The notes beneath the pieces were generated by a model, which did not search any database, was not told where the DNA came from, and was given only the letters and a program-made list of their open reading frames with translations. Source: a virus. Taken from it: a stretch of DNA of 64,000 nt. Positions 1 through 64,000 of the stretch are shown here, piece by piece. The translations under genes were made by a program, and so were the position numbers. The stretch spans positions 1-64,000 of the IMG/VR virus record IMGVR_UViG_3300008113_000014; one strand, given 5' to 3'. How positions within the stretch are numbered: position 1 is the stretch's first letter; each line of letters starts with the position of its first letter.

Positions 1-695
1 GTGATTAATGAGCGTGTTCCAGTTGCTGGAAGTGTTGCAACAAACTTTGCAACTCCAAAATCTGAAAGTGTAGCGCCAGTTGTAACTGTTGCTGTATCCA
101 TAACTGCTGTTGAAGCAAACACTGTTGCAGTGATTGACTTAGCAGATACCTTGTTACCAAATGTATCTGTTGGAGTTACTGAGATGTCTTGCTTTGTACC
201 AGCAGCACCAGCAGAAGGAGCAGATACTGTAAGAGTATTAATCTTTCCAGCAGTTCCCTGTACATAGTATGTAAGTGTTGTACCTTGGTTTGTGATTACA
301 ACTGTACCAATTGCTGTTGTCTTTGTGTAGACATAAAATGTTGCTGTTGTTCCTGTACCAGTTGCAATTGTCAAAGATGATGATCCTGATGTTGCTCCTA
401 CTGGTGCAGCAGTTGTGTGTAGTGCAGACACGATTGTTGCGTTTGTTGCTACGACTGAAACGCTTGTTCCAACATCAACTGTTGCAATAAACTTTAGTGC
501 GTCAGCAGCATCTACTGAGTTGTCTGCAGGTACTGGCAATGATGCAGGCGTTGCGATTGCTGAGTTTGTAGTATTTGCTACATTGTCAAGCGATACAGCG
601 ACTGTCATTACAGCAGCGTTTGCAGGCGTTGCTACGATTGTGCCCAAAGTCATGGCTGCAACCATGGCTAGTGCGATTTTCTTGAATGAATTCAT
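1..695 (-). CDS. Secreted Ala/Thr/Val-rich surface (S-layer-like) protein, runs off the window (not in ORF track)
   Basis: Manual translation from ATG at 695 (RBS AAGGAGAA upstream): MNSFKKIALAMVAAMTLGTIVATPANA-AVMTVAVSLDNV...; Sec signal peptide with AxA cleavage site; frame open to the window edge. Confidence 0.8.
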   Translation of the reverse strand, partial: MNSFKKIALAMVAAMTLGTIVATPANAAVMTVAVSLDNVANTTNSAIATPASLPVPADNSVDAADALKFIATVDVGTSVSVVATNATIVSALHTTAAPVGATSGSSSLTIATGTGTTATFYVYTKTTAIGTVVITNQGTTLTYYVQGTAGKINTLTVSAPSAGAAGTKQDISVTPTDTFGNKVSAKSITATVFASTAVMDTATVTTGATLSDFGVAKFVATLPATGTRSLI

Positions 696-711
696 TCGTT
701 CGTTCTCCTTG

Positions 712-2493
712 TTATATTAGTTTTAAGTTGTCAAGAAAGCTCTTAACATCTTCTGGCATTTGCCTGTCTTCTAAGTCTACCATAGACTCCTGTCTTCGTG
801 CAAGTTTGTCTGATGTTCCCCACGTATGAATATCTATTTCAAGATTCATTTCTTTTGGAGTATGAGAGATAGCACCAAATACCGCCCCACAAACAGCGTC
901 TGCTAGGTCCTTAGATTTTTTTCTAGGGTGATCAACACGATTACCCTTCATGATCTTTAACTCTGACATTTCTTCCAGAAGTAAAGGAATCATGGGCATA
1001 GCAACACGTTCTTCATAGATCATCATTGCTAAATCTTCGTAGTGTTTTTTTGCAACAGAAACAGTATCAGTTCTTATACCAACACCCTTAAGCTCTTGCT
1101 GAATATCAAATGATTGCCAACGGTCAAATGAAACCATTCCAATATTAAAACCTTGCCTTCTAAGGTTTTGAATCCATTGCTTAACCTGAGAAAGATCAAC
1201 TGGTCCTTCTGCTTTTGGTTCCCACCATGCTACTGCATCTACTACAACTATTGGTGCTATTTGTTCGTAATCTTTAATTACCTGAATATTTACCCACTTG
1301 TCTACGTGAGCAATTGCAACTGCACACTTGTCATGCTTTTGTGCAAGGTCAGCGTGAACGTAATAAATTTTATCTGGATCTGGTTTAAAGTTTTCTGAAA
1401 ACCTTCTAAAGCTGTCTACAGGATTAGTTAGTGTCATGCACTTAATAAGTTTATCTTTTTGTTTAAAGAAAGCATCTGATGCATATGTTGGCGTACACAA
1501 GAAACGCATCATTGCATCTCCAAGGTCTGTTAGAAATGCAATTTTAAAGTCATCAATCTTTCTTGTAGGATTGACATCCCACGTTGGGCGCTTTAGTGCA
1601 AGCACCTTTGGAATCTTGTAAGACAAGATGTGATCTTCTTCCCATGCTATTTCAAAAGAATTGTCTGGATGATCTTCTGGTAAATCTTCATTAATAATAA
1701 ACTTATGTGTCTTGTCTACTATTTCTTTTTCAGCAATTACAGCATCATAACGCTGAGAAATAAAGTCTCCTGGATATCTGGGGAACGAAAGAAGAACTAC
1801 CTTACCAAGGTCAGGGAAACGAGAATCTACGGTACCACGAAAAGCTTTATAGATATTATCAGCAGTCTTACCCTGCTCATTCCCTGTGGCTACTTCAGAT
1901 GCAAAACCAGAAATTTCATCAAGTACTGCCATAAAGAGGTTTAAACCTTCGTGTGATTCTCTTTCTGAGTGACCAGAGTAAACTGTAATTGATTTATCAA
2001 ACTCAATTGAGTCTGCTTTTGGGTAATACTTTCCTGCAAACCAAGGTGATCTTTCAATCTTTGATTTAAAACCTTTAAAGAAAACATTCTTTGCTTGTTG
2101 AGCGTTAATCGCAACGTTGATAATATCAATAGCATCTCCAGCAGGCTTTCCATAATACATAGCAGGCTCTTTGAGGCATAGCATTTTATATACTACATAT
2201 GCACAGGCTACTGTTGATACAAAGTCTTTTCCAGATCCCTTGCCAAGTTGCAAAATAATTTCATTCTTGGTATATTTTTTAAAGTATGCTTCACCATCTT
2301 CACCACGAATGTCTACTACATCTTCTTTACGATAAATCTGGCTCATTGCCTCAACGATGTCATATTGAATATCAGACAGCGGTGGTTGCCCAAGATAGTC
2401 TGGAGACTCAACAAATGTCTTTGCATCAACAGGCTTCTCAATAAAATGATTTTCTTTTAGAACCTCAAAGAAATCATTGAACGTCGTGGACAA
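712..2493 (-). CDS. terL: Terminase large subunit
   Basis: Walker A GKGSGKD, Walker B VLDE, C-terminal nuclease motifs (HADLA..HD, SFDRWQS, DHP..SKDLADA). Confidence 0.93.
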   Translation of the reverse strand: MSTTFNDFFEVLKENHFIEKPVDAKTFVESPDYLGQPPLSDIQYDIVEAMSQIYRKEDVVDIRGEDGEAYFKKYTKNEIILQLGKGSGKDFVSTVACAYVVYKMLCLKEPAMYYGKPAGDAIDIINVAINAQQAKNVFFKGFKSKIERSPWFAGKYYPKADSIEFDKSITVYSGHSERESHEGLNLFMAVLDEISGFASEVATGNEQGKTADNIYKAFRGTVDSRFPDLGKVVLLSFPRYPGDFISQRYDAVIAEKEIVDKTHKFIINEDLPEDHPDNSFEIAWEEDHILSYKIPKVLALKRPTWDVNPTRKIDDFKIAFLTDLGDAMMRFLCTPTYASDAFFKQKDKLIKCMTLTNPVDSFRRFSENFKPDPDKIYYVHADLAQKHDKCAVAIAHVDKWVNIQVIKDYEQIAPIVVVDAVAWWEPKAEGPVDLSQVKQWIQNLRRQGFNIGMVSFDRWQSFDIQQELKGVGIRTDTVSVAKKHYEDLAMMIYEERVAMPMIPLLLEEMSELKIMKGNRVDHPRKKSKDLADAVCGAVFGAISHTPKEMNLEIDIHTWGTSDKLARRQESMVDLEDRQMPEDVKSFLDNLKLI

Positions 2494-3010
2494 CTGTAAT
2501 CACTTCTCCCTCTTTTGCAATAACCGAAAGTCTTTGCATAATAATATCTCTAATCTCTGGATGCTCTGATGCAATCTCTCTCAATATTCCAACCAAAACT
2601 TCTTGACGGCGTTCAATTTCAACCATCTCTTCTGCAAGCTCTTTATTTTCAAGCAGTCCAGCTTTTTGTAGCATATCAATGCGCTTAGATTCAATATCCA
2701 TTACAAGTTTAATTGCACCAGTTTTTGCACTAAGATTATTTGTCATTGATGCTTCATCAATAACCTCATATGACTTAAGTATAAGCTTGCTGTAGTGTGC
2801 ATCTGCTCCAGCAAGTGCATCCTTAGCACGAGCACGAATTGCTGTATTGTTAGATGTTTTTTCTTTCCATTCGTCAATATATGCAACTACTCGTGTTCTT
2901 GGAATTGCTAACTCTTTAGATATGGTTGTTGGATCACTACCTTTTAGGTATTCCCCAACAACATCATTCATTATATCAAGATGCTTAATTAACTCTTCCT
3001 CAGTTGACAT
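2474..3010 (-). CDS. Probable terminase small subunit (N-terminal HTH, helical)
   Basis: Immediately upstream of and overlapping terL; HTH-like DPTTISKELAIPRTRV. Confidence 0.55.
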   Translation of the reverse strand: MSTEEELIKHLDIMNDVVGEYLKGSDPTTISKELAIPRTRVVAYIDEWKEKTSNNTAIRARAKDALAGADAHYSKLILKSYEVIDEASMTNNLSAKTGAIKLVMDIESKRIDMLQKAGLLENKELAEEMVEIERRQEVLVGILREIASEHPEIRDIIMQRLSVIAKEGEVITVVHDVQ

Positions 3011-3242
3011 ACTTTCCCTCTAACCTATTAATTTCATCTTTAATATAAAAGATTGCTTTTTCAAGATCTTGAATAGTCTTTGACTCATCTTTTATGCCTG
3101 CTCTCCACAAATACTTAAAAGCATTGCCAATATTAAAATTACGATGACGAGTAATTTCTAAACATTCTACTCCAGAAGGGTCTGTTGTATAGTGTGAAGG
3201 ATGATTTACTTGATCTACTGTAATATTTAGATTATCACTCAT
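3000..3242 (-). CDS. DUF3310 / SaV-like protein
   Basis: DQVNHPSHY, GNAFKYLWRAG.K and QDLEKA.FY motifs; likely start MSDNL. Confidence 0.85.
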   Translation of the reverse strand: MSDNLNITVDQVNHPSHYTTDPSGVECLEITRHRNFNIGNAFKYLWRAGIKDESKTIQDLEKAIFYIKDEINRLEGKYVN

Positions 3243-3369
3243 AGTTTTTTTCCTCATCATCTTCCCAGTCAAATGCTTCTGGCATACCCCTTAAAGATGT
3301 AGCAACAAAAGTTATTCCAACAGCTCCTGCAACTGCTAATCCAATTAAAAGTTTTTGCATTCTATTCAT
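3235..3369 (-). CDS. Small membrane protein (44 aa, not in ORF track)
   Basis: Manual translation MNRMQKLLIGLAVAGAVGITFVATSLRGMPEAFDWEDDEEKNYE; one hydrophobic helix; overlaps both neighbours. Confidence 0.65.
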   Translation of the reverse strand: MNRMQKLLIGLAVAGAVGITFVATSLRGMPEAFDWEDDEEKNYE

Positions 3370-3521
3370 CGTCTGCTCTTTCTTAGTCCAAATTTTGCAA
3401 GGTAAACATATATTGTTTCAATACTGGCACCAGACTCTTTAGCAATTTCTTCTGGTGTTTTTTTATCAACAAGATATCGTTTCCTAAGCCAAACTTCATT
3501 TGTATATAGTTTACCAGCCAT
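3366..3521 (-). CDS. Small HTH DNA-binding protein (51 aa, not in ORF track)
   Basis: Manual translation MAGKLYTNEVWLRKRYLVDKKTPEEIAKESGASIETIYVYLAKFGLRKSRR; HTH pattern. Confidence 0.75.
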   Translation of the reverse strand: MAGKLYTNEVWLRKRYLVDKKTPEEIAKESGASIETIYVYLAKFGLRKSRR

Positions 3522-3703
3522 CATAGGTCCTTGTCAATCTTAATGACTGGCTCAAGCCTATCCCAGTGACCCTTTGGGCTTCCCTTATATATTTGACCCG
3601 TTTCTCTATCAATTAGCAACCATTTAGTTGGAGCAAGTGTCCGCACAGTTAAAATAACATCTGCATCTTCCTCTTTAAATGTAAATGCTTCTCTTTCACT
3701 CAT
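3521..3703 (-). CDS. Hypothetical protein
   Basis: ORF track 3521..3793; the more likely start MSEREAF overlaps the ruvC stop. Confidence 0.6.
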   Translation of the reverse strand: MSEREAFTFKEEDADVILTVRTLAPTKWLLIDRETGQIYKGSPKGHWDRLEPVIKIDKDL

Positions 3704-4298
3704 TATTGCCAACCGCCTTATCCCAATTATTGATAGACCAATGACCAATACCGCAAGCATCAGCCACGTCGTTGTCTGTAATGCTTCTATCATAGTTTAT
3801 ATTAATAAACTTAATAGTTCTTTCTTTTCTTAGGTTTCTTTCATAAGACTTATACCAGGAAACTGATTTGCCTGGGTTTTGAGATCTTATAAAAAGCTGT
3901 TCATCTTTAGATATTTTTTTGTTTCCAATATAGTTCTGCCATGTTATTGGAGAAACTCTTCCTATTTGTTTTGTCCCTGATTGTCCAGCTGCTCCAAGTA
4001 TTGCTCCCTGAACTAATGCAAGATCTGCTGCAGTTTTAGGGCTATTCATAAACACGGTATGCTCAATAACTATTGCTTCAAAGCCACCATGTATATCAAT
4101 AAATGCCTTAACTTTTTTACCAGCATCCATAACTTTTTCATACGTATTTTTTCCTTCAAAAGTAATTTTTCCAACACTAATTATGCTTTTTGTAAAAGTA
4201 TCAAACATTGCAAAAGCAAGGCTGTTTGTGCTAGCATCAATTGCACATATTTTTTTTGGTGTCATCTCTAATCCCCATTTATTCTTGACCATACTCAA
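3696..4298 (-). CDS. ruvC: RuvC-like Holliday junction resolvase
   Basis: ICAIDAST, IVIE and DNDVADACGI acidic catalytic motifs of the RNase H fold. Confidence 0.8.
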   Translation of the reverse strand: MSMVKNKWGLEMTPKKICAIDASTNSLAFAMFDTFTKSIISVGKITFEGKNTYEKVMDAGKKVKAFIDIHGGFEAIVIEHTVFMNSPKTAADLALVQGAILGAAGQSGTKQIGRVSPITWQNYIGNKKISKDEQLFIRSQNPGKSVSWYKSYERNLRKERTIKFININYDRSITDNDVADACGIGHWSINNWDKAVGNNE

Positions 4299-4569
4299 AA
4301 AATCCTTTTATCTGTTTTAACATTTTGTCTACTGCTTTTTTACTAACATTACAATTTGAACAAAAACCAGAATCATTATAGATAGAAAGGGAGGTGTCGC
4401 ATCCGCCTAAACATCTGCGATCCTTTCCCTTTCTTTTTTGTCTACGAGTAATCTGATATCTTTCATGAATTTTTTCTTTTGTAGCAAGGTCACGACATTC
4501 AAGGCTGCAGTAAATCTGATAACTGACCTTTGGATCAAACCTATTGTCACATCTACTACAAAGTTTCAC
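4279..4569 (-). CDS. Cys-rich zinc-binding hypothetical protein
   Basis: CxxC..CxxxC and CxxxC..CxxC pairs. Confidence 0.7.
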   Translation of the reverse strand: MKLCSRCDNRFDPKVSYQIYCSLECRDLATKEKIHERYQITRRQKRKGKDRRCLGGCDTSLSIYNDSGFCSNCNVSKKAVDKMLKQIKGFFEYGQE

Positions 4570-5341
4570 TCAATTCCTCCAGAGAGGCTATCTTAACTAC
4601 GCCTGCTCCTGCTTCGTCACATGCTTTTCTAATTGGACAGTTTTTGCAAACCTTTGAGTTTGCTCTGTAGTTCTTTGTTGGAAGTTCTTTAACTTCCCAA
4701 GACTTACGAACAACTCTCATCCATTCAAAAGCTTCATCAATCCACTTTCGGTAATGATCATTTACCTCAACTGGAATTACAAGAAGTTCGTGGTTGTTTT
4801 TATTTTCATAAATAAGAACACCCTTTGCTTTTTTAAGAATCTTCATGTAAATCAGTATCTGTACAACGTGACCCATCTTAGGCTTACCTGTACGTTTACG
4901 ATACTCAAACACTTCGTTATTGGTTGTCTTTACTTCAACAACAACCTCTTCGCCTTTCCAATTAATAAAGTTATCTACGTAACCAAAAATTGGAGGATCA
5001 TCATTAAAAATCTTAAACTCTGAATCAATTGAAATACCAGAGTTTTTAAAAGCTTCCTCAATTCTTCCATGCGCCAGAGTTCCGTTGCTCATATTTGCAA
5101 CAGCATATGGATCAGAGTTATCTTCAAAAATAGCACCCTCAAATGCAAGGTACCAGTATCTTGGACATTCTCCATGTCCGTATGCAATAGTAGAAGGACC
5201 AAAAGTCTTCTTCTGTGTATGCTTAGGCTCACGCCCTACAAGATACCCTGCTTCAATAGCTTTTACAAGCTCTCTGGCATCAATAGCTGCTGGGGTCTCA
5301 ACTTCTTTAATCATTATTTGCTTTAGTAAATTTTTTGTCAT
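4556..5341 (-). CDS. Cas4-like PD-(D/E)XK exonuclease
   Basis: CPRYW, D..VEVK, QILIY and C-terminal CxxC...C Fe-S ligands; start MTKNLL follows an RBS and promoter. Confidence 0.85.
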   Translation of the reverse strand: MTKNLLKQIMIKEVETPAAIDARELVKAIEAGYLVGREPKHTQKKTFGPSTIAYGHGECPRYWYLAFEGAIFEDNSDPYAVANMSNGTLAHGRIEEAFKNSGISIDSEFKIFNDDPPIFGYVDNFINWKGEEVVVEVKTTNNEVFEYRKRTGKPKMGHVVQILIYMKILKKAKGVLIYENKNNHELLVIPVEVNDHYRKWIDEAFEWMRVVRKSWEVKELPTKNYRANSKVCKNCPIRKACDEAGAGVVKIASLEELSETL

Positions 5342-5361
5342 TTCATTCCTTTGTTTATATA

Positions 5362-5370
5362 AGTATACCA
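5362..5370 (-). promoter_or_regulatory. Extended -10 promoter TGGTATACT
   Basis: Intergenic, upstream of the Cas4-like gene. Confidence 0.55.
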
Positions 5371-5372
5371 GG

Positions 5373-5681
5373 TTAGCGCATAATGTATTTGAGTGCTGAT
5401 ACCAAGTTGTTGATTGATTCTGCTGCCGTGTAATAAATGTTCTTCTTTGCCCTGTCATTTTTGTCAACATTTGCCATCCAGGTTGCCTTGAATGCCATCT
5501 TTGCTGCAATTGCCTGAAGTCTAACAATCTCTATAGTTGCCACATTAAGAGGAATATCAGGCTTAATAATGATCTTAGCAATAAATGTCAAGGCTGCCGT
5601 CAACTCCTCATCTTTCATATAGTCTGCTATTTCAGATAATCCATCTACCATTTCTATCGTTGTTTGTTGTTGTTCACTCAT
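5373..5681 (-). CDS. Hypothetical helical protein
   Basis: ORF tightly packed in the recombination operon. Confidence 0.7.
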   Translation of the reverse strand: MSEQQQTTIEMVDGLSEIADYMKDEELTAALTFIAKIIIKPDIPLNVATIEIVRLQAIAAKMAFKATWMANVDKNDRAKKNIYYTAAESINNLVSALKYIMR

Positions 5682-5964
5682 ATTCTTCTCCTGTCATCTG
5701 CTCTATTATTTCAAACTCAGTTATCATCAATCGTACCTTTGAATTTCCATCACCAAGTACTACGAGTATTGCTGGATCGTTGCCATTTCTTATAGCATCT
5801 GTAACAGCCTTAGCCCAAACATCTTTATTTAAAGTAAAAGATTTAGAGCATTCTTTAAAATCTACAGTAAAGTTTTTCCAAGTAGCATCACCCTTGTGTG
5901 TGTTGCGACCAGAGTTCTTGTGCTGCTTGGCACCGATTCTTTTACTTTCCGATCTTTCGCTCAA
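5674..5964 (-). CDS. Small restriction-endonuclease-fold protein (Holliday junction resolvase-like)
   Basis: SG....KGD.......VDFK motif. Confidence 0.6.
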   Translation of the reverse strand: MSERSESKRIGAKQHKNSGRNTHKGDATWKNFTVDFKECSKSFTLNKDVWAKAVTDAIRNGNDPAILVVLGDGNSKVRLMITEFEIIEQMTGEEYE

Positions 5965-6124
5965 AGTCTTTCCTTGTCATTATAAGTGGAACCTTAGATA
6001 AATGTTTTTGACTACAAAGCCATGTAAGGTCTGCACTATCTAACCAAAGCCTTAAAGATGTAACTTCTTCGCTACATTTTTTACATGGAAACTTTCCAGG
6101 AAATACTTTAAATTTTTCAGACAT
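5942..6124 (-). CDS. Small zinc-ribbon hypothetical protein
   Basis: CxxC...CxxxH; overlaps the recA stop. Confidence 0.6.
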   Translation of the reverse strand: MSEKFKVFPGKFPCKKCSEEVTSLRLWLDSADLTWLCSQKHLSKVPLIMTRKDFERKIGK

Positions 6125-7130
6125 TTAGAATTTTATTCTTTATTGTCTCTTGAAGATCTAGGTCTTCTCTTACCCTGTTTACAAAACCATCACGACCCTG
6201 TACTTTTGAACCGTCTGGCAATACATACCAAGCTCCAGTGCGTTCTACTATGCCCATCATTTCAGCCGTATCAACAAGATCACCAATGCTATCAATACCA
6301 ACATTATCTCCCCTGAAATAAAAGTCATACTCGCCAGACTGAAAGCCAGGAGAAGTCTTAGAAAATTGGAGTTCCCAGCGAATCTTGCGACCAACTTTTT
6401 CTTCAATGAGTTTATCTCCAACATGAATCTTGCCTTTAATTGCTTGATTGTCGGATTCCGATGAAAATAATTTAATAACAGTAGAAGAATAGAACTTAGT
6501 AGCTTGACCACCAGTAGGCTGCTGGCTAGTATACATAGCACTAATGTTGTTACGAGACTGACTAATAAGAACAAGCATTGTAGGCTTAACCTTATTGTTA
6601 GCATAGTTAAGCATTTTCCAAGCGTTGCTAAAGTCTCTAGACTCTGCACCAATTTGTTTGGTATTTTCAAGTTGTTTAAGTTCATCTGAGTCCTTTTCAA
6701 AATAGATTGCTGGTAATAAAGAAGTTATAGAATCAATAACAATAATATCAACTCCTGCATTCATAAGATTAGTTCCAACATCAACCATCTCATTAATTGT
6801 ACGACATTGAGAAACAATAAGCTTTGAAGAGTCTACGCCAAGTCCTTCTGCCCACTTTTTGTCATATGACATTTCAGCATCAATCCATGCACAGATCTTT
6901 CCTTCCTTCTGTGCTAGACCTATCATCTGAAGGCATAGAGAGGACTTTGCAGAGGACTTAGAGCCCCATACCAGTACTTGGCGACCATAAGGTAGACCAC
7001 CGTTTAGAGCACGGTTTAAACCAAAACTAGGTGTCTCTGCATACTGTGTTGCTGGGATAGTATCTCCAGCCATTACTGTCTTTCTAAGCTTTGGACTAAG
7101 CTGAGCCAATACTTCTTCTACTGTTAGCAT
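6117..7130 (-). CDS. recA: RecA/UvsX-like recombinase
   Basis: GGLPYGR, variant P-loop GSKSSAKS, WIDAE, IVIDS, TGG.A.KFYSS, GAWY. Confidence 0.93.
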   Translation of the reverse strand: MLTVEEVLAQLSPKLRKTVMAGDTIPATQYAETPSFGLNRALNGGLPYGRQVLVWGSKSSAKSSLCLQMIGLAQKEGKICAWIDAEMSYDKKWAEGLGVDSSKLIVSQCRTINEMVDVGTNLMNAGVDIIVIDSITSLLPAIYFEKDSDELKQLENTKQIGAESRDFSNAWKMLNYANNKVKPTMLVLISQSRNNISAMYTSQQPTGGQATKFYSSTVIKLFSSESDNQAIKGKIHVGDKLIEEKVGRKIRWELQFSKTSPGFQSGEYDFYFRGDNVGIDSIGDLVDTAEMMGIVERTGAWYVLPDGSKVQGRDGFVNRVREDLDLQETIKNKILNV

Positions 7131-7447
7131 TAGAATCGTACCCCATGCTTCTTTGGTCTATCTTGATTTTTTTCCATCTTTTGTTTGACTGCAGAGTCTA
7201 ATGATTTAGTTACATACCCTGCTTTTAGCATACCTGCATAAAGATCCAGAGTGCGGATAATAATATCTGCAAACTCATCCGACAGCTGGCTTGGCTCCAT
7301 GTCTTTTCTTAGTGCTTCCATTGCTTCAACAACTTCAGACACAATCATCATCATTTGTTTTGTCACAAAGATTTCATCTGCTGGTCTATCCCAAAATCCT
7401 TTTTCTACTGCATTTGCATGTATCTTCTCTGCTAAAACATCAAACAC
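7130..7447 (-). CDS. MazG-like nucleotide pyrophosphohydrolase
   Basis: SEVVEAMEA...DEFADIIIR acidic motif; probable GTG start overlapping the dnaE stop. Confidence 0.8.
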   Translation of the reverse strand: MFDVLAEKIHANAVEKGFWDRPADEIFVTKQMMMIVSEVVEAMEALRKDMEPSQLSDEFADIIIRTLDLYAGMLKAGYVTKSLDSAVKQKMEKNQDRPKKHGVRF

Positions 7448-10400
7448 TTTCCACCTCATTCATTGTAACTGTTCCATCCTTTGTTTTTCCAAAATCAAAT
7501 TTATATACATTTCCTTCTTCAATCTTCATGTAAGCTTTTGCAAACTGCATTGGAAATACAACAATAGAGTGCATCTCTCTTCCAGCATCTGCAACTACCA
7601 GTGAGGCCATCTTCTTCCCAGCCTTGGTTACTCTTGGCTTAAAAGAAACAACAAAGTGCTCTCCTTCTTTGTAAGGCAACATTTTATAATTTAAGAACTT
7701 TACTAAGGAACTCTTAGATCCTTTTATTTCGTCAGCAGGTACTGCAGACACAATCCTATTGTCACTTGCAAGAATAAGATAAGTACGACCACTCTCAATA
7801 TTGGTATTCTCGTCATCAAATACACCGACGCTGCCAGTTTTGTCCAAAATTTCAACTCGTGACCATCCCGTTCCTCGCTTAATTGATTTTACCATACCCA
7901 ACAATACAAAAGATCCAGTCTCTTCATACTCTTCAACATCATCAATATATGCATAATAGTGTTGAGGTATAGATGTATTGAACTCAGGTAGGTTTAAATA
8001 CTCGTAAAGGTTTTCTTTAACTTCCGCTGGGTTTGCTGGATTATCTGGAAATGTAAGTGCACCAATGCATCTCATTGCCTGCAAAGCACGACTGTTTACT
8101 CCGTTTCCTTTTGTAAAGGTAAACTCTTCAAGCTCTTTATATGAACCAAAAGGTCGTGCTGCAAGATATCTCTCTGCAATTTTATCAGATATGAACTTGA
8201 TAGCTGTGAGTCCAAACCTAATACCCTTACCCTCAATTTTAAAATCAATATCCGAATCGTTAATGTGAGGTAGCTTAATGCTAATCCCCATTCTCTTTGC
8301 TTCAATAAGGTACTCAGTTCTTCCATCTTTATCCTTTTCATTTTTAAGTAGTGCAAACATAAACTCTAATGGATAATGATACTTTAACCATGCTGTCCAA
8401 TAAGATAGTGTTGAGTATGCCACTGCGTGAGACTTGTTAAATGAGTACCCTGCGTGGGCCTCAAAGTCATGCCACAGATCTAGTGCATCATTTGGCGAAA
8501 GATATTGCGAAGCACCTTTAACAAACTGATCTTTGAAGACATCAAATTCTTTAGCATCTTTTTTCTTTCCAATGATTTTTCTAACTTTATCTGCTTCCGA
8601 CATGGACATACCGCCAAGCTGTACGCATGCTTGCATAACTTGTTCCTGGTAAAGAATACAACCATATGTTTCCTCCGTAAATGCTTTCATAACTTGATGC
8701 TTATAATCAATATTTTCTCTTCCATGCTTTCGTGCAATATAAGACTTACCAATTGTATTCATAGCACCAGGACGAACAAGTGCATTTGATGCAGCAAGTT
8801 CTGATAGGTTTTTAACACGCATCTTAATTAAAAGGTTTGTGTATGGTGCTGCTTCACACTGAAACACACCCTTAGTGTATCCATCAGATAACATGTTATA
8901 AACGTTTGCATCATCCATATCAATCTTTAGTAGATCAATCTTAGTACCTTCACGCTCTTTAATAATGTCAATGCAGTCCTTAAGAACACTCAAAGTCTTT
9001 AGTCCAAGTGCATCAATCTTAATCAAACCAATGTTTTCTGCTTCGCCCATGTCTACTGCCACTACTGGAATGCGTTCATCTTGTCCAGTTACTGAACGTG
9101 TTTCCAGCGGTGCATATCTAAAAATTGGGTCTTTACTTGTTACAACTCCTGCTGCGTGAATTCCAGTACCACGGATTCTTCCACGAAGCTGATCTCCGTA
9201 ACGCTCTACTTCTGGATACTTTTCTCTGAACCACAAAGTATTCTTAGAGTTACAGTAATCATCCCATGTATCAACAACCTTTAAAACCTTATTGACATCA
9301 GGCAACGGTATGTTTAAACATCTTGCAACATCTCGCACAACACCCTTATCCTTGAACTGCAAGAATGTAGCAATAGATGCAACGTGACGGTACTGACGAA
9401 CTAAATAATCCTTTACTTCATCACGACGAGTATCTTGAATATCTGAGTCAATATCAGGGAAGTCATTACGGTCTGGGTTAATAAAACGGAAGAACAGCAA
9501 CCCATGCTTTATGGGATCAATATCTGTGATACCAAGTGCATAGCACAGTAGGGAACCAGCAGCAGATCCACGACCTGGGCCCACCATAATGCCTTCACTC
9601 TTTGCCCAGTTAAGCATGTTGCGGACAACTAAAAAGTATGGTCCAAAGTTTTTCTCACCAATTATTTTTAGTTCTTCATCAAGTCTTTCAAGATACTCTT
9701 CATTCTTTTCAAGTTTACGTTCTTTTAATCCTTCAATAGCTAGATTCTTAAGCTCTTCCATAGGCTTCTTGTACTGAACTGGAAGCAAGTCTAGATGCTC
9801 TTTAATATCATAGCCTTCAACCTTATCAGAAATTTCATTTGTTGATACAAACATATCTTCACGATCAATGCCTTGCTTAAGCATTGCCTCTTTCATCTCT
9901 TTATATGAAAGAAGATGAATGTCAAACTTATTAAAACTCATTATGCGATCTGCGCCATAAAGATAATCAAGGCGATCCATAAAAGATGCATGCTTTTTTG
10001 ACTTATCATAGCTTACATCTTTTTGTAACTTGGCATGAGTATTTAGAAGAAGCATTAGCTCCTGTACTTCTTTTTGACTTGTGTCAGAGTGATGACAGTC
10101 TGGTGTTACAACAATTTTTACCTTTGCTACATCAGCAAGTTCAATAATCCCCTTGTTAACTTCAGGAGGGTTGTGTGGCATGACTTCAATATAGTAATCA
10201 TCACCAAATTCTTTTTTAAACCACTGTATATGTTTCTTTGCTGTTGCAAGTTCACCCAACTCAACAGCCTTTGCAATCCATCCACTAAGACATGCGGATG
10301 TTACAATAATTCCTTCTTTGTATTTTGCAAGTGTTTCAAAATCAAACCTTGGCTTACTAAAGAAACCATCTGTCCAAGCAATCTCATTAATCTTATTAAG

Positions 10401-10643
10401 GTTTTCTAAACCTAGTTGGTTCTTGGCGAGAAGAACTATATGATGAAAATTTTGGTCAAGAGGATCTGGACGATCTGCCTTTCCTCTCTTGTCCGCCATA
10501 CTCGTAGTCATATAGCCTTCTACACCAAGTATTGGCTTAATTCCATTTGCTTTTGCAATACGGTGCAGTTCCCTATGCCCAGATAAAGTACCGTGGTCAG
10601 TAATGGCAATTGCTGTCATTCCTAACTCAACTGCACGGTTCAC
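7440..10643 (-). CDS. dnaE: DNA polymerase III alpha subunit, apparently lacking the first ~20 residues of the PHP domain
   Basis: AITDHG, GRGSAAGS, PDIDSD, HAAGVV, LYQEQ, YSFNKSHA; in-frame TGA a few codons upstream of the GTG start. Confidence 0.93.
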   Translation of the reverse strand: MNRAVELGMTAIAITDHGTLSGHRELHRIAKANGIKPILGVEGYMTTSMADKRGKADRPDPLDQNFHHIVLLAKNQLGLENLNKINEIAWTDGFFSKPRFDFETLAKYKEGIIVTSACLSGWIAKAVELGELATAKKHIQWFKKEFGDDYYIEVMPHNPPEVNKGIIELADVAKVKIVVTPDCHHSDTSQKEVQELMLLLNTHAKLQKDVSYDKSKKHASFMDRLDYLYGADRIMSFNKFDIHLLSYKEMKEAMLKQGIDREDMFVSTNEISDKVEGYDIKEHLDLLPVQYKKPMEELKNLAIEGLKERKLEKNEEYLERLDEELKIIGEKNFGPYFLVVRNMLNWAKSEGIMVGPGRGSAAGSLLCYALGITDIDPIKHGLLFFRFINPDRNDFPDIDSDIQDTRRDEVKDYLVRQYRHVASIATFLQFKDKGVVRDVARCLNIPLPDVNKVLKVVDTWDDYCNSKNTLWFREKYPEVERYGDQLRGRIRGTGIHAAGVVTSKDPIFRYAPLETRSVTGQDERIPVVAVDMGEAENIGLIKIDALGLKTLSVLKDCIDIIKEREGTKIDLLKIDMDDANVYNMLSDGYTKGVFQCEAAPYTNLLIKMRVKNLSELAASNALVRPGAMNTIGKSYIARKHGRENIDYKHQVMKAFTEETYGCILYQEQVMQACVQLGGMSMSEADKVRKIIGKKKDAKEFDVFKDQFVKGASQYLSPNDALDLWHDFEAHAGYSFNKSHAVAYSTLSYWTAWLKYHYPLEFMFALLKNEKDKDGRTEYLIEAKRMGISIKLPHINDSDIDFKIEGKGIRFGLTAIKFISDKIAERYLAARPFGSYKELEEFTFTKGNGVNSRALQAMRCIGALTFPDNPANPAEVKENLYEYLNLPEFNTSIPQHYYAYIDDVEEYEETGSFVLLGMVKSIKRGTGWSRVEILDKTGSVGVFDDENTNIESGRTYLILASDNRIVSAVPADEIKGSKSSLVKFLNYKMLPYKEGEHFVVSFKPRVTKAGKKMASLVVADAGREMHSIVVFPMQFAKAYMKIEEGNVYKFDFGKTKDGTVTMNEVESV

Positions 10644-10651
10644 GTATTCTT

Positions 10652-11278
10652 CTAAGGAGTATCAAAGCCTAAATAAAAGGCTTCTTGTTCTGCGTATGGA
10701 ACCTTGTTTAGTGCCTTCTCCAATGGATAAGGTTCAATTCCTGCCCAATCAAATGGTGCAGCATCTGGAGAACTTGGAATAAGTGTATAGCTTGTTTCAG
10801 TACCTTGACCGTTACGCTTTACTTTCCAAGTAAGGTTTGAGATGCTACCTGTTTCAAGTGCATACTCACGAATAGTATTAAATGCAGATTGCTTGCTAAC
10901 ACCCATGTTCCAAATTGCAACATATGGTGCATCAATGCCATCATCTACAAGAACGTTGCAATAAAAACGAAGACGTGCACGCCAGCCAGCCTTCATATCC
11001 TTGCGGTGCATCTCTTCTGCCCAGTCACGACCTTCTGATTCCATAGTGTCTACAGCCTTACGCTTGTAGTCCTTTGGATTTGTGTGTTCTGACACAACTA
11101 GTGCAAGTCCACGTGCTTCATTATAATTTGCTGAATCTTCATCAAGCTCTTCAATAAAACGAATCTTTACTGCTTGACCGTCTGCGATCTTAAACCAACG
11201 TACCTTTGCACCTGTGCCTTCAAACTTTGGCTTGTCTACTAATGCGTTAATGTTTTTTAATCCTTTTACAATTGCCAT
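10652..11278 (-). CDS. Single-stranded DNA-binding protein (gp32-like)
   Basis: Between primase and dnaE; WF...DG...KIRF and KRNG.GTETSY motifs. Confidence 0.7.
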   Translation of the reverse strand: MAIVKGLKNINALVDKPKFEGTGAKVRWFKIADGQAVKIRFIEELDEDSANYNEARGLALVVSEHTNPKDYKRKAVDTMESEGRDWAEEMHRKDMKAGWRARLRFYCNVLVDDGIDAPYVAIWNMGVSKQSAFNTIREYALETGSISNLTWKVKRNGQGTETSYTLIPSSPDAAPFDWAGIEPYPLEKALNKVPYAEQEAFYLGFDTP

Positions 11279-11308
11279 TTTGTCATGCTCCTTTTTTTGT
11301 TATTGTTT

Positions 11309-12235
11309 TTATTTTAGCATAGATATGATTGAATTGTCAAACTGAAACTCCAGTTTTTTAATCTGATCATCATCCATGTCTCCTATGTCTTTGTATTTTT
11401 TGTCTAAGCTAATTACTGTTACAAGAGATCCTAACTTTTCAATTAGTTTATCTTTCATAATAGCGCCAGCTTCATCGTTGTCTGCAATAAGTACAACATT
11501 GTTGAAGTACTTTTCTAATAGTCTGATCTGAGATACAGACACATTAGCACCCAGCGTTGCAACTGCTGGAAAACCTACTTGATCTAAACGGATTGCATCA
11601 AATGATGATTCCACTACATATACTATACTAGAACTCTTGACTCTGTGCAAGTTAAATAAAACCTTGCTTTTTGGAAGCCCTGGAGTATTCTTAAATTCTT
11701 TGCCTTCAATTGTTCTTGCAACAAAACCAATACACATAGAGTCAGGTGAGTGAACTGGAATAGTTACAGATCCTTGCTTTTCTGAATAGCCAAGATCAAA
11801 CTTAATTACAGAATCTTTTGTTAGTCTGCGACCATTAAAATAATTCATTGCTAGTGGAGAGTCAAGTGCTTGCTTATTTAATCTTTTAATAAGCAATTCA
11901 TCATACTGAACAAAATCAGGTGGTGCGTAGAGTGCTTTTCCAACAATACTTTGAATATCAGACTTCTGTTCTTTGCCTTTAATGTATCTAACAGTTTCAA
12001 AGTATGATCTATTTGAAGTAAACATTATTAGCTCAACAAGATTCTTTGTTACCTGACATCCAAAACAAAAGAATAGTCCACTATCCTTTGCTACTTCTCC
12101 AGCAGGCGTTCTACTGTTGTTATGAAATGGGCAGTAGACAATAAAGTCATTGCCAAACTCAGCTTCAATATCTAATCCTGCGCCATTGAGAACACGACGA
12201 ATCTGTTCTTCTGTATAAATCTCTTTACTTGCCAT
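11309..12235 (-). CDS. dnaG: DNA primase
   Basis: Zn finger CPFH..CFGC; TOPRIM VVES.FD and ADNDEAG. Confidence 0.9.
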   Translation of the reverse strand: MASKEIYTEEQIRRVLNGAGLDIEAEFGNDFIVYCPFHNNSRTPAGEVAKDSGLFFCFGCQVTKNLVELIMFTSNRSYFETVRYIKGKEQKSDIQSIVGKALYAPPDFVQYDELLIKRLNKQALDSPLAMNYFNGRRLTKDSVIKFDLGYSEKQGSVTIPVHSPDSMCIGFVARTIEGKEFKNTPGLPKSKVLFNLHRVKSSSIVYVVESSFDAIRLDQVGFPAVATLGANVSVSQIRLLEKYFNNVVLIADNDEAGAIMKDKLIEKLGSLVTVISLDKKYKDIGDMDDDQIKKLEFQFDNSIISMLK

Positions 12236-13448
12236 CTTCAAAATCCTTGTAACGATAGTAGCCCTTATCAAAGTCGCACTGTACTAAGAAGTCTCCCATA
12301 AAACCATTACGGTTCTTTCTAAAAGCACACTCAATAATATCGCTATTGGATGCACGGCCAAGTGCCATAACCCAGTCAGCATCATATGCAATCTGTCTTG
12401 ACCAAGCAGTTTGTGCAAGTGTAGGAACACTGGACATATCCTTTACATCATCAGGTGTGGCAGATGATATAGCAATGATAGGTACTTCTTCACTAATAGC
12501 CATAAGCTTTAGTTCACGAGAAAGGTTTTTCATCTTTACCGTTTCGTTATCAGCTTTTTGATTTGGACTCATAAGTTGAAGATAATCAACCACAACAAAG
12601 TCTGGCTTGTACTGATCTAGTTTTCCACGGATTACAGAAGGAGTTACCTCACCGCCAGAGTCGTTAGAGATAATATGAAATGGTGGACGACCATCAATCT
12701 TGTCTATATGCCACTTCTTCATCATCTCTAATTCAACTTCACCGTTAGATAATTTGCGATGAGACCAAAGACCTTCGCCCATAATAGTAAAGACACGGTT
12801 ACGAACCTCTGTCTCACTCATCTCAAGAGAGATAATAAGGGGTGTCTTACCCTGTTTCCAGGCCTGTACAGCAAAGTACAGAGCCATCCATGACTTTCCT
12901 ATACCTGGGTATGCTAAAAAGACTCCTAGCTGGCCTGGCATAATTCCAGATGGTAAGTAGTTATCAAATCCTGGAAGCCCTGTCTTAATGCCACGCTTTC
13001 CTAATGCATTTTGTTCTTTAACATTTTCAAAGTATGCAATGGCAGAATCAATATCTGTTGCATCAATATCACGAATAGATGATGTATTTTTCTTTAGTGT
13101 AGATGTCTTAGTAATTAGTTCTTCAAGTGCTAAAACTCCTTGACCAGACTGAACCTCAGTTGCAGCAGATCGTAGTATATCTTTAAGGGTGTCATTTAAA
13201 TACTCAGTCTGTAATTCTTCAAGGTGGTGTTTTGTTGCACCAATATCTTTGATTATTTCAAAATCTCTAAATCGCTCTAACACCAAAGATGAGGGTGGGA
13301 CTGTTCCATTATTCTCTGCATATAAACGGATAAAATTCCATACGTCGTTATGAGTTCTAAGGAGTGTCTCTACATTTGCTTGTAATAATACATGGAGTTG
13401 CTTGTCTTGTAATACCGCTGAAATTACTTTAGCCTCTGTGTTATTCAC
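12225..13448 (-). CDS. dnaB: Replicative helicase
   Basis: AYPGIGKS, SLEM, VVDYLQLM, SRELKLMA, KNRNG. Confidence 0.93.
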   Translation of the reverse strand: MNNTEAKVISAVLQDKQLHVLLQANVETLLRTHNDVWNFIRLYAENNGTVPPSSLVLERFRDFEIIKDIGATKHHLEELQTEYLNDTLKDILRSAATEVQSGQGVLALEELITKTSTLKKNTSSIRDIDATDIDSAIAYFENVKEQNALGKRGIKTGLPGFDNYLPSGIMPGQLGVFLAYPGIGKSWMALYFAVQAWKQGKTPLIISLEMSETEVRNRVFTIMGEGLWSHRKLSNGEVELEMMKKWHIDKIDGRPPFHIISNDSGGEVTPSVIRGKLDQYKPDFVVVDYLQLMSPNQKADNETVKMKNLSRELKLMAISEEVPIIAISSATPDDVKDMSSVPTLAQTAWSRQIAYDADWVMALGRASNSDIIECAFRKNRNGFMGDFLVQCDFDKGYYRYKDFEDGK

Positions 13449-13749
13449 TTAGCCACTCCTTTGCTTTTTCCCTGCGCTGTTTTCTGTCTTTTATATCTTG
13501 TTCTACATCTAGTTTACCATTAAGAATCTTTTCTGCGTTGTAAGCAAAATAGTTCCAGCTTGTTTCTTGTGCAACAGAAAAATAATAATCTAGCAACTCA
13601 TAGCATTGTGACATGCCATATGATTCAACTAGTCCGTCTGCTGCCCACTGTTCAACATTTAAATTTAAAGATGGCTTTTGCTCATATTTTGCTGTATGCA
13701 ATTTTGAGTATCTACTAAGCAAAGCCATTCGGTCTTTGCGTTCTGCCAT
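13441..13749 (-). CDS. Hypothetical protein upstream of the helicase
   Basis: Translationally coupled ORF. Confidence 0.7.
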   Translation of the reverse strand: MAERKDRMALLSRYSKLHTAKYEQKPSLNLNVEQWAADGLVESYGMSQCYELLDYYFSVAQETSWNYFAYNAEKILNGKLDVEQDIKDRKQRREKAKEWLSE

Positions 13750-13955
13750 TACTCTGAGATTTCAGATTTTGCTTCTTGAATTTTGTCAGTCAGCTTATCT
13801 TCTACAAACTTATATACACGCTCAAAAGCCTGATCAATAGTTTCACCATTTTTCCGTGATTCTACAATTCCTAAATCAAGTCTCAATGATTGAAAATTTC
13901 CTAAGTTAAGCGTGTATCCAAGTGTTACAGATACCTTTGTTGATTCGTTTTCCAT
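13749..13955 (-). CDS. Conserved phage hypothetical protein
   Basis: TLNLGNFQSLRLD motif; start MENEST after a GGGGT RBS-like sequence. Confidence 0.7.
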   Translation of the reverse strand: MENESTKVSVTLGYTLNLGNFQSLRLDLGIVESRKNGETIDQAFERVYKFVEDKLTDKIQEAKSEISE

Positions 13956-13974
13956 TACCCCACCCATTTCTAAA

Positions 13975-14517
13975 TTATATAGACTCATTCCACACTGGAA
14001 TAAATCGTCCATCTTCTGTTCTCGTATATGTAAGTATACCGTCCCCCATACGCCTTGTCAACTCTTGGCTTGTAGGAGTCATGTTGTTTGTTATTAATTT
14101 GTCTTTTCTTGGTTGTCCGATATGTATACTTGCAAGTATAGCACGTATCTCTCTGACATGTGATTCAGAGTAATAGGATCTAATTTTAAATCCTCTTTCT
14201 CCATCAAGCTTTGCACCTATTGGTGGAGGTATAACTCCTCGTTTAATTAAACTTGGAATATATTTTCTATGCCTATTGATAAGTTTAGCAGTTTCTGATA
14301 CACTGTATGCACGCTCACGATTTTTTTTAAAGTCAGAAAGTAGGCATGTCTCTAAACGATCTTTAGTTATATTATAAAACGTAACCATTCCAGTAGAACG
14401 TGAGCTATGATAAACCTTTACAAGGTCGCCATTAATAAACCATACTTTTACTTTACCTTTAATTACAGGTTCGTTATTGTATGCTTGGCTCTGGATTTTT
14501 CCTTTTGAAGTATCCAT
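13975..14517 (-). CDS. DNA-binding protein with MerR-like HTH
   Basis: YSVSETAKLINRHRKYI..LIKRGVIPPP...R.YYSE. Confidence 0.65.
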   Translation of the reverse strand: MDTSKGKIQSQAYNNEPVIKGKVKVWFINGDLVKVYHSSRSTGMVTFYNITKDRLETCLLSDFKKNRERAYSVSETAKLINRHRKYIPSLIKRGVIPPPIGAKLDGERGFKIRSYYSESHVREIRAILASIHIGQPRKDKLITNNMTPTSQELTRRMGDGILTYTRTEDGRFIPVWNESI

Positions 14518-14654
14518 CGTCCCTCTTTAGTTGCTGAAGGTGGATGATAGAATTTTCTATCACCACATGTAATACAAGATGTTTCTAAATGTTCAGCAGT
14601 TGTATACTGCCTATCCACAAAGATACGCCCATCGCATCTTTTACAATTTAACAT
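14463..14654 (-). CDS. Zinc-ribbon protein
   Basis: CKRC...CITCG. Confidence 0.65.
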   Translation of the reverse strand: MLNCKRCDGRIFVDRQYTTAEHLETSCITCGDRKFYHPPSATKEGRWILQKEKSRAKHTITNL

Positions 14655-14667
14655 TATATCCTTATGG

Positions 14668-14853
14668 TTAGTTGGCTATTTTTTCTTCAAGACTGTTTGA
14701 ATAATTTTCTACTGCTGCTTTCTTTTCTTCTTGTTCCTGAGAATACTGAGTTATCTCTGCTCTTAGAACAGCAATTTGTGTTTCATAGTTAGACACTAAT
14801 TCACCAATACGTTGCTGTAATGCCATAATGATAAGTTCTGCTTTGTTTTCCAT
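14668..14853 (-). CDS. Small coiled-coil protein
   Basis: Heptad-rich ORF with RBS. Confidence 0.65.
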   Translation of the reverse strand: MENKAELIIMALQQRIGELVSNYETQIAVLRAEITQYSQEQEEKKAAVENYSNSLEEKIAN

Positions 14854-14871
14854 TTTACACCCCTTTGTTTT

Positions 14872-15084
14872 TTATGATAAAGAATCTAATTCGTCTTGCA
14901 GTATTTGTTTTTGAGCAACAATATCTGATATTTGATTAGTTAAATTTTGCACATTACTTTGATTAGGTTCTGAAAGTGCTTGCTCTTGTGCTAAACTCAG
15001 AATAGCATTGTACTCTGAATATGCGATATTTTTTAAATGCTGTAAAACAATTACAGATTTTTCCTCATTGGTAAGATCTGACAT
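14872..15084 (-). CDS. Small helical protein, paralog of 15092..15307
   Basis: LTNEEK..I..QHLKN..YS shared with the neighbour. Confidence 0.7.
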   Translation of the reverse strand: MSDLTNEEKSVIVLQHLKNIAYSEYNAILSLAQEQALSEPNQSNVQNLTNQISDIVAQKQILQDELDSLS

Positions 15085-15091
15085 ATTTATA

Positions 15092-15307
15092 TTATCCTAA
15101 AGATGATATCTTTGATAACAGTGCTTCTTGTTTTGCATTAATGCTATCTATTTGCCCTTGGATCTCATCAATTAAAATTTGCTGTGGTTCAGCTGCTGCT
15201 GACTCCTCAACTAAAGAAATCTCAGAATTAAACTTAGAGTATTCCAGATTTTTAAGGTGTTGATTGATTATATCAATCTTTTCTTCATTGGTTAGCGTGT
15301 ATACCAT
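15092..15307 (-). CDS. Small helical protein, paralog of 14872..15084
   Basis: LTNEEKIDIINQHLKNLEYS; AAGGAG RBS. Confidence 0.7.
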   Translation of the reverse strand: MVYTLTNEEKIDIINQHLKNLEYSKFNSEISLVEESAAAEPQQILIDEIQGQIDSINAKQEALLSKISSLG

Positions 15308-15369
15308 TGCTGCTCCTTATTATAGTATATATTAAGTATATCATATAAACAATTTAGCATGTTTATATT

Positions 15370-18300
15370 TTATTCTGCTCCTGGAATAGTAAAGTATGGG
15401 AAGTAAGGCCCAGCAAAATAAGGTGGGAAGAATGGTCCAAAAGTAGGTGGGAAGAATGGTGGGAAGAATGGTGGGAAGAATGGTCCAAAAGTAGGTGGGA
15501 AGAATGGTGGGAAGAATGGTGCAGCCACACCCGTAGCTTGATTAACAACAGCCTGTGTTCCTGAAACGGTATTTTGATTTAATCCAACTACACTGATAGT
15601 ATATTGAGCATTAGAAACTAAACCAGTCAAAGCTCCAGAAGTGGTTGTTGTGGTAAATTTTGGGTATCCCGTAATTGAGACTGCACTACTAGTCCTAAAA
15701 ATATCAACATAAAATTGTGTAGCATTTGTTGATGACCAACTTGCTGTAAAACCATTTGAAGTAACATTTGTAATAGTAATAGCTGCTGGGCCTGATAATG
15801 TACAAAAAGACGTTGAAGAAGATACAGTATCACTAGCACTTGATATTACAGAAAGAGATGGTGAATAAATTGTATTTGCAGTCAAACCAGTTATTGATCT
15901 AGTAACCGCACTTGTTCCTGTATAAGGTGTAGATGGTGCTCCTGGAATTGATATAGAATAAGTTGATTGGTTTGTAGATCCCCACGAAAGTGTAGCAGAG
16001 GTAGCAGCAACTGCAGAAGATGAAAGTGCTGTAGATATTGTTGGAATAACCATTGATATTGATGATGCAGATCCAGTTCCTGTTGAGTTCTTTGCTCTAA
16101 CAAAAAAGTTGTTACTTCCAGATAAACCAGTTACGCTATATGTTCTTACATTTCCAATATCTGTATATCCAAGATTATTAATTTGAACTTCATAAGAAGT
16201 AACTGTGCCAGCAGGTGCGTCCCATGTAAATGTTTTTGATCCACCATTACCAGCAGATTTTGCTAAATTTGGTGGGGGCCCTGGAACTGCTGCTGATGTA
16301 GTAAATGATGACCCAGTAGTTGTTGCAGTATCTCCATTAGGTCCAGTTATTGTAAGAGTTGGGTTATAGGTTGTGCTTGGTGTTAATGCATTATTAACAG
16401 CATAAGTTGTTGCTGTAGTTCCAGTAAATGGACTTCCTGTAGCTCCTGGTATTGATAAAGAAAATGTAGATTGATTACTAGTATTATTTGTCCAGTTAAA
16501 TGCTGCACTGACTGATGTTACTGGATTTGCTGCTGGGAAAGAAGAAATAACTGGTGGAGTGAACTGTCCAGTGCTTGCTGATGAGCCTGCTCCTGAACCA
16601 TTATAAGCTCTTACCTGAAAAGTGTTTGCTCCATTAACAACTGTTAAAGCAACTGAGGTTGTTAAACCAATATCAATAAATCCAAGGTTATTAAGTTGAT
16701 ATTCATAACCAGTTGGTGTTGATCCTCCAGATGGTGCAGACCAAGTAAATGTTTTTGCTAGACCATTTCCAGTTGTTCTTTGAAGATTTGTTGGGGTTCC
16801 TGGTACTGGCGCTGCTGTAGTAAATGTTTGAGATGCTGATACAGTATCTCCAGTGCTAGATGCTACAGTCATTGTTGCCGTATAAGTTGTACTTCCAACA
16901 AACGCATTATTTATTGCATAAAATGTTCCAGAATCATTTCCAGTAAATGGTGTACCAGTAGCTCCTGGTATTGATAAAGAATAGCTTGACTGATAATTAG
17001 ATGTCCAATTAAATAAAGCTGATGTTGATGTTACTGGGCTTGGTGCTGGAAAAGTAAGAGTTGGTATAGTAAATTGTCCAGTGCTTACAGACGTTCCTGG
17101 TCCTGCTGCAGATCTTGCTCTTACTAAAAATGTTAAATTTTGCCCAGCTATATTTGTAAAAGATACAGACCTTGTTAGTCCTGTGCTTACCCAGCCTGCC
17201 CCACTTAAGTTATATTCATATGATGTAGGAGTTGTTCCAGATGATGGTGCGTCCCATGTAAATGTTTTATTTGTTCCATTGCCCAAAGTTCTTTGAAGAT
17301 TGGTTGGTGGGCCTGGTACTGGAGCAAGAGTAGTGAATGCAGTTCCTGTAACAGTGTGGGTATCTCCAGTACTAGAAGTAATTGTTAGTGTGGGAGTATA
17401 TGTTGTGCTTCCAACCAAATCTGTTGGTGGGGTAGTTGTTAGAGATTCCGTTGTTCCTGTATATGGAGAAGTTGCTCCTGCGGGAGATAAAGATAGAGAC
17501 CATGTTGCTTGATCATTAGATGCCCAATCAATTTCTGCTGCAGTAGAATTTCGTGTAAGCATAAATGGCGATGTTGTAACTCTTGGCACAGTAAATGATG
17601 GAGTTAATACAGCTGAGCTTTCAGCAGTTGGACCAACAGACTTTACTGAAAAAACATTTTGTGATCCATAGACTGTTGTTATTGAAACACTAGTTAGCAA
17701 GTTATTGCTTATCCATCCTGAATCACCAAATGGACTAGTATATCTATACTCATACCGTGTAATTGTTCCACCACCTACTGGATCTACCCAGCTAAATGTC
17801 TTTGATGTGCCATTTCCTAACGTTCTTTGTAGGTTTGTAGGTGGATTTGGAGGTGTCTGTAGTGGACCCCTAACAGCAAATTGCTTAATTCCGTAATCCA
17901 CTCCTATACTATAATCTGTTCCACTATTTTTTTGTGTGTCAACAGCATAGTAGTATGTATTTTCTGGAAGAGTAGATGGTGTAACTACAGAAGATGTTAC
18001 GGTATATATTCCTGATGATAATGTTGGAGTTGAAGTGGTTACTCCAGAAGTTACCTCTGTTCCATATGTTGCTATATTTGAAGTATTGTATGTTCCAGAT
18101 GTTGCTGTATACCACTTTACAGAGCTTCTTGTTGAGTCTGGAAGGTATTCTTGTGCACCATTCCAAGATGATGTGTAGTATAGTGTTGTAGGAAGACTAG
18201 TAACTACTCCTATTATAGATGGTGTAGTTCCAGATTTAGGCTCTGGCTCATTTCTTATTACTGGAATTCTATATCCGACACCTGTTTCTGTGTTGTCGGA

Positions 18301-18777
18301 GCTATCTTCTCCATTTGCATTGCTTGATGTTACAGCAGTAACTGTTAATAATAGATACTTACCGTCAAAGTTTGCTTGATCACACACAACAGATGCGTAT
18401 GAACCAGACATAGTTCTTTCAGATACTAAAGTTGTGTATGGACCAGTATCTAAGATCCCTGAAGTAGACCCCTCAACTTTATATCTATAAGAAGATATTG
18501 TTTCTCCATTGCCAACCCAAACACCCCTTTGTGCATAAACTGTTTCACCAAATATAATTGGATAAACAAGAGGTGAATTACCTGCAGTGTCTGATGAAAA
18601 AAATGGAGCTGTTGTTGTGTATGGTCCAGACTTTGGCCAGAATTGAACCCAGCCAGAAACCTTTTTAATAAATCCCTTTTTTACCTGTGCCCAGGTACCA
18701 CTAGTACCCCCTGGTTTTTTTACATCAAATCTTTTTACTTTGGTCCACCCAGATGGCTTCTTTGCATAAAATGGCAT
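15370..18777 (-). CDS. Fibronectin type III repeat tail/adhesin protein with C-terminal PFFP repeat
   Basis: Four tandem pairs of FN3-like domains (P.PPTNL...FTW.AP...YEY...F.VRA); ends APFFPPFFPPTFGPFFPPFFPPFFPPTFGPFFPPYFAGPYFPYFTIPGAE. Confidence 0.8.
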   Translation of the reverse strand: MPFYAKKPSGWTKVKRFDVKKPGGTSGTWAQVKKGFIKKVSGWVQFWPKSGPYTTTAPFFSSDTAGNSPLVYPIIFGETVYAQRGVWVGNGETISSYRYKVEGSTSGILDTGPYTTLVSERTMSGSYASVVCDQANFDGKYLLLTVTAVTSSNANGEDSSDNTETGVGYRIPVIRNEPEPKSGTTPSIIGVVTSLPTTLYYTSSWNGAQEYLPDSTRSSVKWYTATSGTYNTSNIATYGTEVTSGVTTSTPTLSSGIYTVTSSVVTPSTLPENTYYYAVDTQKNSGTDYSIGVDYGIKQFAVRGPLQTPPNPPTNLQRTLGNGTSKTFSWVDPVGGGTITRYEYRYTSPFGDSGWISNNLLTSVSITTVYGSQNVFSVKSVGPTAESSAVLTPSFTVPRVTTSPFMLTRNSTAAEIDWASNDQATWSLSLSPAGATSPYTGTTESLTTTPPTDLVGSTTYTPTLTITSSTGDTHTVTGTAFTTLAPVPGPPTNLQRTLGNGTNKTFTWDAPSSGTTPTSYEYNLSGAGWVSTGLTRSVSFTNIAGQNLTFLVRARSAAGPGTSVSTGQFTIPTLTFPAPSPVTSTSALFNWTSNYQSSYSLSIPGATGTPFTGNDSGTFYAINNAFVGSTTYTATMTVASSTGDTVSASQTFTTAAPVPGTPTNLQRTTGNGLAKTFTWSAPSGGSTPTGYEYQLNNLGFIDIGLTTSVALTVVNGANTFQVRAYNGSGAGSSASTGQFTPPVISSFPAANPVTSVSAAFNWTNNTSNQSTFSLSIPGATGSPFTGTTATTYAVNNALTPSTTYNPTLTITGPNGDTATTTGSSFTTSAAVPGPPPNLAKSAGNGGSKTFTWDAPAGTVTSYEVQINNLGYTDIGNVRTYSVTGLSGSNNFFVRAKNSTGTGSASSISMVIPTISTALSSSAVAATSATLSWGSTNQSTYSISIPGAPSTPYTGTSAVTRSITGLTANTIYSPSLSVISSASDTVSSSTSFCTLSGPAAITITNVTSNGFTASWSSTNATQFYVDIFRTSSAVSITGYPKFTTTTTSGALTGLVSNAQYTISVVGLNQNTVSGTQAVVNQATGVAAPFFPPFFPPTFGPFFPPFFPPFFPPTFGPFFPPYFAGPYFPYFTIPGAE
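15389..15520 (-). repeat. Coding tandem repeat (12-nt unit TGGGAAGAATGG on +) encoding PFFP
   Basis: Visible directly; includes a duplicated TCCAAAAGTAGGTGGGAAGAATGGTGGGAAGAATGG block. Confidence 0.95.
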
Positions 18778-21700
18778 TAGAACATCACCGCAAGATCTCC
18801 TTGCACACCCATAGTATCTGAAGGTCCGCTAGTAAGGGTCACATTAACCTTGGTTAAATCTAAGTAGTAAACTGCCATTCCAAGCTGTGCTTCACCGCTT
18901 ACAGGATCTTCAATAATCATTCTTTGTCTTGGTGGATAACCAAGTGGGCTAACCCCTCTGTAATAAGGGTTGCTTCTGTAATCAGCCATGTCAAAAGCTA
19001 ATGCTCTTGGAATACCAGTAATTGAAACCTTGGTATCATTAATTACTATTTTTGATGCTCCACCATACGCACTTACTTCACTTGTTGTGTTAGATGTTTT
19101 TCCAGATGCTAGAGTGATTGATGTTGAGTCAAATGTTTGGTAAATAGAATCTGTTGACTGTAGTCTAATACCAGATGAATTAAAACGCTGCCAAATAGCT
19201 GCTGTTGATTGTATTAAAATTCCATCTGTGTTAAGTGTTTGACTAACAGTGCCAATAGCCTGCAGTTTAATATAGTTATTATTAAATTCTTGATAAGTGT
19301 CAGCATCTATTCTAATTAAAATTCCCTGAGAATTAAATACCGCACCTATATCAGTAGTTGCTTTTATAAGTACTTGGTTTTCATCTGCTGTGCCATCTGT
19401 TCCTGTAATGTTAATAAAAGTATTTGAGTCAGCACTTAATTTAATCTTCTTATTTGTAAAAGATGCCCATGCCCCATATGCTGTAGTTGGTGAGTATGGT
19501 GCTCCAGACTCTTTTGATGTATAAAATAACATTGATGCTGTACCGCTTGGAATTGCAGGATTAAGTTTATTTCCAGTTCGTGTTAAGTCTCCACGATCTA
19601 AAAGTAAACCAAGGTCTGGGCTAACAGAAAGCTGAATACCAGTATCTGTTGCAGTAACAAAAGGCTTGCTTGAACCAGTAGTGAAGTAATCCCATGCTCC
19701 AACAAATATACCAGTTCCAGTTGTTACATTTCCCCAATAATCTTTATAGCTTGATCCTGCAGAAATGTATGGTCCATTTACTGGTCCAGATGGGTTGATT
19801 CCTAATGCAAGATCACCAACTGTCCAAGGAGGAGTTGCACTTGGGCTAGTTAAGTATATGTTATTATTTCTTGGAACAAGGTATGCTGTTGGACCAGACG
19901 CTCCTGTTTTTAATGATATATATCCATGATCTCCATCCAGAGTCATGGCTCCTAGTGGTCCAGTACTAGAAACTGTTCCTTTGATTACTGCTTGATTTGC
20001 ATAAAGCTTTCCACCAATAGTTACTCTAAATGGATTAGTATCAGAGTTTGGATCAGTAGTACCAGCCCAAAAAACTGAATGGTTAAGATCATTTCCTGGA
20101 CTATTAATACCCGCTAAGCTTGATGAGATAGCAGAGTTTGATACAGCAATATAACCATTAGATGAATCAAGAATAATGTTACCCTTGCCAACAATAGAAG
20201 TTTTTTGAATCTTGCTGGAGTCAACTTGCCATCCACCAATATTTGCACTCTTTGTAGTAAATAAACCAGTCTCCGCATTAATTGTTGTTATATCTCTAGT
20301 TGTTGAAGAGTTAAACGCTAGCCCATCTTTATTTAATACAAACCCAGTTCCAGTAATTAATATAACTGATCCAACTGAATCAGTAAGCGCTGCATTGGTT
20401 GTATTTGTTACAGTAAATGTAGTTGGTGTCTGTGCTGTTACTCTAAACTTACCGTTGTATCCTTGAGGAAGTAAGCCAGAGATTAGGACGTCATCTCCTA
20501 CAACGTATCCGTGGTTTGCTGTTGTTGTATAAATTGCTGTTGATGCTGTATATGTAACTGCAGATATTGAAAATACTGTTGGTGGTGTAATAAATGATTG
20601 AAGTGATCCTCCACCAGCAATTGTTACATTACCGCTGAATGTTCCTTTTCTTGCAGATATGTTTCCATCAATTAAAAAATCACTGCCATCCCAAGACAAA
20701 TAGTTAGATGTGCTGCCACCTACTTTTAACCTTGCACTGTTTGTTGCATTGATATACCAATAGTTGCTATCATCAAAGTATAAGCCTTTATTTGTGTTTA
20801 CCCCTCCTACACCAACACCAAATTGAAATGGACCTGCTGTGATGTAGTTTGATACAGAAGGTGTTCCACTTACTGTAACATCGGGACCAACAACATAATT
20901 TGTAGATGTATTGTTGTATTGGTCATAAGTTGCAACTGCTATTTTATATGTTGATCCTACTGCAAGGCCACCAAGTCTATATTTAAGTGCAGTGCCTGGA
21001 GAATCTGCATAAGAAAAGGTTGTACCACCATCATTACTAAATCTAATTCTATATCCACGTATATCTCCTGTGGTAACTGCTCCCCACTGTATATCTGCAT
21101 AAGCATTAAATCCTAAGAATCCGCTTGTATCAATACCGCCAGATACTGTAACTGATCCTGCTGCAACATCAGGTGGTCCTTCATTATCTGCAACTACAGG
21201 ACTTAGTGGTGTAACAACTTTTGGATCACAAAATAAAGTATAAATTCCACCCTCTGATGCAAACCTTGCCATTGCCCAACGCTTGTTAGAATTTTGAGTT
21301 AAAACATTTGCTGGGTTTAAGCTACTAAAATATACTCTGCTATAGTTTGTTGGAGTAATTCCATCTTCTGCAAATATAACAGCAGGAGCAGTTGTTTCTG
21401 TACTTTCTATTTCCCAAACATCTAATGCATCAAATGGACCCTCTGTTGGTGTTGTATAAGCAACACTATACCCATTGCTTATTCCAGTTAGTGTTATTAC
21501 TGGTACTGGCAAGTTTAATACATATGCCCCAACACTTAGAGCACAAATTGTTTGACTAATATTATTTAGTGGATCTGCAACTAAAACACAAACAGACGTT
21601 ATTTTTGTTCTAAACAAACCAAAAGTTAGCTTATTTAGTGCTTTTGTAAAAATAGCTGTTTGTGAAGTTGATGTTTTATTTGGAAGAAAAGAATTCATTG

Positions 21701-22142
21701 GGGTTCTTCTTGTAACACCATCTGCAGTTACTTCTAAAATAAACTGTGATATTGTTACGTTATATTCATTAGCACCATCCCAGTCAAAACTTACAACAAG
21801 GTTGTCTCCAGACCAAGCAGCAGTTACATTTGCTGGATTTGTTGGAACAATAATAAAAGGACCAGATCCTCCAGGGTAAGTTTGAGGCTCTTTGTTATCT
21901 CCAGGCCAAGTTATATTTGCTGGGAAGTATGGAGGAATTACATTCTTATCAGTTGCTGCTGCGCCTGCAAAATCACCACCAAAAAAAATTGCCTTTCCTT
22001 CTGCACCAATAATTTCAATTTCTGATCCAATGCGAGATTGAGTTTGTTTTAAATTTTCCCAAGATACTCTTGGGTCATCAACATCAATGGATACTGTTGG
22101 ATTTTTTGCAACAGATTTATTATTTTTGTATTTTGAGGTCAA
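18777..22142 (-). CDS. Minor tail protein with FN3 domain and FCCH-like beta module
   Basis: Downstream of the tail hub; IRGYRIRF..Y.LGGL.VGSTY.IAV.TYD (FN3); TTTANHGYVVGD.V.ISG...YNG.F.V. Confidence 0.7.
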   Translation of the reverse strand: MTSKYKNNKSVAKNPTVSIDVDDPRVSWENLKQTQSRIGSEIEIIGAEGKAIFFGGDFAGAAATDKNVIPPYFPANITWPGDNKEPQTYPGGSGPFIIVPTNPANVTAAWSGDNLVVSFDWDGANEYNVTISQFILEVTADGVTRRTPMNSFLPNKTSTSQTAIFTKALNKLTFGLFRTKITSVCVLVADPLNNISQTICALSVGAYVLNLPVPVITLTGISNGYSVAYTTPTEGPFDALDVWEIESTETTAPAVIFAEDGITPTNYSRVYFSSLNPANVLTQNSNKRWAMARFASEGGIYTLFCDPKVVTPLSPVVADNEGPPDVAAGSVTVSGGIDTSGFLGFNAYADIQWGAVTTGDIRGYRIRFSNDGGTTFSYADSPGTALKYRLGGLAVGSTYKIAVATYDQYNNTSTNYVVGPDVTVSGTPSVSNYITAGPFQFGVGVGGVNTNKGLYFDDSNYWYINATNSARLKVGGSTSNYLSWDGSDFLIDGNISARKGTFSGNVTIAGGGSLQSFITPPTVFSISAVTYTASTAIYTTTANHGYVVGDDVLISGLLPQGYNGKFRVTAQTPTTFTVTNTTNAALTDSVGSVILITGTGFVLNKDGLAFNSSTTRDITTINAETGLFTTKSANIGGWQVDSSKIQKTSIVGKGNIILDSSNGYIAVSNSAISSSLAGINSPGNDLNHSVFWAGTTDPNSDTNPFRVTIGGKLYANQAVIKGTVSSTGPLGAMTLDGDHGYISLKTGASGPTAYLVPRNNNIYLTSPSATPPWTVGDLALGINPSGPVNGPYISAGSSYKDYWGNVTTGTGIFVGAWDYFTTGSSKPFVTATDTGIQLSVSPDLGLLLDRGDLTRTGNKLNPAIPSGTASMLFYTSKESGAPYSPTTAYGAWASFTNKKIKLSADSNTFINITGTDGTADENQVLIKATTDIGAVFNSQGILIRIDADTYQEFNNNYIKLQAIGTVSQTLNTDGILIQSTAAIWQRFNSSGIRLQSTDSIYQTFDSTSITLASGKTSNTTSEVSAYGGASKIVINDTKVSITGIPRALAFDMADYRSNPYYRGVSPLGYPPRQRMIIEDPVSGEAQLGMAVYYLDLTKVNVTLTSGPSDTMGVQGDLAVMF

Positions 22143-22154
22143 AATGACACCAGA

Positions 22155-22697
22155 TTATCTTGGGCCTAATGCTGACCAATTAAGAAAAAAACTATTGTTT
22201 GCTGGTATTACAAGTGGACGCTTTGTTGAGGTTGCTTCATCTGGAGTAGCTATAGCTCTGTTAATTCTAAAACTAAAATTATTTGGAGTAATATTAAACA
22301 AGCTAAACATTACATCATGGTTTTTATCTCCAAGTGATGCGATGCTTGAATGACCAAACTGTATTGAAGCTGTCATTATTGGCCTTGCATTAAAAACCGT
22401 GCTTCCATCCTGTTGAAAATCTATTGTTTTATAAACTACTTGACCGTAAGAATCTGGAACAGCGCTCATTTCACTCATAAGGACTTTGGTTCTTCCGTAT
22501 AATATTTTTTGTGTTCCTGGATTAAAAGTGTTTACAAAGTCAGCCTCGCCGTTATAGTCAATTTGTGAAGCTGTACCACTACCAACATTATTGGTAAGTG
22601 AAAGAATGCTATCATCATGAGCATTAACAACATTAATGACGCTTTGCCAAGCAGCAAGGTCTATAATCTGTGGGTCTGATATTTTTACATATGGCAT
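22155..22697 (-). CDS. Minor tail protein (H-type-lectin-like C-terminus)
   Basis: Tail context; F...P......NITPNNF.F....LNWSALG ending. Confidence 0.55.
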   Translation of the reverse strand: MPYVKISDPQIIDLAAWQSVINVVNAHDDSILSLTNNVGSGTASQIDYNGEADFVNTFNPGTQKILYGRTKVLMSEMSAVPDSYGQVVYKTIDFQQDGSTVFNARPIMTASIQFGHSSIASLGDKNHDVMFSLFNITPNNFSFRINRAIATPDEATSTKRPLVIPANNSFFLNWSALGPR

Positions 22698-22718
22698 TTG
22701 TTATCTCCTATTCTATTA

Positions 22719-22727
22719 ATTATACCA
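22719..22727 (-). promoter_or_regulatory. Extended -10 promoter TGGTATAAT
   Basis: Intergenic, upstream of AGGAG RBS of 22155..22697. Confidence 0.65.
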
Positions 22728-22740
22728 CGCTGAGTGGCCT

Positions 22741-25700
22741 CTATTGCTTGATCCTGCTCAAGGTTAAGCTTGTGCTTAAGCCATTTTCAAAGCTATGGGA
22801 TATCGCAGTTACTACGTGCTTTTGATTTAGCATACCGTTTAAATTATAAGAAAGGGTGACTGTATCTCCAATTTGAACTAATGGATTTCCAAAGATTTCT
22901 AACGTTGTAGTAATGGCAAATCCATCCAGAGATGATTCAACAAGCTTTAGCATTTTTTGACCTGCAAACTTTGACTGTACCCATTCTGAATCAAGTTGAG
23001 CAACATCGTTTTGATTTGCTTCATCAATTAAAGCCTCAAGGATATCTGGCTCAGAAGAAGCAATGATCTCGTTAGTCCAAAGCTTTAGATTTATCTTAGC
23101 CTTAACAACTTCATTTGGTTCGTTAGTTAACAGAACCATGTGAAGTGAGTTATTAGCCAAAGCCATTCTTGCTCTAAATCCTGTATTTAACGGTGTTGAG
23201 TATGCAACTGATTCTTGTGTAACGATCTTTTTTAAAGCAAATGCTTGCTGCTCTTTACTGGTTCCTGGATGGTAAACTACTGCATATTGGATAGGAAGAA
23301 AATCAACTGATACGGCTGCTGGAGTTGAATATTGAACATCGTAAAATGTTATTCCTGAGACTTCTGGAGTAGTCTGCATTATATAGCTTAAAGAGTTTAA
23401 AGACAATGGTTGATTTTGAACAATACCATTTAAAAATTCTGTTTCTTGATAAAAATATCCTGCATTTCTTGACATCAATGGCTTTTCTGTTGCATGTATT
23501 TCTCTTAAGTTAGCAACAACAGAACCAGAACTAGTTAGTCCAGGGTAAGAAACATCTGGTATTGCTCTTGGAACAGATGATGCATAGAATCCAAAACTTT
23601 TTGATTCTCCATACATGTTGGGAACAGTTACCTTTTGTCTAACTCTTGATCTTTTATTTATTTCAGGAGCTTTCCAATCCGCTACACTGGTTGATGTATC
23701 AGGTATTTGCCAAGATGTAATCTCTATATTATTTAAGAAAATAGTTAGAGCTGTATTTGGATCTTCAATAGTTCCATTTTCTCCATCTGAGCCATCTGTT
23801 TTATTAAGAACAACCCTTAGATTAAAAATTGGATCAAAAACATAGCCGTATTTTGGAGCGGGTGCAATAGCATTTGGGTAGTTCTTAAATATTCTTGGTA
23901 GCTTGTTTAATGCATTGTTACACTGAGAAGTCACATCAGAATAACTATACAAGGTTGTTGAATCGTAAATAGCCATTATGTATGTGTAGCGTGGTGGATC
24001 GTATGGTATGCCAAGATTTGGATTAGTAGCACTAAACTTAATCATTTCAACAAATAGTGGCTGTAACGATCCAGTACTGCTTTGATTAATATAAAGGCCA
24101 GCTGCTGCTTGATCCTGATCTGGTATATCAAACTTTACTGAATATGTTTTATAAGATCTAGATGTTTCACTAGATGGGCACACAGCAATCTTAGTGTTGC
24201 TACTACCTTGACTTATTATTCCAAGTTTTGTAACATTTGGAAGGTTTATGTTATCAGCGTTGTCGTGGTTATTTGTTATTGTAGTATTACCAGTAGATGT
24301 AGAAAAAGCAAAAGAGCTACTGATTGTTTTTTCTGTTAGACCTTTACTAGATAAGGATGTTATTCGTGAATGACTTGTAGGCAATGTTCCATACATTCCA
24401 CGTTGAACGTTAGTAATGTTTCCTGTAGGAGTTATTAGTATGTCATCGTTTTGTTCTTGTCTTACTCCTTCAACCAATGATTGGCTATCATTAACTACAA
24501 GTTCTACTGTATTTGTTTTAATGAAATCAGTAATTTCTGATGATAGCTCCAGGCTATTTTTAATAGAAACAGTTTTAGATTGTGTTTCATCTGAAAGAGA
24601 AGATATCTCGTACTCTTTATACTGAAAAGACATAATCTCGCCCTCTACTGCTACATATCCATTAGTATCCATATTAAAAGTGTGGAATATATCCAGTAAA
24701 TCATTTTTATTAATAGTTAAAACATTAGAATCAGAAGACATGCTTTCTTTTAAATAATTAAATCCAAGTGAATCAGCAGACTGCTGCTCCCATACAACGT
24801 CATTGGATGTTGTATAGATAAACGAAGGCGAATCTTTTATTTTAAGATTTTTTACATTTTGTAATGATGGTGATTGTTTAACTCTTGGTGTTTGGTATCT
24901 TAAAGATATTTTTCCTGGTTTTTGTGCATTTGATATTGATACCCCCTTTTGCTGTATGTCTGCTTCTGATATAGTAAGTCCTTCAGATGTGTTAGACAAG
25001 ATGTCAAAGAGACTCAAGAATCTCATTATTCCATACTCATCAATATATGCACCAATTTGATATGCAACAAAGATATCATTAAGAGCATCAATAATTGTTT
25101 TATCTCTTGAGTTAACATAGTAATAAGATATATCAAGTGGTTGTGACTTGTTGTTGCATATTCTATATAATGAGTCATAGTCATAGTCAGTAAATCCTGC
25201 AAGATCAAGAATATCGGTTATTATTTCAAATACCGTTTTTAAATTTGCAACGTAGTCTGGAGAAGGCTTTGACTGCAAATACTTAGATACATCATATGCT
25301 TGGACTGTTACATCTTGAATATCATTTTCTTTCCAAGAATCTGAGTAGAATACTCCTGCTGGTATGTAAACATTTGAATGAGCTGTAGCAGATGCTCCAA
25401 GAACTGCGCTGCTGCGTAAATGAAAATTAACATAAAACTTAATGTTATTTCTTAGCATATTAGAAAGAATAGTTAGCGAGTTATCACTTTGGTTTGAAAA
25501 GATAGGAACAATAGATCCATTCTTAGTTGCTGGTATTCCAGAAAAAGTTATATTAACATCATTTGAGTTCATTGAAGATATAGGCAACACAGTGTTTGAT
25601 CCATCTAAAGATTTTTCTAAATCTAATCCAGTTACAAAGTCTGACAAATCAACTTCAAGTCTAGGAGATACTTCTATCAAATGCATTCTCTTTAAGTCTG

Positions 25701-26952
25701 CAGATGCGGAAGCACTTCTAGAAAGTTCAGTAAATGGAGTATTAACTGATGCACTAACTTGAGTAATTCTAATTTTATTAACTGTTGTTTTTTTAATTAA
25801 AGATCCGTCTGCTTCAAACTTTGGCATATCAGCTTGTGACCAAGGTGTGTTTGTCCATACAGTTCCATTCCAGTACAAAACAATAACACCAGTATTATAG
25901 GAGTCGCTATTTGATAATGGTGATAAGTTTGATACCTGTGATGTCACTGGTGGTGTTGCAGAGTTTGTTATAGTAGCAGTAACTAGTGATTCATTTATAT
26001 AAAGGTTAAAAGTTGGAATAGTCATTAAAGTATTAAATTTAATTACTATCTTATTTGTCATTAACCCCTTTTCATAAATAGCCGTAATGCTTGGACTATA
26101 TGTAGGGTCAGTTGTTACAGGGTCAGATACAAAGTATCTGTATGGGTTAATGTCTGTAGGCAATGCACTCTTTAATACTGGCAATTTGTTATCTACTAAA
26201 AAGAAACTAGGGTTTTGAATAATTGAGGTAATTGGCATATATTTATTTCCAATTTTACTACTATCAAACTTAGATGGTAGTTGTGAAACAATTTTTCTAT
26301 GTCCTGGTGCAAATGAACAACTAGCATTACCTGAAGGAACGTAAGACTCACCTGGTCTAAAATATGAGAAAACACTATCTGTTGGAAACAAAGATGCATT
26401 CTTATAGTCAAAGATGGTTGTTTGATAAACTTCTGGTAAAGTAAAAGATACTAAAGGATTTGTATTTTCTTCAGAAAAACTGCTTGCTACAATTTTATAA
26501 TCAAATGAATTAAATGTTTCTTTTGACCCTACATATGTTACTACTTTTGTCCACGTTAATGATGTGGCTTCAGCTTGTTGAGAACCAGACTGTGAACCAG
26601 ATCCTTTTGCGTATGCGCTAATCATTACTGGTATTGGGCTATTGGTCTTTACGTATGTGATTACTTTATAGGCTGCTCCAGATAGTCCAGATACTGAGTA
26701 TTGTGCTGATCCAGTTCCGCCAGACATTTGAAAGCTTTTTGTTGTAAAGTTTTCTTTGGGCACTATTGCATCTACATATGTAGCAGAAGCTGATATTGTT
26801 TGCTTTGTTCCAGTACCCGCTACGGTAATGTAAGGTGAATTAAATAAATTATGATTCCACTCAGCAGAAACCACTGGAATAAGATCAATAGATTCCGAGT
26901 TTTTAAATATATCAGAACTCTGAGTTTGTGTTAATGCTCCCACATTTAGCAT
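22741..26952 (-). CDS. Large tail tip / hub protein
   Basis: Second gene after the tape measure; YIDEYG..RF and IFGNPLVQIGDTV...V..I.H motifs typical of hub proteins. Confidence 0.7.
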   Translation of the reverse strand: MLNVGALTQTQSSDIFKNSESIDLIPVVSAEWNHNLFNSPYITVAGTGTKQTISASATYVDAIVPKENFTTKSFQMSGGTGSAQYSVSGLSGAAYKVITYVKTNSPIPVMISAYAKGSGSQSGSQQAEATSLTWTKVVTYVGSKETFNSFDYKIVASSFSEENTNPLVSFTLPEVYQTTIFDYKNASLFPTDSVFSYFRPGESYVPSGNASCSFAPGHRKIVSQLPSKFDSSKIGNKYMPITSIIQNPSFFLVDNKLPVLKSALPTDINPYRYFVSDPVTTDPTYSPSITAIYEKGLMTNKIVIKFNTLMTIPTFNLYINESLVTATITNSATPPVTSQVSNLSPLSNSDSYNTGVIVLYWNGTVWTNTPWSQADMPKFEADGSLIKKTTVNKIRITQVSASVNTPFTELSRSASASADLKRMHLIEVSPRLEVDLSDFVTGLDLEKSLDGSNTVLPISSMNSNDVNITFSGIPATKNGSIVPIFSNQSDNSLTILSNMLRNNIKFYVNFHLRSSAVLGASATAHSNVYIPAGVFYSDSWKENDIQDVTVQAYDVSKYLQSKPSPDYVANLKTVFEIITDILDLAGFTDYDYDSLYRICNNKSQPLDISYYYVNSRDKTIIDALNDIFVAYQIGAYIDEYGIMRFLSLFDILSNTSEGLTISEADIQQKGVSISNAQKPGKISLRYQTPRVKQSPSLQNVKNLKIKDSPSFIYTTSNDVVWEQQSADSLGFNYLKESMSSDSNVLTINKNDLLDIFHTFNMDTNGYVAVEGEIMSFQYKEYEISSLSDETQSKTVSIKNSLELSSEITDFIKTNTVELVVNDSQSLVEGVRQEQNDDILITPTGNITNVQRGMYGTLPTSHSRITSLSSKGLTEKTISSSFAFSTSTGNTTITNNHDNADNINLPNVTKLGIISQGSSNTKIAVCPSSETSRSYKTYSVKFDIPDQDQAAAGLYINQSSTGSLQPLFVEMIKFSATNPNLGIPYDPPRYTYIMAIYDSTTLYSYSDVTSQCNNALNKLPRIFKNYPNAIAPAPKYGYVFDPIFNLRVVLNKTDGSDGENGTIEDPNTALTIFLNNIEITSWQIPDTSTSVADWKAPEINKRSRVRQKVTVPNMYGESKSFGFYASSVPRAIPDVSYPGLTSSGSVVANLREIHATEKPLMSRNAGYFYQETEFLNGIVQNQPLSLNSLSYIMQTTPEVSGITFYDVQYSTPAAVSVDFLPIQYAVVYHPGTSKEQQAFALKKIVTQESVAYSTPLNTGFRARMALANNSLHMVLLTNEPNEVVKAKINLKLWTNEIIASSEPDILEALIDEANQNDVAQLDSEWVQSKFAGQKMLKLVESSLDGFAITTTLEIFGNPLVQIGDTVTLSYNLNGMLNQKHVVTAISHSFENGLSTSLTLSRIKQ

Positions 26953-27425
26953 TATATCTCCGTAAACTCAATGCTCATATCAACATAGTCTGAAACCTTT
27001 GTTCTATTAATAATTGTTTTAGAAAAATCAGTTATAAACACATGATATGTTTTAGACCTGTTCTGTGCTGTAACAAATATTCCTAATGGCTGTGATCCAA
27101 AGCCTGAGTCTACATTAAGTCCTGAAGATACAATCTTTAAGTAAATAGGCAGTCCTGCGTTAGACTTATAAAATGACTCAAGCCAAGCAGCGCTATAAAA
27201 ACCATCAACACACTCAGAATGCTTTGATGGAACATATTTCCAAGAACAAGAAATATTATTTTTTTGAGCAACAACATATTTTCTCATTTTGCCATTGGCC
27301 ATGCGGGATTGTGTTTCAATTAACTCTGTAGAAATATCAATGGCATCTCTATTATGATCTGTTATCTTATACCAAGTGTTACCATCAATAGAGATCTGTA
27401 TTCCTGCATCAATTAAATATGCCAT
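26952..27425 (-). CDS. Distal tail (Dit-like) protein
   Basis: Directly follows the tape measure; RMANGKMRKY..A.K....SW and D.SIEFTEI. Confidence 0.65.
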   Translation of the reverse strand: MAYLIDAGIQISIDGNTWYKITDHNRDAIDISTELIETQSRMANGKMRKYVVAQKNNISCSWKYVPSKHSECVDGFYSAAWLESFYKSNAGLPIYLKIVSSGLNVDSGFGSQPLGIFVTAQNRSKTYHVFITDFSKTIINRTKVSDYVDMSIEFTEI

Positions 27426-30400
27426 TATCTGCCCACCAAATTCGTTTTATTGTTTTTGCTTTGTATTCTTTCTAATTGTATCATAACCTCTTGTGCTATT
27501 TGCTTAGGGTCTTTATCTGCACCGTTAATTGTAATGTTATTTGTAACAGGTCCAGAAGATGAGAAGTTCTTGTTTTCTTGTGCAGTAAGTACACGCTCAC
27601 CCTTGTGAAGCTGTGCAATTTGATCTTCAGGAATGTATGGTGAACCAACTTCGTAAGATGGAAGTTTGTATTTAGCAAGACCGCCATTAGCAAAACGAGA
27701 ACCTTTGGCAATTTGAATTTTTCTTTCTATGGCTTTTATTTCTTCTTTAGTAAGATCTGTTTTATATTGGTAATAACCCATTTCTTTTCTAATTGACTCT
27801 ATATCTGGATTGCTGACAGTGCCTCCCATGAAACCGTACATATTCATTATGTTGAATGGATTTAATGAATGGCTGCCCTGCACATCGCCTAGGTGCCTGT
27901 CTAACCATGATGATTTACCACTTGGATTGCACATGTCGCAGTTTGCTGACTCACCTAGGTGCCCTTGAAAAGAGTGAATAATCTCATGCATCGCTACGTC
28001 TTTTCCGCCAGCGGTGCTAAAAGGATTTAATCCCATCCAAGTGTCGCTCATTTTTGCTCTAGGCATGGTAATTGTGCCAGAATTCATTGCCCACCAGTTA
28101 GCAGGACCACCGCCTCGCTCTTCTCTTAGAGCATCTCCATCAAGAAATTGTATTGGAATAACTTTAGGGCCTGTATACTTGCTATATGCAGCTTTTGCAA
28201 GTATTTTTTCTCTATTTTCTGGCTTGATAACTCTAAACGGGACTCCTGTTAATCTTGTCAACTCATTTGCAGCCATATAGATAGAGGATAGATTTCTTTT
28301 TCTATCTTCTTTTCCTTCAGAAGTGTAATCTTTTACATCCAGATAAACTGGCCTTAGTTTACCATAACCGCTGTCTCTTTGAGCCTTGTAGTATGGTGTA
28401 CGAATGGAAGCAGGTGAGGTGCCATCATCAGGAGATACGGATTCAGGGACATAAGTGTCAAATCCAGCTCCTGTTTCTCTGGATTGAAATCTTTGAACAA
28501 CATTTTTTAGTACTGAAAATGCAGACAGTGGCGGGATCTTACCGCTAACTAATGTTTTTAATTGATTTAATGCAAACTTTGGAAGAGATTCTGGTTTTTG
28601 GTTATCAGTAAACTTAGGAAGATATGGGTTCCAGTAATCCCAGTCTCTGGCCCACTCTGGCACTTGCTCACCTGTTCTCATTGCCATATCATGTGGGGCT
28701 GTGTTTGATGGACCTGAAGTTGGAAACAGTTTCATTCCCATATCGTGTGGGGCTGATCTAGATGGAATTATTCCTCTCATCATATCGTAAGCATGCTGAG
28801 GTAAATTTGTTTTGTGCTTGTGTCCTACTGGACCAACACCGCCAGGGCTTCCTTTACCAAATTTTTGAATTAGTCCACCCTTAGCGTATCCATCAAGTTG
28901 ATCTTTAAATGATAGGTCTGAAAATCCTACAGCATGCCCAGACTGTCTTTTTCGTAATTCCAACTCTTTAGCTTTTTTAGCAAGTGCTGCTGCAGATGGT
29001 GTTTTTACTGGTGCTGGAACAACGCTTGCTGCCATTGGTTGAAATGGCGACCAATCTACTCCTGGTGCTGCTCCCGCTCTTAGTCTACCTATCAGATTTG
29101 CATAAGATTGTATTTCATCTGGATCAGTGAGATTAAATGATGCTATGGCTTCTTCTACCAATGGAATTTGTCTGTTAATTTCTTTTATAATTGCATCATG
29201 GTATTCTGCTGGTGTCATTGATTGTGCAATTGGTGCTGTTGTTTCAGCAAACCATCTTTTTGCCCCGCCCTTTACACCTAGTAAATTAATAGCAGCCTGC
29301 TCTTGCATTGATGGCATTGAGGTGGAAAGCTTTCTCATTCCAGAAGCTACATCGTATACTCCTGAAGTTCCTGAGTCAACAAGATTTTTTCCAGACAGGT
29401 TTGCTTTTTGTAAATCTTTATCTCCACGCCACAAAGATGCAACCAGTTGTGTTATATATTCACCCTGTGTAAATTCTCCAGATGGGTTTGCAAATTCTGG
29501 ATTATAAGCAGACTTTAATGCTAGCAGTGTTCTTTTTGCTTTTGCATCTGAAGGATCCATTATTTTTATTAAATCTTGAATTGGTGTAGTTAGTCCAACT
29601 TTTCTTGAAATTACATTAGATCTAATTTCAGATAAACCAGATAAAGAATCTGTTACTGGCTTGACAAATTCTTTTGTTCCATCTGCACCCTCATATAGAC
29701 CACCAATTCCTCTAACTGGAAAACTTTTACCAACTGTTGCTTCTAGTTGTTTTCCTAATTGTGTGATTGGAAGATCTTTAAAGATACCGTTTTTAATAGA
29801 GGCATCTATTGCTTTCATTGTTTGTTCAGATGCTCGTGCTTCTTCTAGTGCTTTTATTCCTCGTGGCATACCAAGGAATAAACCTCTACTAGCACCCATT
29901 CCCATAAAGTTAAGTGGCAGCATGGATGCTCCTAGAGCGTCTCCACCTTTACCTTGTCCAGTAATAAGTCTTAATAGTTGTGCTGTTCCAAACATTTCAG
30001 CAGCTGGTGTATTTTTAGAATTAAATCCAGATACATATCTTTGGAACCAATTTTGTTTTTTACCATACTTTGGTCTTGATGCTAATCCGCCTTCTGCAAA
30101 TCTACCCTTCATTTCAATAATCTTAGCTCGCATGGCAGTCTTAGATAAATCGCCAAGAATTTGACTTTCTACTTCACTTGCAGAACCCATGCCAGCATCT
30201 ACATACTTATACTTATCGTGTCTGCTATAACCAATAGTTCCATCACTACCTAGCCATGAGTATGCAGGTCCGTCAGAAACTTTTATTGGCTTAGTAAGTT
30301 TAGCAGCAGTCTTTGCTGCCCCACCCCTTCTAGCCATTTCATATGCATACTTAGCATAGGCAGTAGTACCTTTAGGAGGTGCTTGAATTAGCGTATTTGT

Positions 30401-33400
30401 AAGAGCGTCATGAGGGTGTGGATGTACGTAGCCACCGTCATGATAACCAATCATGTTTCCGCCACCGCCACCTAGTAGCCCGCCAAAAGCTGCAGATGCC
30501 CCAGAGCCAATTAATGGGGGAGTAATCTTATCAATACCCATTCCAGGACCACTAGACTTTCTTAGTTGCTCTGCTAGCTGATGCCAGTAATCAGAGAACT
30601 GACCTACCTTTCCACTAAATGGAAGTCCTGGTATCTCTACTCCGCCCCATGGATCTTTGCCAGCATTATTAAATATAGGCTTTCCATTTTTATCAAAGCC
30701 AATCGGAGAGCCCTGATATAGTCTTTCTAATTCTCCCCAGTATCTTCCATATGGACTTCCAGTAGGCTGGTTATTAGAGTCATAGCTTCTTGCTGGCTTT
30801 TTCCACCAAGGATGGACTGCTCCGCCCTTTGCAAACTTTCCAGCATTCAATGCATCCATTACTCCTGTGCCATACTTCTTTACAGAAGAAGCTTTGACAA
30901 CATACTCTCCATCTGAAAGCATTGCTGGAATAGAGTCAGATGTTGCAGTTCCTGGACCCTTTACTTTTCCACCAGGCTTGAAGTGCTTTATGTATCCACC
31001 TTCTGCTAATTTTTGTGGCTTACCCATTCTAATAAAGTCACCATTTTTTACAACTTTCCACTTATATGTAAGTCCATCTGCACCAATTGTACTAACAACA
31101 ATAAAGTCTGTAGCTTTCTTTAAACGATCAAGATCTGTTTGGATTTGACTTCTAACGTATTTTTCAAATTCATCTCTAGTTTTTCCTGTTACTTGTGATG
31201 TATCCCACCACTGTTTGCTATCATTCCATGCTACTTTTGGATCAAGGTCTGCAGCTGTGACAGGAATAGCTGCATCTGCAGTTGTTGCACCCGCAGGCCA
31301 TATCTTTGGTTTATTTTGTTCAACCCAAGCTTTTCTGCTTGCTGCACTTACATCTACTGGAACCGCAGTAGAAGAGTTTGTGCCTGATTGTGTTGTATCA
31401 AATGTTATAGAACCAATAGCTGCAACAATGCTTGCTGCGTTAGCAGCTGCATCTGCAGATGCATCATTAATAGCAGATACAACATCGTCAGACATTGCTT
31501 GAATTGCATCTATTTGGGCTTGCAGTGCATCAGATTTTGCTTGTAGGTCTGATATTGTTTTTTCTTTATTAAATTCTACTGTATTGTTTTGTTTTTCTTG
31601 TAAAAGGCTTGCAGCTTCAATATACTTTCCTCTAATTTTAGCTTCAAGAATTTGCTGATCAAGGTCTTGTTGTTTTTGTGTATACTCAGATTGTTTTTTT
31701 AACTCATCTGTTATTGCTTGTTCTTTCTTTATTTCATCATCAATAATTTTCTTTTTTGCTTTAAGAAGTTTAATTTGTTCTTTTGTAGATTTTACTTGAG
31801 CATCAGCTAACTCTTTGTATTTTTTTGTTACGCTTCCTGAATTTGTTTTTTCCCATATTTTTGGATCATTTAAAAAATCAAGGGCTGCCTTAGCTAAATC
31901 TTTTCCTTGTGTTGCTGGATTAATTTTTGCTTCAAACCCTTTTCCTACTGCAGCCATAATTAATCCTGTTTGCTCTAACGTTATTCCGTTTACTCTCTTT
32001 AGTGCTTGAATTGCTTGAGCTGCCTGCAAGTTTCCTACTTGAATGTATGCATAATATAGTGCACCCAAACCTTCTGCTGCAGAAAGACCAGATTGTGCAA
32101 CACCATCTAAAATAACATCTAGTTGCTGTAAAGATGATGCATTTGCTGCTGCAGCCATTACTTGCGTTAATGCTGTTCCTAATGTTAGAGAGCTTCCTGA
32201 TGCATCTTTTAGTGTTTGCACAACTGCTTCAGTTTGACTTTTTAAATTCATAAAATTAGATCCAACCATAGCAACCTTACCACTAGATGCTAAGATTAAA
32301 TCAAAAGTTTTTTGTGCTTGATCTGGTTTAATTTGACCCAGAGCAACTTGTGTTGTAACAAAAGCTTGGGCAATTTTATTAATTTTTTCTGGAGATGATT
32401 CTTCTGTTAAACCAGTTATAAGATCTCTTAAAGGATTTCCTTCTGGCAGCTGGCTAACCATTTCATTAAATCTAGCAAGCTCATCTGTTGTATATCCAAA
32501 TGCTTTGCCAATATTTTCTAAGCTACCGCCTACAATTCCAAGAGATACACCAAAGTTACTTATAGAAGTATCTACATTAACTATTTCATTACCAAAATAT
32601 GCAGCTATATCAGCACTAGATTTGAATGCTGCTTCTGTCATTGCTTTTTGAATTCTTTGTTTTTCAATTAATTCACTTATTGCAGATGATACAAGACCTA
32701 TTGCTGCACCAGCTGCAGCTCCCCAAGGACCAAATAGCATACCCATGCTTGCACCAGTCATTGTTGACTGTATTAGATTTTTACCAGCAAAATCAGGCGC
32801 TGCACTAAGAGCCATATTAGCACCCATAAGTCCTACGCTGCCTTGAACGCCACCGAACTTAGCTCCAACTTTTTTAATGTTTGCGTATTTTGCTTTTCTT
32901 GCACGCTGATTTTTTAGTTTCTTTTTTTCCTTCTCAGACATACCGACCATTGGAAGAAGGGTTGTTCCTGATGGCATGCTTGGTCCTATTGGAGCAGGGC
33001 CCTGTTCTCTTGTTGCAATGCGACGAGCCTTACCACTTTGAGTTGATTTTTCTTTTGTTTTATTTATTGCTTCTTCTTTTGCTGTTTGATATGCAATACC
33101 ATCTTCTTTACCGTGGGTAGCAGCCAATCGGTGGGGGCTTCCTCTGTCTAGGCTTGCCTCATAAGGATCTTTTGTTGATGCCTTAACTCCCTTTGTATAC
33201 TCTGTGCCATCTTTAGATCCACGTTTAAATAAAGATTTAATTCTACCTCTGTCGTCATAGTAGTCGTCTCTAACTGATGCATCTACAACAGCACTTTGAT
33301 TTCTTTTAACTCTTTTACCTGAAAGCCCCATAAATGATTTTCCTGAACCAAACACTGCAGCATCCGATGGAACTTGTTGCCCTGGTTTATAAGGAGTGCC

Positions 33401-36382
33401 GAATTGAACTTGGCCCTTTGCCATATCTCTTGGAACTGCATTAAGCTGTGTTCTATTAAATACATTAGTCTTTGTATTTTTTTCGTCATAGCCAGCAACT
33501 GCGCCCATTTCTTTTAGCAATGTTGCTTTGTATGCTGCCTCTTTTATTTTTCTTTTTTCTAAATCTGTTTTTGCTTCTTTTACAAGTTGTAGTGTTGCTT
33601 TTTCTGCTTCTGCAATTTTTTGTTTTGCCAAGGTAGATGCCTCTTCTGCAGACAAACCTTTTTGCATTAATGTATACTCTAATGCTTGAGTAGATTTCAT
33701 TTTTGTAAAATCTGCTTTTTTAGCTTCAACTTCTTGTTGAGACAGACCAACTAAGCTTTTTTCTAAATCTAGTTGTTCTTGAACTAATATTTTTGCTTGT
33801 TCTTTTTGCGCCCTAGTATTATCTGTTTCATTTTTAGATGGTTTATCAATATAGGCTTGAGCTTTTTTACTTGCTTCTTGCGCTTGTTCAAATGTTATTG
33901 GTTCTCCTGCAATGCCAGCGGAATTTAACATAAAGTTTCTATCAGCAGATGTTTTAGTTGTTGTTCCAGCAAATTCACCAGTTCCGATTGCTGTTACATC
34001 TTCAATATTATTTTCTAATAAGCTACTAGACAGACTTCTAAGAGATGTTTCAATAGTTCTACTTACTGTTACCATTCCATCGGCTGTTGTGGACAATCTT
34101 TGAATACTAACACCAACATCTGGCAAAACTGACAAAACTCTTTGCATTGTTGGGTCTGACAGTGTTGTAGTTAATTGTGCTGGAGTAAATCCCTCTATGT
34201 GGCTTGCTACTGTTTTGGCACCTGGCTTTCCAACAGAATACCCAGGAATATTGTCTGCAATCATTCCATTAATGAGTCCACCATACTTCTTGCTCATCTT
34301 TGTTGGAATTACTGTTTCTCCAGGCATGAGTAGTGATAGCTCTGTGTCTTTATTTCCTGTACCGCCAACTACTGCAGGCTTTCCATTTGCTCTCTTTGTA
34401 ACTGGTGCTCTTTTAAATGGAACCTTGGTTGGCATTAATTGTGCCTGTGCTGCAACTGCTCTGTAATATGCTCTTGTTAGTGCATCAACTGCTGAAGCTT
34501 CTACAGTAAAGGTTTGTGCAAGATTTTTGTGCACTTGATCAAGAGATGCTGCAACCGCTGCTGCATTTCTTTGCTCAAGAGTCATATACTTAACTTCAGT
34601 ACCTAGCGTTGCACTAGACTTACCAGCTTTATTAAAAATACTTTTTAGGAATGTAAAGCCTTTAATTATATTTGCTAAACCGTTTGCAAGCAAACCAAAT
34701 GTCATTAATAATACTGGACCAAGGCCTGCAACTATTGCTGTTAATGTAACAATAACCTTTTTTGTTCCATCTCCAAGATTATTAAACTTATCTAAAATTT
34801 TTGTAACAAACTCAGCAATTGGTGTTACTGCTTTTAAAAACTCTTCTCCTACTGGAACTAATGATAGCTTAAGATTTTCAATAGATGCTTTAAATTTGTT
34901 CATTGCAGACTCTGAAGTCATTCCTAATTCTTTTTCTGACAATGCTGCAAGTTCTTGAATTGATGATCCAGCTAGGTCAAGTACACGTGATGCCTGAGTT
35001 CCTTCTTTTGTTACGTTTGCAAATAAAGTAGATAGACGAGCAAACTGAAACTTACCAAACATTTGTTCAATTGCTTGTGCTCTATTTAGTGGATCAAGTT
35101 GATTTAATGCTGTTGCAAAGTCAATAACTGTTTTCTTTAAGTCACCCTTATTGTCTACAACAATCTTTTTTATATTAATACCAAGACTGTTAAGCATTGC
35201 TGCTGCTTTTCCAGTTGGGTTAATCATAGAAGCAAGACCAGACTTGAGTGCGTTAGCACCTTCTGATGCGTTTATTCCACCTTCCTTCATTGCAGTCATA
35301 AAGAATGCTAAATCCTTAACATCTCCGCCAAGCTGTTGAATAACTGGTGCTGCCTTTGGAATTGCAGTTGACATGTCATCAAGTGATAAAACAGTTTGGT
35401 TTTCTACTGCGTTAAGAAAGTCAATATTCGTTGCTAAATCTTGAGATGACATTGAGAATGCATTTTGCAATGCAATGGTAGTTTCAAGTGCCTTTTGGCT
35501 TTCAACTTGTCCTAAAACAGAAAGCTTGGTTGCTGCTGCTGTTTGTCTTTGAAGGTCAACTCCTTTAAAACCTGCTGCTGCAGCTTCTGCTGCTAAACCT
35601 ACTGTATCTTTTACTGCGATGCCATACTTTGTAAACTCTTTTCCAAGAGCCTTTATTTCTTCTAATGCTGCAGTACTTTCTGTCGTTGATGTAAATAGAT
35701 CACCATATACCTTTTTAAAACGTATTGCCTGAGTTTCCATATCCATAAATGTTTTAGCAGCTGCTGCTCCAACAGCCATTAATGGAATTGTAAAACCAAC
35801 CATAAGCTGACGGCCAGCCCATTGTGTATTTTTACCAAAGTTTAAAAGATTAGTTGATCCTTGCTTTAACAGCTGATTAAGAATTGCCTGCTTTTCAGCA
35901 GCAATCATTGTCTTTGTTGCAAGATCATTCATATCAAGAGATAGAGGTCTTACGGCAATTGCCTTCATTGCACCGCTAGCATCACGGCCCATCTTAATAT
36001 ATTGTGTTTGAAGGTCTTTTACATTTTCTCTTGCTACTTTGTTTATTGTATCAAACTCAGTTTTAAATAGTTTTCCAAAAGTTTTTGATGCCCCACCAGC
36101 ATATCTAAAATATTCTTTCATGGAGAACTTGTTTTTTTCTAAAGAGCTTGTAAAAGATTCTGTGGTTGTTTTGATTGTTCTCATTTGGGCAGAGAACTGG
36201 CCTGTAGCATTAATTGAGTTAATTAAGTTTTGCTGCATTTGGGCAGTGACTGCATTTGCTGCAGCACCGCCTTTTGCCATTGAGGTATGAAAGGCTGATA
36301 TCTGTCTTTGTAAGTTTTTGATACTGGCTAGTGCTTCAGTAGTATCAATACTTACTTTAATATTAGACTGAACATCAGCCAT
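27425..36382 (-). CDS. Tape measure protein with C-terminal cargo modules
   Basis: 2985 aa; Ala-rich helical TP901-type core (GINASEGANALKS, AIEQMFGK); follows tail chaperones; GPGTATSDSIPAMLSDGEYVV and LHKGERVL motifs. Confidence 0.93.
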   Translation of the reverse strand: MADVQSNIKVSIDTTEALASIKNLQRQISAFHTSMAKGGAAANAVTAQMQQNLINSINATGQFSAQMRTIKTTTESFTSSLEKNKFSMKEYFRYAGGASKTFGKLFKTEFDTINKVARENVKDLQTQYIKMGRDASGAMKAIAVRPLSLDMNDLATKTMIAAEKQAILNQLLKQGSTNLLNFGKNTQWAGRQLMVGFTIPLMAVGAAAAKTFMDMETQAIRFKKVYGDLFTSTTESTAALEEIKALGKEFTKYGIAVKDTVGLAAEAAAAGFKGVDLQRQTAAATKLSVLGQVESQKALETTIALQNAFSMSSQDLATNIDFLNAVENQTVLSLDDMSTAIPKAAPVIQQLGGDVKDLAFFMTAMKEGGINASEGANALKSGLASMINPTGKAAAMLNSLGINIKKIVVDNKGDLKKTVIDFATALNQLDPLNRAQAIEQMFGKFQFARLSTLFANVTKEGTQASRVLDLAGSSIQELAALSEKELGMTSESAMNKFKASIENLKLSLVPVGEEFLKAVTPIAEFVTKILDKFNNLGDGTKKVIVTLTAIVAGLGPVLLMTFGLLANGLANIIKGFTFLKSIFNKAGKSSATLGTEVKYMTLEQRNAAAVAASLDQVHKNLAQTFTVEASAVDALTRAYYRAVAAQAQLMPTKVPFKRAPVTKRANGKPAVVGGTGNKDTELSLLMPGETVIPTKMSKKYGGLINGMIADNIPGYSVGKPGAKTVASHIEGFTPAQLTTTLSDPTMQRVLSVLPDVGVSIQRLSTTADGMVTVSRTIETSLRSLSSSLLENNIEDVTAIGTGEFAGTTTKTSADRNFMLNSAGIAGEPITFEQAQEASKKAQAYIDKPSKNETDNTRAQKEQAKILVQEQLDLEKSLVGLSQQEVEAKKADFTKMKSTQALEYTLMQKGLSAEEASTLAKQKIAEAEKATLQLVKEAKTDLEKRKIKEAAYKATLLKEMGAVAGYDEKNTKTNVFNRTQLNAVPRDMAKGQVQFGTPYKPGQQVPSDAAVFGSGKSFMGLSGKRVKRNQSAVVDASVRDDYYDDRGRIKSLFKRGSKDGTEYTKGVKASTKDPYEASLDRGSPHRLAATHGKEDGIAYQTAKEEAINKTKEKSTQSGKARRIATREQGPAPIGPSMPSGTTLLPMVGMSEKEKKKLKNQRARKAKYANIKKVGAKFGGVQGSVGLMGANMALSAAPDFAGKNLIQSTMTGASMGMLFGPWGAAAGAAIGLVSSAISELIEKQRIQKAMTEAAFKSSADIAAYFGNEIVNVDTSISNFGVSLGIVGGSLENIGKAFGYTTDELARFNEMVSQLPEGNPLRDLITGLTEESSPEKINKIAQAFVTTQVALGQIKPDQAQKTFDLILASSGKVAMVGSNFMNLKSQTEAVVQTLKDASGSSLTLGTALTQVMAAAANASSLQQLDVILDGVAQSGLSAAEGLGALYYAYIQVGNLQAAQAIQALKRVNGITLEQTGLIMAAVGKGFEAKINPATQGKDLAKAALDFLNDPKIWEKTNSGSVTKKYKELADAQVKSTKEQIKLLKAKKKIIDDEIKKEQAITDELKKQSEYTQKQQDLDQQILEAKIRGKYIEAASLLQEKQNNTVEFNKEKTISDLQAKSDALQAQIDAIQAMSDDVVSAINDASADAAANAASIVAAIGSITFDTTQSGTNSSTAVPVDVSAASRKAWVEQNKPKIWPAGATTADAAIPVTAADLDPKVAWNDSKQWWDTSQVTGKTRDEFEKYVRSQIQTDLDRLKKATDFIVVSTIGADGLTYKWKVVKNGDFIRMGKPQKLAEGGYIKHFKPGGKVKGPGTATSDSIPAMLSDGEYVVKASSVKKYGTGVMDALNAGKFAKGGAVHPWWKKPARSYDSNNQPTGSPYGRYWGELERLYQGSPIGFDKNGKPIFNNAGKDPWGGVEIPGLPFSGKVGQFSDYWHQLAEQLRKSSGPGMGIDKITPPLIGSGASAAFGGLLGGGGGNMIGYHDGGYVHPHPHDALTNTLIQAPPKGTTAYAKYAYEMARRGGAAKTAAKLTKPIKVSDGPAYSWLGSDGTIGYSRHDKYKYVDAGMGSASEVESQILGDLSKTAMRAKIIEMKGRFAEGGLASRPKYGKKQNWFQRYVSGFNSKNTPAAEMFGTAQLLRLITGQGKGGDALGASMLPLNFMGMGASRGLFLGMPRGIKALEEARASEQTMKAIDASIKNGIFKDLPITQLGKQLEATVGKSFPVRGIGGLYEGADGTKEFVKPVTDSLSGLSEIRSNVISRKVGLTTPIQDLIKIMDPSDAKAKRTLLALKSAYNPEFANPSGEFTQGEYITQLVASLWRGDKDLQKANLSGKNLVDSGTSGVYDVASGMRKLSTSMPSMQEQAAINLLGVKGGAKRWFAETTAPIAQSMTPAEYHDAIIKEINRQIPLVEEAIASFNLTDPDEIQSYANLIGRLRAGAAPGVDWSPFQPMAASVVPAPVKTPSAAALAKKAKELELRKRQSGHAVGFSDLSFKDQLDGYAKGGLIQKFGKGSPGGVGPVGHKHKTNLPQHAYDMMRGIIPSRSAPHDMGMKLFPTSGPSNTAPHDMAMRTGEQVPEWARDWDYWNPYLPKFTDNQKPESLPKFALNQLKTLVSGKIPPLSAFSVLKNVVQRFQSRETGAGFDTYVPESVSPDDGTSPASIRTPYYKAQRDSGYGKLRPVYLDVKDYTSEGKEDRKRNLSSIYMAANELTRLTGVPFRVIKPENREKILAKAAYSKYTGPKVIPIQFLDGDALREERGGGPANWWAMNSGTITMPRAKMSDTWMGLNPFSTAGGKDVAMHEIIHSFQGHLGESANCDMCNPSGKSSWLDRHLGDVQGSHSLNPFNIMNMYGFMGGTVSNPDIESIRKEMGYYQYKTDLTKEEIKAIERKIQIAKGSRFANGGLAKYKLPSYEVGSPYIPEDQIAQLHKGERVLTAQENKNFSSSGPVTNNITINGADKDPKQIAQEVMIQLERIQSKNNKTNLVGR

Positions 36383-36408
36383 TCAATACACCTCTTTATT
36401 TAGTTATA

Positions 36409-36732
36409 TTATTCTTCAGTATTAAAAATTGATGCTGCTTCAGAAAGTTTAATTCCTGATGCTGTTTCAACAATCTCATATACTGTAGGCAAGTCAATAT
36501 TATCCTCAAGCGCAGCAATGTCAGTTGCTAGCTCTGGCTTATATTGTTCCATTGCGATTAGTACACACTCCATTAGTAGATTGATTGATTTATCATTATC
36601 TTCTACTACTGCTGCAATACCCTCAAACTTTTTCATAAACTTTCGTAAAAGTGAAATCTTAAGCGGTCTTAAGGTTATCTCTGTACCATCAATTAATTTG
36701 ACTTTATGCGCTTCATGCACAGTTGTTGCCAT
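36409..36732 (-). CDS. Tail assembly chaperone (short form)
   Basis: Between major tail and tape measure genes; paralogous to the N-half of 36761..37477. Confidence 0.7.
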   Translation of the reverse strand: MATTVHEAHKVKLIDGTEITLRPLKISLLRKFMKKFEGIAAVVEDNDKSINLLMECVLIAMEQYKPELATDIAALEDNIDLPTVYEIVETASGIKLSEAASIFNTEE

Positions 36733-36759
36733 ATTGATCCCTCCCTTGGGTTTAGATTA

Positions 36760-36768
36760 ATTATACCA
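36760..36768 (-). promoter_or_regulatory. Extended -10 promoter TGGTATAAT
   Basis: Overlaps the stop codon of the long chaperone; precedes the short chaperone. Confidence 0.6.
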
Positions 36769-37477
36769 TGAGAGAGGGGTCTCTTGCGTCTTCATAATCA
36801 AGACCCATGCCAATTCCAAATCCTACTCTTTGAGCATTTTGTCCTTGCAGTGCTAATATGTCATTACTATCATTTGTTGCTCCACCGCTAAATACTCTAG
36901 CCTTTAAATCTTCCCATTCTTTTTGACCTTTTTCAGGTTCAGATCCGCCTTCTAAATCAATACCTTGAATTGATGCAAAGAATTTCTTTTCTTGATAGTC
37001 TAATTCTCTTTTACTTGCTATTATTGATAATAGTTCAGACAATGATATTGATGATTCTAGCTCACTGTAATCTTTCCATATACCCAGCAAAAATACCTCT
37101 GATTCAAGTTTTGCTAAATCAAAGTCTTCCCATGTTGGACCAGCCTCACTACTTTGGGCCTGAGTCTTTATGCTTTCTTCTGAATCTTCACCTATTTTTA
37201 TATTTGCAGCAACCTCTAAAATTTCATGTACTGTTGGTAAATCTATGTTATCTTCAAGATCTTCTAGGTTTTTAGATATTTGAGGATAGTATTGTTTCAT
37301 TGCAATTCTTGCACACTCTAATAAAACCATCATTGATTCATCGTCATTTTGTGCATACTTTATTTTATTAAATACATCCATAAACTCTCTAAGATACTTA
37401 ATCTTAAGAGGCATTATTTCTATTTCTGTACCGTCAAATAAATAGATGTTTTTTGTTTTATATATTGATGTTGCCAT
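36761..37477 (-). CDS. Tail assembly chaperone (long form)
   Basis: Same N-domain as 36409..36732 plus a C-terminal extension. Confidence 0.65.
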   Translation of the reverse strand: MATSIYKTKNIYLFDGTEIEIMPLKIKYLREFMDVFNKIKYAQNDDESMMVLLECARIAMKQYYPQISKNLEDLEDNIDLPTVHEILEVAANIKIGEDSEESIKTQAQSSEAGPTWEDFDLAKLESEVFLLGIWKDYSELESSISLSELLSIIASKRELDYQEKKFFASIQGIDLEGGSEPEKGQKEWEDLKARVFSGGATNDSNDILALQGQNAQRVGFGIGMGLDYEDARDPSLMV

Positions 37478-37495
37478 AGTCTACTAAGTCTACCA

Positions 37496-37532
37496 CAAAA
37501 ACAACAAAGCCCACCTCGTTATGAGATGGGCT
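37496..37532 (-). terminator. Intrinsic terminator after the major tail gene
   Basis: Minus strand AGCCCATCTC-ATAAC-GAGGTGGGCT followed by TTGTTGTTTT. Confidence 0.75.
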
Positions 37533-37554
37533 GAGCTGTATTATTAAGTTTTTA

Positions 37555-38196
37555 TTATGCTGGTGCAAATGTACGGTCAACGATCTTACCGTATGATCCA
37601 GAACTATCTTCTGGTAGTAGACGGAATGATACTTCAAACATTGAAGCCTCATCACGCTTTGCTGCTACTGTTACATTCTCAATTGAGAGTGCACGGTATG
37701 CTGTGTATACACGTTCTGTTACTGCAGCTGTTGCAGGGTTTCCAGTTCCTGGACCCACGGCAACGATACCACGCTCTAGTGCAACATCGCCAATGTCTCC
37801 TGCTGACATGTCTAAGACCTGTCCTGCAGATGTTGACTTTGTTCCTGATAGCTTTGATTCTGGTGATGCAAGTGCTAGTAGAAGATTTTCTAGAGTAGCT
37901 TCAGCAAAAGCAGTTGCAAGGCTAACCTGCATACCCTGCTTGTATAGCTTAGCAACGTCAAGAACCTGATCTACTTGAACTTCACCAAAATCTGGCTGGA
38001 ACTGTAGTTCAAGACCATTCATAGTGTAACCTACGTTTGTGTAGTCTACAGCATTTAGTGTTGATGTAAGTGTAGTCTTAAAAGACTCTGTTCCAACAAA
38101 CGGCTTTAGTGTTGATGGAGTTAGTGTTGTATCTGCAATAAAAAGTGCTGCTGCGCCAACGATGATGTTGTTGGACGTTCCACGACTATATGGCAT
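37555..38196 (-). CDS. Major tail (tube) protein
   Basis: NIIVGAA, VGYT..G.EL, AEATLENL; position after the neck genes. Confidence 0.85.
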   Translation of the reverse strand: MPYSRGTSNNIIVGAAALFIADTTLTPSTLKPFVGTESFKTTLTSTLNAVDYTNVGYTMNGLELQFQPDFGEVQVDQVLDVAKLYKQGMQVSLATAFAEATLENLLLALASPESKLSGTKSTSAGQVLDMSAGDIGDVALERGIVAVGPGTGNPATAAVTERVYTAYRALSIENVTVAAKRDEASMFEVSFRLLPEDSSGSYGKIVDRTFAPA

Positions 38197-38260
38197 ATTC
38201 TTACCTCTTTTCCTTTAAAGATAGATATTAAATTATACGGCGTTCTGTTTCCTCAAGTCA

Positions 38261-38269
38261 ATTATAACA
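38261..38269 (-). promoter_or_regulatory. Extended -10 promoter TGTTATAAT
   Basis: Upstream of the major tail gene. Confidence 0.6.
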
Positions 38270-38274
38270 GCGTT

Positions 38275-38904
38275 TTAAATGACTAATTTAGTAGCCAAGG
38301 TCTCTGGCTGCCAGGAGTGGGCTGTCAAATCAGGCATCTGGTGATAGTCAAAGTCAATAATGATCTTATTGCCACCATATGTACGGGCTGTACCAAAGTC
38401 TATAATATCTCTGGTCTCCTCAAGCTGGTATACCTTGAAATTATGGAAGTAGAACTGGTTATCTAAAACCTCTGTAGGGCTTACCCTAATCTGACGGTTA
38501 CTACACCAGTTGTTGATTTCTTCTGCTGTTTCATCAAAACGATCCATAAGCCTTAAAACTGACTCTTGAATCATTACCATTTTTTCTACTGGATTTTCTC
38601 CTGTAGCATAAAAATAATACAGCAACTGTTCGCACTTAATATGAGGAAAACCTTTTTTATTCATCTTGATTAGTCTATCCCATGTAGCAGCAACGCCTTG
38701 AGTGCTGCGACCAAAGAACTCTGTTAGATCATCTATTGTTGATGGTGTTGATGGAAAAAATGGAAGTGAAGCACCAAAGCTTTCATCTTCACCAAGCTGT
38801 GCTTTTAAAACCTCTGTAATTTTTTCTTGAAGGTATTTGTTTATCCACAAGACTGGAGTATTAATTACACCAGTCGTTCCTAGCCAAATTTCTCCATACG
38901 TCAT
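38275..38904 (-). CDS. Putative tail terminator/completion protein
   Basis: Synteny only. Confidence 0.5.
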   Translation of the reverse strand: MTYGEIWLGTTGVINTPVLWINKYLQEKITEVLKAQLGEDESFGASLPFFPSTPSTIDDLTEFFGRSTQGVAATWDRLIKMNKKGFPHIKCEQLLYYFYATGENPVEKMVMIQESVLRLMDRFDETAEEINNWCSNRQIRVSPTEVLDNQFYFHNFKVYQLEETRDIIDFGTARTYGGNKIIIDFDYHQMPDLTAHSWQPETLATKLVI

Positions 38905-39575
38905 TATTTAATCCCCGCATTCGCTATCCATCTATATCCTACCTGAACACCCTTTGATCTACCAGAAAGCTTTCCTGATCTTAGATTTCTTGAGTATACA
39001 ACTGGGTTAGATAGGTATGCTTGTACACCACTTATCCTTAAGAATGCTTGTGTAAAGTATCTATTAAAAAATGTATCAACTATATTTTGAAAAGATCCTT
39101 CAACCTGATTTCCACCAGGATTTACTACTACAACCTTGCCTTTAGTGAAGACTGTATCTCCGCCATCTTCAAAAACCAAGACGCTTGCCTTCTTTGGTTT
39201 AATGGTTACTGGAGTTCCTTCTTCCATTATTTTAGCCTTATTATAAAAAGGTACTGACGAGCCATCTTTAATTGATGTTGATTGCTTCATGGTTGACACA
39301 AACGAAAGGCCAAGGTTGCTTATTGTGTAGTTTATATCGTATAGACGTGCATCAGGACTTCCCACTTTATACCATTCATATATATGGTGTAGTGCTTTTG
39401 GATTTACCCTGGCATTTGAGTCTATATATTCTTTCAATATTTCAGATGTTAGTTTACCCATGTTATTTAAAAACTTTGTTTTTCCTGCTTGTGCGCCCTC
39501 TAAAAATCCAACAGAGTAGTCAATTATATTTTTCATTTCTTTTTTAAACATCTTATCATTCATTATAACTCTCAT
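38904..39575 (-). CDS. Putative neck / tail completion protein
   Basis: Synteny; KAKIMEEGT motif resembling HK97 gp10-like proteins. Confidence 0.5.
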   Translation of the reverse strand: MRVIMNDKMFKKEMKNIIDYSVGFLEGAQAGKTKFLNNMGKLTSEILKEYIDSNARVNPKALHHIYEWYKVGSPDARLYDINYTISNLGLSFVSTMKQSTSIKDGSSVPFYNKAKIMEEGTPVTIKPKKASVLVFEDGGDTVFTKGKVVVVNPGGNQVEGSFQNIVDTFFNRYFTQAFLRISGVQAYLSNPVVYSRNLRSGKLSGRSKGVQVGYRWIANAGIK

Positions 39576-40021
39576 TATAAATCACTTGCCTGATTCTCTG
39601 ATCGTCTTAATACTACCTTATGATATTCAACTGTACCAAATGGACCAACAATAGCTTCTGTTGTAGCAATTTCATAGATAGTGGATTTGCCATCTCTTGG
39701 TCCAGATGTCTCTATATAGATGGAATCTTCTTGGGTTGTTCTTATATTTGTAATAAGCACATTTGTTACTGCATTTCTTGAGTTACCCTTGCCAAACCTT
39801 AAGTCTGACCTTACTCTCCCAATTAAAATATTTTCTTTGGTAATGTTTACATTAGGCTTAACTTCTTCTTTGCCAACTATGCCAACTGGACCAAAATTAC
39901 AAGCTACAGATCTATCAAGAATCCATTGCTTTTTTAAGTTTCCGTAAACACCTTGCTCAACAACTGGATAGTAAACATCTGCAAGTAATGGATATATAAA
40001 GTCTGTTGATTCGCATAGCAT
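39575..40021 (-). CDS. Putative head closure protein
   Basis: Synteny, size, beta-rich sequence. Confidence 0.55.
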   Translation of the reverse strand: MLCESTDFIYPLLADVYYPVVEQGVYGNLKKQWILDRSVACNFGPVGIVGKEEVKPNVNITKENILIGRVRSDLRFGKGNSRNAVTNVLITNIRTTQEDSIYIETSGPRDGKSTIYEIATTEAIVGPFGTVEYHKVVLRRSENQASDL

Positions 40022-40926
40022 TAAATGATGCCAATCTTGGTAATACTCTTTTTATATTTTTCAAGAATTTTATCAACTATCATGTTTCCAGTACCGTTAA
40101 AACTCATCTTATCAAATTGAATTTTGAACTGGTCTGTATTATATGATGTTACATATCGTTTGTAATAATCTAGCTTTCCACACTTAAGGTCATCAATGAG
40201 TACTGTTGTTGCATACTCAATGTCTGCTGGTACTGCTTTATACCCTATATCTAAAACAAGCACATAATCAAATCCTTCTGGAAAGTCTGCACCAGCATAG
40301 CCATAAAATGCTAGATTTCCAGGAGATACTGGAAGTCTTACTGGCCTTGACTCAAACCTATTATATTGATCAGACTCAACTCTTTGAACAGATGAGTTGT
40401 CTAGTGTAACTACATATTGATATTCTCCTACTGTTGTATCGCTAACGTCATAAACAAGCTCATTGTTTTCATAAACCTTTAAAACCTTGTTAACGTTTTC
40501 CCATATTGGAAAAAGATCTGTTCCGAGACCTACTGTTTGAACAATGTGTTTTTCGTTATAAAATCCATCAACCACGTGTGAATCAATAATTGATCTTGCA
40601 ACCAGCTCAAGCATCTTATATTCTGCAATTTCTGATGCAGTGGTTCCAAGTTTTGATGGATCTGTATATGGCCTAACAATGTCTAAGTTGCTATCTACAA
40701 CAAGAACACCTGCCGTGGTCTTAATTTTAAATGAAAACTTTCTATCATACTCTAACTTGCTTTGCGGTATTGTGTAGGTTATTTTTTTGTTTATATTAGA
40801 TGTAGCTGTTACTGTTTCTACAGAATGATCAACTAAGTCCTCAATATAAATAACGTAGCTTGTAGTTGCTAATGGGACATCCCATGTAGTCACAATTGGG
40901 TAAGGTGGTAGTCTTAGAATTTCCAT
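40021..40926 (-). CDS. Head-to-tail adaptor
   Basis: ARSIIDS, GY..VPADIEYA, VDKILEKY motifs; downstream of capsid. Confidence 0.65.
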   Translation of the reverse strand: MEILRLPPYPIVTTWDVPLATTSYVIYIEDLVDHSVETVTATSNINKKITYTIPQSKLEYDRKFSFKIKTTAGVLVVDSNLDIVRPYTDPSKLGTTASEIAEYKMLELVARSIIDSHVVDGFYNEKHIVQTVGLGTDLFPIWENVNKVLKVYENNELVYDVSDTTVGEYQYVVTLDNSSVQRVESDQYNRFESRPVRLPVSPGNLAFYGYAGADFPEGFDYVLVLDIGYKAVPADIEYATTVLIDDLKCGKLDYYKRYVTSYNTDQFKIQFDKMSFNGTGNMIVDKILEKYKKSITKIGII

Positions 40927-40928
40927 TA

Positions 40929-41261
40929 TTAGCTGTATGCTCCCTTTAGTTCTTCTGGGCTAGCTTCACGAACAGATCTATTAGAAATCCATTTGTCAGC
41001 ATGCTCTTTAGTAACTATGTTATATCCAATTTTTAATTCTCCAACACCAACCCAGTTAAGATTTCTTTCAGAGTAAACTGCAACCTTTTCTTCGGGCTTG
41101 TGTTTAAATACTGGCTCTGTTGTTTCTTTAGGTATAAAGTTTAAAATAATTTCTAATATGTCTACTTTTTTACTTACACCAAAAATATCAATATTGTTTT
41201 GCTTTGCATAAGACTTTAGCTCAAAGACAGTTTTGTTGCTTAATTCTTCAACTACAGACAT
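40929..41261 (-). CDS. Head-associated protein with Rho-N/HeH-like N-terminus
   Basis: LSNKTVFELKSYAKQNNI......KK.DIL. Confidence 0.6.
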   Translation of the reverse strand: MSVVEELSNKTVFELKSYAKQNNIDIFGVSKKVDILEIILNFIPKETTEPVFKHKPEEKVAVYSERNLNWVGVGELKIGYNIVTKEHADKWISNRSVREASPEELKGAYS

Positions 41262-41298
41262 CTGTCCTCCTTTGACCTATGCAACAACAAGTAAGTTT

Positions 41299-41619
41299 TT
41301 ACTTGTTAAAGTATGTTTCAATCTCTTCTACGCTTGCTTCACGAACCTTGGTATGGCGAAGGAGCTCTTCTGCATCCTTTTTACTTACTCTTGAATAACC
41401 CTTTGAAGCAGAAGCTCCAGATTCTGTAACAATGTCTTTAAGGGCATAAAGTACAACTGAGTCTGACGAATTAGGTGTTTGCTGGCTTGGCTTTGGAGCT
41501 TCTGGGGCAGGTGCCTTTTGCTCAACTGGTGCTGGCACAACAGTAGGTGTTTCTTTAATTAGTGCGTCAACTGCTGGCACATTTTCTACTTTATTAAAAT
41601 TGTCCATTTTTTCCTCCAA
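41299..41619 (-). CDS. Hypothetical head-region protein; C-domain paralogous to 40929..41261
   Basis: GY..V.K..A......VREAS.EE shared. Confidence 0.6.
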   Translation of the reverse strand: MEEKMDNFNKVENVPAVDALIKETPTVVPAPVEQKAPAPEAPKPSQQTPNSSDSVVLYALKDIVTESGASASKGYSRVSKKDAEELLRHTKVREASVEEIETYFNK

Positions 41620-41647
41620 TATTAAATGAATTTAATCATTTTACTAA

Positions 41648-41656
41648 ATTATACCA
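41648..41656 (-). promoter_or_regulatory. Extended -10 promoter TGGTATAAT
   Basis: Just past the capsid hairpin. Confidence 0.6.
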
Positions 41657-41661
41657 CAATA

Positions 41662-41700
41662 TGACTGAGGGAGACAGTTGTTACGCTGTCTCCCTCGTCA
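41662..41700 (-). terminator. Strong hairpin / terminator after the major capsid gene
   Basis: Perfect 11-bp stem GAGGGAGACAG / CTGTCTCCCTC; U-tract weak. Confidence 0.7.
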
Positions 41701-41716
41701 AGTTAATCAGTGATGA

Positions 41717-42847
41717 TTATGCGTCTGCTGCTGCATCTGCGTAAGCAACTGCATCAAGCTCTTCCCATTGAAGACCGAAACGAACGAATACTGTGTATTC
41801 AATTGTATCCTTCTTTGGCTGGTAAGTACGGTTTACAGTGATATCACGCTGGAATCCCCATACACGGTTTGAAGGGAATGTAAGATCTACATAGCCTGCT
41901 GGGTAGTATGGAACTTCCTGAACGTCAACACCAAGAACACGTGTTGTACGTGCTCCACCAAATGTCTGAGCTGTACCATCAAGGTATGCCTGACGATTTG
42001 CTGGTGTACCTGCTGGGCGGTTAGCAAATGCTTCTGCTACTGCGTCTGCAAGTGTACCGTTGTTCTTGATGATTCCTTGGAATGCATCTGTACCTGCGTA
42101 GAACTTTAGGTTAGACTTGATTGCACGATACTTACGTGGCATTGCAAGAATAATATTCTGCATTACTTCTGTTGTCCATGCGTTGTTTGCAACTGTTACG
42201 ACTGACTCATTTGCGCCTGAGCCTGCTGCCTTAACCTTTGAAACGAAGCCTTCCATGATGTTCAGGAATGCGTCTCCGCCAGTTCCTGTACCATTGATTG
42301 CAAGATCTTCAATGTCGTTAGCAAAAGCATTTGTCATCAAGCGAACTAGATGATCTTCCAATGCTCCGCCTTCAATATTATCTTCAAGTGCTTCTGTTGA
42401 AACTTCCCAGTCAAGACGAATCTTCTTGGTTGTAAGTTCAACCTTAGAGAATGTTGCACCTGCATTTGAGAATGTAGGTTGTGCCTGTGCTGCTGCACGG
42501 ATGACACGCTCTCCAACGTTAACCTTTTCAAGTTCCATTGTGTTTGCACGCATTGTGACTCTACGTCCATCTTGAGCTAGTACAGTTGCATCCCATACAT
42601 AATCAATAAAGCGACGAGCCTGCTCTGGAAGCAGAATACCGCCTGGCGTACCAGATGGATTTACTGCGTTTGGTCCAGAAGTAAGTCCAAAGTTTGCAGT
42701 TGCAATGTTACCCATTACATCTGTTGGAGAAAGATTTCCAAGTGGTCCCTGTGCTACTGCACCGCCGATGCCGCCTGAAACTGCAACGCCGTCACCTGTT
42801 GGATGATTAAAAGACTTTTGAATATCTGTGTTATTTTGTTCTGACAT
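41717..42847 (-). CDS. Major capsid protein (HK97 fold)
   Basis: GGILLPEQA..FID, EALEDNIEG, ANDIEDLAING; AGGAGGTG RBS before MSEQ. Confidence 0.9.
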   Translation of the reverse strand: MSEQNNTDIQKSFNHPTGDGVAVSGGIGGAVAQGPLGNLSPTDVMGNIATANFGLTSGPNAVNPSGTPGGILLPEQARRFIDYVWDATVLAQDGRRVTMRANTMELEKVNVGERVIRAAAQAQPTFSNAGATFSKVELTTKKIRLDWEVSTEALEDNIEGGALEDHLVRLMTNAFANDIEDLAINGTGTGGDAFLNIMEGFVSKVKAAGSGANESVVTVANNAWTTEVMQNIILAMPRKYRAIKSNLKFYAGTDAFQGIIKNNGTLADAVAEAFANRPAGTPANRQAYLDGTAQTFGGARTTRVLGVDVQEVPYYPAGYVDLTFPSNRVWGFQRDITVNRTYQPKKDTIEYTVFVRFGLQWEELDAVAYADAAADA

Positions 42848-42873
42848 ATTGTTCACCTCCTAGTGATTTTGTT

Positions 42874-43422
42874 TTAGTTAAATAGGTCGGAATTTTTGAG
42901 GAAACGTCCGCCCCATAGGGATTTCTGAATCACTTTAGGTGATTCCTGTACAATCTCGCCGAGATCGCCAGACTTGCGGAAAGCGGTATCTGCAACTACG
43001 GCATCTACGGTCTTTCCAAACTCGTTAAAGTTTCCCTTAACTTCCTTAACTTCATTTGTTACGGATTCAAGAGACTTTGTGATTGCATCAACATTGGCTT
43101 GCATAGCCTTTACTGTTGCTGCTAGATCGCTCAAGGCATTAGTTACAGAGTTTTGAATTTCAGAAACTGCCTTAGCAACTTCTGCTGTTGCTGATGCAAC
43201 CTCAACAATTGCTTCGTCATTCTTCTCTGTTACTTCTTCAATAGAAGGAGCACTACCCTCTTCAACAACTGCATCTGACTTTTCGGCTACAGTATCTTCT
43301 GTAACCTCTAGTGACTTTGCAACTGCCTCAGCAGGAGCCTCTGGAGCAACCTCAACTTCATTAACTACTTCTGCTGTTGGTGCTTCTAGCACATCAACAG
43401 ACGATGTTGTTTCTTCTGTCAT
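42874..43422 (-). CDS. Nested in-frame scaffold protein (internal start MTEETT)
   Basis: Strong internal RBS AAAGGAGG 8 nt before the in-frame ATG at 43422. Confidence 0.7.
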   Translation of the reverse strand: MTEETTSSVDVLEAPTAEVVNEVEVAPEAPAEAVAKSLEVTEDTVAEKSDAVVEEGSAPSIEEVTEKNDEAIVEVASATAEVAKAVSEIQNSVTNALSDLAATVKAMQANVDAITKSLESVTNEVKEVKGNFNEFGKTVDAVVADTAFRKSGDLGEIVQESPKVIQKSLWGGRFLKNSDLFN

Positions 43423-44181
43423 AGGATTATCCTCCTTTGCTATCTTAATTGTTCTAATGCCTTTTGCACTATCAACTAAGAACTTTATCATTGTGGTTTT
43501 TTCTGAATCACTTTTTTCAACAAATCCTATATTTTTCATTTCTTCACCAGACACTGGGCTTAGCTCAGTTTCATTTTCAGATATTGTAACGATGCCAGAC
43601 TCTGAGTCCCAGAATACATTTTCAACAATTAAATCTGCTGAAGATCCAGTAATTGTATTTACACCGTCAACTTTTTCAACTGACATAATGTTTGCGAATT
43701 GATTAGCAGGGGAATCAACAAGACTCAACTCTATTAAATCATATTCTTTAATAATTCTAATTGGCTTATCTGATTTTTCATCATAGCCATCATCCCACTT
43801 ATTCATTCGTCCCCCAATAGAAAAACCAGTATAGGTTCCATCTAGAACTTTTTCCCAGGCATCTTGTGCGCCCTTTGAAATGTAAGCAGAAACAAATACG
43901 CCCTTATAAAACTTCTTTGTTTCTGGATCAAAGTATTTTTCTTCTTTAAATGAAATCATTTTACCAACAGCTGATGGTTGGTGCATTTCACGAATGTTTC
44001 CACGGAACTTAGCAAAAGCATCCATTGAGGCTTCAGTAGTTACAATGTCATCTTGCTTATCTAAGTTATCTAAAGATGCAAAACCAGAGACAATTCTACG
44101 GCCTTCATCAACTTTTGTGAGAGGCATAGATAGGCGAACGTTGTCGCCATTGGTCGTCCAATGTGCTTTATTTATATTCAT
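42874..44181 (-). CDS. Prohead protease fused to acidic coiled-coil scaffold
   Basis: IREMH, GFSIGG, ELSLVDSPAN (HK97-type protease); acidic helical C-half. Confidence 0.88.
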   Translation of the reverse strand: MNINKAHWTTNGDNVRLSMPLTKVDEGRRIVSGFASLDNLDKQDDIVTTEASMDAFAKFRGNIREMHQPSAVGKMISFKEEKYFDPETKKFYKGVFVSAYISKGAQDAWEKVLDGTYTGFSIGGRMNKWDDGYDEKSDKPIRIIKEYDLIELSLVDSPANQFANIMSVEKVDGVNTITGSSADLIVENVFWDSESGIVTISENETELSPVSGEEMKNIGFVEKSDSEKTTMIKFLVDSAKGIRTIKIAKEDNPMTEETTSSVDVLEAPTAEVVNEVEVAPEAPAEAVAKSLEVTEDTVAEKSDAVVEEGSAPSIEEVTEKNDEAIVEVASATAEVAKAVSEIQNSVTNALSDLAATVKAMQANVDAITKSLESVTNEVKEVKGNFNEFGKTVDAVVADTAFRKSGDLGEIVQESPKVIQKSLWGGRFLKNSDLFN

Positions 44182-44190
44182 GACGATTCT

Positions 44191-44199
44191 ATTATACCA
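44191..44199 (-). promoter_or_regulatory. Extended -10 promoter TGGTATAAT
   Basis: 9 nt before the protease ATG. Confidence 0.65.
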
Positions 44200-44221
44200 A
44201 ACCTTTTAAAACATTTCTCAA

Positions 44222-45853
44222 CTATTGAGACGCTCTACCCTCACCCTTTGGATTACGTCCAGTTGTAGTTGCTGGTCCATCAGATTGGCTATTTGTTCGT
44301 TCTGTATTTCTTTCTCTGTTACCTGCAAGGTTAGAGTTTGAATCTGCTGCTTGTCTTGGTGACATTACAAAAGGTGTATCTCCATCTGGATGTTGAGGCA
44401 AACCAATTGCTTCACGTGCCTCGTTAGGCATCATTACTTGAGTTTTAACATAACGCTCAAGAATTTGTGATTGAGTTATTTCGTCCGTAAGTGTAAGCTC
44501 ATTAAACTTTAACTCCAGAATATCTGTCTTTTCCTTAATGATTTTGCTAATTACCTTGTTTAAATGGCCTTGGGCTGGGCGTGAAACCTGTTCCTTAAAT
44601 GTACGATCTTGTGCTATTGATGCTGCAATGGCTGCTGAATCAGTACCGCCAAGCTTTGAAATTGGTACTTGATGGGCAACAAGAATATCATCACGGTTTT
44701 GCTTGCGATACTCTTTAAAGGAACCATCCTGTATACCGTTTTCAATTGGCTCCATCTTAAACTCAACCTTGTTTTGGTCTGTATCTCCAGGAAGTGGGAT
44801 GTAAAGAGTTCTATGTGATTGTGCCTTTAATCCTGTTTGTAGGAATCGGAACATCTTGTCTTCTGCTTCGTTAGAAAGCTTTGCTCCTTTGAGAGTTACA
44901 ACATAGCGTGGAACAGCCTTGTTCTCAAAATAATCAATGTTATATTGAGATGCAAGTTGATCTCCAAGCAATGATGGAATTGCTGCAACAATATCAGGGA
45001 TACCATAATATGTATTTAAGGGTGAGTATTCCTTTATGTGAATAATTTCATTTGGTCGTGGATCTGATGTTACTGGGTTTGCATTAGTTGCACCAAAATT
45101 TCTAAAGTAAACAACTTTTTGACCAATGATCTGCATAAAGCCATCACGTAGGCGACGTATGCGAATTGTTGTTGATGGGATATGTCCTACGTAACCAATA
45201 TCTCCGTTTACTGTACGACCAACCTCAATGAAACCATTTCCAGTTGATTCAAGGTCTGTGTATACCTTTTCCATTGTTTTTGTAAATGAATCATCATCAT
45301 TAAGGCCTTCAAGCCAATCACGCATTTCAAACTTCATTCTTTCAATACGCTTGCGTGCTTTATCTATAGCACTTTGTTCTTTGCCTTCAAAGCTCAACAT
45401 GGTGCGACCTGTTACTTCAAAAGAATATCCAAGTCCAACAATGTTAGCAACCTTGGCATCAATGGCAGCATGATTAGCAAAAGAAGTATCATAAAAATTT
45501 GCAAGTTCATATAGATTAAATGGAGGAGTAATTACATCAAATAGGCCATATCCATTTCGGTATACTGTTCCAGGATTAATTGCTTTTGATGCAGCATCAA
45601 CACCCGTTGGAGTAGAATTAGCAGAATCTGCATAGGCTTCTGTATTTATATCTACGCCTGTTGATCCATATGCATACTCTGCTTTGCCAATACTTCTCGT
45701 TGTTCTACGACGAAAGTTTTGATCAAGTCCAGAAAATTCTTTTATTGTATCCCAAGACTTATTAAATGGATCTTGCTCTTTAAAAACATTTTCCCGTTCT
45801 TCTTGAGTATTTAAACTTGCAGAAATATATGTGTAATCAATATCCTCACTCAT
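44222..45853 (-). CDS. Portal protein
   Basis: DLESTGNGFIEV, YYGIPD, YFEN.AVP, PNEARE..GL. Confidence 0.9.
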   Translation of the reverse strand: MSEDIDYTYISASLNTQEERENVFKEQDPFNKSWDTIKEFSGLDQNFRRRTTRSIGKAEYAYGSTGVDINTEAYADSANSTPTGVDAASKAINPGTVYRNGYGLFDVITPPFNLYELANFYDTSFANHAAIDAKVANIVGLGYSFEVTGRTMLSFEGKEQSAIDKARKRIERMKFEMRDWLEGLNDDDSFTKTMEKVYTDLESTGNGFIEVGRTVNGDIGYVGHIPSTTIRIRRLRDGFMQIIGQKVVYFRNFGATNANPVTSDPRPNEIIHIKEYSPLNTYYGIPDIVAAIPSLLGDQLASQYNIDYFENKAVPRYVVTLKGAKLSNEAEDKMFRFLQTGLKAQSHRTLYIPLPGDTDQNKVEFKMEPIENGIQDGSFKEYRKQNRDDILVAHQVPISKLGGTDSAAIAASIAQDRTFKEQVSRPAQGHLNKVISKIIKEKTDILELKFNELTLTDEITQSQILERYVKTQVMMPNEAREAIGLPQHPDGDTPFVMSPRQAADSNSNLAGNRERNTERTNSQSDGPATTTGRNPKGEGRASQ

Positions 45854-46253
45854 CAAAGGCCTCTCTTCCAGCAACGTTTAATGTATCCTGTGCTGCTTTC
45901 CATGCCCCAAGGTCATTCATTGAAGGAATCAACCCACTAGACATTCTGTCAAGCTGCTCTGAATGTTGTTCATCAGAAATACGTGTTAGTCCAGGAACAA
46001 AGATCGCTTCACCGTCTCCTGGATCACCATAATGTTTTGCTGCACTTTTAAGTTCCGCAATTTTAGTAAAGTCATTACGCATTGATTCAATGTTTAATAC
46101 ATTGCCACTACCGTCAGTAAACCACTTTCCAGTAGACTTTTTATATACATAAAGTCCCCAATCGTAATTCTTTTCAATGACCTTTTTACGGACATTTCCT
46201 ACAATAGGCAAACCAGTCTTTTGATTAATTAGTGGATTATTTACATTACTCAT
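45846..46253 (-). CDS. Conserved hypothetical protein upstream of portal
   Basis: ORF track 45846..46259; the second ATG fits a leaderless start. Confidence 0.7.
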   Translation of the reverse strand: MSNVNNPLINQKTGLPIVGNVRKKVIEKNYDWGLYVYKKSTGKWFTDGSGNVLNIESMRNDFTKIAELKSAAKHYGDPGDGEAIFVPGLTRISDEQHSEQLDRMSSGLIPSMNDLGAWKAAQDTLNVAGREAFDE

Positions 46254-46260
46254 AACCATA

Positions 46261-46269
46261 AGTATACCA
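46261..46269 (-). promoter_or_regulatory. Extended -10 promoter TGGTATACT
   Basis: 7 nt before the ATG at 46253. Confidence 0.6.
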
Positions 46270-46300
46270 TAACACTGTTAAAGTGAACAGGCCCTTACCA

Positions 46301-48334
46301 TTAATAGAGTTTAATCTCACAAGCATCTGTTGAGCAATACTGCTCTCCTTCAGCCTCAAGATTTTCTATTCCATCATAAATAGCAGACCAGTCAATCTTA
46401 CCAATTGTGCCTACATATGCGTTGTATTCTTCTCTTGAGATTTCGCTATATGGTTGCTGTGGATAAACCTTATCTCCCATTGGCAAGAAGGATACAGCCT
46501 TTAACTGGCCTTCGTACATATTTAATGCTGGAGCAACAAACTTCTTTTCAGTCTCTTTGTTAAATGAAAGTGTTACAGAAACACCATTATCTGACCAATA
46601 CTTCTGGGCTGTTGCTGCTAGACCAATCTTCTCAAATAGGCTAACATGTTTTTCAGAACGCTTGTGTCCTGAAGCAACTGGGAAATATACTACTGAGGTA
46701 TTTGCTGATACTAAGTCTGGTTCAATCTTATACCCTGCAGCTTTAAAAAGATGAAGCATTGGATCAGTATTTCCAAAACGTATAGCACGAAGATAAAACT
46801 CTCCTCCAGGTCCCCAGTGAACTCCAGGAGTTGCACCAGAAAGTAGTGACACTGATCCTGATGGCTTGACCGTTGTTACACGAACTGATTCACGAACACA
46901 TAGCCACTCTGAATATTGATGATCATAATGACGAATCTTTTTGTATCCTTCATCCATCCATTCACGAGTTGTTGGAAGTCCATATGTGTCTGCAAATGAT
47001 GCAATACCTGTCAATGAGGTTCCAATGCGACGATTACGTTGCATAATACCGTTTGTTTGTGGCCAGTGTGTTGGAAGAAGCGTTACAGTCTTTCCATAAA
47101 GGTACGCAAATTTCAACGTCTTGAGGAAGTCCTCCTTGGATTCATGACGATTTAAGTGCACTTCTACAAGTGTACAAAGTTCGTATGATTCCAATGGCTG
47201 CTCCGCACAAGGGTTGAAGCCCATAATGCGACTGTCCTTATAATCAGGAGCATCCGCAAGACGGCCATAATCACGGGCAACATCAAGCCAGATAAAACCT
47301 GGCTCTCCATTGTCTGCAATTAAATCTACATAGTCTTCATATTTTGTTCCAACTGTTGCTGAAATAGAGTTGTTTGACATCCATGCCCAACCTGGCTTTT
47401 CTGGATCATATGAGTTACGTTCTGGAAATACTTCTGGATTCTTAAGATTAATAAATCCATTATCTTCTGCAGTACCAAGTGCAAGAGTAGCAGAACGACG
47501 AACATTTCCTGATACCACACAGGTACCAATAAGATTAATAATATCAACAATAGCACGGCTATCTAAGAACTCTCCTGCTCTAGAGCCAATTACATTGCGA
47601 ATACGTGTATGGAGATCAATGAGTGGTGCTGGACCGCTTGCAACGCCTCCAAAGCCCTTAATAGGGGCACCTAGTGGACGGATAAGGTCATAGTTAAAAA
47701 GCTGAATTGATTGATTTTGGCGTAAAAATGAGTTAATCAAGATACGAACTGATTCAACCCAGCCTTCACGAGTATCAGGAATATCATATGTTGATTCTGG
47801 CTCTGTTGGTGCGTAGATTGCCATTTTCTTATCTTGGCCAAGAGTATCAAAGCCAACTCCAATACCTAGCATTAATGCATCCATTACCCAAGCAAATAAT
47901 GCACCAGGATCATTGCGGTCAAGGTCTCTAGTTGAAACCATTGCACAATTTTGGAGGGATGAAGAGTTGCGCTTTTCCATAGTCATTGGTGTACCAAATG
48001 CCCAAAGACCACGACCTGGAGGAGTCCACTTTAATTCAAACATTCTTTGAAAGGCTTCCTGTGCAGACTTCTGTGCTTTATTATCATTCCATGGTAGACG
48101 ATTATCTTTAGCATGATTCTTTTGAACTGAATACATACCCTCAATTACACGGCGACAAACCTCATGCCAGCGTTCTTTTGTTCCATCTTCTTTAACACGA
48201 GAATATGTACGAATAAATGTTATCTCTCCCAATGAATTGGACCCTGCATCTGAAAATCCAAATGGAGCTGGAGTAAACTGATATTTATTTACAAACTCTT
48301 CTGATAAACGAAACGAAAATACACTTTCTGACAT
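46301..48334 (-). CDS. nrdJ: Class II (adenosylcobalamin-dependent) ribonucleotide reductase, monomeric RTPR type
   Basis: RTYSR, PPGRGLW, NCA, GNVRRSA, NPCAE, TVKPSG, C-terminal CxxxxC; no small subunit nearby. Confidence 0.92.
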   Translation of the reverse strand: MSESVFSFRLSEEFVNKYQFTPAPFGFSDAGSNSLGEITFIRTYSRVKEDGTKERWHEVCRRVIEGMYSVQKNHAKDNRLPWNDNKAQKSAQEAFQRMFELKWTPPGRGLWAFGTPMTMEKRNSSSLQNCAMVSTRDLDRNDPGALFAWVMDALMLGIGVGFDTLGQDKKMAIYAPTEPESTYDIPDTREGWVESVRILINSFLRQNQSIQLFNYDLIRPLGAPIKGFGGVASGPAPLIDLHTRIRNVIGSRAGEFLDSRAIVDIINLIGTCVVSGNVRRSATLALGTAEDNGFINLKNPEVFPERNSYDPEKPGWAWMSNNSISATVGTKYEDYVDLIADNGEPGFIWLDVARDYGRLADAPDYKDSRIMGFNPCAEQPLESYELCTLVEVHLNRHESKEDFLKTLKFAYLYGKTVTLLPTHWPQTNGIMQRNRRIGTSLTGIASFADTYGLPTTREWMDEGYKKIRHYDHQYSEWLCVRESVRVTTVKPSGSVSLLSGATPGVHWGPGGEFYLRAIRFGNTDPMLHLFKAAGYKIEPDLVSANTSVVYFPVASGHKRSEKHVSLFEKIGLAATAQKYWSDNGVSVTLSFNKETEKKFVAPALNMYEGQLKAVSFLPMGDKVYPQQPYSEISREEYNAYVGTIGKIDWSAIYDGIENLEAEGEQYCSTDACEIKLY

Positions 48335-48395
48335 TTTTATATACCTTTCAAAGTAAAATTAACGGAGTGCTTTATGTTCTCTAAAGCAGTACTTA

Positions 48396-48404
48396 AGTAT
48401 AACA
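48396..48404 (-). promoter_or_regulatory. Extended -10 promoter TGTTATACT
   Basis: Upstream of nrdJ, just past the terminator. Confidence 0.55.
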
Positions 48405-48410
48405 CACTTT

Positions 48411-48441
48411 AAAAAGAAAAACACGCTCATAAAGAGCGTGT
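48411..48441 (-). terminator. Intrinsic terminator between fibre gene and nrdJ
   Basis: ACACGCTC-TTTAT-GAGCGTGT followed by TTTTCTTTTT on minus strand. Confidence 0.8.
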
Positions 48442-48483
48442 AAATCTTTAGTATAGAGTTAGTACTCTATTATTTAATAAGTA

Positions 48484-51429
48484 CTATGCTTTTATATCTC
48501 CAGATAGTAACCATGCATCTGTTGCTACCTTTGTAAGTGTAGCAGATGAGTAGAGTGCTCTTAGAGTATTTCCTGGTGCTGCATAGATTGTTACTCCAGC
48601 TGCTGCTACAAAGTTTGCTCCACCTGCTCCAGATGATTGCCAGAAACTAATTGATGTTCCTACTGGAAAAGCAGTTGTTGCCATAGTTGGAACCGTTACT
48701 GCATATGCTCCTGAAATTTGAATTAACTGATCTCTCAGAGCAAGCCCACCTGTTGATAAGTTGTAGGCTGCTCCAATTGTAGTTGTTGTAGTTGTTAGTG
48801 ATGGTACACCAGCTTTTGTCTGAGTACCGTCTGTAAACGCTACACCTGAAGCAGAGGCTGTAATTAAACCTGATGCTGTAACTGCTGCTGCATTTACAGT
48901 GCCTGTGAATGTTGGTGATGCTAGAGGTGCTTTATTTCCAAGTGCAGTTGTAATGGTTGCTGCGTAGTTTGCATCATCACCAAGTGCTGCTGCGAGTTCA
49001 TCAAGAGTGTTAAGTGCTGCTGGTGCACCAGTTGTTAAAATAGCAAGTTCTTGCTGAACGAAACTTGTTGTAGCAACTTGTGTTGTATTAGTTCCAGTTG
49101 CTGCAAGTGGTGCAGTTGGTGTTCCAGTAAGAGCTGGAGATGCTAATGGTGCCTTAAGTCCTAGGTCTGTAGTAAGACCTGAAATTTTAGACTGAGCAAT
49201 TCCTGCTGCTGAAGCAATATCTCCATCAACAATTGTTCCATCTGCAATCATTCCTGATGTAACAGTTCCTGCTGGAAGAGTTACAGTGCCTGTAAATGTA
49301 GGTGATGCAAGTGGAGCCTTAAGAGCAAGTGCTGTTGATGTAGCATCTGAAATTGGCTTAAGTGCATCTGATGTATTGTCTGCGTTACCAAGGCCAACCA
49401 TAGACTTGGTTACACCAGAAACGGTGCCAGTAAATGTTGGTGAGGCAATTGGGGCTTTAAGATCAAGTGCTGCTTGTGTAGCGCTTGATATTGGTTTTAG
49501 AGAATCTGTTGTGTTGTCAACGTTAGCAAGACCTACCATTGTCTTAGTTATACCAGCAACGGTGCCAGTAAATGTTGGAGATTCAAGTGTAGCGTAACCT
49601 GAAATTAGTGCTCCTGTAGGTATTGTAACTGTTCCTGTAAATGTTGGTGAGGCAATTGGGGCACGTAGACCAAGAGCAGTTTGTGTTGCTGTTGAAACTG
49701 GCTTTGCAGTATCTGCTGTGTTATCAACGTTTCCAAGACCTACGTGTGCTTTTGTAACACCAGAAACTGTTCCTGTAAATGTTGGTGAAGCTAGTGGAGC
49801 ATATGTAGATGCTGCTGTAGAAGATGCAAGCTTAAGATCAAGCTGTGTTTGTGTAGCAGTTGAGATTGGTTTGTTTGCGTCTGTTGTGTTATCAACATTT
49901 CCAAGGCCAACGTGTGCTTTTGTAACACCAGCAACTGTTCCTGTGAATGTTGGAGAAGAAAGTGGAGCGTATGTTGTGCTAGCAGCTACTGCTCCAAGCT
50001 TTGAAGCAAGTTGTGTTTGAATATTTTCAGTTAATCCATCAAGGTATCCAATTTCAGTATTAGATACTGAACCAACAGTTAATGATGTTGCTTCAAGTGC
50101 ACCAACTGCAAGGTCATCAAGTGATCCTTGTCCAAAATTAACAGTAGTTGTTGGTGCATCAGCAACTCCCTTAAACAGTTTCCATTTTGCATCAGATGAG
50201 TCCTTTACAAAACCTTGATGTTTAGCTGTTCCATCGTTGTATGAGCCTACAAAACCAATATCTACAAGGTTGGCAGCATTACCACTACCAAGATAAATTA
50301 CTGGGTCTTCAACTGTAAGATTTGTTGTGTTTACAGTTGCACTTGTTCCAGAAACTGTTAAGTTACCGTCAACAATTAAATCATTGCTAACTGTAAGGTT
50401 GACTGCAGTTGCTGTACCAGTTAATGCTGGGCTAGCAAGAGGTGCCTTAAGATCAAGTGCTGTTTGTGTAGCGGTTGAAACTGGCTTTGCTGCATCTGAA
50501 GTATTATTTACATCTGCAAGTCCAACATGTGCCTTTGTTACACCGCTTACAGTTCCAGTAAATGTTGGGGATGCGATAGGTGCTTTAAGGTCAAGCGCTG
50601 CTTGTGTGGCTGTTGAGATTTGCTTATTTGCGTCTGATGTATCGTCTACGCTTGTAAGGCCAACCATTGCTTTTGTAATACCAGATACAGTTCCTGTAAA
50701 TGTTGGGGAAGCAATTGTGGCTCTAAGATTAATTTGATTTTGAACATTAGCTGAAAGTCCATTAAGGTATCCAATTTCAGTATCGTCAACGTTTGCAACT
50801 TTTGCCTGGAATGCTGTTGCATCAACGGCAAGTGAAATTGTGTTTCCAGGATCACTGTATGTCTTTAAAAGACCATTTCCAGCAACTATAGCAGTGTCAA
50901 TAGCATCCTGTGAAAGTTCTGCAATGTCTGCTGAGTTTGCCTTTAAATTCAGTGCAGTCTGTGTAGCTGTAGAAACAGGCTTATCAGCATCTGATGTATT
51001 GTCAACATTTCCAAGACCAACATCTCCCTTTACCAATCCTGCTGGAGATGTAATAGTTTTATTTGTTAAAGTTTGTGTTCCTGTTGTTGTAACTAAAAGT
51101 GAAGTATCTGCAATACCGTGGATGGCTGTTGTATCTGCTTGGTGGTTTGAAAGGTTTGTGGCAACTGTTGTAAAGAAAGCTGGATCATCGCCAATTGCTG
51201 CTGCAAGCTCATCAAGAGAGTTGAGTAGTCCTGGCGCACCTGCAATTGTTGTAGCAAGGTCAACGAAGTATGCTAGGTTTACCCAGTGGTTTACTCCATC
51301 ACCAATCTTAAATTTATTTGTGTCTGACTCATAACCAATTTCACCTATTGCTAGAATTGGCCCATTTCCACTATTTGTAGAGATCCACTGCGCTGCAGTG
51401 CCTCTACGTTGTTGCATTCTTGTTGCCAT
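48484..51429 (-). CDS. Long repeat-containing fibre protein with Mtd-N-like N-terminus
   Basis: MQQRRGTAAQW..L..GEIGYE.DT.KFKIGDG...W..L.Y; seven copies of VGL..VDNT.D..KP.STATQ.AL and many ASPTFTGT units. Confidence 0.8.
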   Translation of the reverse strand: MATRMQQRRGTAAQWISTNSGNGPILAIGEIGYESDTNKFKIGDGVNHWVNLAYFVDLATTIAGAPGLLNSLDELAAAIGDDPAFFTTVATNLSNHQADTTAIHGIADTSLLVTTTGTQTLTNKTITSPAGLVKGDVGLGNVDNTSDADKPVSTATQTALNLKANSADIAELSQDAIDTAIVAGNGLLKTYSDPGNTISLAVDATAFQAKVANVDDTEIGYLNGLSANVQNQINLRATIASPTFTGTVSGITKAMVGLTSVDDTSDANKQISTATQAALDLKAPIASPTFTGTVSGVTKAHVGLADVNNTSDAAKPVSTATQTALDLKAPLASPALTGTATAVNLTVSNDLIVDGNLTVSGTSATVNTTNLTVEDPVIYLGSGNAANLVDIGFVGSYNDGTAKHQGFVKDSSDAKWKLFKGVADAPTTTVNFGQGSLDDLAVGALEATSLTVGSVSNTEIGYLDGLTENIQTQLASKLGAVAASTTYAPLSSPTFTGTVAGVTKAHVGLGNVDNTTDANKPISTATQTQLDLKLASSTAASTYAPLASPTFTGTVSGVTKAHVGLGNVDNTADTAKPVSTATQTALGLRAPIASPTFTGTVTIPTGALISGYATLESPTFTGTVAGITKTMVGLANVDNTTDSLKPISSATQAALDLKAPIASPTFTGTVSGVTKSMVGLGNADNTSDALKPISDATSTALALKAPLASPTFTGTVTLPAGTVTSGMIADGTIVDGDIASAAGIAQSKISGLTTDLGLKAPLASPALTGTPTAPLAATGTNTTQVATTSFVQQELAILTTGAPAALNTLDELAAALGDDANYAATITTALGNKAPLASPTFTGTVNAAAVTASGLITASASGVAFTDGTQTKAGVPSLTTTTTTIGAAYNLSTGGLALRDQLIQISGAYAVTVPTMATTAFPVGTSISFWQSSGAGGANFVAAAGVTIYAAPGNTLRALYSSATLTKVATDAWLLSGDIKA

Positions 51430-51459
51430 TTACTTGCTCCTCCAGGTATCAGTAGTAAT

Positions 51460-51468
51460 ATTATAACA
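51460..51468 (-). promoter_or_regulatory. Extended -10 promoter TGTTATAAT
   Basis: Upstream of GGAGGAG RBS of the fibre gene. Confidence 0.6.
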
Positions 51469-51472
51469 GATT

Positions 51473-51925
51473 TTAATTGAAGTTATCAATTGAACTTCCG
51501 CCATCCCACGTTTCTGTGAATACAGTAGTATTGTATGCACCAGTTTCTATTAGTGCCCCCACTGTGTCATATGATCCACCCTCAATAAATATACTTGCAA
51601 GCATACCATTTCCATCAATAGATGTATCGTGAATATGCTCCTGCAATAATTCTGCATCTGCCATATTTGCTAAAGCAGCCCACTGATTATTATAATAAAC
51701 ATGTACTCTGTTATAAACAGTATCGTAGTACAACTGTCCATTTGTTGGACTTGCAGGAGCTGTTGATGATACAGCCATACCTCCTGTTAATGAATCTACG
51801 TACTCCTTAGTTGCTGCATGTGTTGCAATAGTAGGAGTTCCTACTGTTACCGCACCGCCGAAAGTTCCACCAAGGCCAACGATTATGCCATTCTTGACTT
51901 TAAAATCTTTGTTAACCGTTGACAC
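51473..51925 (-). CDS. Small structural/fibre adaptor protein
   Basis: N-terminus shared with 51946..53913; HAATKEYVD and APASP.NGQLYYD fibre motifs. Confidence 0.6.
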   Translation of the reverse strand: MSTVNKDFKVKNGIIVGLGGTFGGAVTVGTPTIATHAATKEYVDSLTGGMAVSSTAPASPTNGQLYYDTVYNRVHVYYNNQWAALANMADAELLQEHIHDTSIDGNGMLASIFIEGGSYDTVGALIETGAYNTTVFTETWDGGSSIDNFN

Positions 51926-51945
51926 TTGGTTTCTCCTTTGTTAGA

Positions 51946-53913
51946 TTACTTTAGTAGTGTTCCAACAACAGTGACTGTTGAGGAGTTGTTAGCAGTAGTT
52001 ACTAGAAGTTGTACATTTGATCCGCTGACGCCTGCTGATATAGTCATCGCTGAACCATTTGTTCCAATTGTTCCATACTCTGTTATTGCAATATTGTCAG
52101 CTGTATCAAGTGTTAATAAAACCTTTGATATTTCTGTATGGACTCCATAAGCGGTCTTAACCAAGAACTCTGCTGAACGATAGTCTGCCTTAGCAAAAGC
52201 GTATGCTACATTTGAAGCACTTGCTGTTGGTACAGAAATTGTTGCAGCTACCTGAGTTGCAAGAGAGTTGATATCAACTTCTGTAAAGTTTGGAACAACT
52301 GCTTCAAGAGCAGTTACTGCACGAGCATTTGTGAAGTACTTATTTGTACCTTCTGCAAGGTCAGTTGTTGTAGAATCTGCTACACCGTTTTCTGCGGTAA
52401 TAACAAGACCTGTACCTGAACCAGTGATTGTAATGTTAGTCTTTGTAGCACTAGTCAAAAGATCTGCTGCTGAAGACTTGGCACGAGCATCTGTGAAGTA
52501 TAGGCTTCCTGATTCTGCTACATCAGAAGTAACAAGTGCATCTGCGTGAGCAATTGCAGCTGCTTGTGCAGCGTTAGCCTTTGAAGTAGCGTCAGCTGCT
52601 GCTGTAGAAACTGATGCAGCATCTCCAGAAACTCTTAGTGCTGCTTCTGCAGCAACCTTTGAAGTAGCATCTGCAGCTGCAGTTGATACTGAGGCTGCAT
52701 CTCCAGAAACTCTTAGTGCTGCTTCTGCTGCTACCTTAGATGTTGCATCTGAGGCTGCGGTGCTGACTGATGCAGCATCACCTGATACTCTAAGTGCTGC
52801 TTCTGAAGCAACCTTTGCTGTTGCATCGGCTGATGCTGTTGCCTCTGCTGCTGTCTGGGCTGCGTCTGCTTCTGCCTTAGCAAATGCTGTTGTAGCAATC
52901 TGAGTTGTATCAGTATTTGCTGCTGCAGTCGGTGCTGTTGGTACACCAGTAAGCGCTGGTGAAGCAAGTGGGGCTTTTGTTCCCAAAGCTGTTGTAATAG
53001 TTGTTGTGTAATTAGCGTCATCATTAATTGCTGCTGCTAATTCATTTAATGTATTAAGAAGTGCTGGTGCACCATCAACAAGATTATCTACTGCGGTTCC
53101 AATTGCTGTGTTGCGGTTTGTAACTTCTGTTGCAATTGCTGCTGAGATTGCTGATGCACTTGCTGACGCTGCTGCGTCAATTGCTTCCGTCTTGGCAGTT
53201 GCTACGTTTGCAGTAGTTGCAAGAAGAGCCGTGTTTGCAATTCCATGAACGTTTGTTGTGTCTGATTCGTGTGAAGAAAGTGCTGCTGCAGCTGTTGCCT
53301 CTGCTGCTGCTTGAGCGGCGTTGGCCTTAGATGTTGCATCTGCTGATGCAGTTGCTACTGAGGCTGAGTCGCCTGATACTCTAAGTGCTGCTTCTGCAGC
53401 GACTTTAGATGTAGCGTCTGATGCTGCTGTTGCTTCTGCTGCAGTTTTAGCTGCTGCTGCTGCACCGTATGCGTCATAAGTATTTGCTGTTACAGATACT
53501 GCACCTGTTGAATCATTATATGAAAGACCAGTTCCAACATTGTTTCCAATGGCATCTTGTGCTCTTTCATCTGTGAAGTAAAGGTTTGTTCCTTCTGCAA
53601 GATCTGCAGTGTCATGGTTTGAAAGGCTTGAAACTGTTCCAGTTACGTCACCTGTTACGTTGCCTGTTAAATTACCAGTTACGTTACCTGTTAAGGCTGC
53701 TGTAACTGTTCCTGCTGCAAAGTTACCATTAGCATCACGCTTTACAACTGTGTTTGCAGTGTTAGCAGATGTTGATGTACCGCCAATAAGACCAACTATG
53801 TAGTCTTGATCTGCTTGCTTCTTTGTAAGAATGTCAAAATTGTTGACTGTAGCTGTTGTACCTTCAACAATGAGCCCATTCTTTACCTTAAAGTCTTTAT
53901 TTACTGTTGCCAT
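51946..53913 (-). CDS. Ala-rich coiled-coil fibre protein
   Basis: EGTNLYFTD.RA and LNTLNELAAAI motifs; 26-aa repeats; C-terminal EYGTI domain. Confidence 0.7.
   Translation of the reverse strand: MATVNKDFKVKNGLIVEGTTATVNNFDILTKKQADQDYIVGLIGGTSTSANTANTVVKRDANGNFAAGTVTAALTGNVTGNLTGNVTGDVTGTVSSLSNHDTADLAEGTNLYFTDERAQDAIGNNVGTGLSYNDSTGAVSVTANTYDAYGAAAAAKTAAEATAASDATSKVAAEAALRVSGDSASVATASADATSKANAAQAAAEATAAAALSSHESDTTNVHGIANTALLATTANVATAKTEAIDAAASASASAISAAIATEVTNRNTAIGTAVDNLVDGAPALLNTLNELAAAINDDANYTTTITTALGTKAPLASPALTGVPTAPTAAANTDTTQIATTAFAKAEADAAQTAAEATASADATAKVASEAALRVSGDAASVSTAASDATSKVAAEAALRVSGDAASVSTAAADATSKVAAEAALRVSGDAASVSTAAADATSKANAAQAAAIAHADALVTSDVAESGSLYFTDARAKSSAADLLTSATKTNITITGSGTGLVITAENGVADSTTTDLAEGTNKYFTNARAVTALEAVVPNFTEVDINSLATQVAATISVPTASASNVAYAFAKADYRSAEFLVKTAYGVHTEISKVLLTLDTADNIAITEYGTIGTNGSAMTISAGVSGSNVQLLVTTANNSSTVTVVGTLLK
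52575..52830 (-). repeat. 78-nt coding tandem repeat (DATSKVAAEAALRVSGDAASVSTAAA)
   Basis: Three consecutive copies plus a fourth near 53330-53420. Confidence 0.85.
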
Positions 53914-53931
53914 TTCTTATCTCCTTGTTGG

Positions 53932-54378
53932 TTAAGCCTTTAAACCCATACGAGCAAATCGTACGGTTATAGGCGTAATACCCACCACTGGCGTTACAGA
54001 AATATTTACTGTATCCGCCACCCTAGAGACGCTAATGGTGCCAATGTTCCCATCGTTGTCTATTGTTCCATATTCGCTGACGTTTACATTTGTACCGTCA
54101 ACAAGTATTGTTAATTCTGTTGCATAAAATTTATTATCTCCAGCAGATGTCTTCTTTATAGAGATTAAGTATTTAACCATTCTCCAGACTGTACCGTCAA
54201 AGTTGTCAATTACTGTTGCATTCTGAATGTCTGAAATAGTATTTTCATTGTTACCAGAAGTACCTAGGTCTGTTGCCTGTGCTGCTGTTGAATCAATTAG
54301 GTTTTCGTAGTCCGTTTGTGATGGACGATCACCTGTTTGAAATGTGGTTTTTACTGTGCTAAGCGGTAGTCTGGACAT
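53932..54378 (-). CDS. Structural protein sharing the EYGTI domain with 51946..53913
   Basis: FQTGDRPSQTDY.NLIDS N-terminus; SEYGTI C-domain. Confidence 0.65.
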   Translation of the reverse strand: MSRLPLSTVKTTFQTGDRPSQTDYENLIDSTAAQATDLGTSGNNENTISDIQNATVIDNFDGTVWRMVKYLISIKKTSAGDNKFYATELTILVDGTNVNVSEYGTIDNDGNIGTISVSRVADTVNISVTPVVGITPITVRFARMGLKA

Positions 54379-54384
54379 ATGCCC

Positions 54385-54393
54385 ATTATATCA
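54385..54393 (-). promoter_or_regulatory. Extended -10 promoter TGATATAAT (leaderless)
   Basis: 6 nt before ATG; no RBS. Confidence 0.6.
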
Positions 54394-54401
54394 TATTTAT
54401 A

Positions 54402-54626
54402 TCAAAGTATATAGTTACTAAAGCCAATAATTTGCAACGGGATTGGTACAACAGTAGATAAACCACTAGCCTCAATCCGTATTGCTGTTAATCTAATTCT
54501 AAAGGGTAAAACAGAGTTAATTGTAACATTTTTACTTGGTGCCCTGACAGATGCTTTTATTGAAAGATCTTGTTCAATTCTTTTTGTAAATACTGGCTGC
54601 TTGTCATAAATCTTAACATTAGCCAT
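54402..54626 (-). CDS. Hypothetical protein
   Basis: Coupled ORF. Confidence 0.6.
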   Translation of the reverse strand: MANVKIYDKQPVFTKRIEQDLSIKASVRAPSKNVTINSVLPFRIRLTAIRIEASGLSTVVPIPLQIIGFSNYIL

Positions 54627-55039
54627 TATGCAGTCACATCTTCAAGGACAATAAGTTTGCCTTGAGCTACCGTCCAAACTATTGCATCTTGCGGTAAAGA
54701 AACCTCAATATCAAAAATATCATTTGTTCGTAGTGTTGCAGTTTGTGCTGGTGATAATGAAACAGTAAACTCACCATCTAGATCATCTGCATCTTGAATT
54801 GGAACTAAGGTTAAAAGAAGTGTTGCTGTGTCTGTTATTTCTCCAGGAACAACTGGTGTTGTAGTAGGACGCTTGATCTGCATAGAAATATTCCAGTCAG
54901 GAATTTCCAATGGTACTTTTGCATCATCTGTTAAATAAACCTTAAATGCTGCACTATCTCCCTTGACAAAAGTCCAATTAACGAATGGTGGAGCTTCTCC
55001 AATATCGTATGTAGACGCTTGTCCTCTATATGTAGCCAT
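54626..55039 (-). CDS. Putative virion structural protein (BppU-N-like beta sandwich)
   Basis: KGDSA.F.V..D.....W....QIK...FDIEV....TVAQG....EDVT; start MATYRG behind a promoter. Confidence 0.55.
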   Translation of the reverse strand: MATYRGQASTYDIGEAPPFVNWTFVKGDSAAFKVYLTDDAKVPLEIPDWNISMQIKRPTTTPVVPGEITDTATLLLTLVPIQDADDLDGEFTVSLSPAQTATLRTNDIFDIEVSLPQDAIVWTVAQGKLIVLEDVTA

Positions 55040-55045
55040 TTTTAT

Positions 55046-55054
55046 ATTATACCA
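55046..55054 (-). promoter_or_regulatory. Extended -10 promoter TGGTATAAT (leaderless)
   Basis: 6 nt before the ATG at 55039. Confidence 0.65.
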
Positions 55055-55110
55055 CGATGAAAATAAGAAATTAAGAGATTTAAAATAATTTAAATAAATA
55101 TCACAAAAAC

Positions 55111-55140
55111 TTGCTTTTTGGGGAATTTGGATGCTATACT
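55111..55140 (+). promoter_or_regulatory. Sigma70-type promoter for the transglycosylase
   Basis: TTGCTT-18 nt-TATACT with TGn extension; followed by hairpin TGCTACC-AACT-GGTAGCA and GGAGG RBS. Confidence 0.6.
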
Positions 55141-55191
55141 TAGAGAGTGCTACCAACTGGTAGCATCTTTAGTCTCTAGGAGGTTATTATT

Positions 55192-55764
55192 ATGAGAAGA
55201 GATAAGAAGGTTTGGATTGGAATCCTTGCACTACTTGGGTTGGTTGCTCCTTTGAGTAATTCAGCCAATGCTTTAAATACCGAAAATAATCTAAGTAAAA
55301 CAGAAGTTCTTGCTATGCCAACCGCCAAAGCGGTTTTTTTGCTTTCTAAGCCTAAAAGTCTGGTAGCAGTAAAAAAAGACTTAAACGTTCTGCACAAGTA
55401 TCAAGATGCCATTAGTCTGACAGATCGTCAACTAAAGGAACTTCTTCATGCCGTTGGTTTCCGTGGAGAGGGCCTTGTAAAAGCTTGGGCGGTAGCTAAG
55501 AAAGAATCTAATGGTCGTCCAATGGCTTTTAATGGTAATGAAAAGACTGGGGACAATTCTTATGGTATATTCCAGATAAATATGATTGGAATGCTAAAGG
55601 ATGGTCGCAAAGAAAAGTTTGGCATTAACTTTAACAGTGAATTGTTAAACCCTGTTATTAATGCACAGGTTGCCTATCATATGAGTAATGGTGGTAAAGA
55701 TTGGTCTGCTTGGCATGGAATAACGCCAAAGACTAAGGTTTGGATGAAGAAGTTTCCTATTTAA
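55192..55764 (+). CDS. Secreted lysozyme-fold lytic transglycosylase (SLT/Rpf-like)
   Basis: Signal peptide; AVAKKESNG (catalytic Glu), SYGIFQIN, L.NP..NA..A, DWSAW. Confidence 0.85.
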   Translation: MRRDKKVWIGILALLGLVAPLSNSANALNTENNLSKTEVLAMPTAKAVFLLSKPKSLVAVKKDLNVLHKYQDAISLTDRQLKELLHAVGFRGEGLVKAWAVAKKESNGRPMAFNGNEKTGDNSYGIFQINMIGMLKDGRKEKFGINFNSELLNPVINAQVAYHMSNGGKDWSAWHGITPKTKVWMKKFPI

Positions 55765-56348
55765 AAAGGAAGATCTTTATTTAACGTTACTGGGTATTCG
55801 TCATTACCCCTCATAAAGATAGTTGAAAAATATCTTGTAGTATCATTTAGGACTGGTAATGAGCCATGCAGTATTTCTCCTCCGTGAATAAGGGCAGATC
55901 CTGCTTTTGGTTTAATTGTTATTCCTAATTCTGGATAGTCAATCTCTCCACCAAGATAGTCATTATTATAGTAAATTACGATGCCGTATCCAAGATAATA
56001 CCCTTGTGGGGTTGTGTCATTATCACGATGCTGACCAATTGCTTCTTCCTCTTTAAATCTAGATATTTTTATTTCTTTTTCACAGTAATAATATGATGGG
56101 AATATGTAATCAACTTTATCAAAAATAGCAGTCTTGCAAAATTCATTATTTTCACCAAGGAATAAGCTTTTGCCATACCAAAAATCATTCTCATCACCAA
56201 TATAGTTTTTGTCATGCCATTGATCTTCAGTTGCTTGATTAATAATAGCCAAAATTGACTCTAGCTCTAAAGAATCTAAAAAGTTTTCAATTTCATAAAC
56301 ATCTTCAGCAAGTTTGTTAATTTTAAAATTATACATAGGGCTAACCAA
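55761..56348 (-). CDS. 2OG-Fe(II) oxygenase, prolyl-hydroxylase-like
   Basis: HRD...YYNNDYLGGE...H..L.V....R. Confidence 0.88.
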   Translation of the reverse strand: MVSPMYNFKINKLAEDVYEIENFLDSLELESILAIINQATEDQWHDKNYIGDENDFWYGKSLFLGENNEFCKTAIFDKVDYIFPSYYYCEKEIKISRFKEEEAIGQHRDNDTTPQGYYLGYGIVIYYNNDYLGGEIDYPELGITIKPKAGSALIHGGEILHGSLPVLNDTTRYFSTIFMRGNDEYPVTLNKDLPF

Positions 56349-57009
56349 ATTTACTACTATTAATATGATTTAGCTCAATATGATTAATGTTAACATGGCT
56401 TGGTAGATCAGATACCCAGCGAATGCACTCTGCCATATCCTCAGCGGTAATAGCACTATCACGTCTTTCTTCTTGTGTATCAATTGTGCCTGGACAAATT
56501 TCAGTTATTTTAATACCATATTGAGGAAATTCTAGCCTCATTGTATCTACCAATGCCATCTGACCTCTTTTAGCATTAATGTAATTGCCTCCAGAACGGT
56601 ACGGAACCTTACCACCCAATGAGCTAACAAAAATAATGGTTGGGTTAGTGGACTTTTCCATTGCTGGTACAAATAACTGAGAAATATACATTGGCCCTGT
56701 TACATTAATATCATATGCAATTCTAAAGTTTGCTGGTGTTTCATTAATAATCATTGTTGGACTAGATCCACCACCTGCATTATTAACTAGCAAGTCTAAA
56801 GTGATGTCTTTATATTTTTCAGCAAATAGTTTTATTTGGTCAGAGTCTGTAACATCTATCTGATAAATTTCAACATTGTCTGAAACAAGGTCTAACATTT
56901 TAGAGATATTTCTTGATGCTGCGATTACCTTGTATCCACTTTTTTCAAGAAGCTTTACGGTTGCTCTTCCAACACCCTTGCTTGCTCCAGTAACTATTGC
57001 TGTTTTCAA
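56341..57009 (-). CDS. Short-chain dehydrogenase/reductase (YdfG-like)
   Basis: TGASKGVG, NNAG, S...YINAK, PG. Confidence 0.92.
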   Translation of the reverse strand: MKTAIVTGASKGVGRATVKLLEKSGYKVIAASRNISKMLDLVSDNVEIYQIDVTDSDQIKLFAEKYKDITLDLLVNNAGGGSSPTMIINETPANFRIAYDINVTGPMYISQLFVPAMEKSTNPTIIFVSSLGGKVPYRSGGNYINAKRGQMALVDTMRLEFPQYGIKITEICPGTIDTQEERRDSAITAEDMAECIRWVSDLPSHVNINHIELNHINSSKFG

Positions 57010-57741
57010 TTACATGCTCTGACTAGAATTAAGGCTCATGTGGTTATGAATCCAGTGACCAGGAACCATAAACTTATACCCAGACTTAACTACGTGTGCT
57101 GTGTGAAAGTATGGAGCGTATGCTGGAAATATAACAACGCTATTTGCTTTAGGTTTTAAACCAAAATCAATAGATTTATCAGCAACTGCAACATCATAGT
57201 CTAAGTCTACTGCTGGAGCACCTCTTACCCATCCATCAGAACTTGTCCATCCTCCATCATAATCTTTTAGCTGGAAAGAGATTTCTCCACCCTCACAGTC
57301 ATCATTGAGGTACATGACTAAAGAATATCTTAGGGTTTGGTCTCCATCTAATTGATCAAAGTGTGCCCCCATGCCCATTCCAGTATTATATTTTTTTATA
57401 TTAAAGGTTGGAAAAAGCCTTGGCTCATCAAAATCCCCCAAAGAAGATGCGTAGTCTTTGCAAACATTGTACATCGTAGTCATAATAGCGTCATATATAT
57501 ATTTACTTTTTTCTGCTACTTCTCCACTAAGGTTGTTTATTGCGTTTACGTCAAATGTTTTTGTTTCTCCATAAATAAAAGTTTTGTCGTTAGAAGATGT
57601 CCAAGGGTTCCAAACATTTACACCTAACTCACTGTATTGCTCAAGAGTATCTAGATCTTTCCAAACCTTTTTAAAGGTATCAAAATCTTCTATTGCATCA
57701 GTATAGTAATAAGTTTTTGGATCTAGTTTTTCTACGTTCAC
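57010..57741 (-). CDS. 2OG-Fe(II) oxygenase, prolyl-hydroxylase-like
   Basis: HFD...YLNDDCEGGE...H....V.SG.K. Confidence 0.88.
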   Translation of the reverse strand: MNVEKLDPKTYYYTDAIEDFDTFKKVWKDLDTLEQYSELGVNVWNPWTSSNDKTFIYGETKTFDVNAINNLSGEVAEKSKYIYDAIMTTMYNVCKDYASSLGDFDEPRLFPTFNIKKYNTGMGMGAHFDQLDGDQTLRYSLVMYLNDDCEGGEISFQLKDYDGGWTSSDGWVRGAPAVDLDYDVAVADKSIDFGLKPKANSVVIFPAYAPYFHTAHVVKSGYKFMVPGHWIHNHMSLNSSQSM

Positions 57742-57750
57742 CTGTTCTCC

Positions 57751-58422
57751 TTAGTATTTGTTGTTTTCATAGTGGTTTTTTTCTTTAATAAATCCTACTA
57801 TAACATATCTTATTGGTCCTTCTCCAACATGCTTTACTCCATGCTCGTGCTTATTGTCCCCTGGAAAAAACAACAAGTCTTTTGGCTTTGGTCTTAATGA
57901 TATTCCAAGATTTGGAAAGAACAGCTCTCCTTCTACATAGTCATCATTTATATATATAATTGTTGCATATTTTATTGATGGGTCTGTATGCTGATCTGTA
58001 TGAGATTTTAGTTCAACTCCTTTTTGCATTCTTTGAATTGTTGCTAATCCACTTAACATTAATAAAGGATCTGAATCATCAACCATTGTTGATAATCTTT
58101 TATAAAAAACTTGCTGCTCTTTATGATGCTTTATGTTTAAATTTTTATCTGCCCAGTTTTGTGTGATTTCAAATTTTCCTTCAGCAACAAGGTTGTCTAC
58201 ATCATCTCTTCCAAACTTTTCCATACAAAATCTAGCAAGATTTGTTGTATATTCTATTTCCCAGTCTGCTTGTGATGCATTATCTATGCATTTTAAAACA
58301 AAGTCTAGATCTTCATTTGTAAAAAAATCTTTAATCCAAAGAATTTCATCTGTAACTTCTTCAAATACAAAATTATTTTCTTTAAGTTTTTCTTTAAACT
58401 TTTCAAGCATTTGGCACCTCAT
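57751..58422 (-). CDS. 2OG-Fe(II) oxygenase, prolyl-hydroxylase-like
   Basis: HTD...YINDDYVEGE...HGV..V..G..R. Confidence 0.88.
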   Translation of the reverse strand: MRCQMLEKFKEKLKENNFVFEEVTDEILWIKDFFTNEDLDFVLKCIDNASQADWEIEYTTNLARFCMEKFGRDDVDNLVAEGKFEITQNWADKNLNIKHHKEQQVFYKRLSTMVDDSDPLLMLSGLATIQRMQKGVELKSHTDQHTDPSIKYATIIYINDDYVEGELFFPNLGISLRPKPKDLLFFPGDNKHEHGVKHVGEGPIRYVIVGFIKEKNHYENNKY

Positions 58423-59158
58423 TAGAGTTATACTTATTTCCGTCCTTGTCTAGCTTCCAGCCTTGCTTAAGCAATTCTTGCCATTCTGCTCTTTCAATTT
58501 CTTGTTTTGCTCTAGTTTCTTTCATTTCTGCAGCCCAGGCATCTCTTAATTCTTGTGGGTATGCATCTTCTTCTCTGTCGTCCCAAAAAGAACCAATTGT
58601 ATATCTAACTCCCTTAGTAATAAGGCTTACCTCGTGCATGTTATTAAATCCACCATCAAAAGCAGCAAGCATTCCAACTTTAGGTTGTAGACTTATCTCT
58701 TGATCTGGGAACTGTAACATTCCACCATCAAAGTCATCGTTCAAATATAAGAATGCTGCATATCTACTTCTTGTAAATGCACCAGAGTGTCCGTGTTCGT
58801 CTGTGTTGTCAGAGTGTTTTCTTGCATACGCTCCTGGCTCCCACTTTTGTGTGTGATAACCAATTTGAGAAATTATTTTTGGATCAAGGTCGTGAACGCT
58901 TGCAACTGCATCAATAATTCCTTGTTTTATTTGTGAAAATATGTCACTTGGCAATCCTTCATTCTTTACATGCTCGTCGTCATCTTGTGGTAAAACAGAA
59001 GAGTATGATTCATAAAAAGATATAGGCATCCAGGTAATCAATTCAAGTTCTGCATGCTTGTCTAAAACTTTTACAAGTTTAGCAGCAGTTTCTGAATCAA
59101 TAAAGTTTTCATAAACAACAATGTCTTTTGTTATTCTAGTTTTATTGGTTAAGTTCAT
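58403..59158 (-). CDS. 2OG-Fe(II) oxygenase, prolyl-hydroxylase-like
   Basis: HSD...YLNDDFDGG...HEV..I..G.R. Confidence 0.88.
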   Translation of the reverse strand: MNLTNKTRITKDIVVYENFIDSETAAKLVKVLDKHAELELITWMPISFYESYSSVLPQDDDEHVKNEGLPSDIFSQIKQGIIDAVASVHDLDPKIISQIGYHTQKWEPGAYARKHSDNTDEHGHSGAFTRSRYAAFLYLNDDFDGGMLQFPDQEISLQPKVGMLAAFDGGFNNMHEVSLITKGVRYTIGSFWDDREEDAYPQELRDAWAAEMKETRAKQEIERAEWQELLKQGWKLDKDGNKYNSNEVPNA

Positions 59159-60027
59159 TTTATTCTCACAGCTCCCTCTATCTCATTTCTTTGTGGGTTG
59201 TCTATTCTAAACTGCTCGTTCAGCTTTGGTTGCATGCTAGACCAAACATCTTTTCCAAATTCTTTTTCTTTCTCATACCATTCATCTGTTCCTTTTTGAT
59301 ATTTTTGCCAATACATTCTTGCTAAAAATTTGTTTTTGTTATAAGACGGCATAACCCCATGTAAGTATGGTTTGTCATCCTCTGTTAAGTAATCTGGGTG
59401 TCCTGATGGAAAAACTAAAAGATCTCCAGCTTCTGGCTTGTACTTAACAAGTTTGTCTCCCATAGCAAAGTCAATTTCTCCACCTTCATAGTCATCATTA
59501 AAATAAATTGTACATGTTATTATAAACTTATATCCTGGAGCAGATCCTTGCTCTCTCATATAGTCTGAATGATATCTCATTCCATGTTGTTCTTCTTCGT
59601 TGCTGATATGATACTTTCCTATTGTTCCACCTGTCCATCTCCAGGTTGGAATAAGATCGCCTGATTCGTCTATGGACAATGACTCTAAATCTACATCAAT
59701 GTTATATTTTTTAATATAGTCTTCTGTAACTAAATGAAAGTTTTTCATCATTTCTATACCAAATTGTTTTTGGTTTTCTTCAATTTCTGTTTTTGTTTCA
59801 ATGCTTTCTAAACCTCCATCTTTATAATCCATAGAAAAAGAAGGTGTCATTGGATTTAAATATTCTCCAAAAATAGACCACTTTGTCCAAGGATTAAAAA
59901 GTCTATCTTCTGACTCTATTAAAGAATCTGTTAAAACCTTATAAGATTTTGAAATATCTTTAAACATGTTTTTATAAACAAGAATATGTGGATATATCTC
60001 TACAGATTCAAGAGCTGGAGTAGTCAT
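59155..60027 (-). CDS. 2OG-Fe(II) oxygenase, prolyl-hydroxylase-like
   Basis: HSD...YFNDDYEGGE...HGV.P.....K. Confidence 0.88.
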   Translation of the reverse strand: MTTPALESVEIYPHILVYKNMFKDISKSYKVLTDSLIESEDRLFNPWTKWSIFGEYLNPMTPSFSMDYKDGGLESIETKTEIEENQKQFGIEMMKNFHLVTEDYIKKYNIDVDLESLSIDESGDLIPTWRWTGGTIGKYHISNEEEQHGMRYHSDYMREQGSAPGYKFIITCTIYFNDDYEGGEIDFAMGDKLVKYKPEAGDLLVFPSGHPDYLTEDDKPYLHGVMPSYNKNKFLARMYWQKYQKGTDEWYEKEKEFGKDVWSSMQPKLNEQFRIDNPQRNEIEGAVRIK

Positions 60028-60702
60028 TTATGGTTTCCTGTCTCCAGTGTGCTCTGTAATTTCCCAGAAAAATGGGCATGTAAATCTTAATCCACTCTTT
60101 ATCTCAGTCACTCCGTGAATATAGTTTTTGTCTCCTGGGAAGAAGTAAGCTGCACCTTTTTTTGGTTTAAACTGTACACCTTGTAGTGGGAAATACAGTT
60201 CTCCTCCCTCATAGTCTTCATTTAAATAGAACAAACTAGATAAATCATAATTAGGAAAATCGTTTGGAAGTCCAGCGTCTGGGCCATCGTGAAGTTCTTT
60301 GTCTGCGTGAGGTTTTTGAAATTGTCCTGGAAGCCACTTTACTATAGTGGTACCTGTAGGGATAACCTTTACTTTGTAAAACTCTTCTACTATTGGTTGT
60401 AGTCTTTGAAATAGTCCAGCAATGACTGGGGAAATGTTTGGATCGTTTTTATCTAGGCTTGGTTGAGTTGCTACTCTATCTTTCCAATAATCAGAATCAT
60501 AAACAACCGTTCCATTTTCATTAACATGACTTTGTGTTACATCCCAAATTGTCAAAGATTTTGCAGATTTTTCTAAAAACTCTATTTCTTCTTGAGTCAT
60601 AAAGTTTTCTAGCTCAACGATCATGTCTTTGCTATCACCAAACCAGCCAGATGGTGTGAGTGAAGCCTTTCTAACTACAACAGAAGCATCCATTTTATCC
60701 AT
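60028..60702 (-). CDS. 2OG-Fe(II) oxygenase, prolyl-hydroxylase-like
   Basis: HAD...YLNEDYEGGE...HGV..I.SG.R. Confidence 0.88.
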   Translation of the reverse strand: MDKMDASVVVRKASLTPSGWFGDSKDMIVELENFMTQEEIEFLEKSAKSLTIWDVTQSHVNENGTVVYDSDYWKDRVATQPSLDKNDPNISPVIAGLFQRLQPIVEEFYKVKVIPTGTTIVKWLPGQFQKPHADKELHDGPDAGLPNDFPNYDLSSLFYLNEDYEGGELYFPLQGVQFKPKKGAAYFFPGDKNYIHGVTEIKSGLRFTCPFFWEITEHTGDRKP

Positions 60703-60704
60703 AA

Positions 60705-61433
60705 TTAGATTATACCATTTCCCTTGTTTGATGTATTATCAGTAACAGAAAGACGTAAAACCTTAGTTTCGTGAGAACCCGTACTTTCACCTTTTTCATT
60801 TACTGCATCTCTATACCAGTCAGTCCATTGTCCAGACTTGTTGATTTCTTGTGCAGCTTCACCATACGACTGATGAGCCATCTGCCTTTTTCTATCTACA
60901 TCTGAATAATCAATTATTTGAATTGATGTATTGTCCATTGCCGTCAAAGAAATTGGAATTATTGTAGCAATTGGGGTTCCTGCTTTTATAGTAATTTCCT
61001 TGTTTGCAGATCTTGCTTTAATTGCTAATGGAAAACCAGTATCAAGCCAAGATGTAGATATTAAAGATGACATTGTTTCAAAATCATCATTAAAGTAATT
61101 AACTGGATTAATTGTAAGCATGCTAACGTTTTGCTCAGATCTAAAAGTTAGGCCAGTATGTAGGCTAACTGTAGACTGCCCTCTTCCAGTATATGTAAAG
61201 TCTGAACCTTCTAGTATAGTTACATTCTCTGAACTTGTATCATTTATACCGTTCCAAATAAACTTAATGTCTTCAGTACATGAAAGACTCCAGCCAACCA
61301 TATTCGCTTGTGTAACTGGAAAACATCTATAGGCATGCTTTTCTGGAGTTACATCCATCCAATCTCTTTTAATTGACATTGGAGAAAGTATGATTTTTGA
61401 ATCTGGAAATCTTTCAGCTGATATATTAAGCAT
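60705..61433 (-). CDS. DUF6065-like protein
   Basis: RDWMD.TP..HAYRCFP...AN..GW and AGTP.A.IIP motifs. Confidence 0.7.
   Translation of the reverse strand: MLNISAERFPDSKIILSPMSIKRDWMDVTPEKHAYRCFPVTQANMVGWSLSCTEDIKFIWNGINDTSSENVTILEGSDFTYTGRGQSTVSLHTGLTFRSEQNVSMLTINPVNYFNDDFETMSSLISTSWLDTGFPLAIKARSANKEITIKAGTPIATIIPISLTAMDNTSIQIIDYSDVDRKRQMAHQSYGEAAQEINKSGQWTDWYRDAVNEKGESTGSHETKVLRLSVTDNTSNKGNGII
60709..60717 (-). promoter_or_regulatory. Extended -10 promoter TGGTATAAT (leaderless) inside the oxygenase block
   Basis: 6 nt before the ATG at 60702. Confidence 0.6.
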
Positions 61434-62089
61434 TAGTCTTTGTCTACCATATACATTTCGTTAGTGTGAAACTTTTTGTTATAATCAAGCATTGTTACAA
61501 TAGAATACTTTGTTCCTGAAATAACTGGCATTGCACGATGAGGATACATGAAGTTTGATGGAAAAATAAATAAATCTCCTGCATCTGCCTTAATGTCTAG
61601 GTTCTGGAGTCTAAAGAAAAGTGAACCGCCTTCATAGTCATCATTTGGGTATGCAACAAGTGACACTGTGCAGTTATAAGAAAAACCATGATCATGGTGT
61701 TCTTGAAAGTGTTGTCCTGGTCCATATTTAATAAAATTAAAAGCTTCCCAATACTTTAAATCCATTATGTTGTAGTCTTTTCTGTAATCATCAACACATG
61801 GAGACTTAACATCATATAGATCTTGCCAAAGCTCTTGTAGTTTTATTGAGTCTGGTGTTTTGTTTTGTTCAATATCAGTTTTCTTATACTTAAAATCTAC
61901 ACAGTCTCTGTAGTCTGGAATTAGCTGCTGGTATCCAACATATGCTGGTTGCCAAGTAAATTGTTCTTTTGAACCTAGTGGCTTTACAACAGATTCAATT
62001 CTGTTTATCACATCAATATCTTTATTAATGACACCTTTATAGCATACAATACCATTACCATAGTTAACCTTTTCTGTCCAAGTTTGCAT
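61433..62089 (-). CDS. 2OG-Fe(II) oxygenase, prolyl-hydroxylase-like
   Basis: HHD...YPNDDYEGG...FPSNFMYPH...PV.SGTKY. Confidence 0.9.
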   Translation of the reverse strand: MQTWTEKVNYGNGIVCYKGVINKDIDVINRIESVVKPLGSKEQFTWQPAYVGYQQLIPDYRDCVDFKYKKTDIEQNKTPDSIKLQELWQDLYDVKSPCVDDYRKDYNIMDLKYWEAFNFIKYGPGQHFQEHHDHGFSYNCTVSLVAYPNDDYEGGSLFFRLQNLDIKADAGDLFIFPSNFMYPHRAMPVISGTKYSIVTMLDYNKKFHTNEMYMVDKD

Positions 62090-62097
62090 TTTTCTCC

Positions 62098-62874
62098 CTA
62101 TTTATATTCTCTTCTAGACCAAACTTTATTTTTATAAATACCGCCGTCTGGTTGGCGATAAAAATTTGCATTGGCTATCATTTTAGCATATATCTTTTCT
62201 TGATTTTGAAACTCTATCTCATGGCTCCAGTTTTCTCTTTTAAATGGTAAAATTTGGACATATGGAGTCCCTGCTGGTATTGTTCCTTCCCAGCCTTCTG
62301 CAATAAAAAATGGAAAGGTACCAAGCAGGTGAACACTGTCATTATCAACAACACCAGTTGTATTAATAAATGGAAGATCAAATCTATTCATAGGTGTCAT
62401 AAATAATGCACTATATCCTTCTGGAAGTTCAAATCCCCAATCTGGATACCAGGCAAAATGATCTTTGTAAAATCCTTTTGGGTGCTCAAACTGTGGCATA
62501 GCAAGTCTTTTTCCACAAAAATCTTGATGTCTTTTATCTTCTATCTTAACATCTATTGATCCTGTCTCAGTTTTAAAAAAAGTAAGGTCACAAGGAGTTC
62601 TTAATACATATCCTGTTGAAAACCCATCCATAATTGCTGGACAAGCTTTCCATGTAGGTATTTTTCCATAGTCATCTGTAGTTCCTTCTTTTGGAAAAGG
62701 ACAAACTTCTTTTGGTGCTTTGTAGTATTCACCAGTTGGCATTTTTGCAAATCTGTCGGCATCTTTATACCATTGTGGTATTTCAGACTGTGTTGTTTTA
62801 GGCACTGATTTACTATCCTTGTTTAACCAAGGCCTAAAAGATCTAAAGATTACTAAATTATCTTTTAGACTCAT
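62098..62874 (-). CDS. DUF6065-like protein
   Basis: PQWYK, K.CPA..D....GY, PEGYS.L...P.N, GVVD.D, AGTP..QI.PFKR. Confidence 0.6.
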   Translation of the reverse strand: MSLKDNLVIFRSFRPWLNKDSKSVPKTTQSEIPQWYKDADRFAKMPTGEYYKAPKEVCPFPKEGTTDDYGKIPTWKACPAIMDGFSTGYVLRTPCDLTFFKTETGSIDVKIEDKRHQDFCGKRLAMPQFEHPKGFYKDHFAWYPDWGFELPEGYSALFMTPMNRFDLPFINTTGVVDNDSVHLLGTFPFFIAEGWEGTIPAGTPYVQILPFKRENWSHEIEFQNQEKIYAKMIANANFYRQPDGGIYKNKVWSRREYK

Positions 62875-63586
62875 GATGATGCCCTAATAAATTAATATCT
62901 GTCATAATTACAACACAATATTTTGTTCCAGATATCATTGGAAGAGATGCATGTTCATATATATAGTTTGATGGGAAAATTGCTATGTCTCCAACTTTTG
63001 GTGTTAGTGTGTATCCATCTAATCTTGGAAATTTAATTTCTCCACCTTCGTAGTCGTCATTTATATATATAACTGCAGAAACTGTAGTATTGTATGCTGG
63101 TCCATGGTCGGCATGAATATTAAAGTGCTTACCCTGTCCCTCATACTTTACAAAATTAAAAGCTTCATAGTATATAACATTTATTCCCCAATATTTTGCA
63201 TAGTCATCTATGCATAGTTTTAATTTTTGATAAATCTCTTCGTGTAAATCAATTAGTTCACCATTAAACTCATCTCGTGGACCAAGATTTTCTTGCTTAT
63301 ATCTAAAATCTACAGCATCTCTTGCTTTTTTTATTGGTGTAGTAGCATTGGTTACTTGTGCTTCTGACCACTTATACTTTCTACCATTAGACAAATTGGA
63401 CTCAAGAATATTGATGTATCTTTTAGAGTCCTCCAAAGAAAACGTATTTCTGTATATATTTAATCCAAGTCCTGGATTTTCTATTACAATATTTTTTTCA
63501 GATATATCTCTATTAACCCTATTTGATACAGTCTCAGATCTATCTTTAGTAAACCATGGGTTTTCATTTTCATCATAAGTGTTCAT
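62858..63586 (-). CDS. 2OG-Fe(II) oxygenase, prolyl-hydroxylase-like
   Basis: HAD...YINDDYEGGE...FPSNYIYEH...P..SGTKY. Confidence 0.9.
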   Translation of the reverse strand: MNTYDENENPWFTKDRSETVSNRVNRDISEKNIVIENPGLGLNIYRNTFSLEDSKRYINILESNLSNGRKYKWSEAQVTNATTPIKKARDAVDFRYKQENLGPRDEFNGELIDLHEEIYQKLKLCIDDYAKYWGINVIYYEAFNFVKYEGQGKHFNIHADHGPAYNTTVSAVIYINDDYEGGEIKFPRLDGYTLTPKVGDIAIFPSNYIYEHASLPMISGTKYCVVIMTDINLLGHHHESKR

Positions 63587-63605
63587 CTTTATCCCCTTTT
63601 TATTT

Positions 63606-63634
63606 ATTATACACTACCTTTATCTTTTTGTAAA
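63606..63634 (-). promoter_or_regulatory. Sigma70-type promoter of the oxygenase block
   Basis: TTTACA-17 nt-TATAAT on minus strand, then AGGGG RBS. Confidence 0.65.
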
Positions 63635-63687
63635 CAAAAACAACCCTTGTTGCAAGTATTTTGCAAGACATGAATGATAGCACTCAT

Positions 63688-63716
63688 AAAACACAAAAGG
63701 CCAAACAATGTTGGCC
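63688..63716 (-). terminator. Probable intrinsic terminator after the PFFP-repeat gene
   Basis: GGCCAA-6 nt-TTGGCC followed by TTTTGTGTTTT on minus strand. Confidence 0.6.
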
Positions 63717-63739
63717 AATTGTATTACTTCTTTTTTATT

Positions 63740-64000
63740 TTACTGTACACCTGGAAGTGTAAAGTATGGGAAGTAAGGGTTATTTGCAGGGAAGTATGGG
63801 AAGTACGGTGGGAAGAATGGGAAGTAAGGGAAGTAAGGGAAGAATGGAGGGAAGAATGGGAAGAACGGGAAGTAAGGGAAGAAAGGTGGGAAGAACGGGA
63901 AGTATGGGAAGAACGGGAAGAAAGGTGGGAAGAACGGGAAGAATGGGAAGAACGGAAAGAAAGGTGGGAAAAATGGTGGGAAGAATGGGAAGAACGGTGG
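63740..64000 (-). CDS. 3' end of a gene encoding a Pro/Phe/Tyr-only repeat (start outside window; not in ORF track)
   Basis: Manual translation ...PPFFPFFPPFFPPFFPFFPFFPFFPPFFPFFPYFPFFPPFFPYFPFFPFFPPFFPYFPYFPFFPPYFPYFPANNPYFPYFTLPGVQ-stop; synonymous variation in Pro codons. Confidence 0.85.
   Translation of the reverse strand, partial: PPFFPFFPPFFPPFFPFFPFFPFFPPFFPFFPYFPFFPPFFPYFPFFPFFPPFFPYFPYFPFFPPYFPYFPANNPYFPYFTLPGVQ

What the first reader, a model, noticed from the sequence alone, without database searches (positions are those of the whole stretch)
15370..15520. Same PFFP repeat and terminal tag on a tail-region FN3 protein 48 kb away
Seen: the 1135-aa FN3 protein ends ...PFFPPYFAGPYFPYFTIPGAE, and the window-edge protein ends ...PYFPANNPYFPYFTLPGVQ. 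The DNA matches at 27 of 29 nt (15380-15408 vs 63750-63778), including an exact 20-mer, and the stop-codon spacing is identical. Inference: PYFPYFT[IL]PG[AV][EQ]-COOH is a portable recognition, assembly or sorting tag that marks several virion proteins as clients of one pathway. Its presence on a tail-module protein ties the putative modification system to the virion surface.
Basis: partly seen in the sequence, partly recalled or inferred. Interest (0 to 1): 0.78.

Follow-up and report, generated by a model that had tools for sequence, protein, structure and literature searches.

The report
Shared end-piece on phage Pro-Phe tails
Two otherwise different fibre-type proteins of an uncultured lake phage end in the same 12-residue piece; related phages show it is one of many swappable ends of proline-phenylalanine tails, usually matched between a phage's two tailed proteins, with function still unknown.

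Summary
The last tail-module gene (15370-18777, minus strand; 1135 aa, protein A) and the short FN3 protein at the window edge (protein B) both end in P-Y-F-P-Y-F-T-[IL]-P-G plus two residues and a stop. The DNA matches at 27 of 29 bases and shares an exact 20-mer.

They are the only two Pro/Phe-tailed proteins in the 108.9-kb genome.

In public phage contigs the motif [FY]FPYFT.PG always lies exactly two codons before the stop (18 real hits). It occurs on four different protein architectures, one with almost no Pro-Phe tract. It is therefore a real, portable, strictly C-terminal unit.

It is also only one of many interchangeable ends of such tracts. Others are ...FK, cysteine knots, Hint domains and a Peptidase_S74 chaperone.

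In 6 of 9 phages with two tailed proteins the two ends match each other, with a different end in each phage (permutation p about 1e-4). Some matches are fresh DNA copies. One is held at protein level only.

Close relatives of protein A keep the tract without the tag, so the tag is not indispensable there.

A role as the enzymes' recognition tag is not shown. The scan has reported the same twin-end pattern on other genomes.

The parts
15370..18777 (-). Protein A: 1135-aa last gene of the tail module. N-terminal anchor-like all-beta region (about 310 aa), a string of FN3 domains, and a C-terminal Pro/Phe tract with the tag.
   Evidence: ORF and translation. Pfam fn3. It lies downstream of the portal, protease, capsid, tape measure and minor tail genes. 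The N-terminal domain is shared with 14 database proteins and about 30 loci whose C-terminal parts differ. AF2 gives pLDDT 80 and an Ig-like all-beta fold.
15373..15522 (-). 50-residue Pro/Phe tract of protein A, interrupted by two P-T-F-G units.
   Evidence: It is collinear with the tract of orthologs in G008/G009.
15422..15521 (.). 48-nt tandem repeat (2.1 copies, 100% match) inside A's tract. Copy number is polymorphic in nature.
   Evidence: TRF. The database variant P0004 is identical over the N-terminal 310 residues searched but 16 residues (one unit) shorter in the tract.
15373..15411 (-). Tag on protein A: the last 13 codons (G-P-Y-F-P-Y-F-T-I-P-G-A-E), with the stop at 15370-15372.
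   Evidence: Alignment with G008/G009 shows that only this terminal patch of about 45-60 nt differs between otherwise collinear flanks.
63740..64000 (-). Protein B (3' part; the gene runs to genome position 64705, beyond the window). 321 aa: two FN3 domains and a 116-residue Pro/Phe/Tyr tail.
   Evidence: AF2 models the FN3 domains confidently; the tail has pLDDT about 40 and no secondary structure.
63743..63781 (-). Tag on protein B: the last 13 codons (N-P-Y-F-P-Y-F-T-L-P-G-V-Q), with the stop at 63740-63742.
63699..63716 (-). Terminator-like hairpin with a T run directly after B.
   Evidence: 2 found against 0.1 expected in shuffles.
63606..63634 (-). Near-consensus promoter-like site (11 of 12) ahead of the first oxygenase gene.
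   Evidence: This is a consensus match only.
56341..63586 (-). Module downstream of B: seven PF13640 (P4H-like 2OG-Fe(II)) oxygenases in the array (an eighth match lies elsewhere in the genome), one DUF6065 protein, one 258-aa protein with no Pfam match, and an SDR.
   Evidence: Pfam and a genome-wide PF13640 search. The oxygenase next to B is weakly nearest to the Bacillus anthracis collagen-type P4H, 3ITQ/5HV0.

Best explanation
The tag is the end-piece of a mobile C-terminal cassette. The cassette is a proline/aromatic tract plus a short cap, and lake phages of this group graft it onto the distal ends of fibre-type virion proteins.

In this phage the tract of tail protein A is inherited vertically. 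Only the last 15 or so codons were replaced, by a short recombination patch of the type carried by the small FN3 protein B.

The cap is kept by selection and must sit at the free C-terminus. A phage's two tailed proteins usually carry the same cap because both tails have to fit one shared partner.

My preferred partner is the maturation route encoded beside B. The cap supplies the only collagen-type X-Pro-Gly site of these tails, and the same motif opens the triple helix of the collagen-like protein encoded just upstream of B. So the cap is most likely a finishing or docking element and hydroxylation site for the P4H-like battery.

Shown: portability, strict position, twin ends within genomes, patch replacement, and co-occurrence with oxygenase genes.

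Inferred: selection for a shared partner, and the identity of that partner.
For: - Only two tailed proteins exist in the genome.
- In viral contigs, all 18 real hits of [FY]FP[FY]FT.PG lie exactly two codons before the stop. They fall on four architectures: the B family, a 283-aa FN3 protein with Cys-containing repeats (L199), 634-728-aa PT-linker proteins (L004, L202; L202 has almost no tract), and A.
- Patch replacement: A of G000 and of G008/G009 are collinear upstream and downstream and differ only in the terminal 45-60 nt.
- Twin ends occur in G000, G001, G010, G052, G048 and L129, with a different end in each. The mean within-genome score is 51.8 against 18.4 between genomes, permutation p about 1e-4.
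- In G000, G010 and G052 the tracts of the two proteins differ and only the end matches.
- Fresh DNA copies: 78 identical bases in G010 and 26 of 27 in G052.
- Match held at protein level: in G001 seven identical residues are encoded by six different codons.
- All 10 tag-bearing records tested hold PF13640 genes.
- In G001 an oxygenase of the same subfamily as the one next to B directly follows the tail gene.
- The oxygenase next to B is nearest to a collagen-type P4H.
- The collagen-like protein upstream of B starts its helix with aromatic-hydrophobic-x-V-P-G-x-Q-G, conserved in 10 loci.
Against: - Homologous oxygenase arrays (orthologs 48-55% identical between G000 and G001) accompany tracts with unrelated ends, some without any Pro-Gly. 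Examples are G010, L129, and Hint domains, which would be cut off.
- Close A orthologs keep the tract but not the tag.
- A hydroxylation site alone does not explain the fixed two-residue distance to the C-terminus.
- Three of nine two-tail genomes do not have twin ends (G007, G049, G054).
- Invariance of the tag core among pattern hits is partly by construction of the search.
- Repeats favour recombination, so some matching would arise without selection.
Confidence: 0.4

Rival explanations
1. Host-contact tip. The end-piece is the distal tip of the phage's fibres and touches the host envelope. Both fibres of a phage carry the same tip because they meet the same surface. Tips differ between phages and are swapped by recombination as host range shifts, as with other tail-fibre tips.
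For: - A has a conserved N-terminal region and a hypervariable C-terminal part, and is the last tail gene. That is the usual layout of a receptor-binding fibre.
- Ends are highly diverse between related phages and matched within them.
- A Peptidase_S74 chaperone, typical of fibre and spike C-termini, follows the tract in L137.
- Small Cys-rich terminal domains are the commonest alternative end.
Against: - A 12-residue uncharged peptide on a tract predicted to be disordered is an unusual receptor-binding element.
- The same tag is kept in phages whose other proteins are only 40-50% identical, which is not what arms-race variation predicts.
- It does not explain the tight link to oxygenase arrays.
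Confidence: 0.25
2. Assembly cap. The end-piece nucleates or registers the bundling of several tails, either as homo-oligomers or as A together with B or the collagen-like protein. This would resemble C-terminal knots, foldons and chaperone domains of other fibres. Matched ends allow co-assembly.
For: - The position is strictly C-terminal.
- In other phages the same slot holds modules that established knowledge links to C-terminal folding, stapling or self-processing of fibres: Peptidase_S74, cysteine knots and Hint domains.
- The many ...FK ends equal what S74 cleavage would leave in L137.
- The end shared in G010 begins like an S74 domain (S-D-x-R-x-K-x-N-V; by eye only).
- The tag resembles the helix start of the neighbouring collagen-like protein.
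Against: - There is no evidence that Pro-Phe tracts oligomerise.
- The 3- and 4-residue units alternate irregularly, which argues against a regular helix bundle.
- Pfam finds no S74 in the G010, G000 or G001 ends.
Confidence: 0.2
3. Neutral passenger. Recombination between the repeat tracts of the two genes occasionally carries the neighbouring end along. The tag on A has no function of its own.
For: - Fresh DNA-level copies exist in G010 and G052.
- The tract is a perfect recombination substrate, with a 48-nt repeat that is copy-number polymorphic.
- Close A orthologs do well without the tag.
Against: - In G000 the copies differ at 9 of 42 bases yet the 10-residue core is intact, and the three replacements are conservative: I/L, A/V, E/Q.
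- The G001 twin ends are conserved through six synonymous codon changes.
- In G000, G010 and G052 the tracts differ while the ends match, so the end, not the repeat, is what is shared.
- The position is fixed relative to the stop on four architectures.
Confidence: 0.15

Closest known systems
Mosaic C-terminal modules of phage tail fibres and spikes, including the Peptidase_S74 intramolecular chaperone domain (PF13884) of endosialidase-type fibres
   Same: The N-terminal anchor is conserved and the C-terminal parts are exchangeable by recombination. In one related contig (L137) a bona fide S74 domain sits exactly where the tag sits here, directly after the Pro-Phe tract.
   Different: The tag is 12-13 residues with no protease or chaperone domain. 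The unit exchanged is a few codons rather than a folded domain. The same end is placed on two different proteins of one phage.
Chlorovirus PBCV-1 prolyl 4-hydroxylase with virus-encoded Pro-rich repeat proteins, and Bacillus anthracis collagen-type P4H (PDB 3ITQ, 5HV0)
   Same: Virus- or bacterium-encoded P4H-like 2OG oxygenases occur together with proline-rich repeat proteins. X-Pro-Gly is the classical site of collagen-type P4Hs (established knowledge). The oxygenase next to B hits the B. anthracis enzyme (E 2e-4).
   Different: Here there is a battery of seven to thirteen paralogous oxygenases, the tracts are Pro-Phe rather than Pro-Ala-Pro-Lys or Gly-X-Y, and no chemistry is shown. No terminal tag is known to me in those systems.
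Leader/follower recognition peptides of RiPP precursors
   Same: A short conserved peptide is attached to varied 'cores' encoded next to tailoring enzymes.
   Different: The carriers are large structural proteins. No RiPP recognition element was found. The same enzyme families accompany other ends, and no cleavage is indicated.
C-terminal sorting signals (LPXTG/sortase, PEP-CTERM, PGF-CTERM)
   Same: A short C-terminal motif containing Pro and Gly occurs on several surface-type proteins.
   Different: Those signals are followed by a hydrophobic helix and a basic tail and act at a membrane. Here only two residues follow Pro-Gly, and the proteins are phage virion proteins made in the cytoplasm.
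Bacterial intein-like (Hint) C-terminal self-processing domains
   Same: In several related phages a Hint-like domain follows the tract at the tag's position, and in G048 both tailed proteins carry it.
   Different: There is no Hint domain in this genome. The Pfam matches elsewhere are below the curated cut-off, and the motifs were read by eye.

Membership tests
Fibronectin type III domain proteins (PF00041) | Match to the fn3 profile above the curated cut-off | tested here: met
   A scores 45.5 bits against a cut-off of 25. B scores 33 bits. AF2 models two confident beta-sandwich domains in B.
Sortase / PEP-CTERM-type C-terminal sorting signal | Motif followed by a hydrophobic transmembrane stretch and basic residues | tested here: not met
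   Exactly two residues follow Pro-Gly in all 18 real hits.
Peptidase_S74 intramolecular chaperone (PF13884) | Profile match directly after the fibre's mature C-terminus | tested here: not met
   No match in the ends of A or B of G000, G001 or G010, even at E up to 10. The domain is present in the related contig L137 (43.6 bits against a cut-off of 22).
Hint / intein-like C-terminal domain | Cys-started block A and terminal His-Asn, with a profile match | tested here: not met
   Absent from G000. In L091, L117, L132 and L140 the motifs are present, but Pfam Intein_splicing/Hint_2 matches are below the cut-off.
Collagen-type prolyl 4-hydroxylase substrate | X-Pro-Gli site (X-Pro-Gly) accessible in an extended chain | tested here: met
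   The tag holds the only Pro-Gly of either tail, and the tail is predicted to be unstructured.
Collagen-type prolyl 4-hydroxylase substrate | Hydroxyproline formed by the neighbouring enzymes | not testable with these tools
   This needs mass spectrometry or an enzyme assay.
RiPP-like leader/follower-directed tailoring | Enzyme carries a peptide-recognition element, and recognition depends on the tag | tested here: inconclusive
   Pfam shows only oxygenase, DUF6065 and SDR domains. Homologous arrays occur with other ends. Binding is not testable here.
Twin-end Pro/aromatic tail cassettes of lake phages (the pattern defined in this report) | Two tailed proteins per genome sharing an end-piece that differs from the ends in related genomes | tested here: met
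   G000 and five further genomes out of nine.

The most novel reading that the evidence does not exclude
The end-piece is a genuine address label. It would be a short C-terminal follower peptide by which a phage-encoded battery of oxygenases (or an assembly factor) recognises otherwise unrelated virion proteins. Grafting a dozen codons onto a gene would then enrol its product in a virion-tailoring pathway, and phages would keep label and reader matched within each genome. That would be a RiPP-like logic applied to whole structural proteins of a virus.
Probability: 0.2. Interest if true: 0.8.

Novelty: new variant of a known kind. Interest (0 to 1): 0.58.

Why it matters
Tandem 2OG-oxygenase arrays in phage genomes have no established substrates. 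The Pro-Phe tails are the best candidates, and this finding shows that the tails reach the tail tip as well as the small protein beside the enzymes.

The new point is the behaviour of the last dozen residues. They move between genes as a unit, must sit at the free C-terminus, and are usually the same on a phage's two tailed proteins while differing between phages. That gives a compact, testable handle: delete or swap 12 residues and ask what reads the tails, whether enzymes, an assembly partner or the host surface.

It also documents unusually fine-grained mosaicism in tail-fibre genes. Patches of 45-80 nt are exchanged at repeat tracts.

If the end is only a passenger or a generic cap, the finding remains a modest addition to tail-fibre modularity.

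Tried and rejected
- **Complex prediction.** The oxygenase next to B with the last 40 residues of A gave no answer (score 0.01, controls not run). This is no evidence either way.
- **The look-up of encoding contigs.** The long contigs of tail-protein homologs P0005 and P0013, which lack a Pro-Phe tail, could not be checked for oxygenase arrays.
- **Pfam on the isolated ends** of G000, G001 and G010 found nothing.
- **ESM Atlas search with B's tail** gave no usable hit.
- **Foldseek on A's N-terminal domain** returned only generic Ig-like matches with TM below 0.3.
- **Cultured phages.** No relative of A's N-terminal domain was found.
- **Literature.** Searches for Pro-Phe repeats in phages and for P4H with tail fibres found nothing relevant. 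The only hits were antamanide-type fungal peptides and PR-39-type antimicrobial peptides that share short PPFF strings.
- **A tag-specific partner gene.** The collagen-like protein and a 133-aa protein looked enriched in tag loci (12 of 18 against 4 of 80). However, they also accompany other end types (L110, L114, L080, L129), and the loci are phylogenetically and positionally biased, so I rejected them as tag-specific.
- **dN/dS on the tag.** Rejected because the search pattern fixes the amino acids.
- **Sortase-type sorting signal.** Considered and rejected, because no hydrophobic or basic tail follows the motif.
- **Wrong reading frame for the tracts.** Considered and rejected. The tracts are in frame with the FN3 domains, and variation falls on third codon positions.

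Full report
**1. The observation**

The window is the first 64 kb of a 108,863-bp, 37% G+C phage record. Its capsid and DnaE proteins are 44% and 54% identical to those of 130-kb Streptomyces siphophages. The host is therefore probably an actinobacterium.

- The genes run on the minus strand in this order: portal, protease, capsid, a 2985-aa tape measure, and three large tail proteins.
- The last tail gene (15370-18777) encodes a 1135-aa FN3 protein, here called A. Its final 50 residues are a Pro/Phe tract ending in G-P-Y-F-P-Y-F-T-I-P-G-A-E.
- The ORF cut by the window edge, here called B, is a 321-aa protein in the full genome. It has two FN3 domains and a 116-residue Pro/Phe/Tyr tail ending in N-P-Y-F-P-Y-F-T-L-P-G-V-Q.
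- The stated DNA match is exact: 27 of 29 bases, the same distance from the stop, and a 20-mer found nowhere else in the window.
- A six-frame scan of the whole genome finds no third protein with such a tail.
- Seven P4H-like oxygenases, a DUF6065 protein and an SDR follow B. A terminator-like hairpin and a promoter-like site lie between B and the first oxygenase.

**2. The tag as a unit**

I scanned IMG/VR for DNA able to encode [FY]FP[FY]FT.PG. The scan gave 20 stretches, of which 18 lie in real genes. In all 18 the stop follows exactly two codons after Pro-Gly. Position was not part of the pattern, so this result is unbiased.

The carriers fall into four architectures:
- the B family
- a 283-aa FN3 protein with Cys-containing repeats (L199)
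- 634-728-aa proteins built of Pro-Thr linkers and small Cys domains (L004, L202), with no Pfam match
- protein A

L202 has almost no Pro-Phe tract before the tag. The tag can therefore travel on its own.

One caveat applies. The invariance of the core among these hits is imposed by the search, so I do not use it as evidence of constraint.

**3. How the tag came to be on A**

The N-terminal 310 residues of A define a family found in 14 database proteins and about 30 loci. The C-terminal parts of these proteins differ widely:
- Most have no Pro/aromatic tail.
- The closest relatives do have the Pro-Phe tract, but without the tag.
- In G007 (a complete genome) and L063 the tract is internal and followed by another FN3 domain.
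- In G008 and G009 the protein ends ...GSDPV.

A DNA alignment of G000 with G008/G009 is collinear through the tract and through the small genes downstream. Only the last 45-60 nt differ. The tag on A is therefore a short patch placed on a vertically inherited tract.

At DNA level A's tag is about as far from B's tag of the same genome (33 of 42 bases) as from B tags of other phages (29-33 of 42). The transfer is therefore not recent, and the donor need not have been the present B gene. The three amino-acid differences are conservative (I/L, A/V, E/Q).

**4. Twin ends**

| Genome | What the two tailed proteins share |
|---|---|
| G001 (complete, 112 kb) | Both the A ortholog and a 395-aa protein end in x-P-P-G-F-F repeats, the same V-F-P-V-P-G-S, and then an acidic helix-like extension |
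| G010 | The A ortholog has a Pro-Thr-Pro-Val tract and B a Pro-Phe tract, yet both share a 26-residue end encoded by 78 identical bases |
| G052 | Different tracts, the same last eight residues, 26 of 27 bases identical |
| G048 | Both proteins carry the same Hint-like domain |
| L129/L153 | Two adjacent genes share a P-P-P-W-F-P end |

Three genomes do not show twin ends: G007, G049 and G054.

Over nine genomes the last 20 residues are much more alike within genomes than between them. The mean local score is 51.8 against 18.4, with a label-permutation p of about 1e-4.

The pairs span all ages. Some are fresh copies (G010, G052). At the other extreme, in G001 seven identical residues are encoded by six different codons, including TCT against AGC for serine. 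That pair was not found through any tag pattern, and it argues for selection on the match rather than recent copying alone.

Two earlier notes of this scan report the same pattern on other genomes: a shared 15-residue end, and a shared Hint cap. I did not re-examine those genomes.

**5. One end-piece among many**

A scan for the Pro-Phe tract alone hit more than 120 phage contigs. What follows the tract varies:
- ...P-P-x-F-K at the C-terminus (many contigs)
- cysteine-rich knots of 25-45 residues (the commonest)
- Hint-like domains that start with Cys and end with His-Asn
- a Peptidase_S74 chaperone domain (L137, above the Pfam cut-off)
- aromatic ends followed by charged residues
- further FN3 or other domains

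None of the 16 nearest Pro-Tyr-Phe tails in the 5.8-billion-protein collection carries the present tag. The slot after the tract is thus a cassette site. Several of its occupants are modules known elsewhere for finishing, stapling or self-cleaving fibre C-termini.

**6. Link to the oxygenases**

- All ten tag-bearing records tested hold PF13640 genes, usually five or more.
- A-family records without Pro/aromatic tails hold none to two, although most are fragments.
- In G001 an oxygenase of the same subfamily as the one beside B lies directly after the tail gene.
- The oxygenase beside B is weakly nearest to the collagen-type P4H of Bacillus anthracis.
- The tag contains the only X-Pro-Gly of either tail.
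- The collagen-like protein encoded just upstream of B opens its triple helix with a very similar string, aromatic-hydrophobic-x-V-P-G-x-Q-G, conserved in ten loci.

These points favour the tails as substrates, with the tag as one site. They do not show that the tag is the recognition element. Orthologous arrays accompany other ends, some without any Pro-Gly.

**7. Structure**

AF2 models B's two FN3 domains with confidence. The whole tail is left unstructured, with pLDDT about 40. A's N-terminal region is all-beta and Ig-like, with no informative structural neighbour.

**8. Verdict**

- The tag is a real, portable, position-fixed unit, and the hydroxylase module is tied to the tail through the tract.
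- Only two proteins carry it, and it is dispensable in close relatives of A.
- It is one of many exchangeable ends, and its reader is unknown.

My preferred reading is a finishing or docking piece for the shared maturation route, at 0.4. A host-contact tip (0.25), an assembly cap (0.2) and a neutral passenger (0.15) remain open.

I found no description of Pro-Phe tails or their ends in the searchable literature. Within this scan the phenomenon has been seen repeatedly.

Noticed in passing
L137:1085-1771 (-): A Pro-Phe tract is followed directly by a Peptidase_S74 intramolecular chaperone domain (43.6 bits, cut-off 22). The junction reads ...P-P-A-F-K | S-D-V-R-D-K. The many tract proteins that simply end ...F-K look like the product such a cleavage would leave.
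   Followed up: partly
L091, L117, L132, L140, L086, L116, L156; G048 (L213, L214): Hint/intein-like domains (Cys start, His-Asn end) follow the tract in several phages. In G048 two different tailed proteins carry near-identical copies. The Pfam matches are below the curated cut-off.
   Followed up: partly
L034:9933-10082 (+) and L062:16908-17096 (-): The end shared by the two tailed proteins of G010 starts S-D-Y-R-L-K-E-N-V, which resembles the first residues of an S74 domain. It may be a truncated remnant. A 2-nt indel makes one copy six residues longer.
   Followed up: partly
L001:1746-2456 (-), genome 64746-65456, just beyond the window: A 236-aa collagen-like protein (Pfam Collagen) lies directly upstream of B. 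It has Y-position prolines (V-P-G, I-P-G, K-P-G) and is therefore an obvious second candidate substrate for the P4H-like enzymes. Together with a 133-aa protein it is syntenic with tailed proteins in 16 loci.
   Followed up: partly
window 15422-15521: The perfect 48-nt tandem repeat in A's tract is copy-number polymorphic. A database variant identical over the N-terminal 310 residues searched (P0004, 1119 aa) lacks exactly one unit.
   Followed up: yes
window 14517-15370 (-): The apparent gap after A holds two small paralogous genes of about 70 codons. Both start M-x-x-L-T-N-E-E-K, and both are conserved in G008/G009. Function unknown.
   Followed up: no
P0006, P0008, P0010, P0012, P0013 (A-family homologs); L014:5974-8331: Several A-family proteins without Pro-Phe tails end in ...V-Y-P or ...L-Y-P. 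In G001 the same V-Y-P-G string precedes the appended repeats, as if the tail was added after an older C-terminus.
   Followed up: no
P0022 and about 80 further hits: Most proteins sharing B's FN3 region carry a globular C-terminal domain ending ...A-L-Y-G-I-K-G instead of a Pro-Phe tail. The FN3 stalk is thus a common chassis with alternative C-terminal ends.
   Followed up: no
L087, L089, L116 (N-termini): Large tract-bearing proteins of more distant phages start with the same W/K-rich hairpin-repeat motif as protein A. The tail-protein family that receives Pro-Phe tracts is therefore wider than the profile search showed.
   Followed up: no
window 63606-63716 (-): A terminator-like hairpin and then a near-consensus promoter separate B from the oxygenase array. 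This suggests that the abundant structural gene and the enzyme genes are expressed at different levels.
   Followed up: partly

What the first reader, a model, noticed from the sequence alone, without database searches (positions are those of the whole stretch)
27425..31020. Tape measure protein C-terminus is a string of cargo cassettes delimited by repeated (F/Y/L)AxGG motifs
Seen: the last ~1190 aa are not helical-repeat-like. They are punctuated by KLAEGG (~31000), KFAKGG (~30830), GYHDGG (~30440), RFAEGG (~30095), GYAKGG (~28880) and RFANGG (~27690), with unrelated segments in between, two of which look enzymatic. Established: tape measure proteins are ejected into the host and are often proteolytically processed. 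Inference: this is a polyprotein delivery vehicle, in which the GG motifs act as cleavage sites or recombination joints that let effector modules be swapped and co-injected with the DNA.
Basis: partly seen in the sequence, partly recalled or inferred. Interest (0 to 1): 0.72.

Follow-up and report, generated by a model that had tools for sequence, protein, structure and literature searches.

The report
Cassette-built tape measure protein tail end
The tail-length "ruler" protein of this uncultured lake phage ends in a string of modules, two of them enzyme-like, joined by one short glycine motif; related phages add, drop and reorder whole modules at that motif, which also flanks a conserved block near where phage lambda cuts its own ruler, though no cutting has been shown here.

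Summary
The 2985-aa ORF (27425-36382, minus strand) is a tape measure protein (TMP). [FYL]AxGG occurs 5 times, against 0.2-0.4 expected.

The recombination-joint reading is strongly supported.
- Against 119 metagenomic relatives, 51% of homology breakpoints in the C-terminal region lie within 10 aa of a joint (10% expected). The figure is 76% for matches of 60% identity or more.
- When 37 TMPs are cut at the motif, the same cassettes keep their length beside many different neighbours.
- The six joints use different synonymous codons, so the peptide is conserved rather than the DNA.

Two cassettes look enzymatic. One has an atypical kinase fold (CotH, Z 11.5) with the catalytic residues intact. 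The other is HExxH zincin-like, from a low-confidence model.

The joints flank a small block also present in lambda gpH, JBD30 gp46 and Douge gp16. Lambda cuts gpH in that neighbourhood at an unknown site. T5 pb2 is cut at R|AEGG, which resembles the motif but shows no detectable homology. Cleavage and delivery here remain untested.

Not every exchange breaks at a joint. This scan has noted the same joint theme in several other genomes. I found no published description of it.

The parts
27425..36382 (-). Tape measure protein gene, 2985 aa (P0001)
   Evidence: Single ORF. Pfam PhageMin_Tail at aa 243-443, E 5e-26. Nine PHROG tape-measure families cover about aa 1-1100. Hydrophobic segments at aa 540-575 and 1213-1239. 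Lies between a chaperone-like gene pair and minor tail genes.
34223..34384 (-). Degenerate joint plus first GG..GE.V block (aa 667-720), followed by a variable region (aa 720 to about 1050)
   Evidence: Similar to the C0 block (z 4.5) and to lambda gpH 725-790 (z 5.1). Many relatives carry a full [FYL]AxGG at aa 667 or 619. Homology to several relatives stops at aa 719-722.
30995..31012 (-). Joint 1, KLAEGG (aa 1791-1796)
   Evidence: 55 match starts fall at aa 1790-1809.
30842..30994 (-). C0: conserved GG..GPGTxTSDSIPAxLSxGExVV..YG..LN block (aa 1797-1847)
   Evidence: The only part of the C-terminal third that matches TMPs in the phage collection: 177 records from Gordonia, Mycobacterium, Vibrio and Burkholderia phages. 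Matches the deposited sequences of Douge gp16 (two copies) and JBD30 gp46 1016-1080. An HMM built from it finds lambda gpH 731-785.
30821..30838 (-). Joint 2, KFAKGG (aa 1849-1854)
   Evidence: 53 match ends fall at aa 1850-1859.
30449..30820 (-). C1 cassette (aa 1855-1978), unknown function, ends in a Gly-rich hydrophobic stretch
   Evidence: Found in 78 of 256 relatives, at up to 94% identity in TMPs whose N-terminal part is far more diverged. Keeps 127-139 aa between joints beside 8 different right-hand neighbours. No Pfam or Atlas lead.
30431..30448 (-). Joint 3, GYHDGG (aa 1979-1984), variant with H for A
   Evidence: 49 match ends fall at aa 1970-1999. The relative P0004 has YADGG at the equivalent joint.
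30104..30430 (-). C2 cassette (aa 1985-2093), unknown function, rare
   Evidence: Found in only 6 of 256 relatives, yet at 87-93% identity in TMPs whose N-terminus is about 40% identical (P0024, P0033). P0004 lacks it exactly from joint to joint.
30086..30103 (-). Joint 4, RFAEGG (aa 2094-2099)
   Evidence: 34 match starts fall at aa 2090-2109. In L002 one joint fuses C0 directly to C3 at the DNA level.
28892..30085 (-). C3 cassette (aa 2100-2497): short variable lead-in, kinase-like core, linker
   Evidence: Segment family B keeps 398-418 aa between joints beside at least 9 different left and 10 different right neighbours.
28946..29863 (-). Atypical protein-kinase-like core (aa 2174-2479)
   Evidence: AlphaFold2 pLDDT is about 75-98 over most of the core, and the flanks that carry the joints are below 50. 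All 50 best structural matches are kinase-like: CotH 5jda Z 11.5, MavQ 9.7, CtkA 9.4, PI4KIIalpha 9.2, HipA 8.9. Foldseek agrees weakly. D2321, N2328, D2336 and G2338 are invariant and K2241, E2252 and D2323 are nearly invariant in 24 sequences.
28874..28891 (-). Joint 5, GYAKGG (aa 2498-2503)
   Evidence: 42 match ends fall at aa 2500-2529. The blastn match to L002 ends at aa 2503.
27698..28873 (-). C4 cassette (aa 2504-2895) with HEIIH at aa 2799-2803 (nt 27974-27988): zincin-like metallopeptidase
   Evidence: H2799, E2800, H2803 and H2838 are invariant in 12 sequences. The model is poor (mean pLDDT 46; core aa 2675-2807 at 60-77). Of the 40 best structural matches, 35 are zinc metallopeptidases, including the 18 best: snapalysin Z 9.1, MMP-9 8.5, ADAM-8 8.2. 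The Atlas gives a weak lead to Peptidase_M10. Present in 14 of 256 relatives.
27680..27697 (-). Joint 6, RFANGG (aa 2896-2901)
   Evidence: 23 match starts fall at aa 2890-2899.
27428..27679 (-). C5: third GG..GE.V-type block and conserved C-terminal end (aa 2902-2985)
   Evidence: 89-98% identical in the 22 closest relatives (P0002-P0023) whatever lies upstream, and always terminal. Similar to C0 (z 4.9). By analogy with T5, 80alpha, JBD30 and Douge, the C-terminal end of the TMP sits in the baseplate hub (PMC10038345, PMC11445458, PMC13033339).

Best explanation
The last 1200 residues of this siphophage tape measure protein are a chain of self-contained modules joined by one conserved eight-residue peptide, roughly [KRG][FY]AxGG[LIMY][VAI]. 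The order is a small GG..GE.V block, two cassettes of unknown function, an atypical kinase-like domain, a zincin-like metallopeptidase domain, and the conserved end piece that anchors in the tail tip. The joint is the unit boundary of evolutionary exchange. In related phages whole cassettes are deleted, inserted, duplicated and reordered with the junction falling on a joint. Recombination between two joints of one gene leaves a single hybrid joint. The joint is kept by selection on the peptide, not on the DNA. It is the same element that flanks the homologous block in lambda gpH, close to where gpH is matured. I therefore think it most likely that the protein rides in the tail lumen in a non-native state and leaves the tail ahead of the DNA, as other tape measure proteins do. 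It would thereby bring enzyme modules into the host envelope or cytoplasm, and at least some joints would serve as processing or hinge sites that free or separate the modules. Shown here: the identity of the protein, the motif, its enrichment, cassette exchange at the joints, the enzyme-like folds, and the homology to the lambda block. Inferred: ejection of the cassettes, their refolding and activity, and any cleavage. The confidence of 0.7 applies to the whole statement. Taken separately, I put the joint as exchange boundary at about 0.9, delivery of the cassettes into the host at about 0.5, and cleavage at joints at about 0.35.
For: TMP identity. Motif positions and enrichment. Consensus from 314 sites in 120 proteins. 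Breakpoints against 119 relatives: 51% within 10 aa of a joint against 10% expected, and 76% for matches of 60% identity or more. Exact joint-to-joint junctions: P0004 '..YADGG|LASRPKYG', P0012 '..RFADGG|LASRPKYG', P0022 '..GYAKGG|MVNYRLPSYEVG'. At the DNA level, blastn matches to L002 end at aa 1854/2093, 2503 and 2904, with one shared joint. L001 carries a novel 550-aa cassette between two joints. Cut at the motif, 37 TMPs give 67 segment families, and cassettes keep their length in many neighbour contexts. Family-wide, well-supported high-identity breakpoints are 11-12 times enriched at joints. Mosaic identities: C2 is 87-93% identical in TMPs that are about 40% identical at the N-terminus, and P0007 has 98% in C3 against 77% in the N-terminal part. 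In relatives, CHAP+LysM is bracketed by joints and Phage_lysozyme2 starts 30 aa after a joint. The six joints use different synonymous codons. The joint-bearing flanks are predicted disordered. Kinase-like fold with catalytic residues. Zincin-like fold with HExxH. Lambda gpH 731-785 is the same block with FATGG and YATGG on its two sides. gpH loses a roughly 14-kDa C-terminal piece from the glycine-rich region at an unknown site (PMC12617516), and a cut at FATGG would give 12.5 kDa. T5 pb2 is cut after R1127, which reads R|AEGG followed by GEHGTEVVTP (PMC10038345).
Against: No data on processing or ejection exist for this phage. T5 pb2 shows no detectable similarity to the block by pairwise alignment or HMM, so the T5 match rests on four residues. 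The lambda cut site is unmapped. The allelic replacement of C4 in the two closest relatives breaks at about aa 2540 and 2880, inside the cassette rather than at the joints. Family-wide, 60-75% of well-supported breakpoints are not at a joint. The kinase-like domain is present in 212 of 256 relatives, usually just after the first block at aa 720-1020, and has joints on both sides in only 18%. It may therefore be a core TMP part rather than swappable cargo. Folded domains of 300-400 aa, three per trimer, cannot sit side by side in a tube lumen of about 4 nm, so a non-native transport state must be assumed. The C4 model is of low confidence.
Confidence: 0.7

Rival explanations
1. The joints are only structural linkers, for example a flexible hinge, a strand that docks on the tube or hub, or a binding site for the tail assembly chaperones. 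The TMP stays in one piece. Exchange junctions fall there simply because in-frame junctions are tolerated only between folded units.
For: The joint flanks are predicted disordered. 39% of joints are followed directly by a GG..GE.V block, so they may be its first strand. The JBD30 authors predict the homologous stretch folds into a 'hook' that holds the TMP in the baseplate (PMC11445458). [quoted passage not shown]
Against: A plain linker need not keep eight residues across hundreds of diverged proteins. 61% of joints have no following block. Lambda gpH is cut near this element, and T5 is cut at R|AEGG (PMC12617516, PMC10038345).
Confidence: 0.35
2. The motif is a DNA-level recombination signal, meaning microhomology or a site for a recombinase, and its peptide conservation is a by-product.
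For: Joint-to-joint deletions leave one hybrid joint, as unequal crossing-over between repeats would. Some joint pairs share 12 of 15 nt.
Against: The six joints use GGT/GGC/GGA, GCA/GCT and TTA/CTA/CTT freely, with no shared exact run longer than about 6 nt across all six. The motif is conserved as peptide in TMPs of Actinobacteria, Vibrio, Burkholderia and coliphages with very different codon usage.
Confidence: 0.08
3. The cassettes are not delivered cargo. They are parts of the ruler or of tail assembly, so gain and loss of cassettes mainly tunes tail length, or the enzymes act during morphogenesis, for example the zincin maturing the tail.
For: TMP length sets tail length (Katsura 1987, cited in PMC12617516). 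Relatives range from 2047 to 4706 aa. The kinase-like domain is nearly universal in the family and sits at a fairly fixed place. Zincin domains in phage polyvalent proteins are proposed to be autoprocessing enzymes (PMC5512222).
Against: Relatives carry CHAP, LysM, OmpA-like and tail-lysozyme domains in the same slots. These act on the host wall, not on the tail. The T5 C-terminal fragment pb2C is proposed to be expelled into the periplasm (PMC10038345).
Confidence: 0.2
4. The repeated GG motifs are a chance product of a glycine-rich sequence.
For: The C-terminal region is 11.5% glycine.
Against: None of 5000 shuffles of that same region reached 5 copies; the mean was 0.20. The motifs coincide with homology breakpoints.
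Confidence: 0.01

Closest known systems
Phage lambda tape measure protein gpH and its maturation to gpH* plus gpHC (Hendrix and Casjens 1974; Tsui and Hendrix 1983; PMC12617516)
   Same: gpH 731-785 is the same small block as C0, with FATGG before it and YATGG after it. gpH is cut in the adjoining glycine-rich region, and gpHC stays in the tail tip.
   Different: Lambda has one block, no enzyme cassettes and 853 aa. Its cut site and protease are unknown, so it cannot yet prove that the joint is a cleavage site.
Phage T5 tape measure protein pb2, cut after R1127 into pb2* and pb2C (Boulanger 2008; Linares 2023, PMC10038345)
   Same: A TMP whose C-terminal piece is severed during tail assembly, stays in the tip and is proposed to be expelled into the host. 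The cut reads R|AEGG, followed by a GE..E.V.P stretch.
   Different: No detectable sequence similarity to the block here. R replaces the aromatic residue. T5 has a single cut and a single small C-terminal fragment.
TMPs with embedded cell-wall hydrolase motifs (mycobacteriophage TM4, Piuri and Hatfull 2006, PMC1796659; staphylococcal and lactococcal phages)
   Same: Enzyme domains carried inside the ruler protein. Relatives of this TMP carry CHAP, LysM, OmpA-like and tail-lysozyme domains.
   Different: Here the identifiable domains are a kinase-like fold and a zincin-like peptidase, not wall hydrolases, and they sit in a motif-delimited exchangeable array.
Polyvalent proteins of phages and conjugative elements (Iyer, Burroughs, Anand, de Souza, Aravind 2017, PMC5512222)
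   Same: A giant protein combining unrelated enzyme domains, including zincin-like peptidases and kinases, thought to enter the host with the DNA and to be autoprocessed.
   Different: That paper does not mention tape measure proteins (0 occurrences). Its kinase clade lacks the C-terminal lobe, whereas this one keeps a helical lobe and resembles CotH, PI4K and HipA. It does not describe a conserved joint peptide.
Polymorphic toxin systems with a conserved pre-toxin motif (CdiA VENN, Rhs PxxxxDPxGL); comparison from my own knowledge
   Same: A short conserved peptide marks the point at which variable C-terminal modules are exchanged between relatives.
   Different: There are several internal slots rather than one C-terminal tip. 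There are no immunity genes, and no stand-alone cassette copies were found. The chassis is a virion protein.
Lactococcal phage Tuc2009/TP901-1 tail-associated lysin, self-cut at a glycine-rich site (Kenny 2004; Stockdale 2013); from my own knowledge, not checked here
   Same: A tail-tip protein that sheds an enzymatic C-terminal domain at a Gly-rich sequence.
   Different: It is a different protein (Tal, not TMP) and a different motif.

Membership tests
Phage tail tape measure protein (TP901 / PhageMin_Tail type) | PF10145 core domain and TMP profile matches in the N-terminal part | tested here: met
   PF10145 E 5e-26, 92 bits against a cut-off of 33. phrog_10030 E 5e-96, plus eight further PHROG families annotated as tape measure.
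Phage tail tape measure protein (TP901 / PhageMin_Tail type) | Gene position between tail chaperone genes and distal or minor tail genes; hydrophobic segments | tested here: met
   Upstream lie an Ig-domain protein and a pair of small ORFs sharing phrog_10504. Downstream lies a 1403-aa minor tail protein. Hydrophobic stretches at aa 540-575 and 1213-1239.
Proteolytically matured TMPs (lambda gpH, T5 pb2) | Homologous C-terminal GG..GE.V block next to the cut | tested here: met
   Met for lambda only: HMM 16.3 bits over gpH 731-785, pairwise z 4.3-5.1. Not met for T5: no HMM or pairwise signal, only an AEGG resemblance.
Proteolytically matured TMPs (lambda gpH, T5 pb2) | The protein is actually cleaved during tail assembly | not testable with these tools
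   This needs virion proteomics. The phage is uncultured.
Protein-kinase-like superfamily (cassette C3) | Bilobal kinase fold | tested here: met
   All 50 best VIA-align matches are kinase-like. CotH 5jda: Z 11.5, rmsd 4.0, 218 aligned. Model core pLDDT about 75-98. The Foldseek top matches are all kinases, but at E 2e-3 or weaker.
Protein-kinase-like superfamily (cassette C3) | Catalytic residues: beta-3 Lys, alpha-C Glu, D..N catalytic loop, DxG metal site | tested here: met
   D2321, N2328, D2336 and G2338 are invariant, and K2241, E2252 and D2323 are nearly invariant, in 24 sequences at 34-94% identity. Their assignment to kinase roles is by pattern, not by structural superposition.
Protein-kinase-like superfamily (cassette C3) | Match to a curated kinase family profile | tested here: not met
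   No Pfam family even at E 10. I therefore call it kinase-like by fold, not a member of a named family.
Zincin / metzincin metallopeptidases (cassette C4) | HExxH on the active-site helix | tested here: met
   HEIIH at aa 2799-2803, invariant in 12 sequences down to 48% identity. It lies on predicted helix 296-309 of the model.
Zincin / metzincin metallopeptidases (cassette C4) | Zincin fold with a third zinc ligand (and a Met-turn for metzincins) | tested here: inconclusive
   Snapalysin Z 9.1, MMP-9 8.5, and 35 of the 40 best rows are zinc metallopeptidases. The model's mean pLDDT is 46, with the core at 60-77. H2808 is not invariant and H2838 is, so the third ligand is not assigned. No Pfam hit.
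Polyvalent proteins (Iyer et al. 2017) | One giant polypeptide with several unrelated enzymatic domains, typically including a zincin-like peptidase | tested here: met
   A kinase-like and a zincin-like domain in one 2985-aa protein. Relatives add CHAP, lysozyme and OmpA-like domains.
Polyvalent proteins (Iyer et al. 2017) | Membership of their specific peptidase and kinase clades; delivery with the DNA | not tested
   Their alignments are not available to the tools. Their kinase clade is described as lacking the C-lobe (PMC5512222), whereas this domain has one. Delivery is not testable here.
Polymorphic-toxin-like cassette systems | Conserved motif at the exchange point of variable modules | tested here: met
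Polymorphic-toxin-like cassette systems | Stand-alone (orphan) cassettes and immunity genes | tested here: inconclusive
   C4 has no homologue of 216-688 aa except one 594-aa protein on a 3-kb contig, probably a fragment.

The most novel reading that the evidence does not exclude
The [FY]AxGG joint is the general maturation signal of long-tailed phage tape measure proteins. On this reading, lambda gpH is cut at its FATGG (about F733/A734), which would settle a site left unmapped for fifty years. This giant TMP would be a true polyprotein, cut at up to six joints into seven pieces. Those pieces would include an active kinase and a metallopeptidase that are injected ahead of the DNA, with the zincin cassette or a host protease as the processing enzyme.
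Probability: 0.2. Interest if true: 0.85.

Novelty: new variant of a known kind. Interest (0 to 1): 0.6.

Why it matters
Tape measure proteins are usually treated as rulers with, at most, a wall-degrading motif. Here, and in hundreds of metagenomic relatives, the ruler also works as a chassis with slots. Kinase-like, peptidase-like, wall-binding and lytic modules are exchanged in those slots at one conserved peptide.

This matters for three reasons.
- It gives a concrete, testable candidate for the unmapped cleavage site of lambda gpH, and a possible common logic with the cut in T5 pb2.
- It extends the polyvalent-protein idea to the tail lumen as a delivery route for enzymes that are not wall hydrolases.
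- The joint defines natural boundaries at which foreign modules might be placed in a TMP for phage engineering.

If no cleavage or delivery is found, what remains is a clear case of motif-guided domain shuffling in a virion protein.

Tried and rejected
- A megablast of the gene against 50,697 phage records found nothing.
- A tblastn of the last 1198 aa found only the roughly 60-aa block.
- Pfam on each cassette alone, at E up to 10, gave only two sub-threshold rows: Gly-zipper_Omp at E 0.06 in C1 and MDH at E 0.12 in C5. I do not use either.
- phmmer against PDB sequences found only the block in Douge gp16 and JBD30 gp46. In both structures that stretch is not modelled; only the last 33-42 residues are.
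- The first all-against-all breakpoint test, using every match and unweighted distinct breakpoints, was saturated and gave only 1.5-fold enrichment. I replaced it with high-identity, multiply supported breakpoints.
- The ESM Atlas gave nothing for C1+C2 (best score 0.77) and only a weak Peptidase_M10 lead for C4 (0.81-0.82).
- The search for related loci for C4 in viral contigs found no relative.
I therefore could not read the DNA and gene neighbourhoods of P0002, P0003 and other relatives, and used IMG/VR loci L001 and L002 instead.
- An HMM and pairwise alignments failed to link T5 pb2 to the block. I keep T5 only as a motif-level resemblance.
- I considered a resemblance of the joint to the Pup C-terminus and to double-glycine leader peptides. 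I dropped both because the spacing differs and nothing supports them.
- Literature searches for a described joint motif, or for a kinase-like domain in TMPs, found none.


Full report
**What is there**

The window carries a block of structural genes, almost all on the minus strand. The ORF at 27425-36382 encodes 2985 aa. It is a tape measure protein (TMP). Pfam PhageMin_Tail matches aa 243-443 at E 5e-26, and nine PHROG tape-measure families cover about aa 1-1100. The gene lies between a pair of small chaperone-like ORFs and a 1403-aa minor tail protein. Earlier notes of this scan call the genome an uncultured 109-kb lake phage, probably of actinobacteria. I did not test the host.

**The observation**

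| Motif | First G (aa) | nt |
|---|---|---|
| KLAEGG | 1795 | 31000 |
| KFAKGG | 1853 | 30826 |
| GYHDGG | 1983 | 30436 |
| RFAEGG | 2098 | 30091 |
| GYAKGG | 2502 | 28879 |
| RFANGG | 2900 | 27685 |

[FYL]AxGG occurs five times. Shuffles of the last 1196 aa give 0.20 on average, and none of 5000 reached five. The C-terminal part is richer in G, P, W, Y and H and poorer in A and Q than the rest. Across 120 related proteins, 314 sites give the consensus [KRG][FY]AxGG[LIMY][VAI].

**Relatives and breakpoints**

A search with residues 1790-2985 returned 233 proteins. The 120 listed are nearly all TMPs of 1700-4700 aa, many from contigs of about 110 kb. They cover 100, 74, 35 or 16% of the query region.

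BLASTP shows that the homology blocks stop at the motifs.
- Of 507 internal match ends in aa 1700-2940, 51% lie within 10 aa of a joint, against 10% expected.
- For matches of 60% identity or more the figure is 76%.

The junctions are exact.
- P0004 lacks aa 1985-2094 and reads '..YADGG|LASRPKYG'.
- P0012 joins the first block directly to the kinase cassette: '..RFADGG|LASRPKYG'.
- P0022 lacks the peptidase cassette: '..GYAKGG|MVNYRLPSYEVG'.

At the DNA level, blastn matches to the IMG/VR locus L002 end at aa 1854/2093, 2503 and 2904, and one 21-nt joint is shared by two matches. L001 carries a novel 550-aa cassette between two joints.

I cut 37 TMPs at the motif and clustered the pieces. This gave 67 segment families. 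The query's cassettes keep their joint-to-joint length beside many different neighbours.

| Cassette | Joint-to-joint length (aa) |
|---|---|
| C1 | 127-139 |
| C2 | 115-117 |
| C3 | 398-418 |
| C4 | 361-398 |

Identities are mosaic. C2 is 87-93% identical in TMPs whose N-terminus is about 40% identical. P0007 has 98% identity in C3 but 77% in the N-terminal part. Over 232 TMPs, well-supported high-identity breakpoints are 11-12 times enriched at joints.

**Limits of the joint rule**

- In the two closest relatives the C4 cassette is replaced by an allele about 50% identical. The identity drop lies at about aa 2540 and 2880, inside the cassette.
- Family-wide, 60-75% of well-supported breakpoints are not at a joint.
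- A further boundary pair at about aa 2160-2190 and 2440-2460 marks the kinase core without a motif.
- The kinase-like core is present in 212 of 256 relatives. It usually sits at about aa 720-1020, right after the first block, and has joints on both sides in only 18%.

**Peptide or DNA?**

The six joints use different synonymous codons for Gly, Ala and Leu. The conservation is therefore at the peptide level. Some pairs still share 12 of 15 nt, which could help illegitimate recombination.

**The cassettes**

- **C3.** The AlphaFold2 model of aa 2090-2510 has a confident core, pLDDT about 75-98 over aa 2174-2479, and disordered flanks that hold the joints. All 50 best structural matches are kinase-like: CotH Z 11.5, MavQ 9.7, CtkA 9.4, PI4KIIalpha 9.2, HipA 8.9. 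Foldseek agrees weakly. The Lys, Glu, D..N and DxG residues are invariant or nearly so. No curated profile matches, so I call it kinase-like by fold.
- **C4.** The model is poor, with mean pLDDT 46. Its moderately confident core carries the invariant HEIIH on a helix. Of the 40 best matches, 35 are zinc metallopeptidases, including the 18 best, led by snapalysin at Z 9.1.
- **C1 and C2.** These have no lead.
- **Relatives.** They place CHAP+LysM, a tail lysozyme and an OmpA-like domain in the same region. The first is bracketed by joints and the second starts 30 aa after one.

**The small block and known phages**

Joints 1 and 2 flank a block of about 50 aa, GG..GPGTxTSDSIPAxLSxGExVV. It is the only part of the C-terminal third found in cultured phages' TMPs: 177 records. 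It is also in the deposited sequences of Douge gp16 (two copies) and JBD30 gp46. It recurs in degenerate form at aa 667-720 and after joint 6.

[quoted passage not shown] The site and the protease are unknown (PMC12617516). A cut at FATGG would give 12.5 kDa.

T5 pb2 is cut after R1127 (PMC10038345). In the sequence this reads R|AEGG followed by GEHGTEVVTP. However, neither an HMM nor pairwise alignment links T5 to the block, so this is a four-residue resemblance only.

The JBD30 authors predict the homologous stretch to be a 'hook' that holds the TMP in the baseplate.

**Interpretation**

I take the C-terminal third to be a cassette array on a TMP chassis. The joint is the boundary at which functional recombinants survive. 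By analogy with lambda and T5, some joints may be processing sites. The cassettes may leave the tail ahead of the DNA as enzymes, much like the polyvalent proteins of Iyer et al. 2017. That paper does not mention tape measure proteins.

Cleavage, delivery and activity are not shown. The main rival is a structural linker or docking strand without cleavage.

**Novelty**

Enzyme-bearing TMPs, TMP maturation and polyvalent proteins are all known. What I did not find in the literature I could search is a conserved joint peptide as the exchange point, or kinase-like and zincin-like modules inside a TMP.

This scan has noted the same FAxGG-joint theme in several other genomes. Those are unchecked AI notes that agree with my reading but are not independent evidence.

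Noticed in passing
window 33230-34222 (aa 720 to about 1050 of the TMP): A second variable region follows the first degenerate joint and block. Homology to P0010, P0032, P0036 and P0037 stops at aa 719-722 and resumes near aa 1044-1051 (P0010, P0032, P0036). Most family members carry the kinase-like domain in this place instead.
   Followed up: partly
window 27740-28760 (aa about 2540-2880): In the closest relatives (P0003 is 99-100% identical elsewhere; P0002 93-100%) the core of the zincin-like cassette is only about 45-53% identical. This is an allele replacement whose breakpoints lie inside the cassette, not at the joints.
   Followed up: yes
window 29900-30025 (aa about 2120-2160): The short lead-in of the kinase cassette is a local divergence patch (30-65% identity) between P0001 and the otherwise 99-100% identical P0003. 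It is duplicated after the cassette in some relatives (P0011-P0015).
   Followed up: no
window 36409-36732 and 36761-37477: The two ORFs just upstream of the TMP (107 and 238 aa) both match phrog_10504 over their N-terminal 100 residues. This fits a chaperone pair made from two genes rather than by a frameshift, as another first-reader note says.
   Followed up: no
L017 (T5, NC_005859) 14122-17781, pb2 residues 1124-1150: The published T5 pb2 cut after R1127 lies directly before AEGG, the only AxGG preceding a GE..E.V stretch in the protein. The segment earlier annotated as a zinc-carboxypeptidase signature is this stretch.
   Followed up: partly
L018 (lambda, NC_001416) gene H, residues 731-785: Lambda gpH carries FATGG, a GG..GEFV block and YATGG in the same arrangement as joints 1 and 2 of this TMP. 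That start is 12.5-12.7 kDa from the C-terminus, close to the reported size of the cleaved gpHC piece.
   Followed up: partly
P0024 and P0033 (relatives): In P0024 the C2-type cassette is duplicated in tandem, alternating with a short 55-71-aa segment family (K-H-K-H). P0033 carries one such K-H unit. Cassettes therefore also amplify within one gene.
   Followed up: no

Follow-up and report, generated by a model that had tools for sequence, protein, structure and literature searches.

What could eight prolyl-hydroxylase-like oxygenases modify in a phage, and is it the Pro/Phe-repeat protein encoded next to them? The question is raised by the window, the whole stretch of 64,000 nucleotides analysed here (Table 1). 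To our knowledge, phage 2OG oxygenases, which are abundant in aquatic viromes, have been without known function for about 20 years, and the module described below supplies a concrete candidate substrate encoded right next to such enzymes. The module is common in freshwater phages, and the stretch 55761-64000 of the window is present in lake and freshwater runs of about a dozen studies.

Table 1. Features of the repeat and oxygenase module, with positions in the window
Feature	Position	Strand	Evidence
FN3-PFFP gene, 3' end (whole gene at genome positions 63740-64705, 321 aa); ends ..PYFPYFTLPGVQ	63740-64000	(-)	fn3 7.2e-8
Terminator-like hairpin and T-run, just 3' of the FN3-PFFP stop codon	63699-63716	(-)	
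Promoter-like TTTACA-17-TATAAT ahead of ox8	63606-63634	(-)	11/12 match
ox8, P4H-type 2OG oxygenase (HAD...H...K)	62858-63586	(-)	Pfam, alignment
dufb, remote DUF6065 relative, predicted dUTPase-like fold	62098-62874	(-)	without Pfam match
ox7, P4H-type 2OG oxygenase	61433-62089	(-)	Pfam, alignment
DUF6065a (PF19541), predicted dUTPase-like fold	60705-61433	(-)	Pfam 1.8e-31
ox6, P4H-type oxygenase	60028-60702	(-)	Pfam, alignment
ox5, P4H-type oxygenase	59155-60027	(-)	Pfam, alignment
ox4, P4H-type oxygenase	58403-59158	(-)	Pfam, alignment
ox3, P4H-type oxygenase	57751-58422	(-)	Pfam, alignment
ox2, P4H-type oxygenase, 32-aa insertion in barrel	57010-57741	(-)	Pfam, alignment
Short-chain dehydrogenase/reductase (SDR), TGASKGVG and YINAK	56341-57009	(-)	PF00106 1.5e-39
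ox1, divergent 2OG oxygenase, triad intact	55761-56348	(-)	below Pfam cut-off, alignment
Further protein with such a tail (1135 aa), rich in FN3 repeats; ends ..PFFPPYFAGPYFPYFTIPGAE	15370-18777	(-)	

The candidate substrate, FN3-PFFP, consists of two FN3-like domains followed by about 115 aa of PPFF, PFF and PYF units. The run of at least 70 P, F and Y residues that had been reported at its end is real and longer than stated, with 100 consecutive residues (genome positions 63788-64087), and the (PPFF/PFF)n tail contains 51% Phe and 43% Pro. Of the reading frames that are open across the repeat region, PFFP is the one that runs on from the FN3 domains, and 172 distinct homologous tails preserve it. 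What stays constant in these tails is the Pro/Phe repeat, whereas their tips, Cys-rich or Hint-like in many homologues, are variable or missing, as in the studied phage. In the ESM Atlas, the protein lies closest to clusters of FN3 proteins from viruses, and BLAST, which masks the repeat, gave no match in an isolate phage collection. No natural (PPFF/PFF)n polymer was found in open-access papers and preprints. The same P/F tail is carried by the 1135-aa protein, which is encoded 40 kb away from the enzymes by the last gene of a tail-gene run. The FN3-PFFP gene adjoins receptor-binding fibre genes, and the module sits amid same-strand tail-fibre genes, far from replication genes. Directly upstream of FN3-PFFP lies the gene of a collagen-repeat protein (genome positions 64746-65456; PF01391, 2.9e-7, 30.6 bits for a cut-off of 27.2).

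The 11 tightly packed, same-strand, enzyme-like genes of the original prediction are confirmed as minus-strand ORFs at 55761-63586. Pfam and profile-profile comparison resolve them into eight PF13640 oxygenases, one SDR, DUF6065a and dufb. Seven of the oxygenases score 36.6-47.6 bits against PF13640 (2OG-FeII_Oxy_3, cut-off 27 bits) and ox1 falls below with 23.3 bits; in the alignment all eight possess the HxD, the distal H and the following R/K, that is the iron triad and 2OG-binding basic residue originally attributed to them. The SDR assignment also stands, the translation containing both the TGxxxGxG cofactor motif and YxxxK. The eight oxygenases are distinct orthologues rather than recent copies. 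In the loci of relatives, ox8 is usually the first enzyme gene 3' of the repeat gene and ox5 is missing in about one third of the clusters. Elsewhere in the genome, a tenth oxygenase paralogue lacks the first His, and the rest of the genome also encodes 2OG/TauD oxygenases, GT2, NTP-transferase and APS kinase.

The prolyl-hydroxylase-like identity proposed for the oxygenases is borne out by their place in the peptidyl prolyl/lysyl hydroxylase branch. Their best profile matches to solved structures are peptidyl hydroxylases: bacterial P4H 5hv0 (2e-12), P3H1 (1.7e-10) and P4H 5c5t (1.3e-7), with EGLN1 (about 1e-5) and the lysyl hydroxylase LH3 further down. The P4Hs outrank Tet-like enzymes by far, and several of the oxygenases give weak, sub-threshold Tet_JBP matches. 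The argument for a putative peptidyl-proline hydroxylase activity is this kinship, the nearest solved relatives being protein hydroxylases. The nearest homologues in isolates, with 25-40% identity, are 2OG-Fe(II) oxygenases of T4-like cyanophages, where they occur in multiple copies of unknown function and have been suggested to act in 2OG balance or DNA repair (PMC3037559).

Two DUF6065-like proteins had been predicted, one of which is a genuine family member: DUF6065a matches PF19541 with 109.9 bits (cut-off 26.6). The other, dufb, has no Pfam match of any kind, dUTPase included, and neither do 27 orthologues; its tentative assignment relies on a profile-profile link to DUF6065a (hhalign probability 40%, E 3e-4, 133 columns) and on its predicted fold. 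AF2 models (pLDDT 85.7 for DUF6065a and 82.2 for dufb) predict that both proteins have a dUTPase-type beta-barrel (jelly-roll) fold. A Foldseek search with DUF6065-like models returned 41 matches with E<1e-3 for the dUTPase/dCTP deaminase fold, and VIA-align superposed DUF6065a (Z 11.0, rmsd 2.6 A, 115 aa) and dufb (Z 9.0, 2.7 A, 124 aa) on this superfamily. The top 22-23 rows of the VIA-align ranking are all occupied by the dUTPase superfamily or its known fold relatives, such as herpesvirus dUTPase-derived proteins and TLP20, and unrelated folds follow at Z of about 4 or below. Scanned DUF6065 members gave no dUTPase signal in Pfam. By eye, we take G.VETDW and KGEPI in the DUF6065 consensus, and GVVDND and AGTP..Q in dufb, to resemble dUTPase motifs 3 and 4.

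DUF6065a has no match in the isolate phage collection, and the families are large, with 1882 clusters at 90% identity for the dufb type and 1356 clusters at 50% identity for DUF6065. Fusions of DUF6065 with PF13640 exist; in three of four, the oxygenase half resembles ox6 most, and the gene order in the window, DUF6065a then ox6, reproduces the domain order of these fusions. Elsewhere, DUF6065 is also fused to sulfotransferases. The predicted fold and the sulfotransferase fusions suggest nucleotide or small-molecule ligands; fold and fusions together leave room for non-protein substrates. The dUTPase fold and the link to oxygenases through fusions provide a first handle on this widespread family, independently of any tail modification.

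When relatives are examined, the co-occurrence of repeat and enzymes is strongly positive: in all 52 related viral loci selected by dufb, the gene directly upstream of the cluster encodes a P/F/Y repeat, and the same is true of most loci selected by the repeat. The repeat gene is still upstream in rearranged clusters whose first enzyme gene is ox4, ox6 or ox7. The cluster is found in 16 of 20 repeat-bearing records, the remaining four being fragments 25-50% complete, and three phages with an FN3 homologue and no repeat have no PF13640 genes either. Backbones carrying the module are divergent: some have capsids with 74-90% identity, others with 38-43%. A complete 100.8-kb phage shares the Mtd-like fibre, the FN3-PFFP gene and the enzymes between flanking genes that are unrelated on both sides, and no capsid, portal or terminase homology with the studied phage was detected. 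In that 100.8-kb phage, nine of ten enzyme genes are 62-90% identical to those of the studied phage. Across backbones, nine of the ten span 42-90% and ox1 reaches 31%, whereas the repeat protein has 45% identity in its FN3 part and the fibre match 48%; the value of 90% belongs to ox6, in a phage whose backbone is unrelated. The block of fibre, repeat and enzyme genes is horizontally mobile and travels as a set between unrelated phages. That the set moves as a whole makes chemical modification of the tail by the enzymes probable. Since all linked cases may stem from one ancestral arrangement and the moving block includes fibre genes, the linkage could also be hitch-hiking.

The earlier caveat that a terminator and a promoter divide the repeat gene from the enzymes holds for the window, where a terminator-like and a promoter-like site are both present, and applies only to close relatives. 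Among 51 distinct short spacers of relatives, a terminator-like site occurs in 18 and a promoter-like site in 6; many relatives have a spacer of 25-100 nt devoid of a terminator-like hairpin.

The best reading of these data, which we hold tentatively, is a mobile module whose enzymes hydroxylate the tails of virion fibres. The data show gene content, catalytic residues, predicted folds, fusions and co-inheritance; from these we infer the substrate, the chemistry and that DUF6065 proteins pair physically with oxygenases. The FN3 domains and their (PPFF/PFF)n tail would constitute the scaffold; the eight P4H-family Fe(II)/2OG oxygenases would hydroxylate peptidyl proline in the tails, possibly also Phe/Tyr beta-carbons, with the 1135-aa tail protein as a further target in trans and the collagen-like neighbour as a possible one. 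DUF6065a and dufb, both of predicted dUTPase fold, may be partner or substrate-handling subunits, the former of ox6 and the latter of ox7. The SDR might, as a guess, oxidise or reduce the hydroxylated product. An extremely hydrophobic Pro/Phe rod would become a hydrogen-bonding, soluble or adhesive appendage. It is rather unlikely, in our estimation, that the rod and eight specialised hydroxylases yield a hydroxyproline-rich, possibly beta-hydroxy-Phe-rich 'aromatic collagen' on the tail appendages of freshwater phages, with DUF6065 dUTPase-fold proteins as a new obligate class of partner subunits for P4H-type oxygenases.

Several observations count against tail hydroxylation, namely an SDR unexpected in a protein-hydroxylation line, the hairpin and strong promoter-like site preceding the enzymes, the identities across backbones of the enzymes compared with the FN3 part, the cyanophage PF13640 genes that come without a repeat protein (PMC3037559), the predicted dUTPase fold and sulfotransferase fusions of DUF6065 proteins, and an enzyme repertoire that, among relatives' loci, follows neither the composition of the tail nor the type of its tip. 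The promoter-like site downstream of a terminator-like hairpin, the SDR and the unequal identities would also suit an accessory island at the usual cargo site beside fibre and lysis genes, whose oxygenases, DUF6065 proteins and SDR would have a small molecule or host proteins as substrates, like cyanophage 2OG oxygenases, the repeat gene being a mere constant neighbour. The cluster does adjoin an opposite-strand SLT lysozyme gene, a glutathione-peroxidase-like gene lies inside it in loci L036 and L038, the closest isolate homologues are the cyanophage enzymes of unknown function, and the oxygenases, GT2, NTP-transferase and APS kinase found elsewhere in the genome fit the same picture. We nevertheless consider such an island doubtful: none of the 52 dufb-selected loci lacks the directly upstream repeat gene, which stays adjacent even after rearrangement, the block travels with fibre genes and not metabolic ones, and the nearest solved relatives of the oxygenases hydroxylate proteins.

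The enzymes could instead modify other fibre proteins of the virion, such as the collagen-repeat protein, Mtd-like fibres or the variable C-terminal tips. The position of the collagen-repeat gene, the collagen-type sequences on which the closest solved enzymes work and the Cys-rich or Hint-like tips speak for this, but the collagen-like gene is absent from loci such as L036 and L038, in which the cluster is complete and the upstream sequence extends over 10 kb, collagen-like ORFs number 42 versus 125 for ox8 in the first two locus sets, and the tips vary or are absent where the repeat is constant; we judge such substrates improbable. Even less credible is a modification of nucleotides or phage DNA, in which the oxygenases would hydroxylate bases or sugars and the dUTPase-fold proteins serve to bind (deoxy)nucleotides. 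It could draw on the fold predicted for both DUF6065-like proteins, the Tet_JBP matches and the motif resemblance; against it, the oxygenases belong to PF13640 with Tet-like enzymes far below the P4Hs, dUTPase signals are missing from Pfam scans of DUF6065 and dufb-type members, and the cluster lies in a fibre module that is distant from replication genes and moves with fibre genes. Enzymatically inactive dUTPase-fold proteins are moreover known, for example herpesvirus tegument proteins, which are among the fold matches here.

[quoted passage not shown] Should the 'aromatic collagen' exist, it would be a previously unknown structural biopolymer in freshwater phages.

Known systems resemble this module in part. 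DUF6065a and dufb share their predicted fold with the trimeric dUTPase/dCTP deaminase superfamily; unlike trimeric dUTPases, they have an extra C-terminal helical part and no recognisable glycine-rich motif-5 arm, and DUF6065 proteins are fused to oxygenases or sulfotransferases instead of being placed in nucleotide metabolism. Collagen hydroxylases (Bacillus P4H 5hv0/3itq, P3H1, LH3, viral collagen lysyl hydroxylase 6ax6) are the best solved-structure sequence matches of the cluster oxygenases, with which they share the HxD...H triad and a YxNDDYEGGE-type strand motif. Outside the catalytic barrel there is no similarity (best E 2e-12, obtained with a profile), and the cluster oxygenases lack a peptide-substrate-binding domain, PDI subunit and glycosyltransferase domain. 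A RiPP cluster also presents a candidate substrate gene followed by a row of tailoring enzymes, but the analogy originally drawn fails: a short leader-core precursor is missing, the proposed substrate is a structural-type FN3 protein (321 aa here, 250-570 aa overall), and no RRE, protease or exporter is found among the 11 cluster ORFs. Plant extensins, mussel foot proteins and synthetic Pro-Phe-Phe/Hyp-Phe-Phe peptides likewise have repetitive Pro/aromatic sequences whose material properties are set by hydroxylation, as illustrated by tripeptide assemblies (PMC8113556); here, unlike in those cases, tail modification is a proposal from genes. Cyanophages are aquatic phages that similarly carry several PF13640 genes per genome, but at most about five scattered copies and no such repeat protein, compared with an ordered block of 10-11 genes. 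The closest parallel in design is PBCV-1, a single virus encoding both a P4H-family 2OG oxygenase and proline-rich repeat proteins, which the enzyme hydroxylates in vitro (PMC3634087). PBCV-1 relies on one enzyme and polar Pro-Ala-Pro-Lys repeats, whereas the present module combines eight distinct paralogues, two dUTPase-fold candidate partners and an SDR with a repeat that is 94% Pro+Phe, in a virus of a prokaryotic host and with strict adjacency of enzymes and repeat gene. The module extends this known viral theme of P4H and proline repeat.

The association that the original prediction proposed between the Pro/Phe/Tyr-repeat gene and the oxygenase cluster holds across viral genomes, from the repeat side as well as from the enzyme side. 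A search of viral contigs with the repeat protein returned at least 145 relatives, nearly all of which, where the contig leaves room, carry the same ordered enzyme block downstream. The repeat DNA pattern identified at least 119 further stretches; nearly all lie within FN3 proteins, and the gene that comes next is mostly ox8, one of the eight P4H-type 2OG oxygenase genes (ox1-ox8). A reverse test is cleaner than these repeat-picked searches: 80 loci were picked by dufb alone, the remote DUF6065 relative of the cluster, and in 52/52 of those with at least 1.5 kb upstream an ORF with a P/F/Y run ends within 2.5 kb upstream on the same strand; the carrier phages are related (INDEPENDENCE), so that locus counts overstate the evidence. 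Three phages encoding an FN3 homologue without the repeat, one of them a complete 40-kb genome, also lack PF13640 genes over their whole records. The dufb gene is present in 16 of 20 repeat-bearing records, the other four being fragments 25-50% complete. The 51 distinct clusters show 18 architectures with strongly conserved gene order, and the repeat gene is still upstream where ox4, ox6 or ox7 is the first enzyme gene. The presence or absence of ox1, ox2, ox3 and ox5 is unrelated to Tyr content or Cys-rich tips of the tails. One relative has a small DUF6171-like ORF between the repeat gene and ox8.

The viral record, of which the window covers bases 1-64000, is 108,863 bp long with a CheckV completeness of 100%, and its habitat was judged to be freshwater or lake from the sequencing runs containing most of the stretch; the runs listed include no RNA data set. 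The cluster is transcribed in the order ox8, dufb, ox7, DUF6065a, ox6, ox5, ox4, ox3, ox2, SDR, ox1, and is flanked by tail-fibre genes on one side and by the FN3-PFFP (repeat protein) and collagen-like genes on the other. Each of the eight ox genes has a Pfam match to PF13640 (2OG-FeII_Oxy_3), above the cut-off in seven and under it, at 23.3 bits, in ox1; the SDR matches PF00106 (1.5e-39). As predicted, the iron triad and basic residue are intact throughout: a paralogue alignment places HxD, the distal His and a downstream Arg/Lys in 8/8, together with a P4H-type YxNDDYEGGE strand, at pairwise identities of only 19-25%. The best profile match is a bacterial P4H (2e-12), followed in order by P3H1, PKHD-type hydroxylases, another P4H, EGLN1, Tet-like enzymes (1.4e-4) and lysyl hydroxylases, a ranking unchanged when ox8 is the sole query. 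A DNA search of the isolate phage collection with the enzyme cluster gave no match; the closest isolate-phage homologues of the oxygenases are cyanophage '2OG-Fe(II) oxygenases' (25-40% identity), whose function is still unknown (PMC3037559). Other genes of this phage are listed in the table, including a pair of small protein paralogues (25% identity, E 1e-8) that bracket the lysozyme-like gene, the enzymes and the FN3-PFFP and collagen-like genes.

Features of the phage genome and of related loci (window and genome coordinates share one numbering)
Feature	Coordinates	Strand	Remarks
1135-aa FN3-repeat protein	15370-18777		
Tail-fibre genes	48484-53913		
Small paralogous proteins	window 54626-55156; genome 65553-65954		
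SLT/lysozyme-like gene	window 55192-55764	plus	SLT_3, 7.7e-17; hydrophobic N-terminal stretch; abuts ox1 on opposite strand
11 tightly packed genes	55761-63586	minus	
DUF6065a	60705-61433	minus	PF19541
dufb	62098-62874	minus	
FN3-PFFP protein	genome 63740-64705	minus	321 aa
High-depth repeat	L006:784-1044 = genome 63784-64044		
TauD-family dioxygenase, GT2 glycosyltransferase, MobA-like NTP-transferase, two PF13640-like proteins (one without first His), APS-kinase-like protein	genome 84046-88474 and 98560-100378		
Glutathione-peroxidase-like gene	genome 101543-102298		PF00255, 3e-10; distant from cluster
703-aa protein	genome 106375-108486		PA14 domain, PT repeats; record end
DUF6171-like ORF of a relative	L038:11365-11607		
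Glutathione-peroxidase-like orthologue	L036:15320-16090; L038:15190-15960		62% identical; ox6-ox4 interval of cluster
Hint-like domain after tail	L027:6101-7477; L057, L072, L084		ends ..VHNK; weak Hint_2 match, 1.6e-4
Cys-rich tips	e.g. L064:970-2181, L091, L114, L130		25-45 aa, 6-10 cysteines
dufb homologue, Halophage HF1	L203, record 48119-49003		

Followed past the window edge, the repeat ORF proves to be the C-terminus of the FN3-PFFP protein, in which two FN3-like domains (fn3 7.2e-8) precede about 115 residues of PPFF/PFF/PYF units. The gene end made only of P, F and Y is thus real, with 100 consecutive such residues. A collagen-repeat protein (PF01391) is its upstream neighbour, and a second protein with many FN3 repeats, encoded by the last of a run of tail genes, has a C-terminal tail of the same kind; both tails share a terminal ..PYFPYFT(I/L)PG. 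Several reading frames are open across the repeat, of which the PFFP frame is continuous with the FN3 domains and is retained in 172 distinct homologous tails of 15-292 aa (median 61; F 51%, P 43%, Y 1.8%). Their units number 1521 PPFF, 1339 PFF, 94 PYF and 85 PPYF; since the first aromatic is the sole variable position, the F-P junction is constant. Lake metagenome contigs over the repeat show only assembly breaks, 3-nt insertions and 42/96-nt duplications. In one lake run, the summed contig depth on the repeat reached 1100-1600 against ~17 on the flanks, which points to abundant Pro/Phe-repeat DNA from many phages in that run. In relatives, the tail is followed by a Cys-rich tip (61), nothing (56), a basic helix (10) or a Hint-like ..HNK end (9), a variety suggesting that it is a spacer linking the FN3 domains to a tip that can be exchanged. 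The Hint-like domain hints at possible autoprocessing or ligation at the tail end. The Cys-rich tips, on about a third of tails, resemble knottins in appearance and match no Pfam family. The repeat protein found no match in the isolate phage collection, in a BLAST search with low-complexity masking, and the literature searched yielded no natural protein with PFFP/PPFF repeats.

The two proteins initially described as DUF6065-like fared differently: DUF6065a is a member of the family (PF19541, 1.8e-31), whereas dufb has no PF19541 match and shares a predicted fold of the same superfamily. Two methods match their AlphaFold models (pLDDT 85.7 and 82.2, respectively) to trimeric dUTPases and dCTP deaminases. 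With Foldseek there were 41 matches below 1e-3 for DUF6065a and weaker ones for dufb. In VIA-align, DUF6065a scored Z 11.0 (rmsd 2.6 A, 115 aa) and dufb Z 9.0 (2.7 A, 124 aa); each of the top 22-23 rows is from the dUTPase/dCTP deaminase superfamily or from its established fold relatives, after which scores fall to about Z 4 or less. Members of either group give no dUTPase Pfam signal even at E 10, and motif resemblances seen by eye are no more than leads. DUF6065a had no match in the isolate phage collection, and nothing was found on DUF6065 in the literature. The family comprises 1356 clusters at 50% identity, and its long forms are fusions: four join an N-terminal DUF6065 to a C-terminal PF13640 oxygenase, two a sulfotransferase to DUF6065, and one carries TPR repeats. 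DUF6171 is weakly matched (0.0022) by one long protein. In 3/4 of the oxygenase fusions, the gene closest to the oxygenase half is ox6 (E about 1e-21), which lies directly 3' of DUF6065a. By this Rosetta-stone argument DUF6065a is read as a probable partner of ox6, and dufb, by gene position, as a putative partner of ox7. Where DUF6065 genes stand alone in bacteria (Planctomycetota, Gemmatimonadota and others), they recurrently neighbour housekeeping genes, and the ORFs kept at 80 such loci, from flanks of up to 8 kb, include no PF13640 gene, which suggests that the partnership is limited to a subset of the family. The fusion proteins P0170, searched against viral contigs, and P0235, against genome contigs, yielded no loci. 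Distant dufb homologues (24-31% identity) stand alone in 49 records of haloarchaeal tailed viruses; in Halophage HF1 the homologue lies between an RNR gene and baseplate/virion-protein genes with no oxygenase nearby.

The module occurs on divergent phage backbones. Capsid proteins of its carriers are 74-90% identical in some and 38-43% in others, and in one carrier, a complete 100.8-kb genome (the L038 record), no capsid, portal or large-terminase homologues are detectable. This genome and ours have in common an Mtd-like fibre gene, the FN3-PFFP gene, with 45% identity in its FN3 part, and the enzymes, which are 62-90% identical (ox6 90%) save ox2 (42%) and ox1 (31%). The genes on either side of the shared block are unrelated, which argues that the mobile unit is fibre, repeat and enzymes, and not the enzymes alone or with replication genes.

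From these data, the best-supported reading, which we hold tentatively, is a mobile module tailoring virion fibres in which P4H-family hydroxylases modify the Pro/Phe tails; partners of dUTPase fold would assist them. Its main rival, a somewhat more doubtful one, sees the cluster as an accessory island whose substrate is unrelated. The terminator and promoter flagged in the original prediction between the repeat gene and the enzymes are both real in this phage, as a promoter-like site with an 11/12 match beside a terminator-like hairpin, and the cluster's own promoter-like site favours such an island. Among the 51 distinct, short spacers of relatives, many of only 25-100 nt, a terminator-like site occurs in only 18 and a promoter-like one in only 6. 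An island is also favoured by the SDR, by the glutathione-peroxidase-like gene within the cluster of two relatives, and by the enzymes themselves, most of which are strongly conserved relative to the fibre and repeat genes.

That other fibre proteins are the true substrates appears improbable, and the collagen-like protein is disfavoured as the main one by the absence of its gene from full-cluster loci. Nucleotide or DNA modification by the cluster is given a still smaller chance. The layout had also been likened to a RiPP cluster; a leader-core precursor is absent, and that reading was therefore rejected. Fibre-tail tailoring, for its part, has precedents: the P4H of PBCV-1 acts on virus-encoded Pro-rich repeats (PMC3634087), and, among synthetic peptides, self-assembly of Pro-Phe-Phe yields collagen-like helical aromatic zippers, and the H-bond network is tighter with Hyp-Phe-Phe (PMC8113556).
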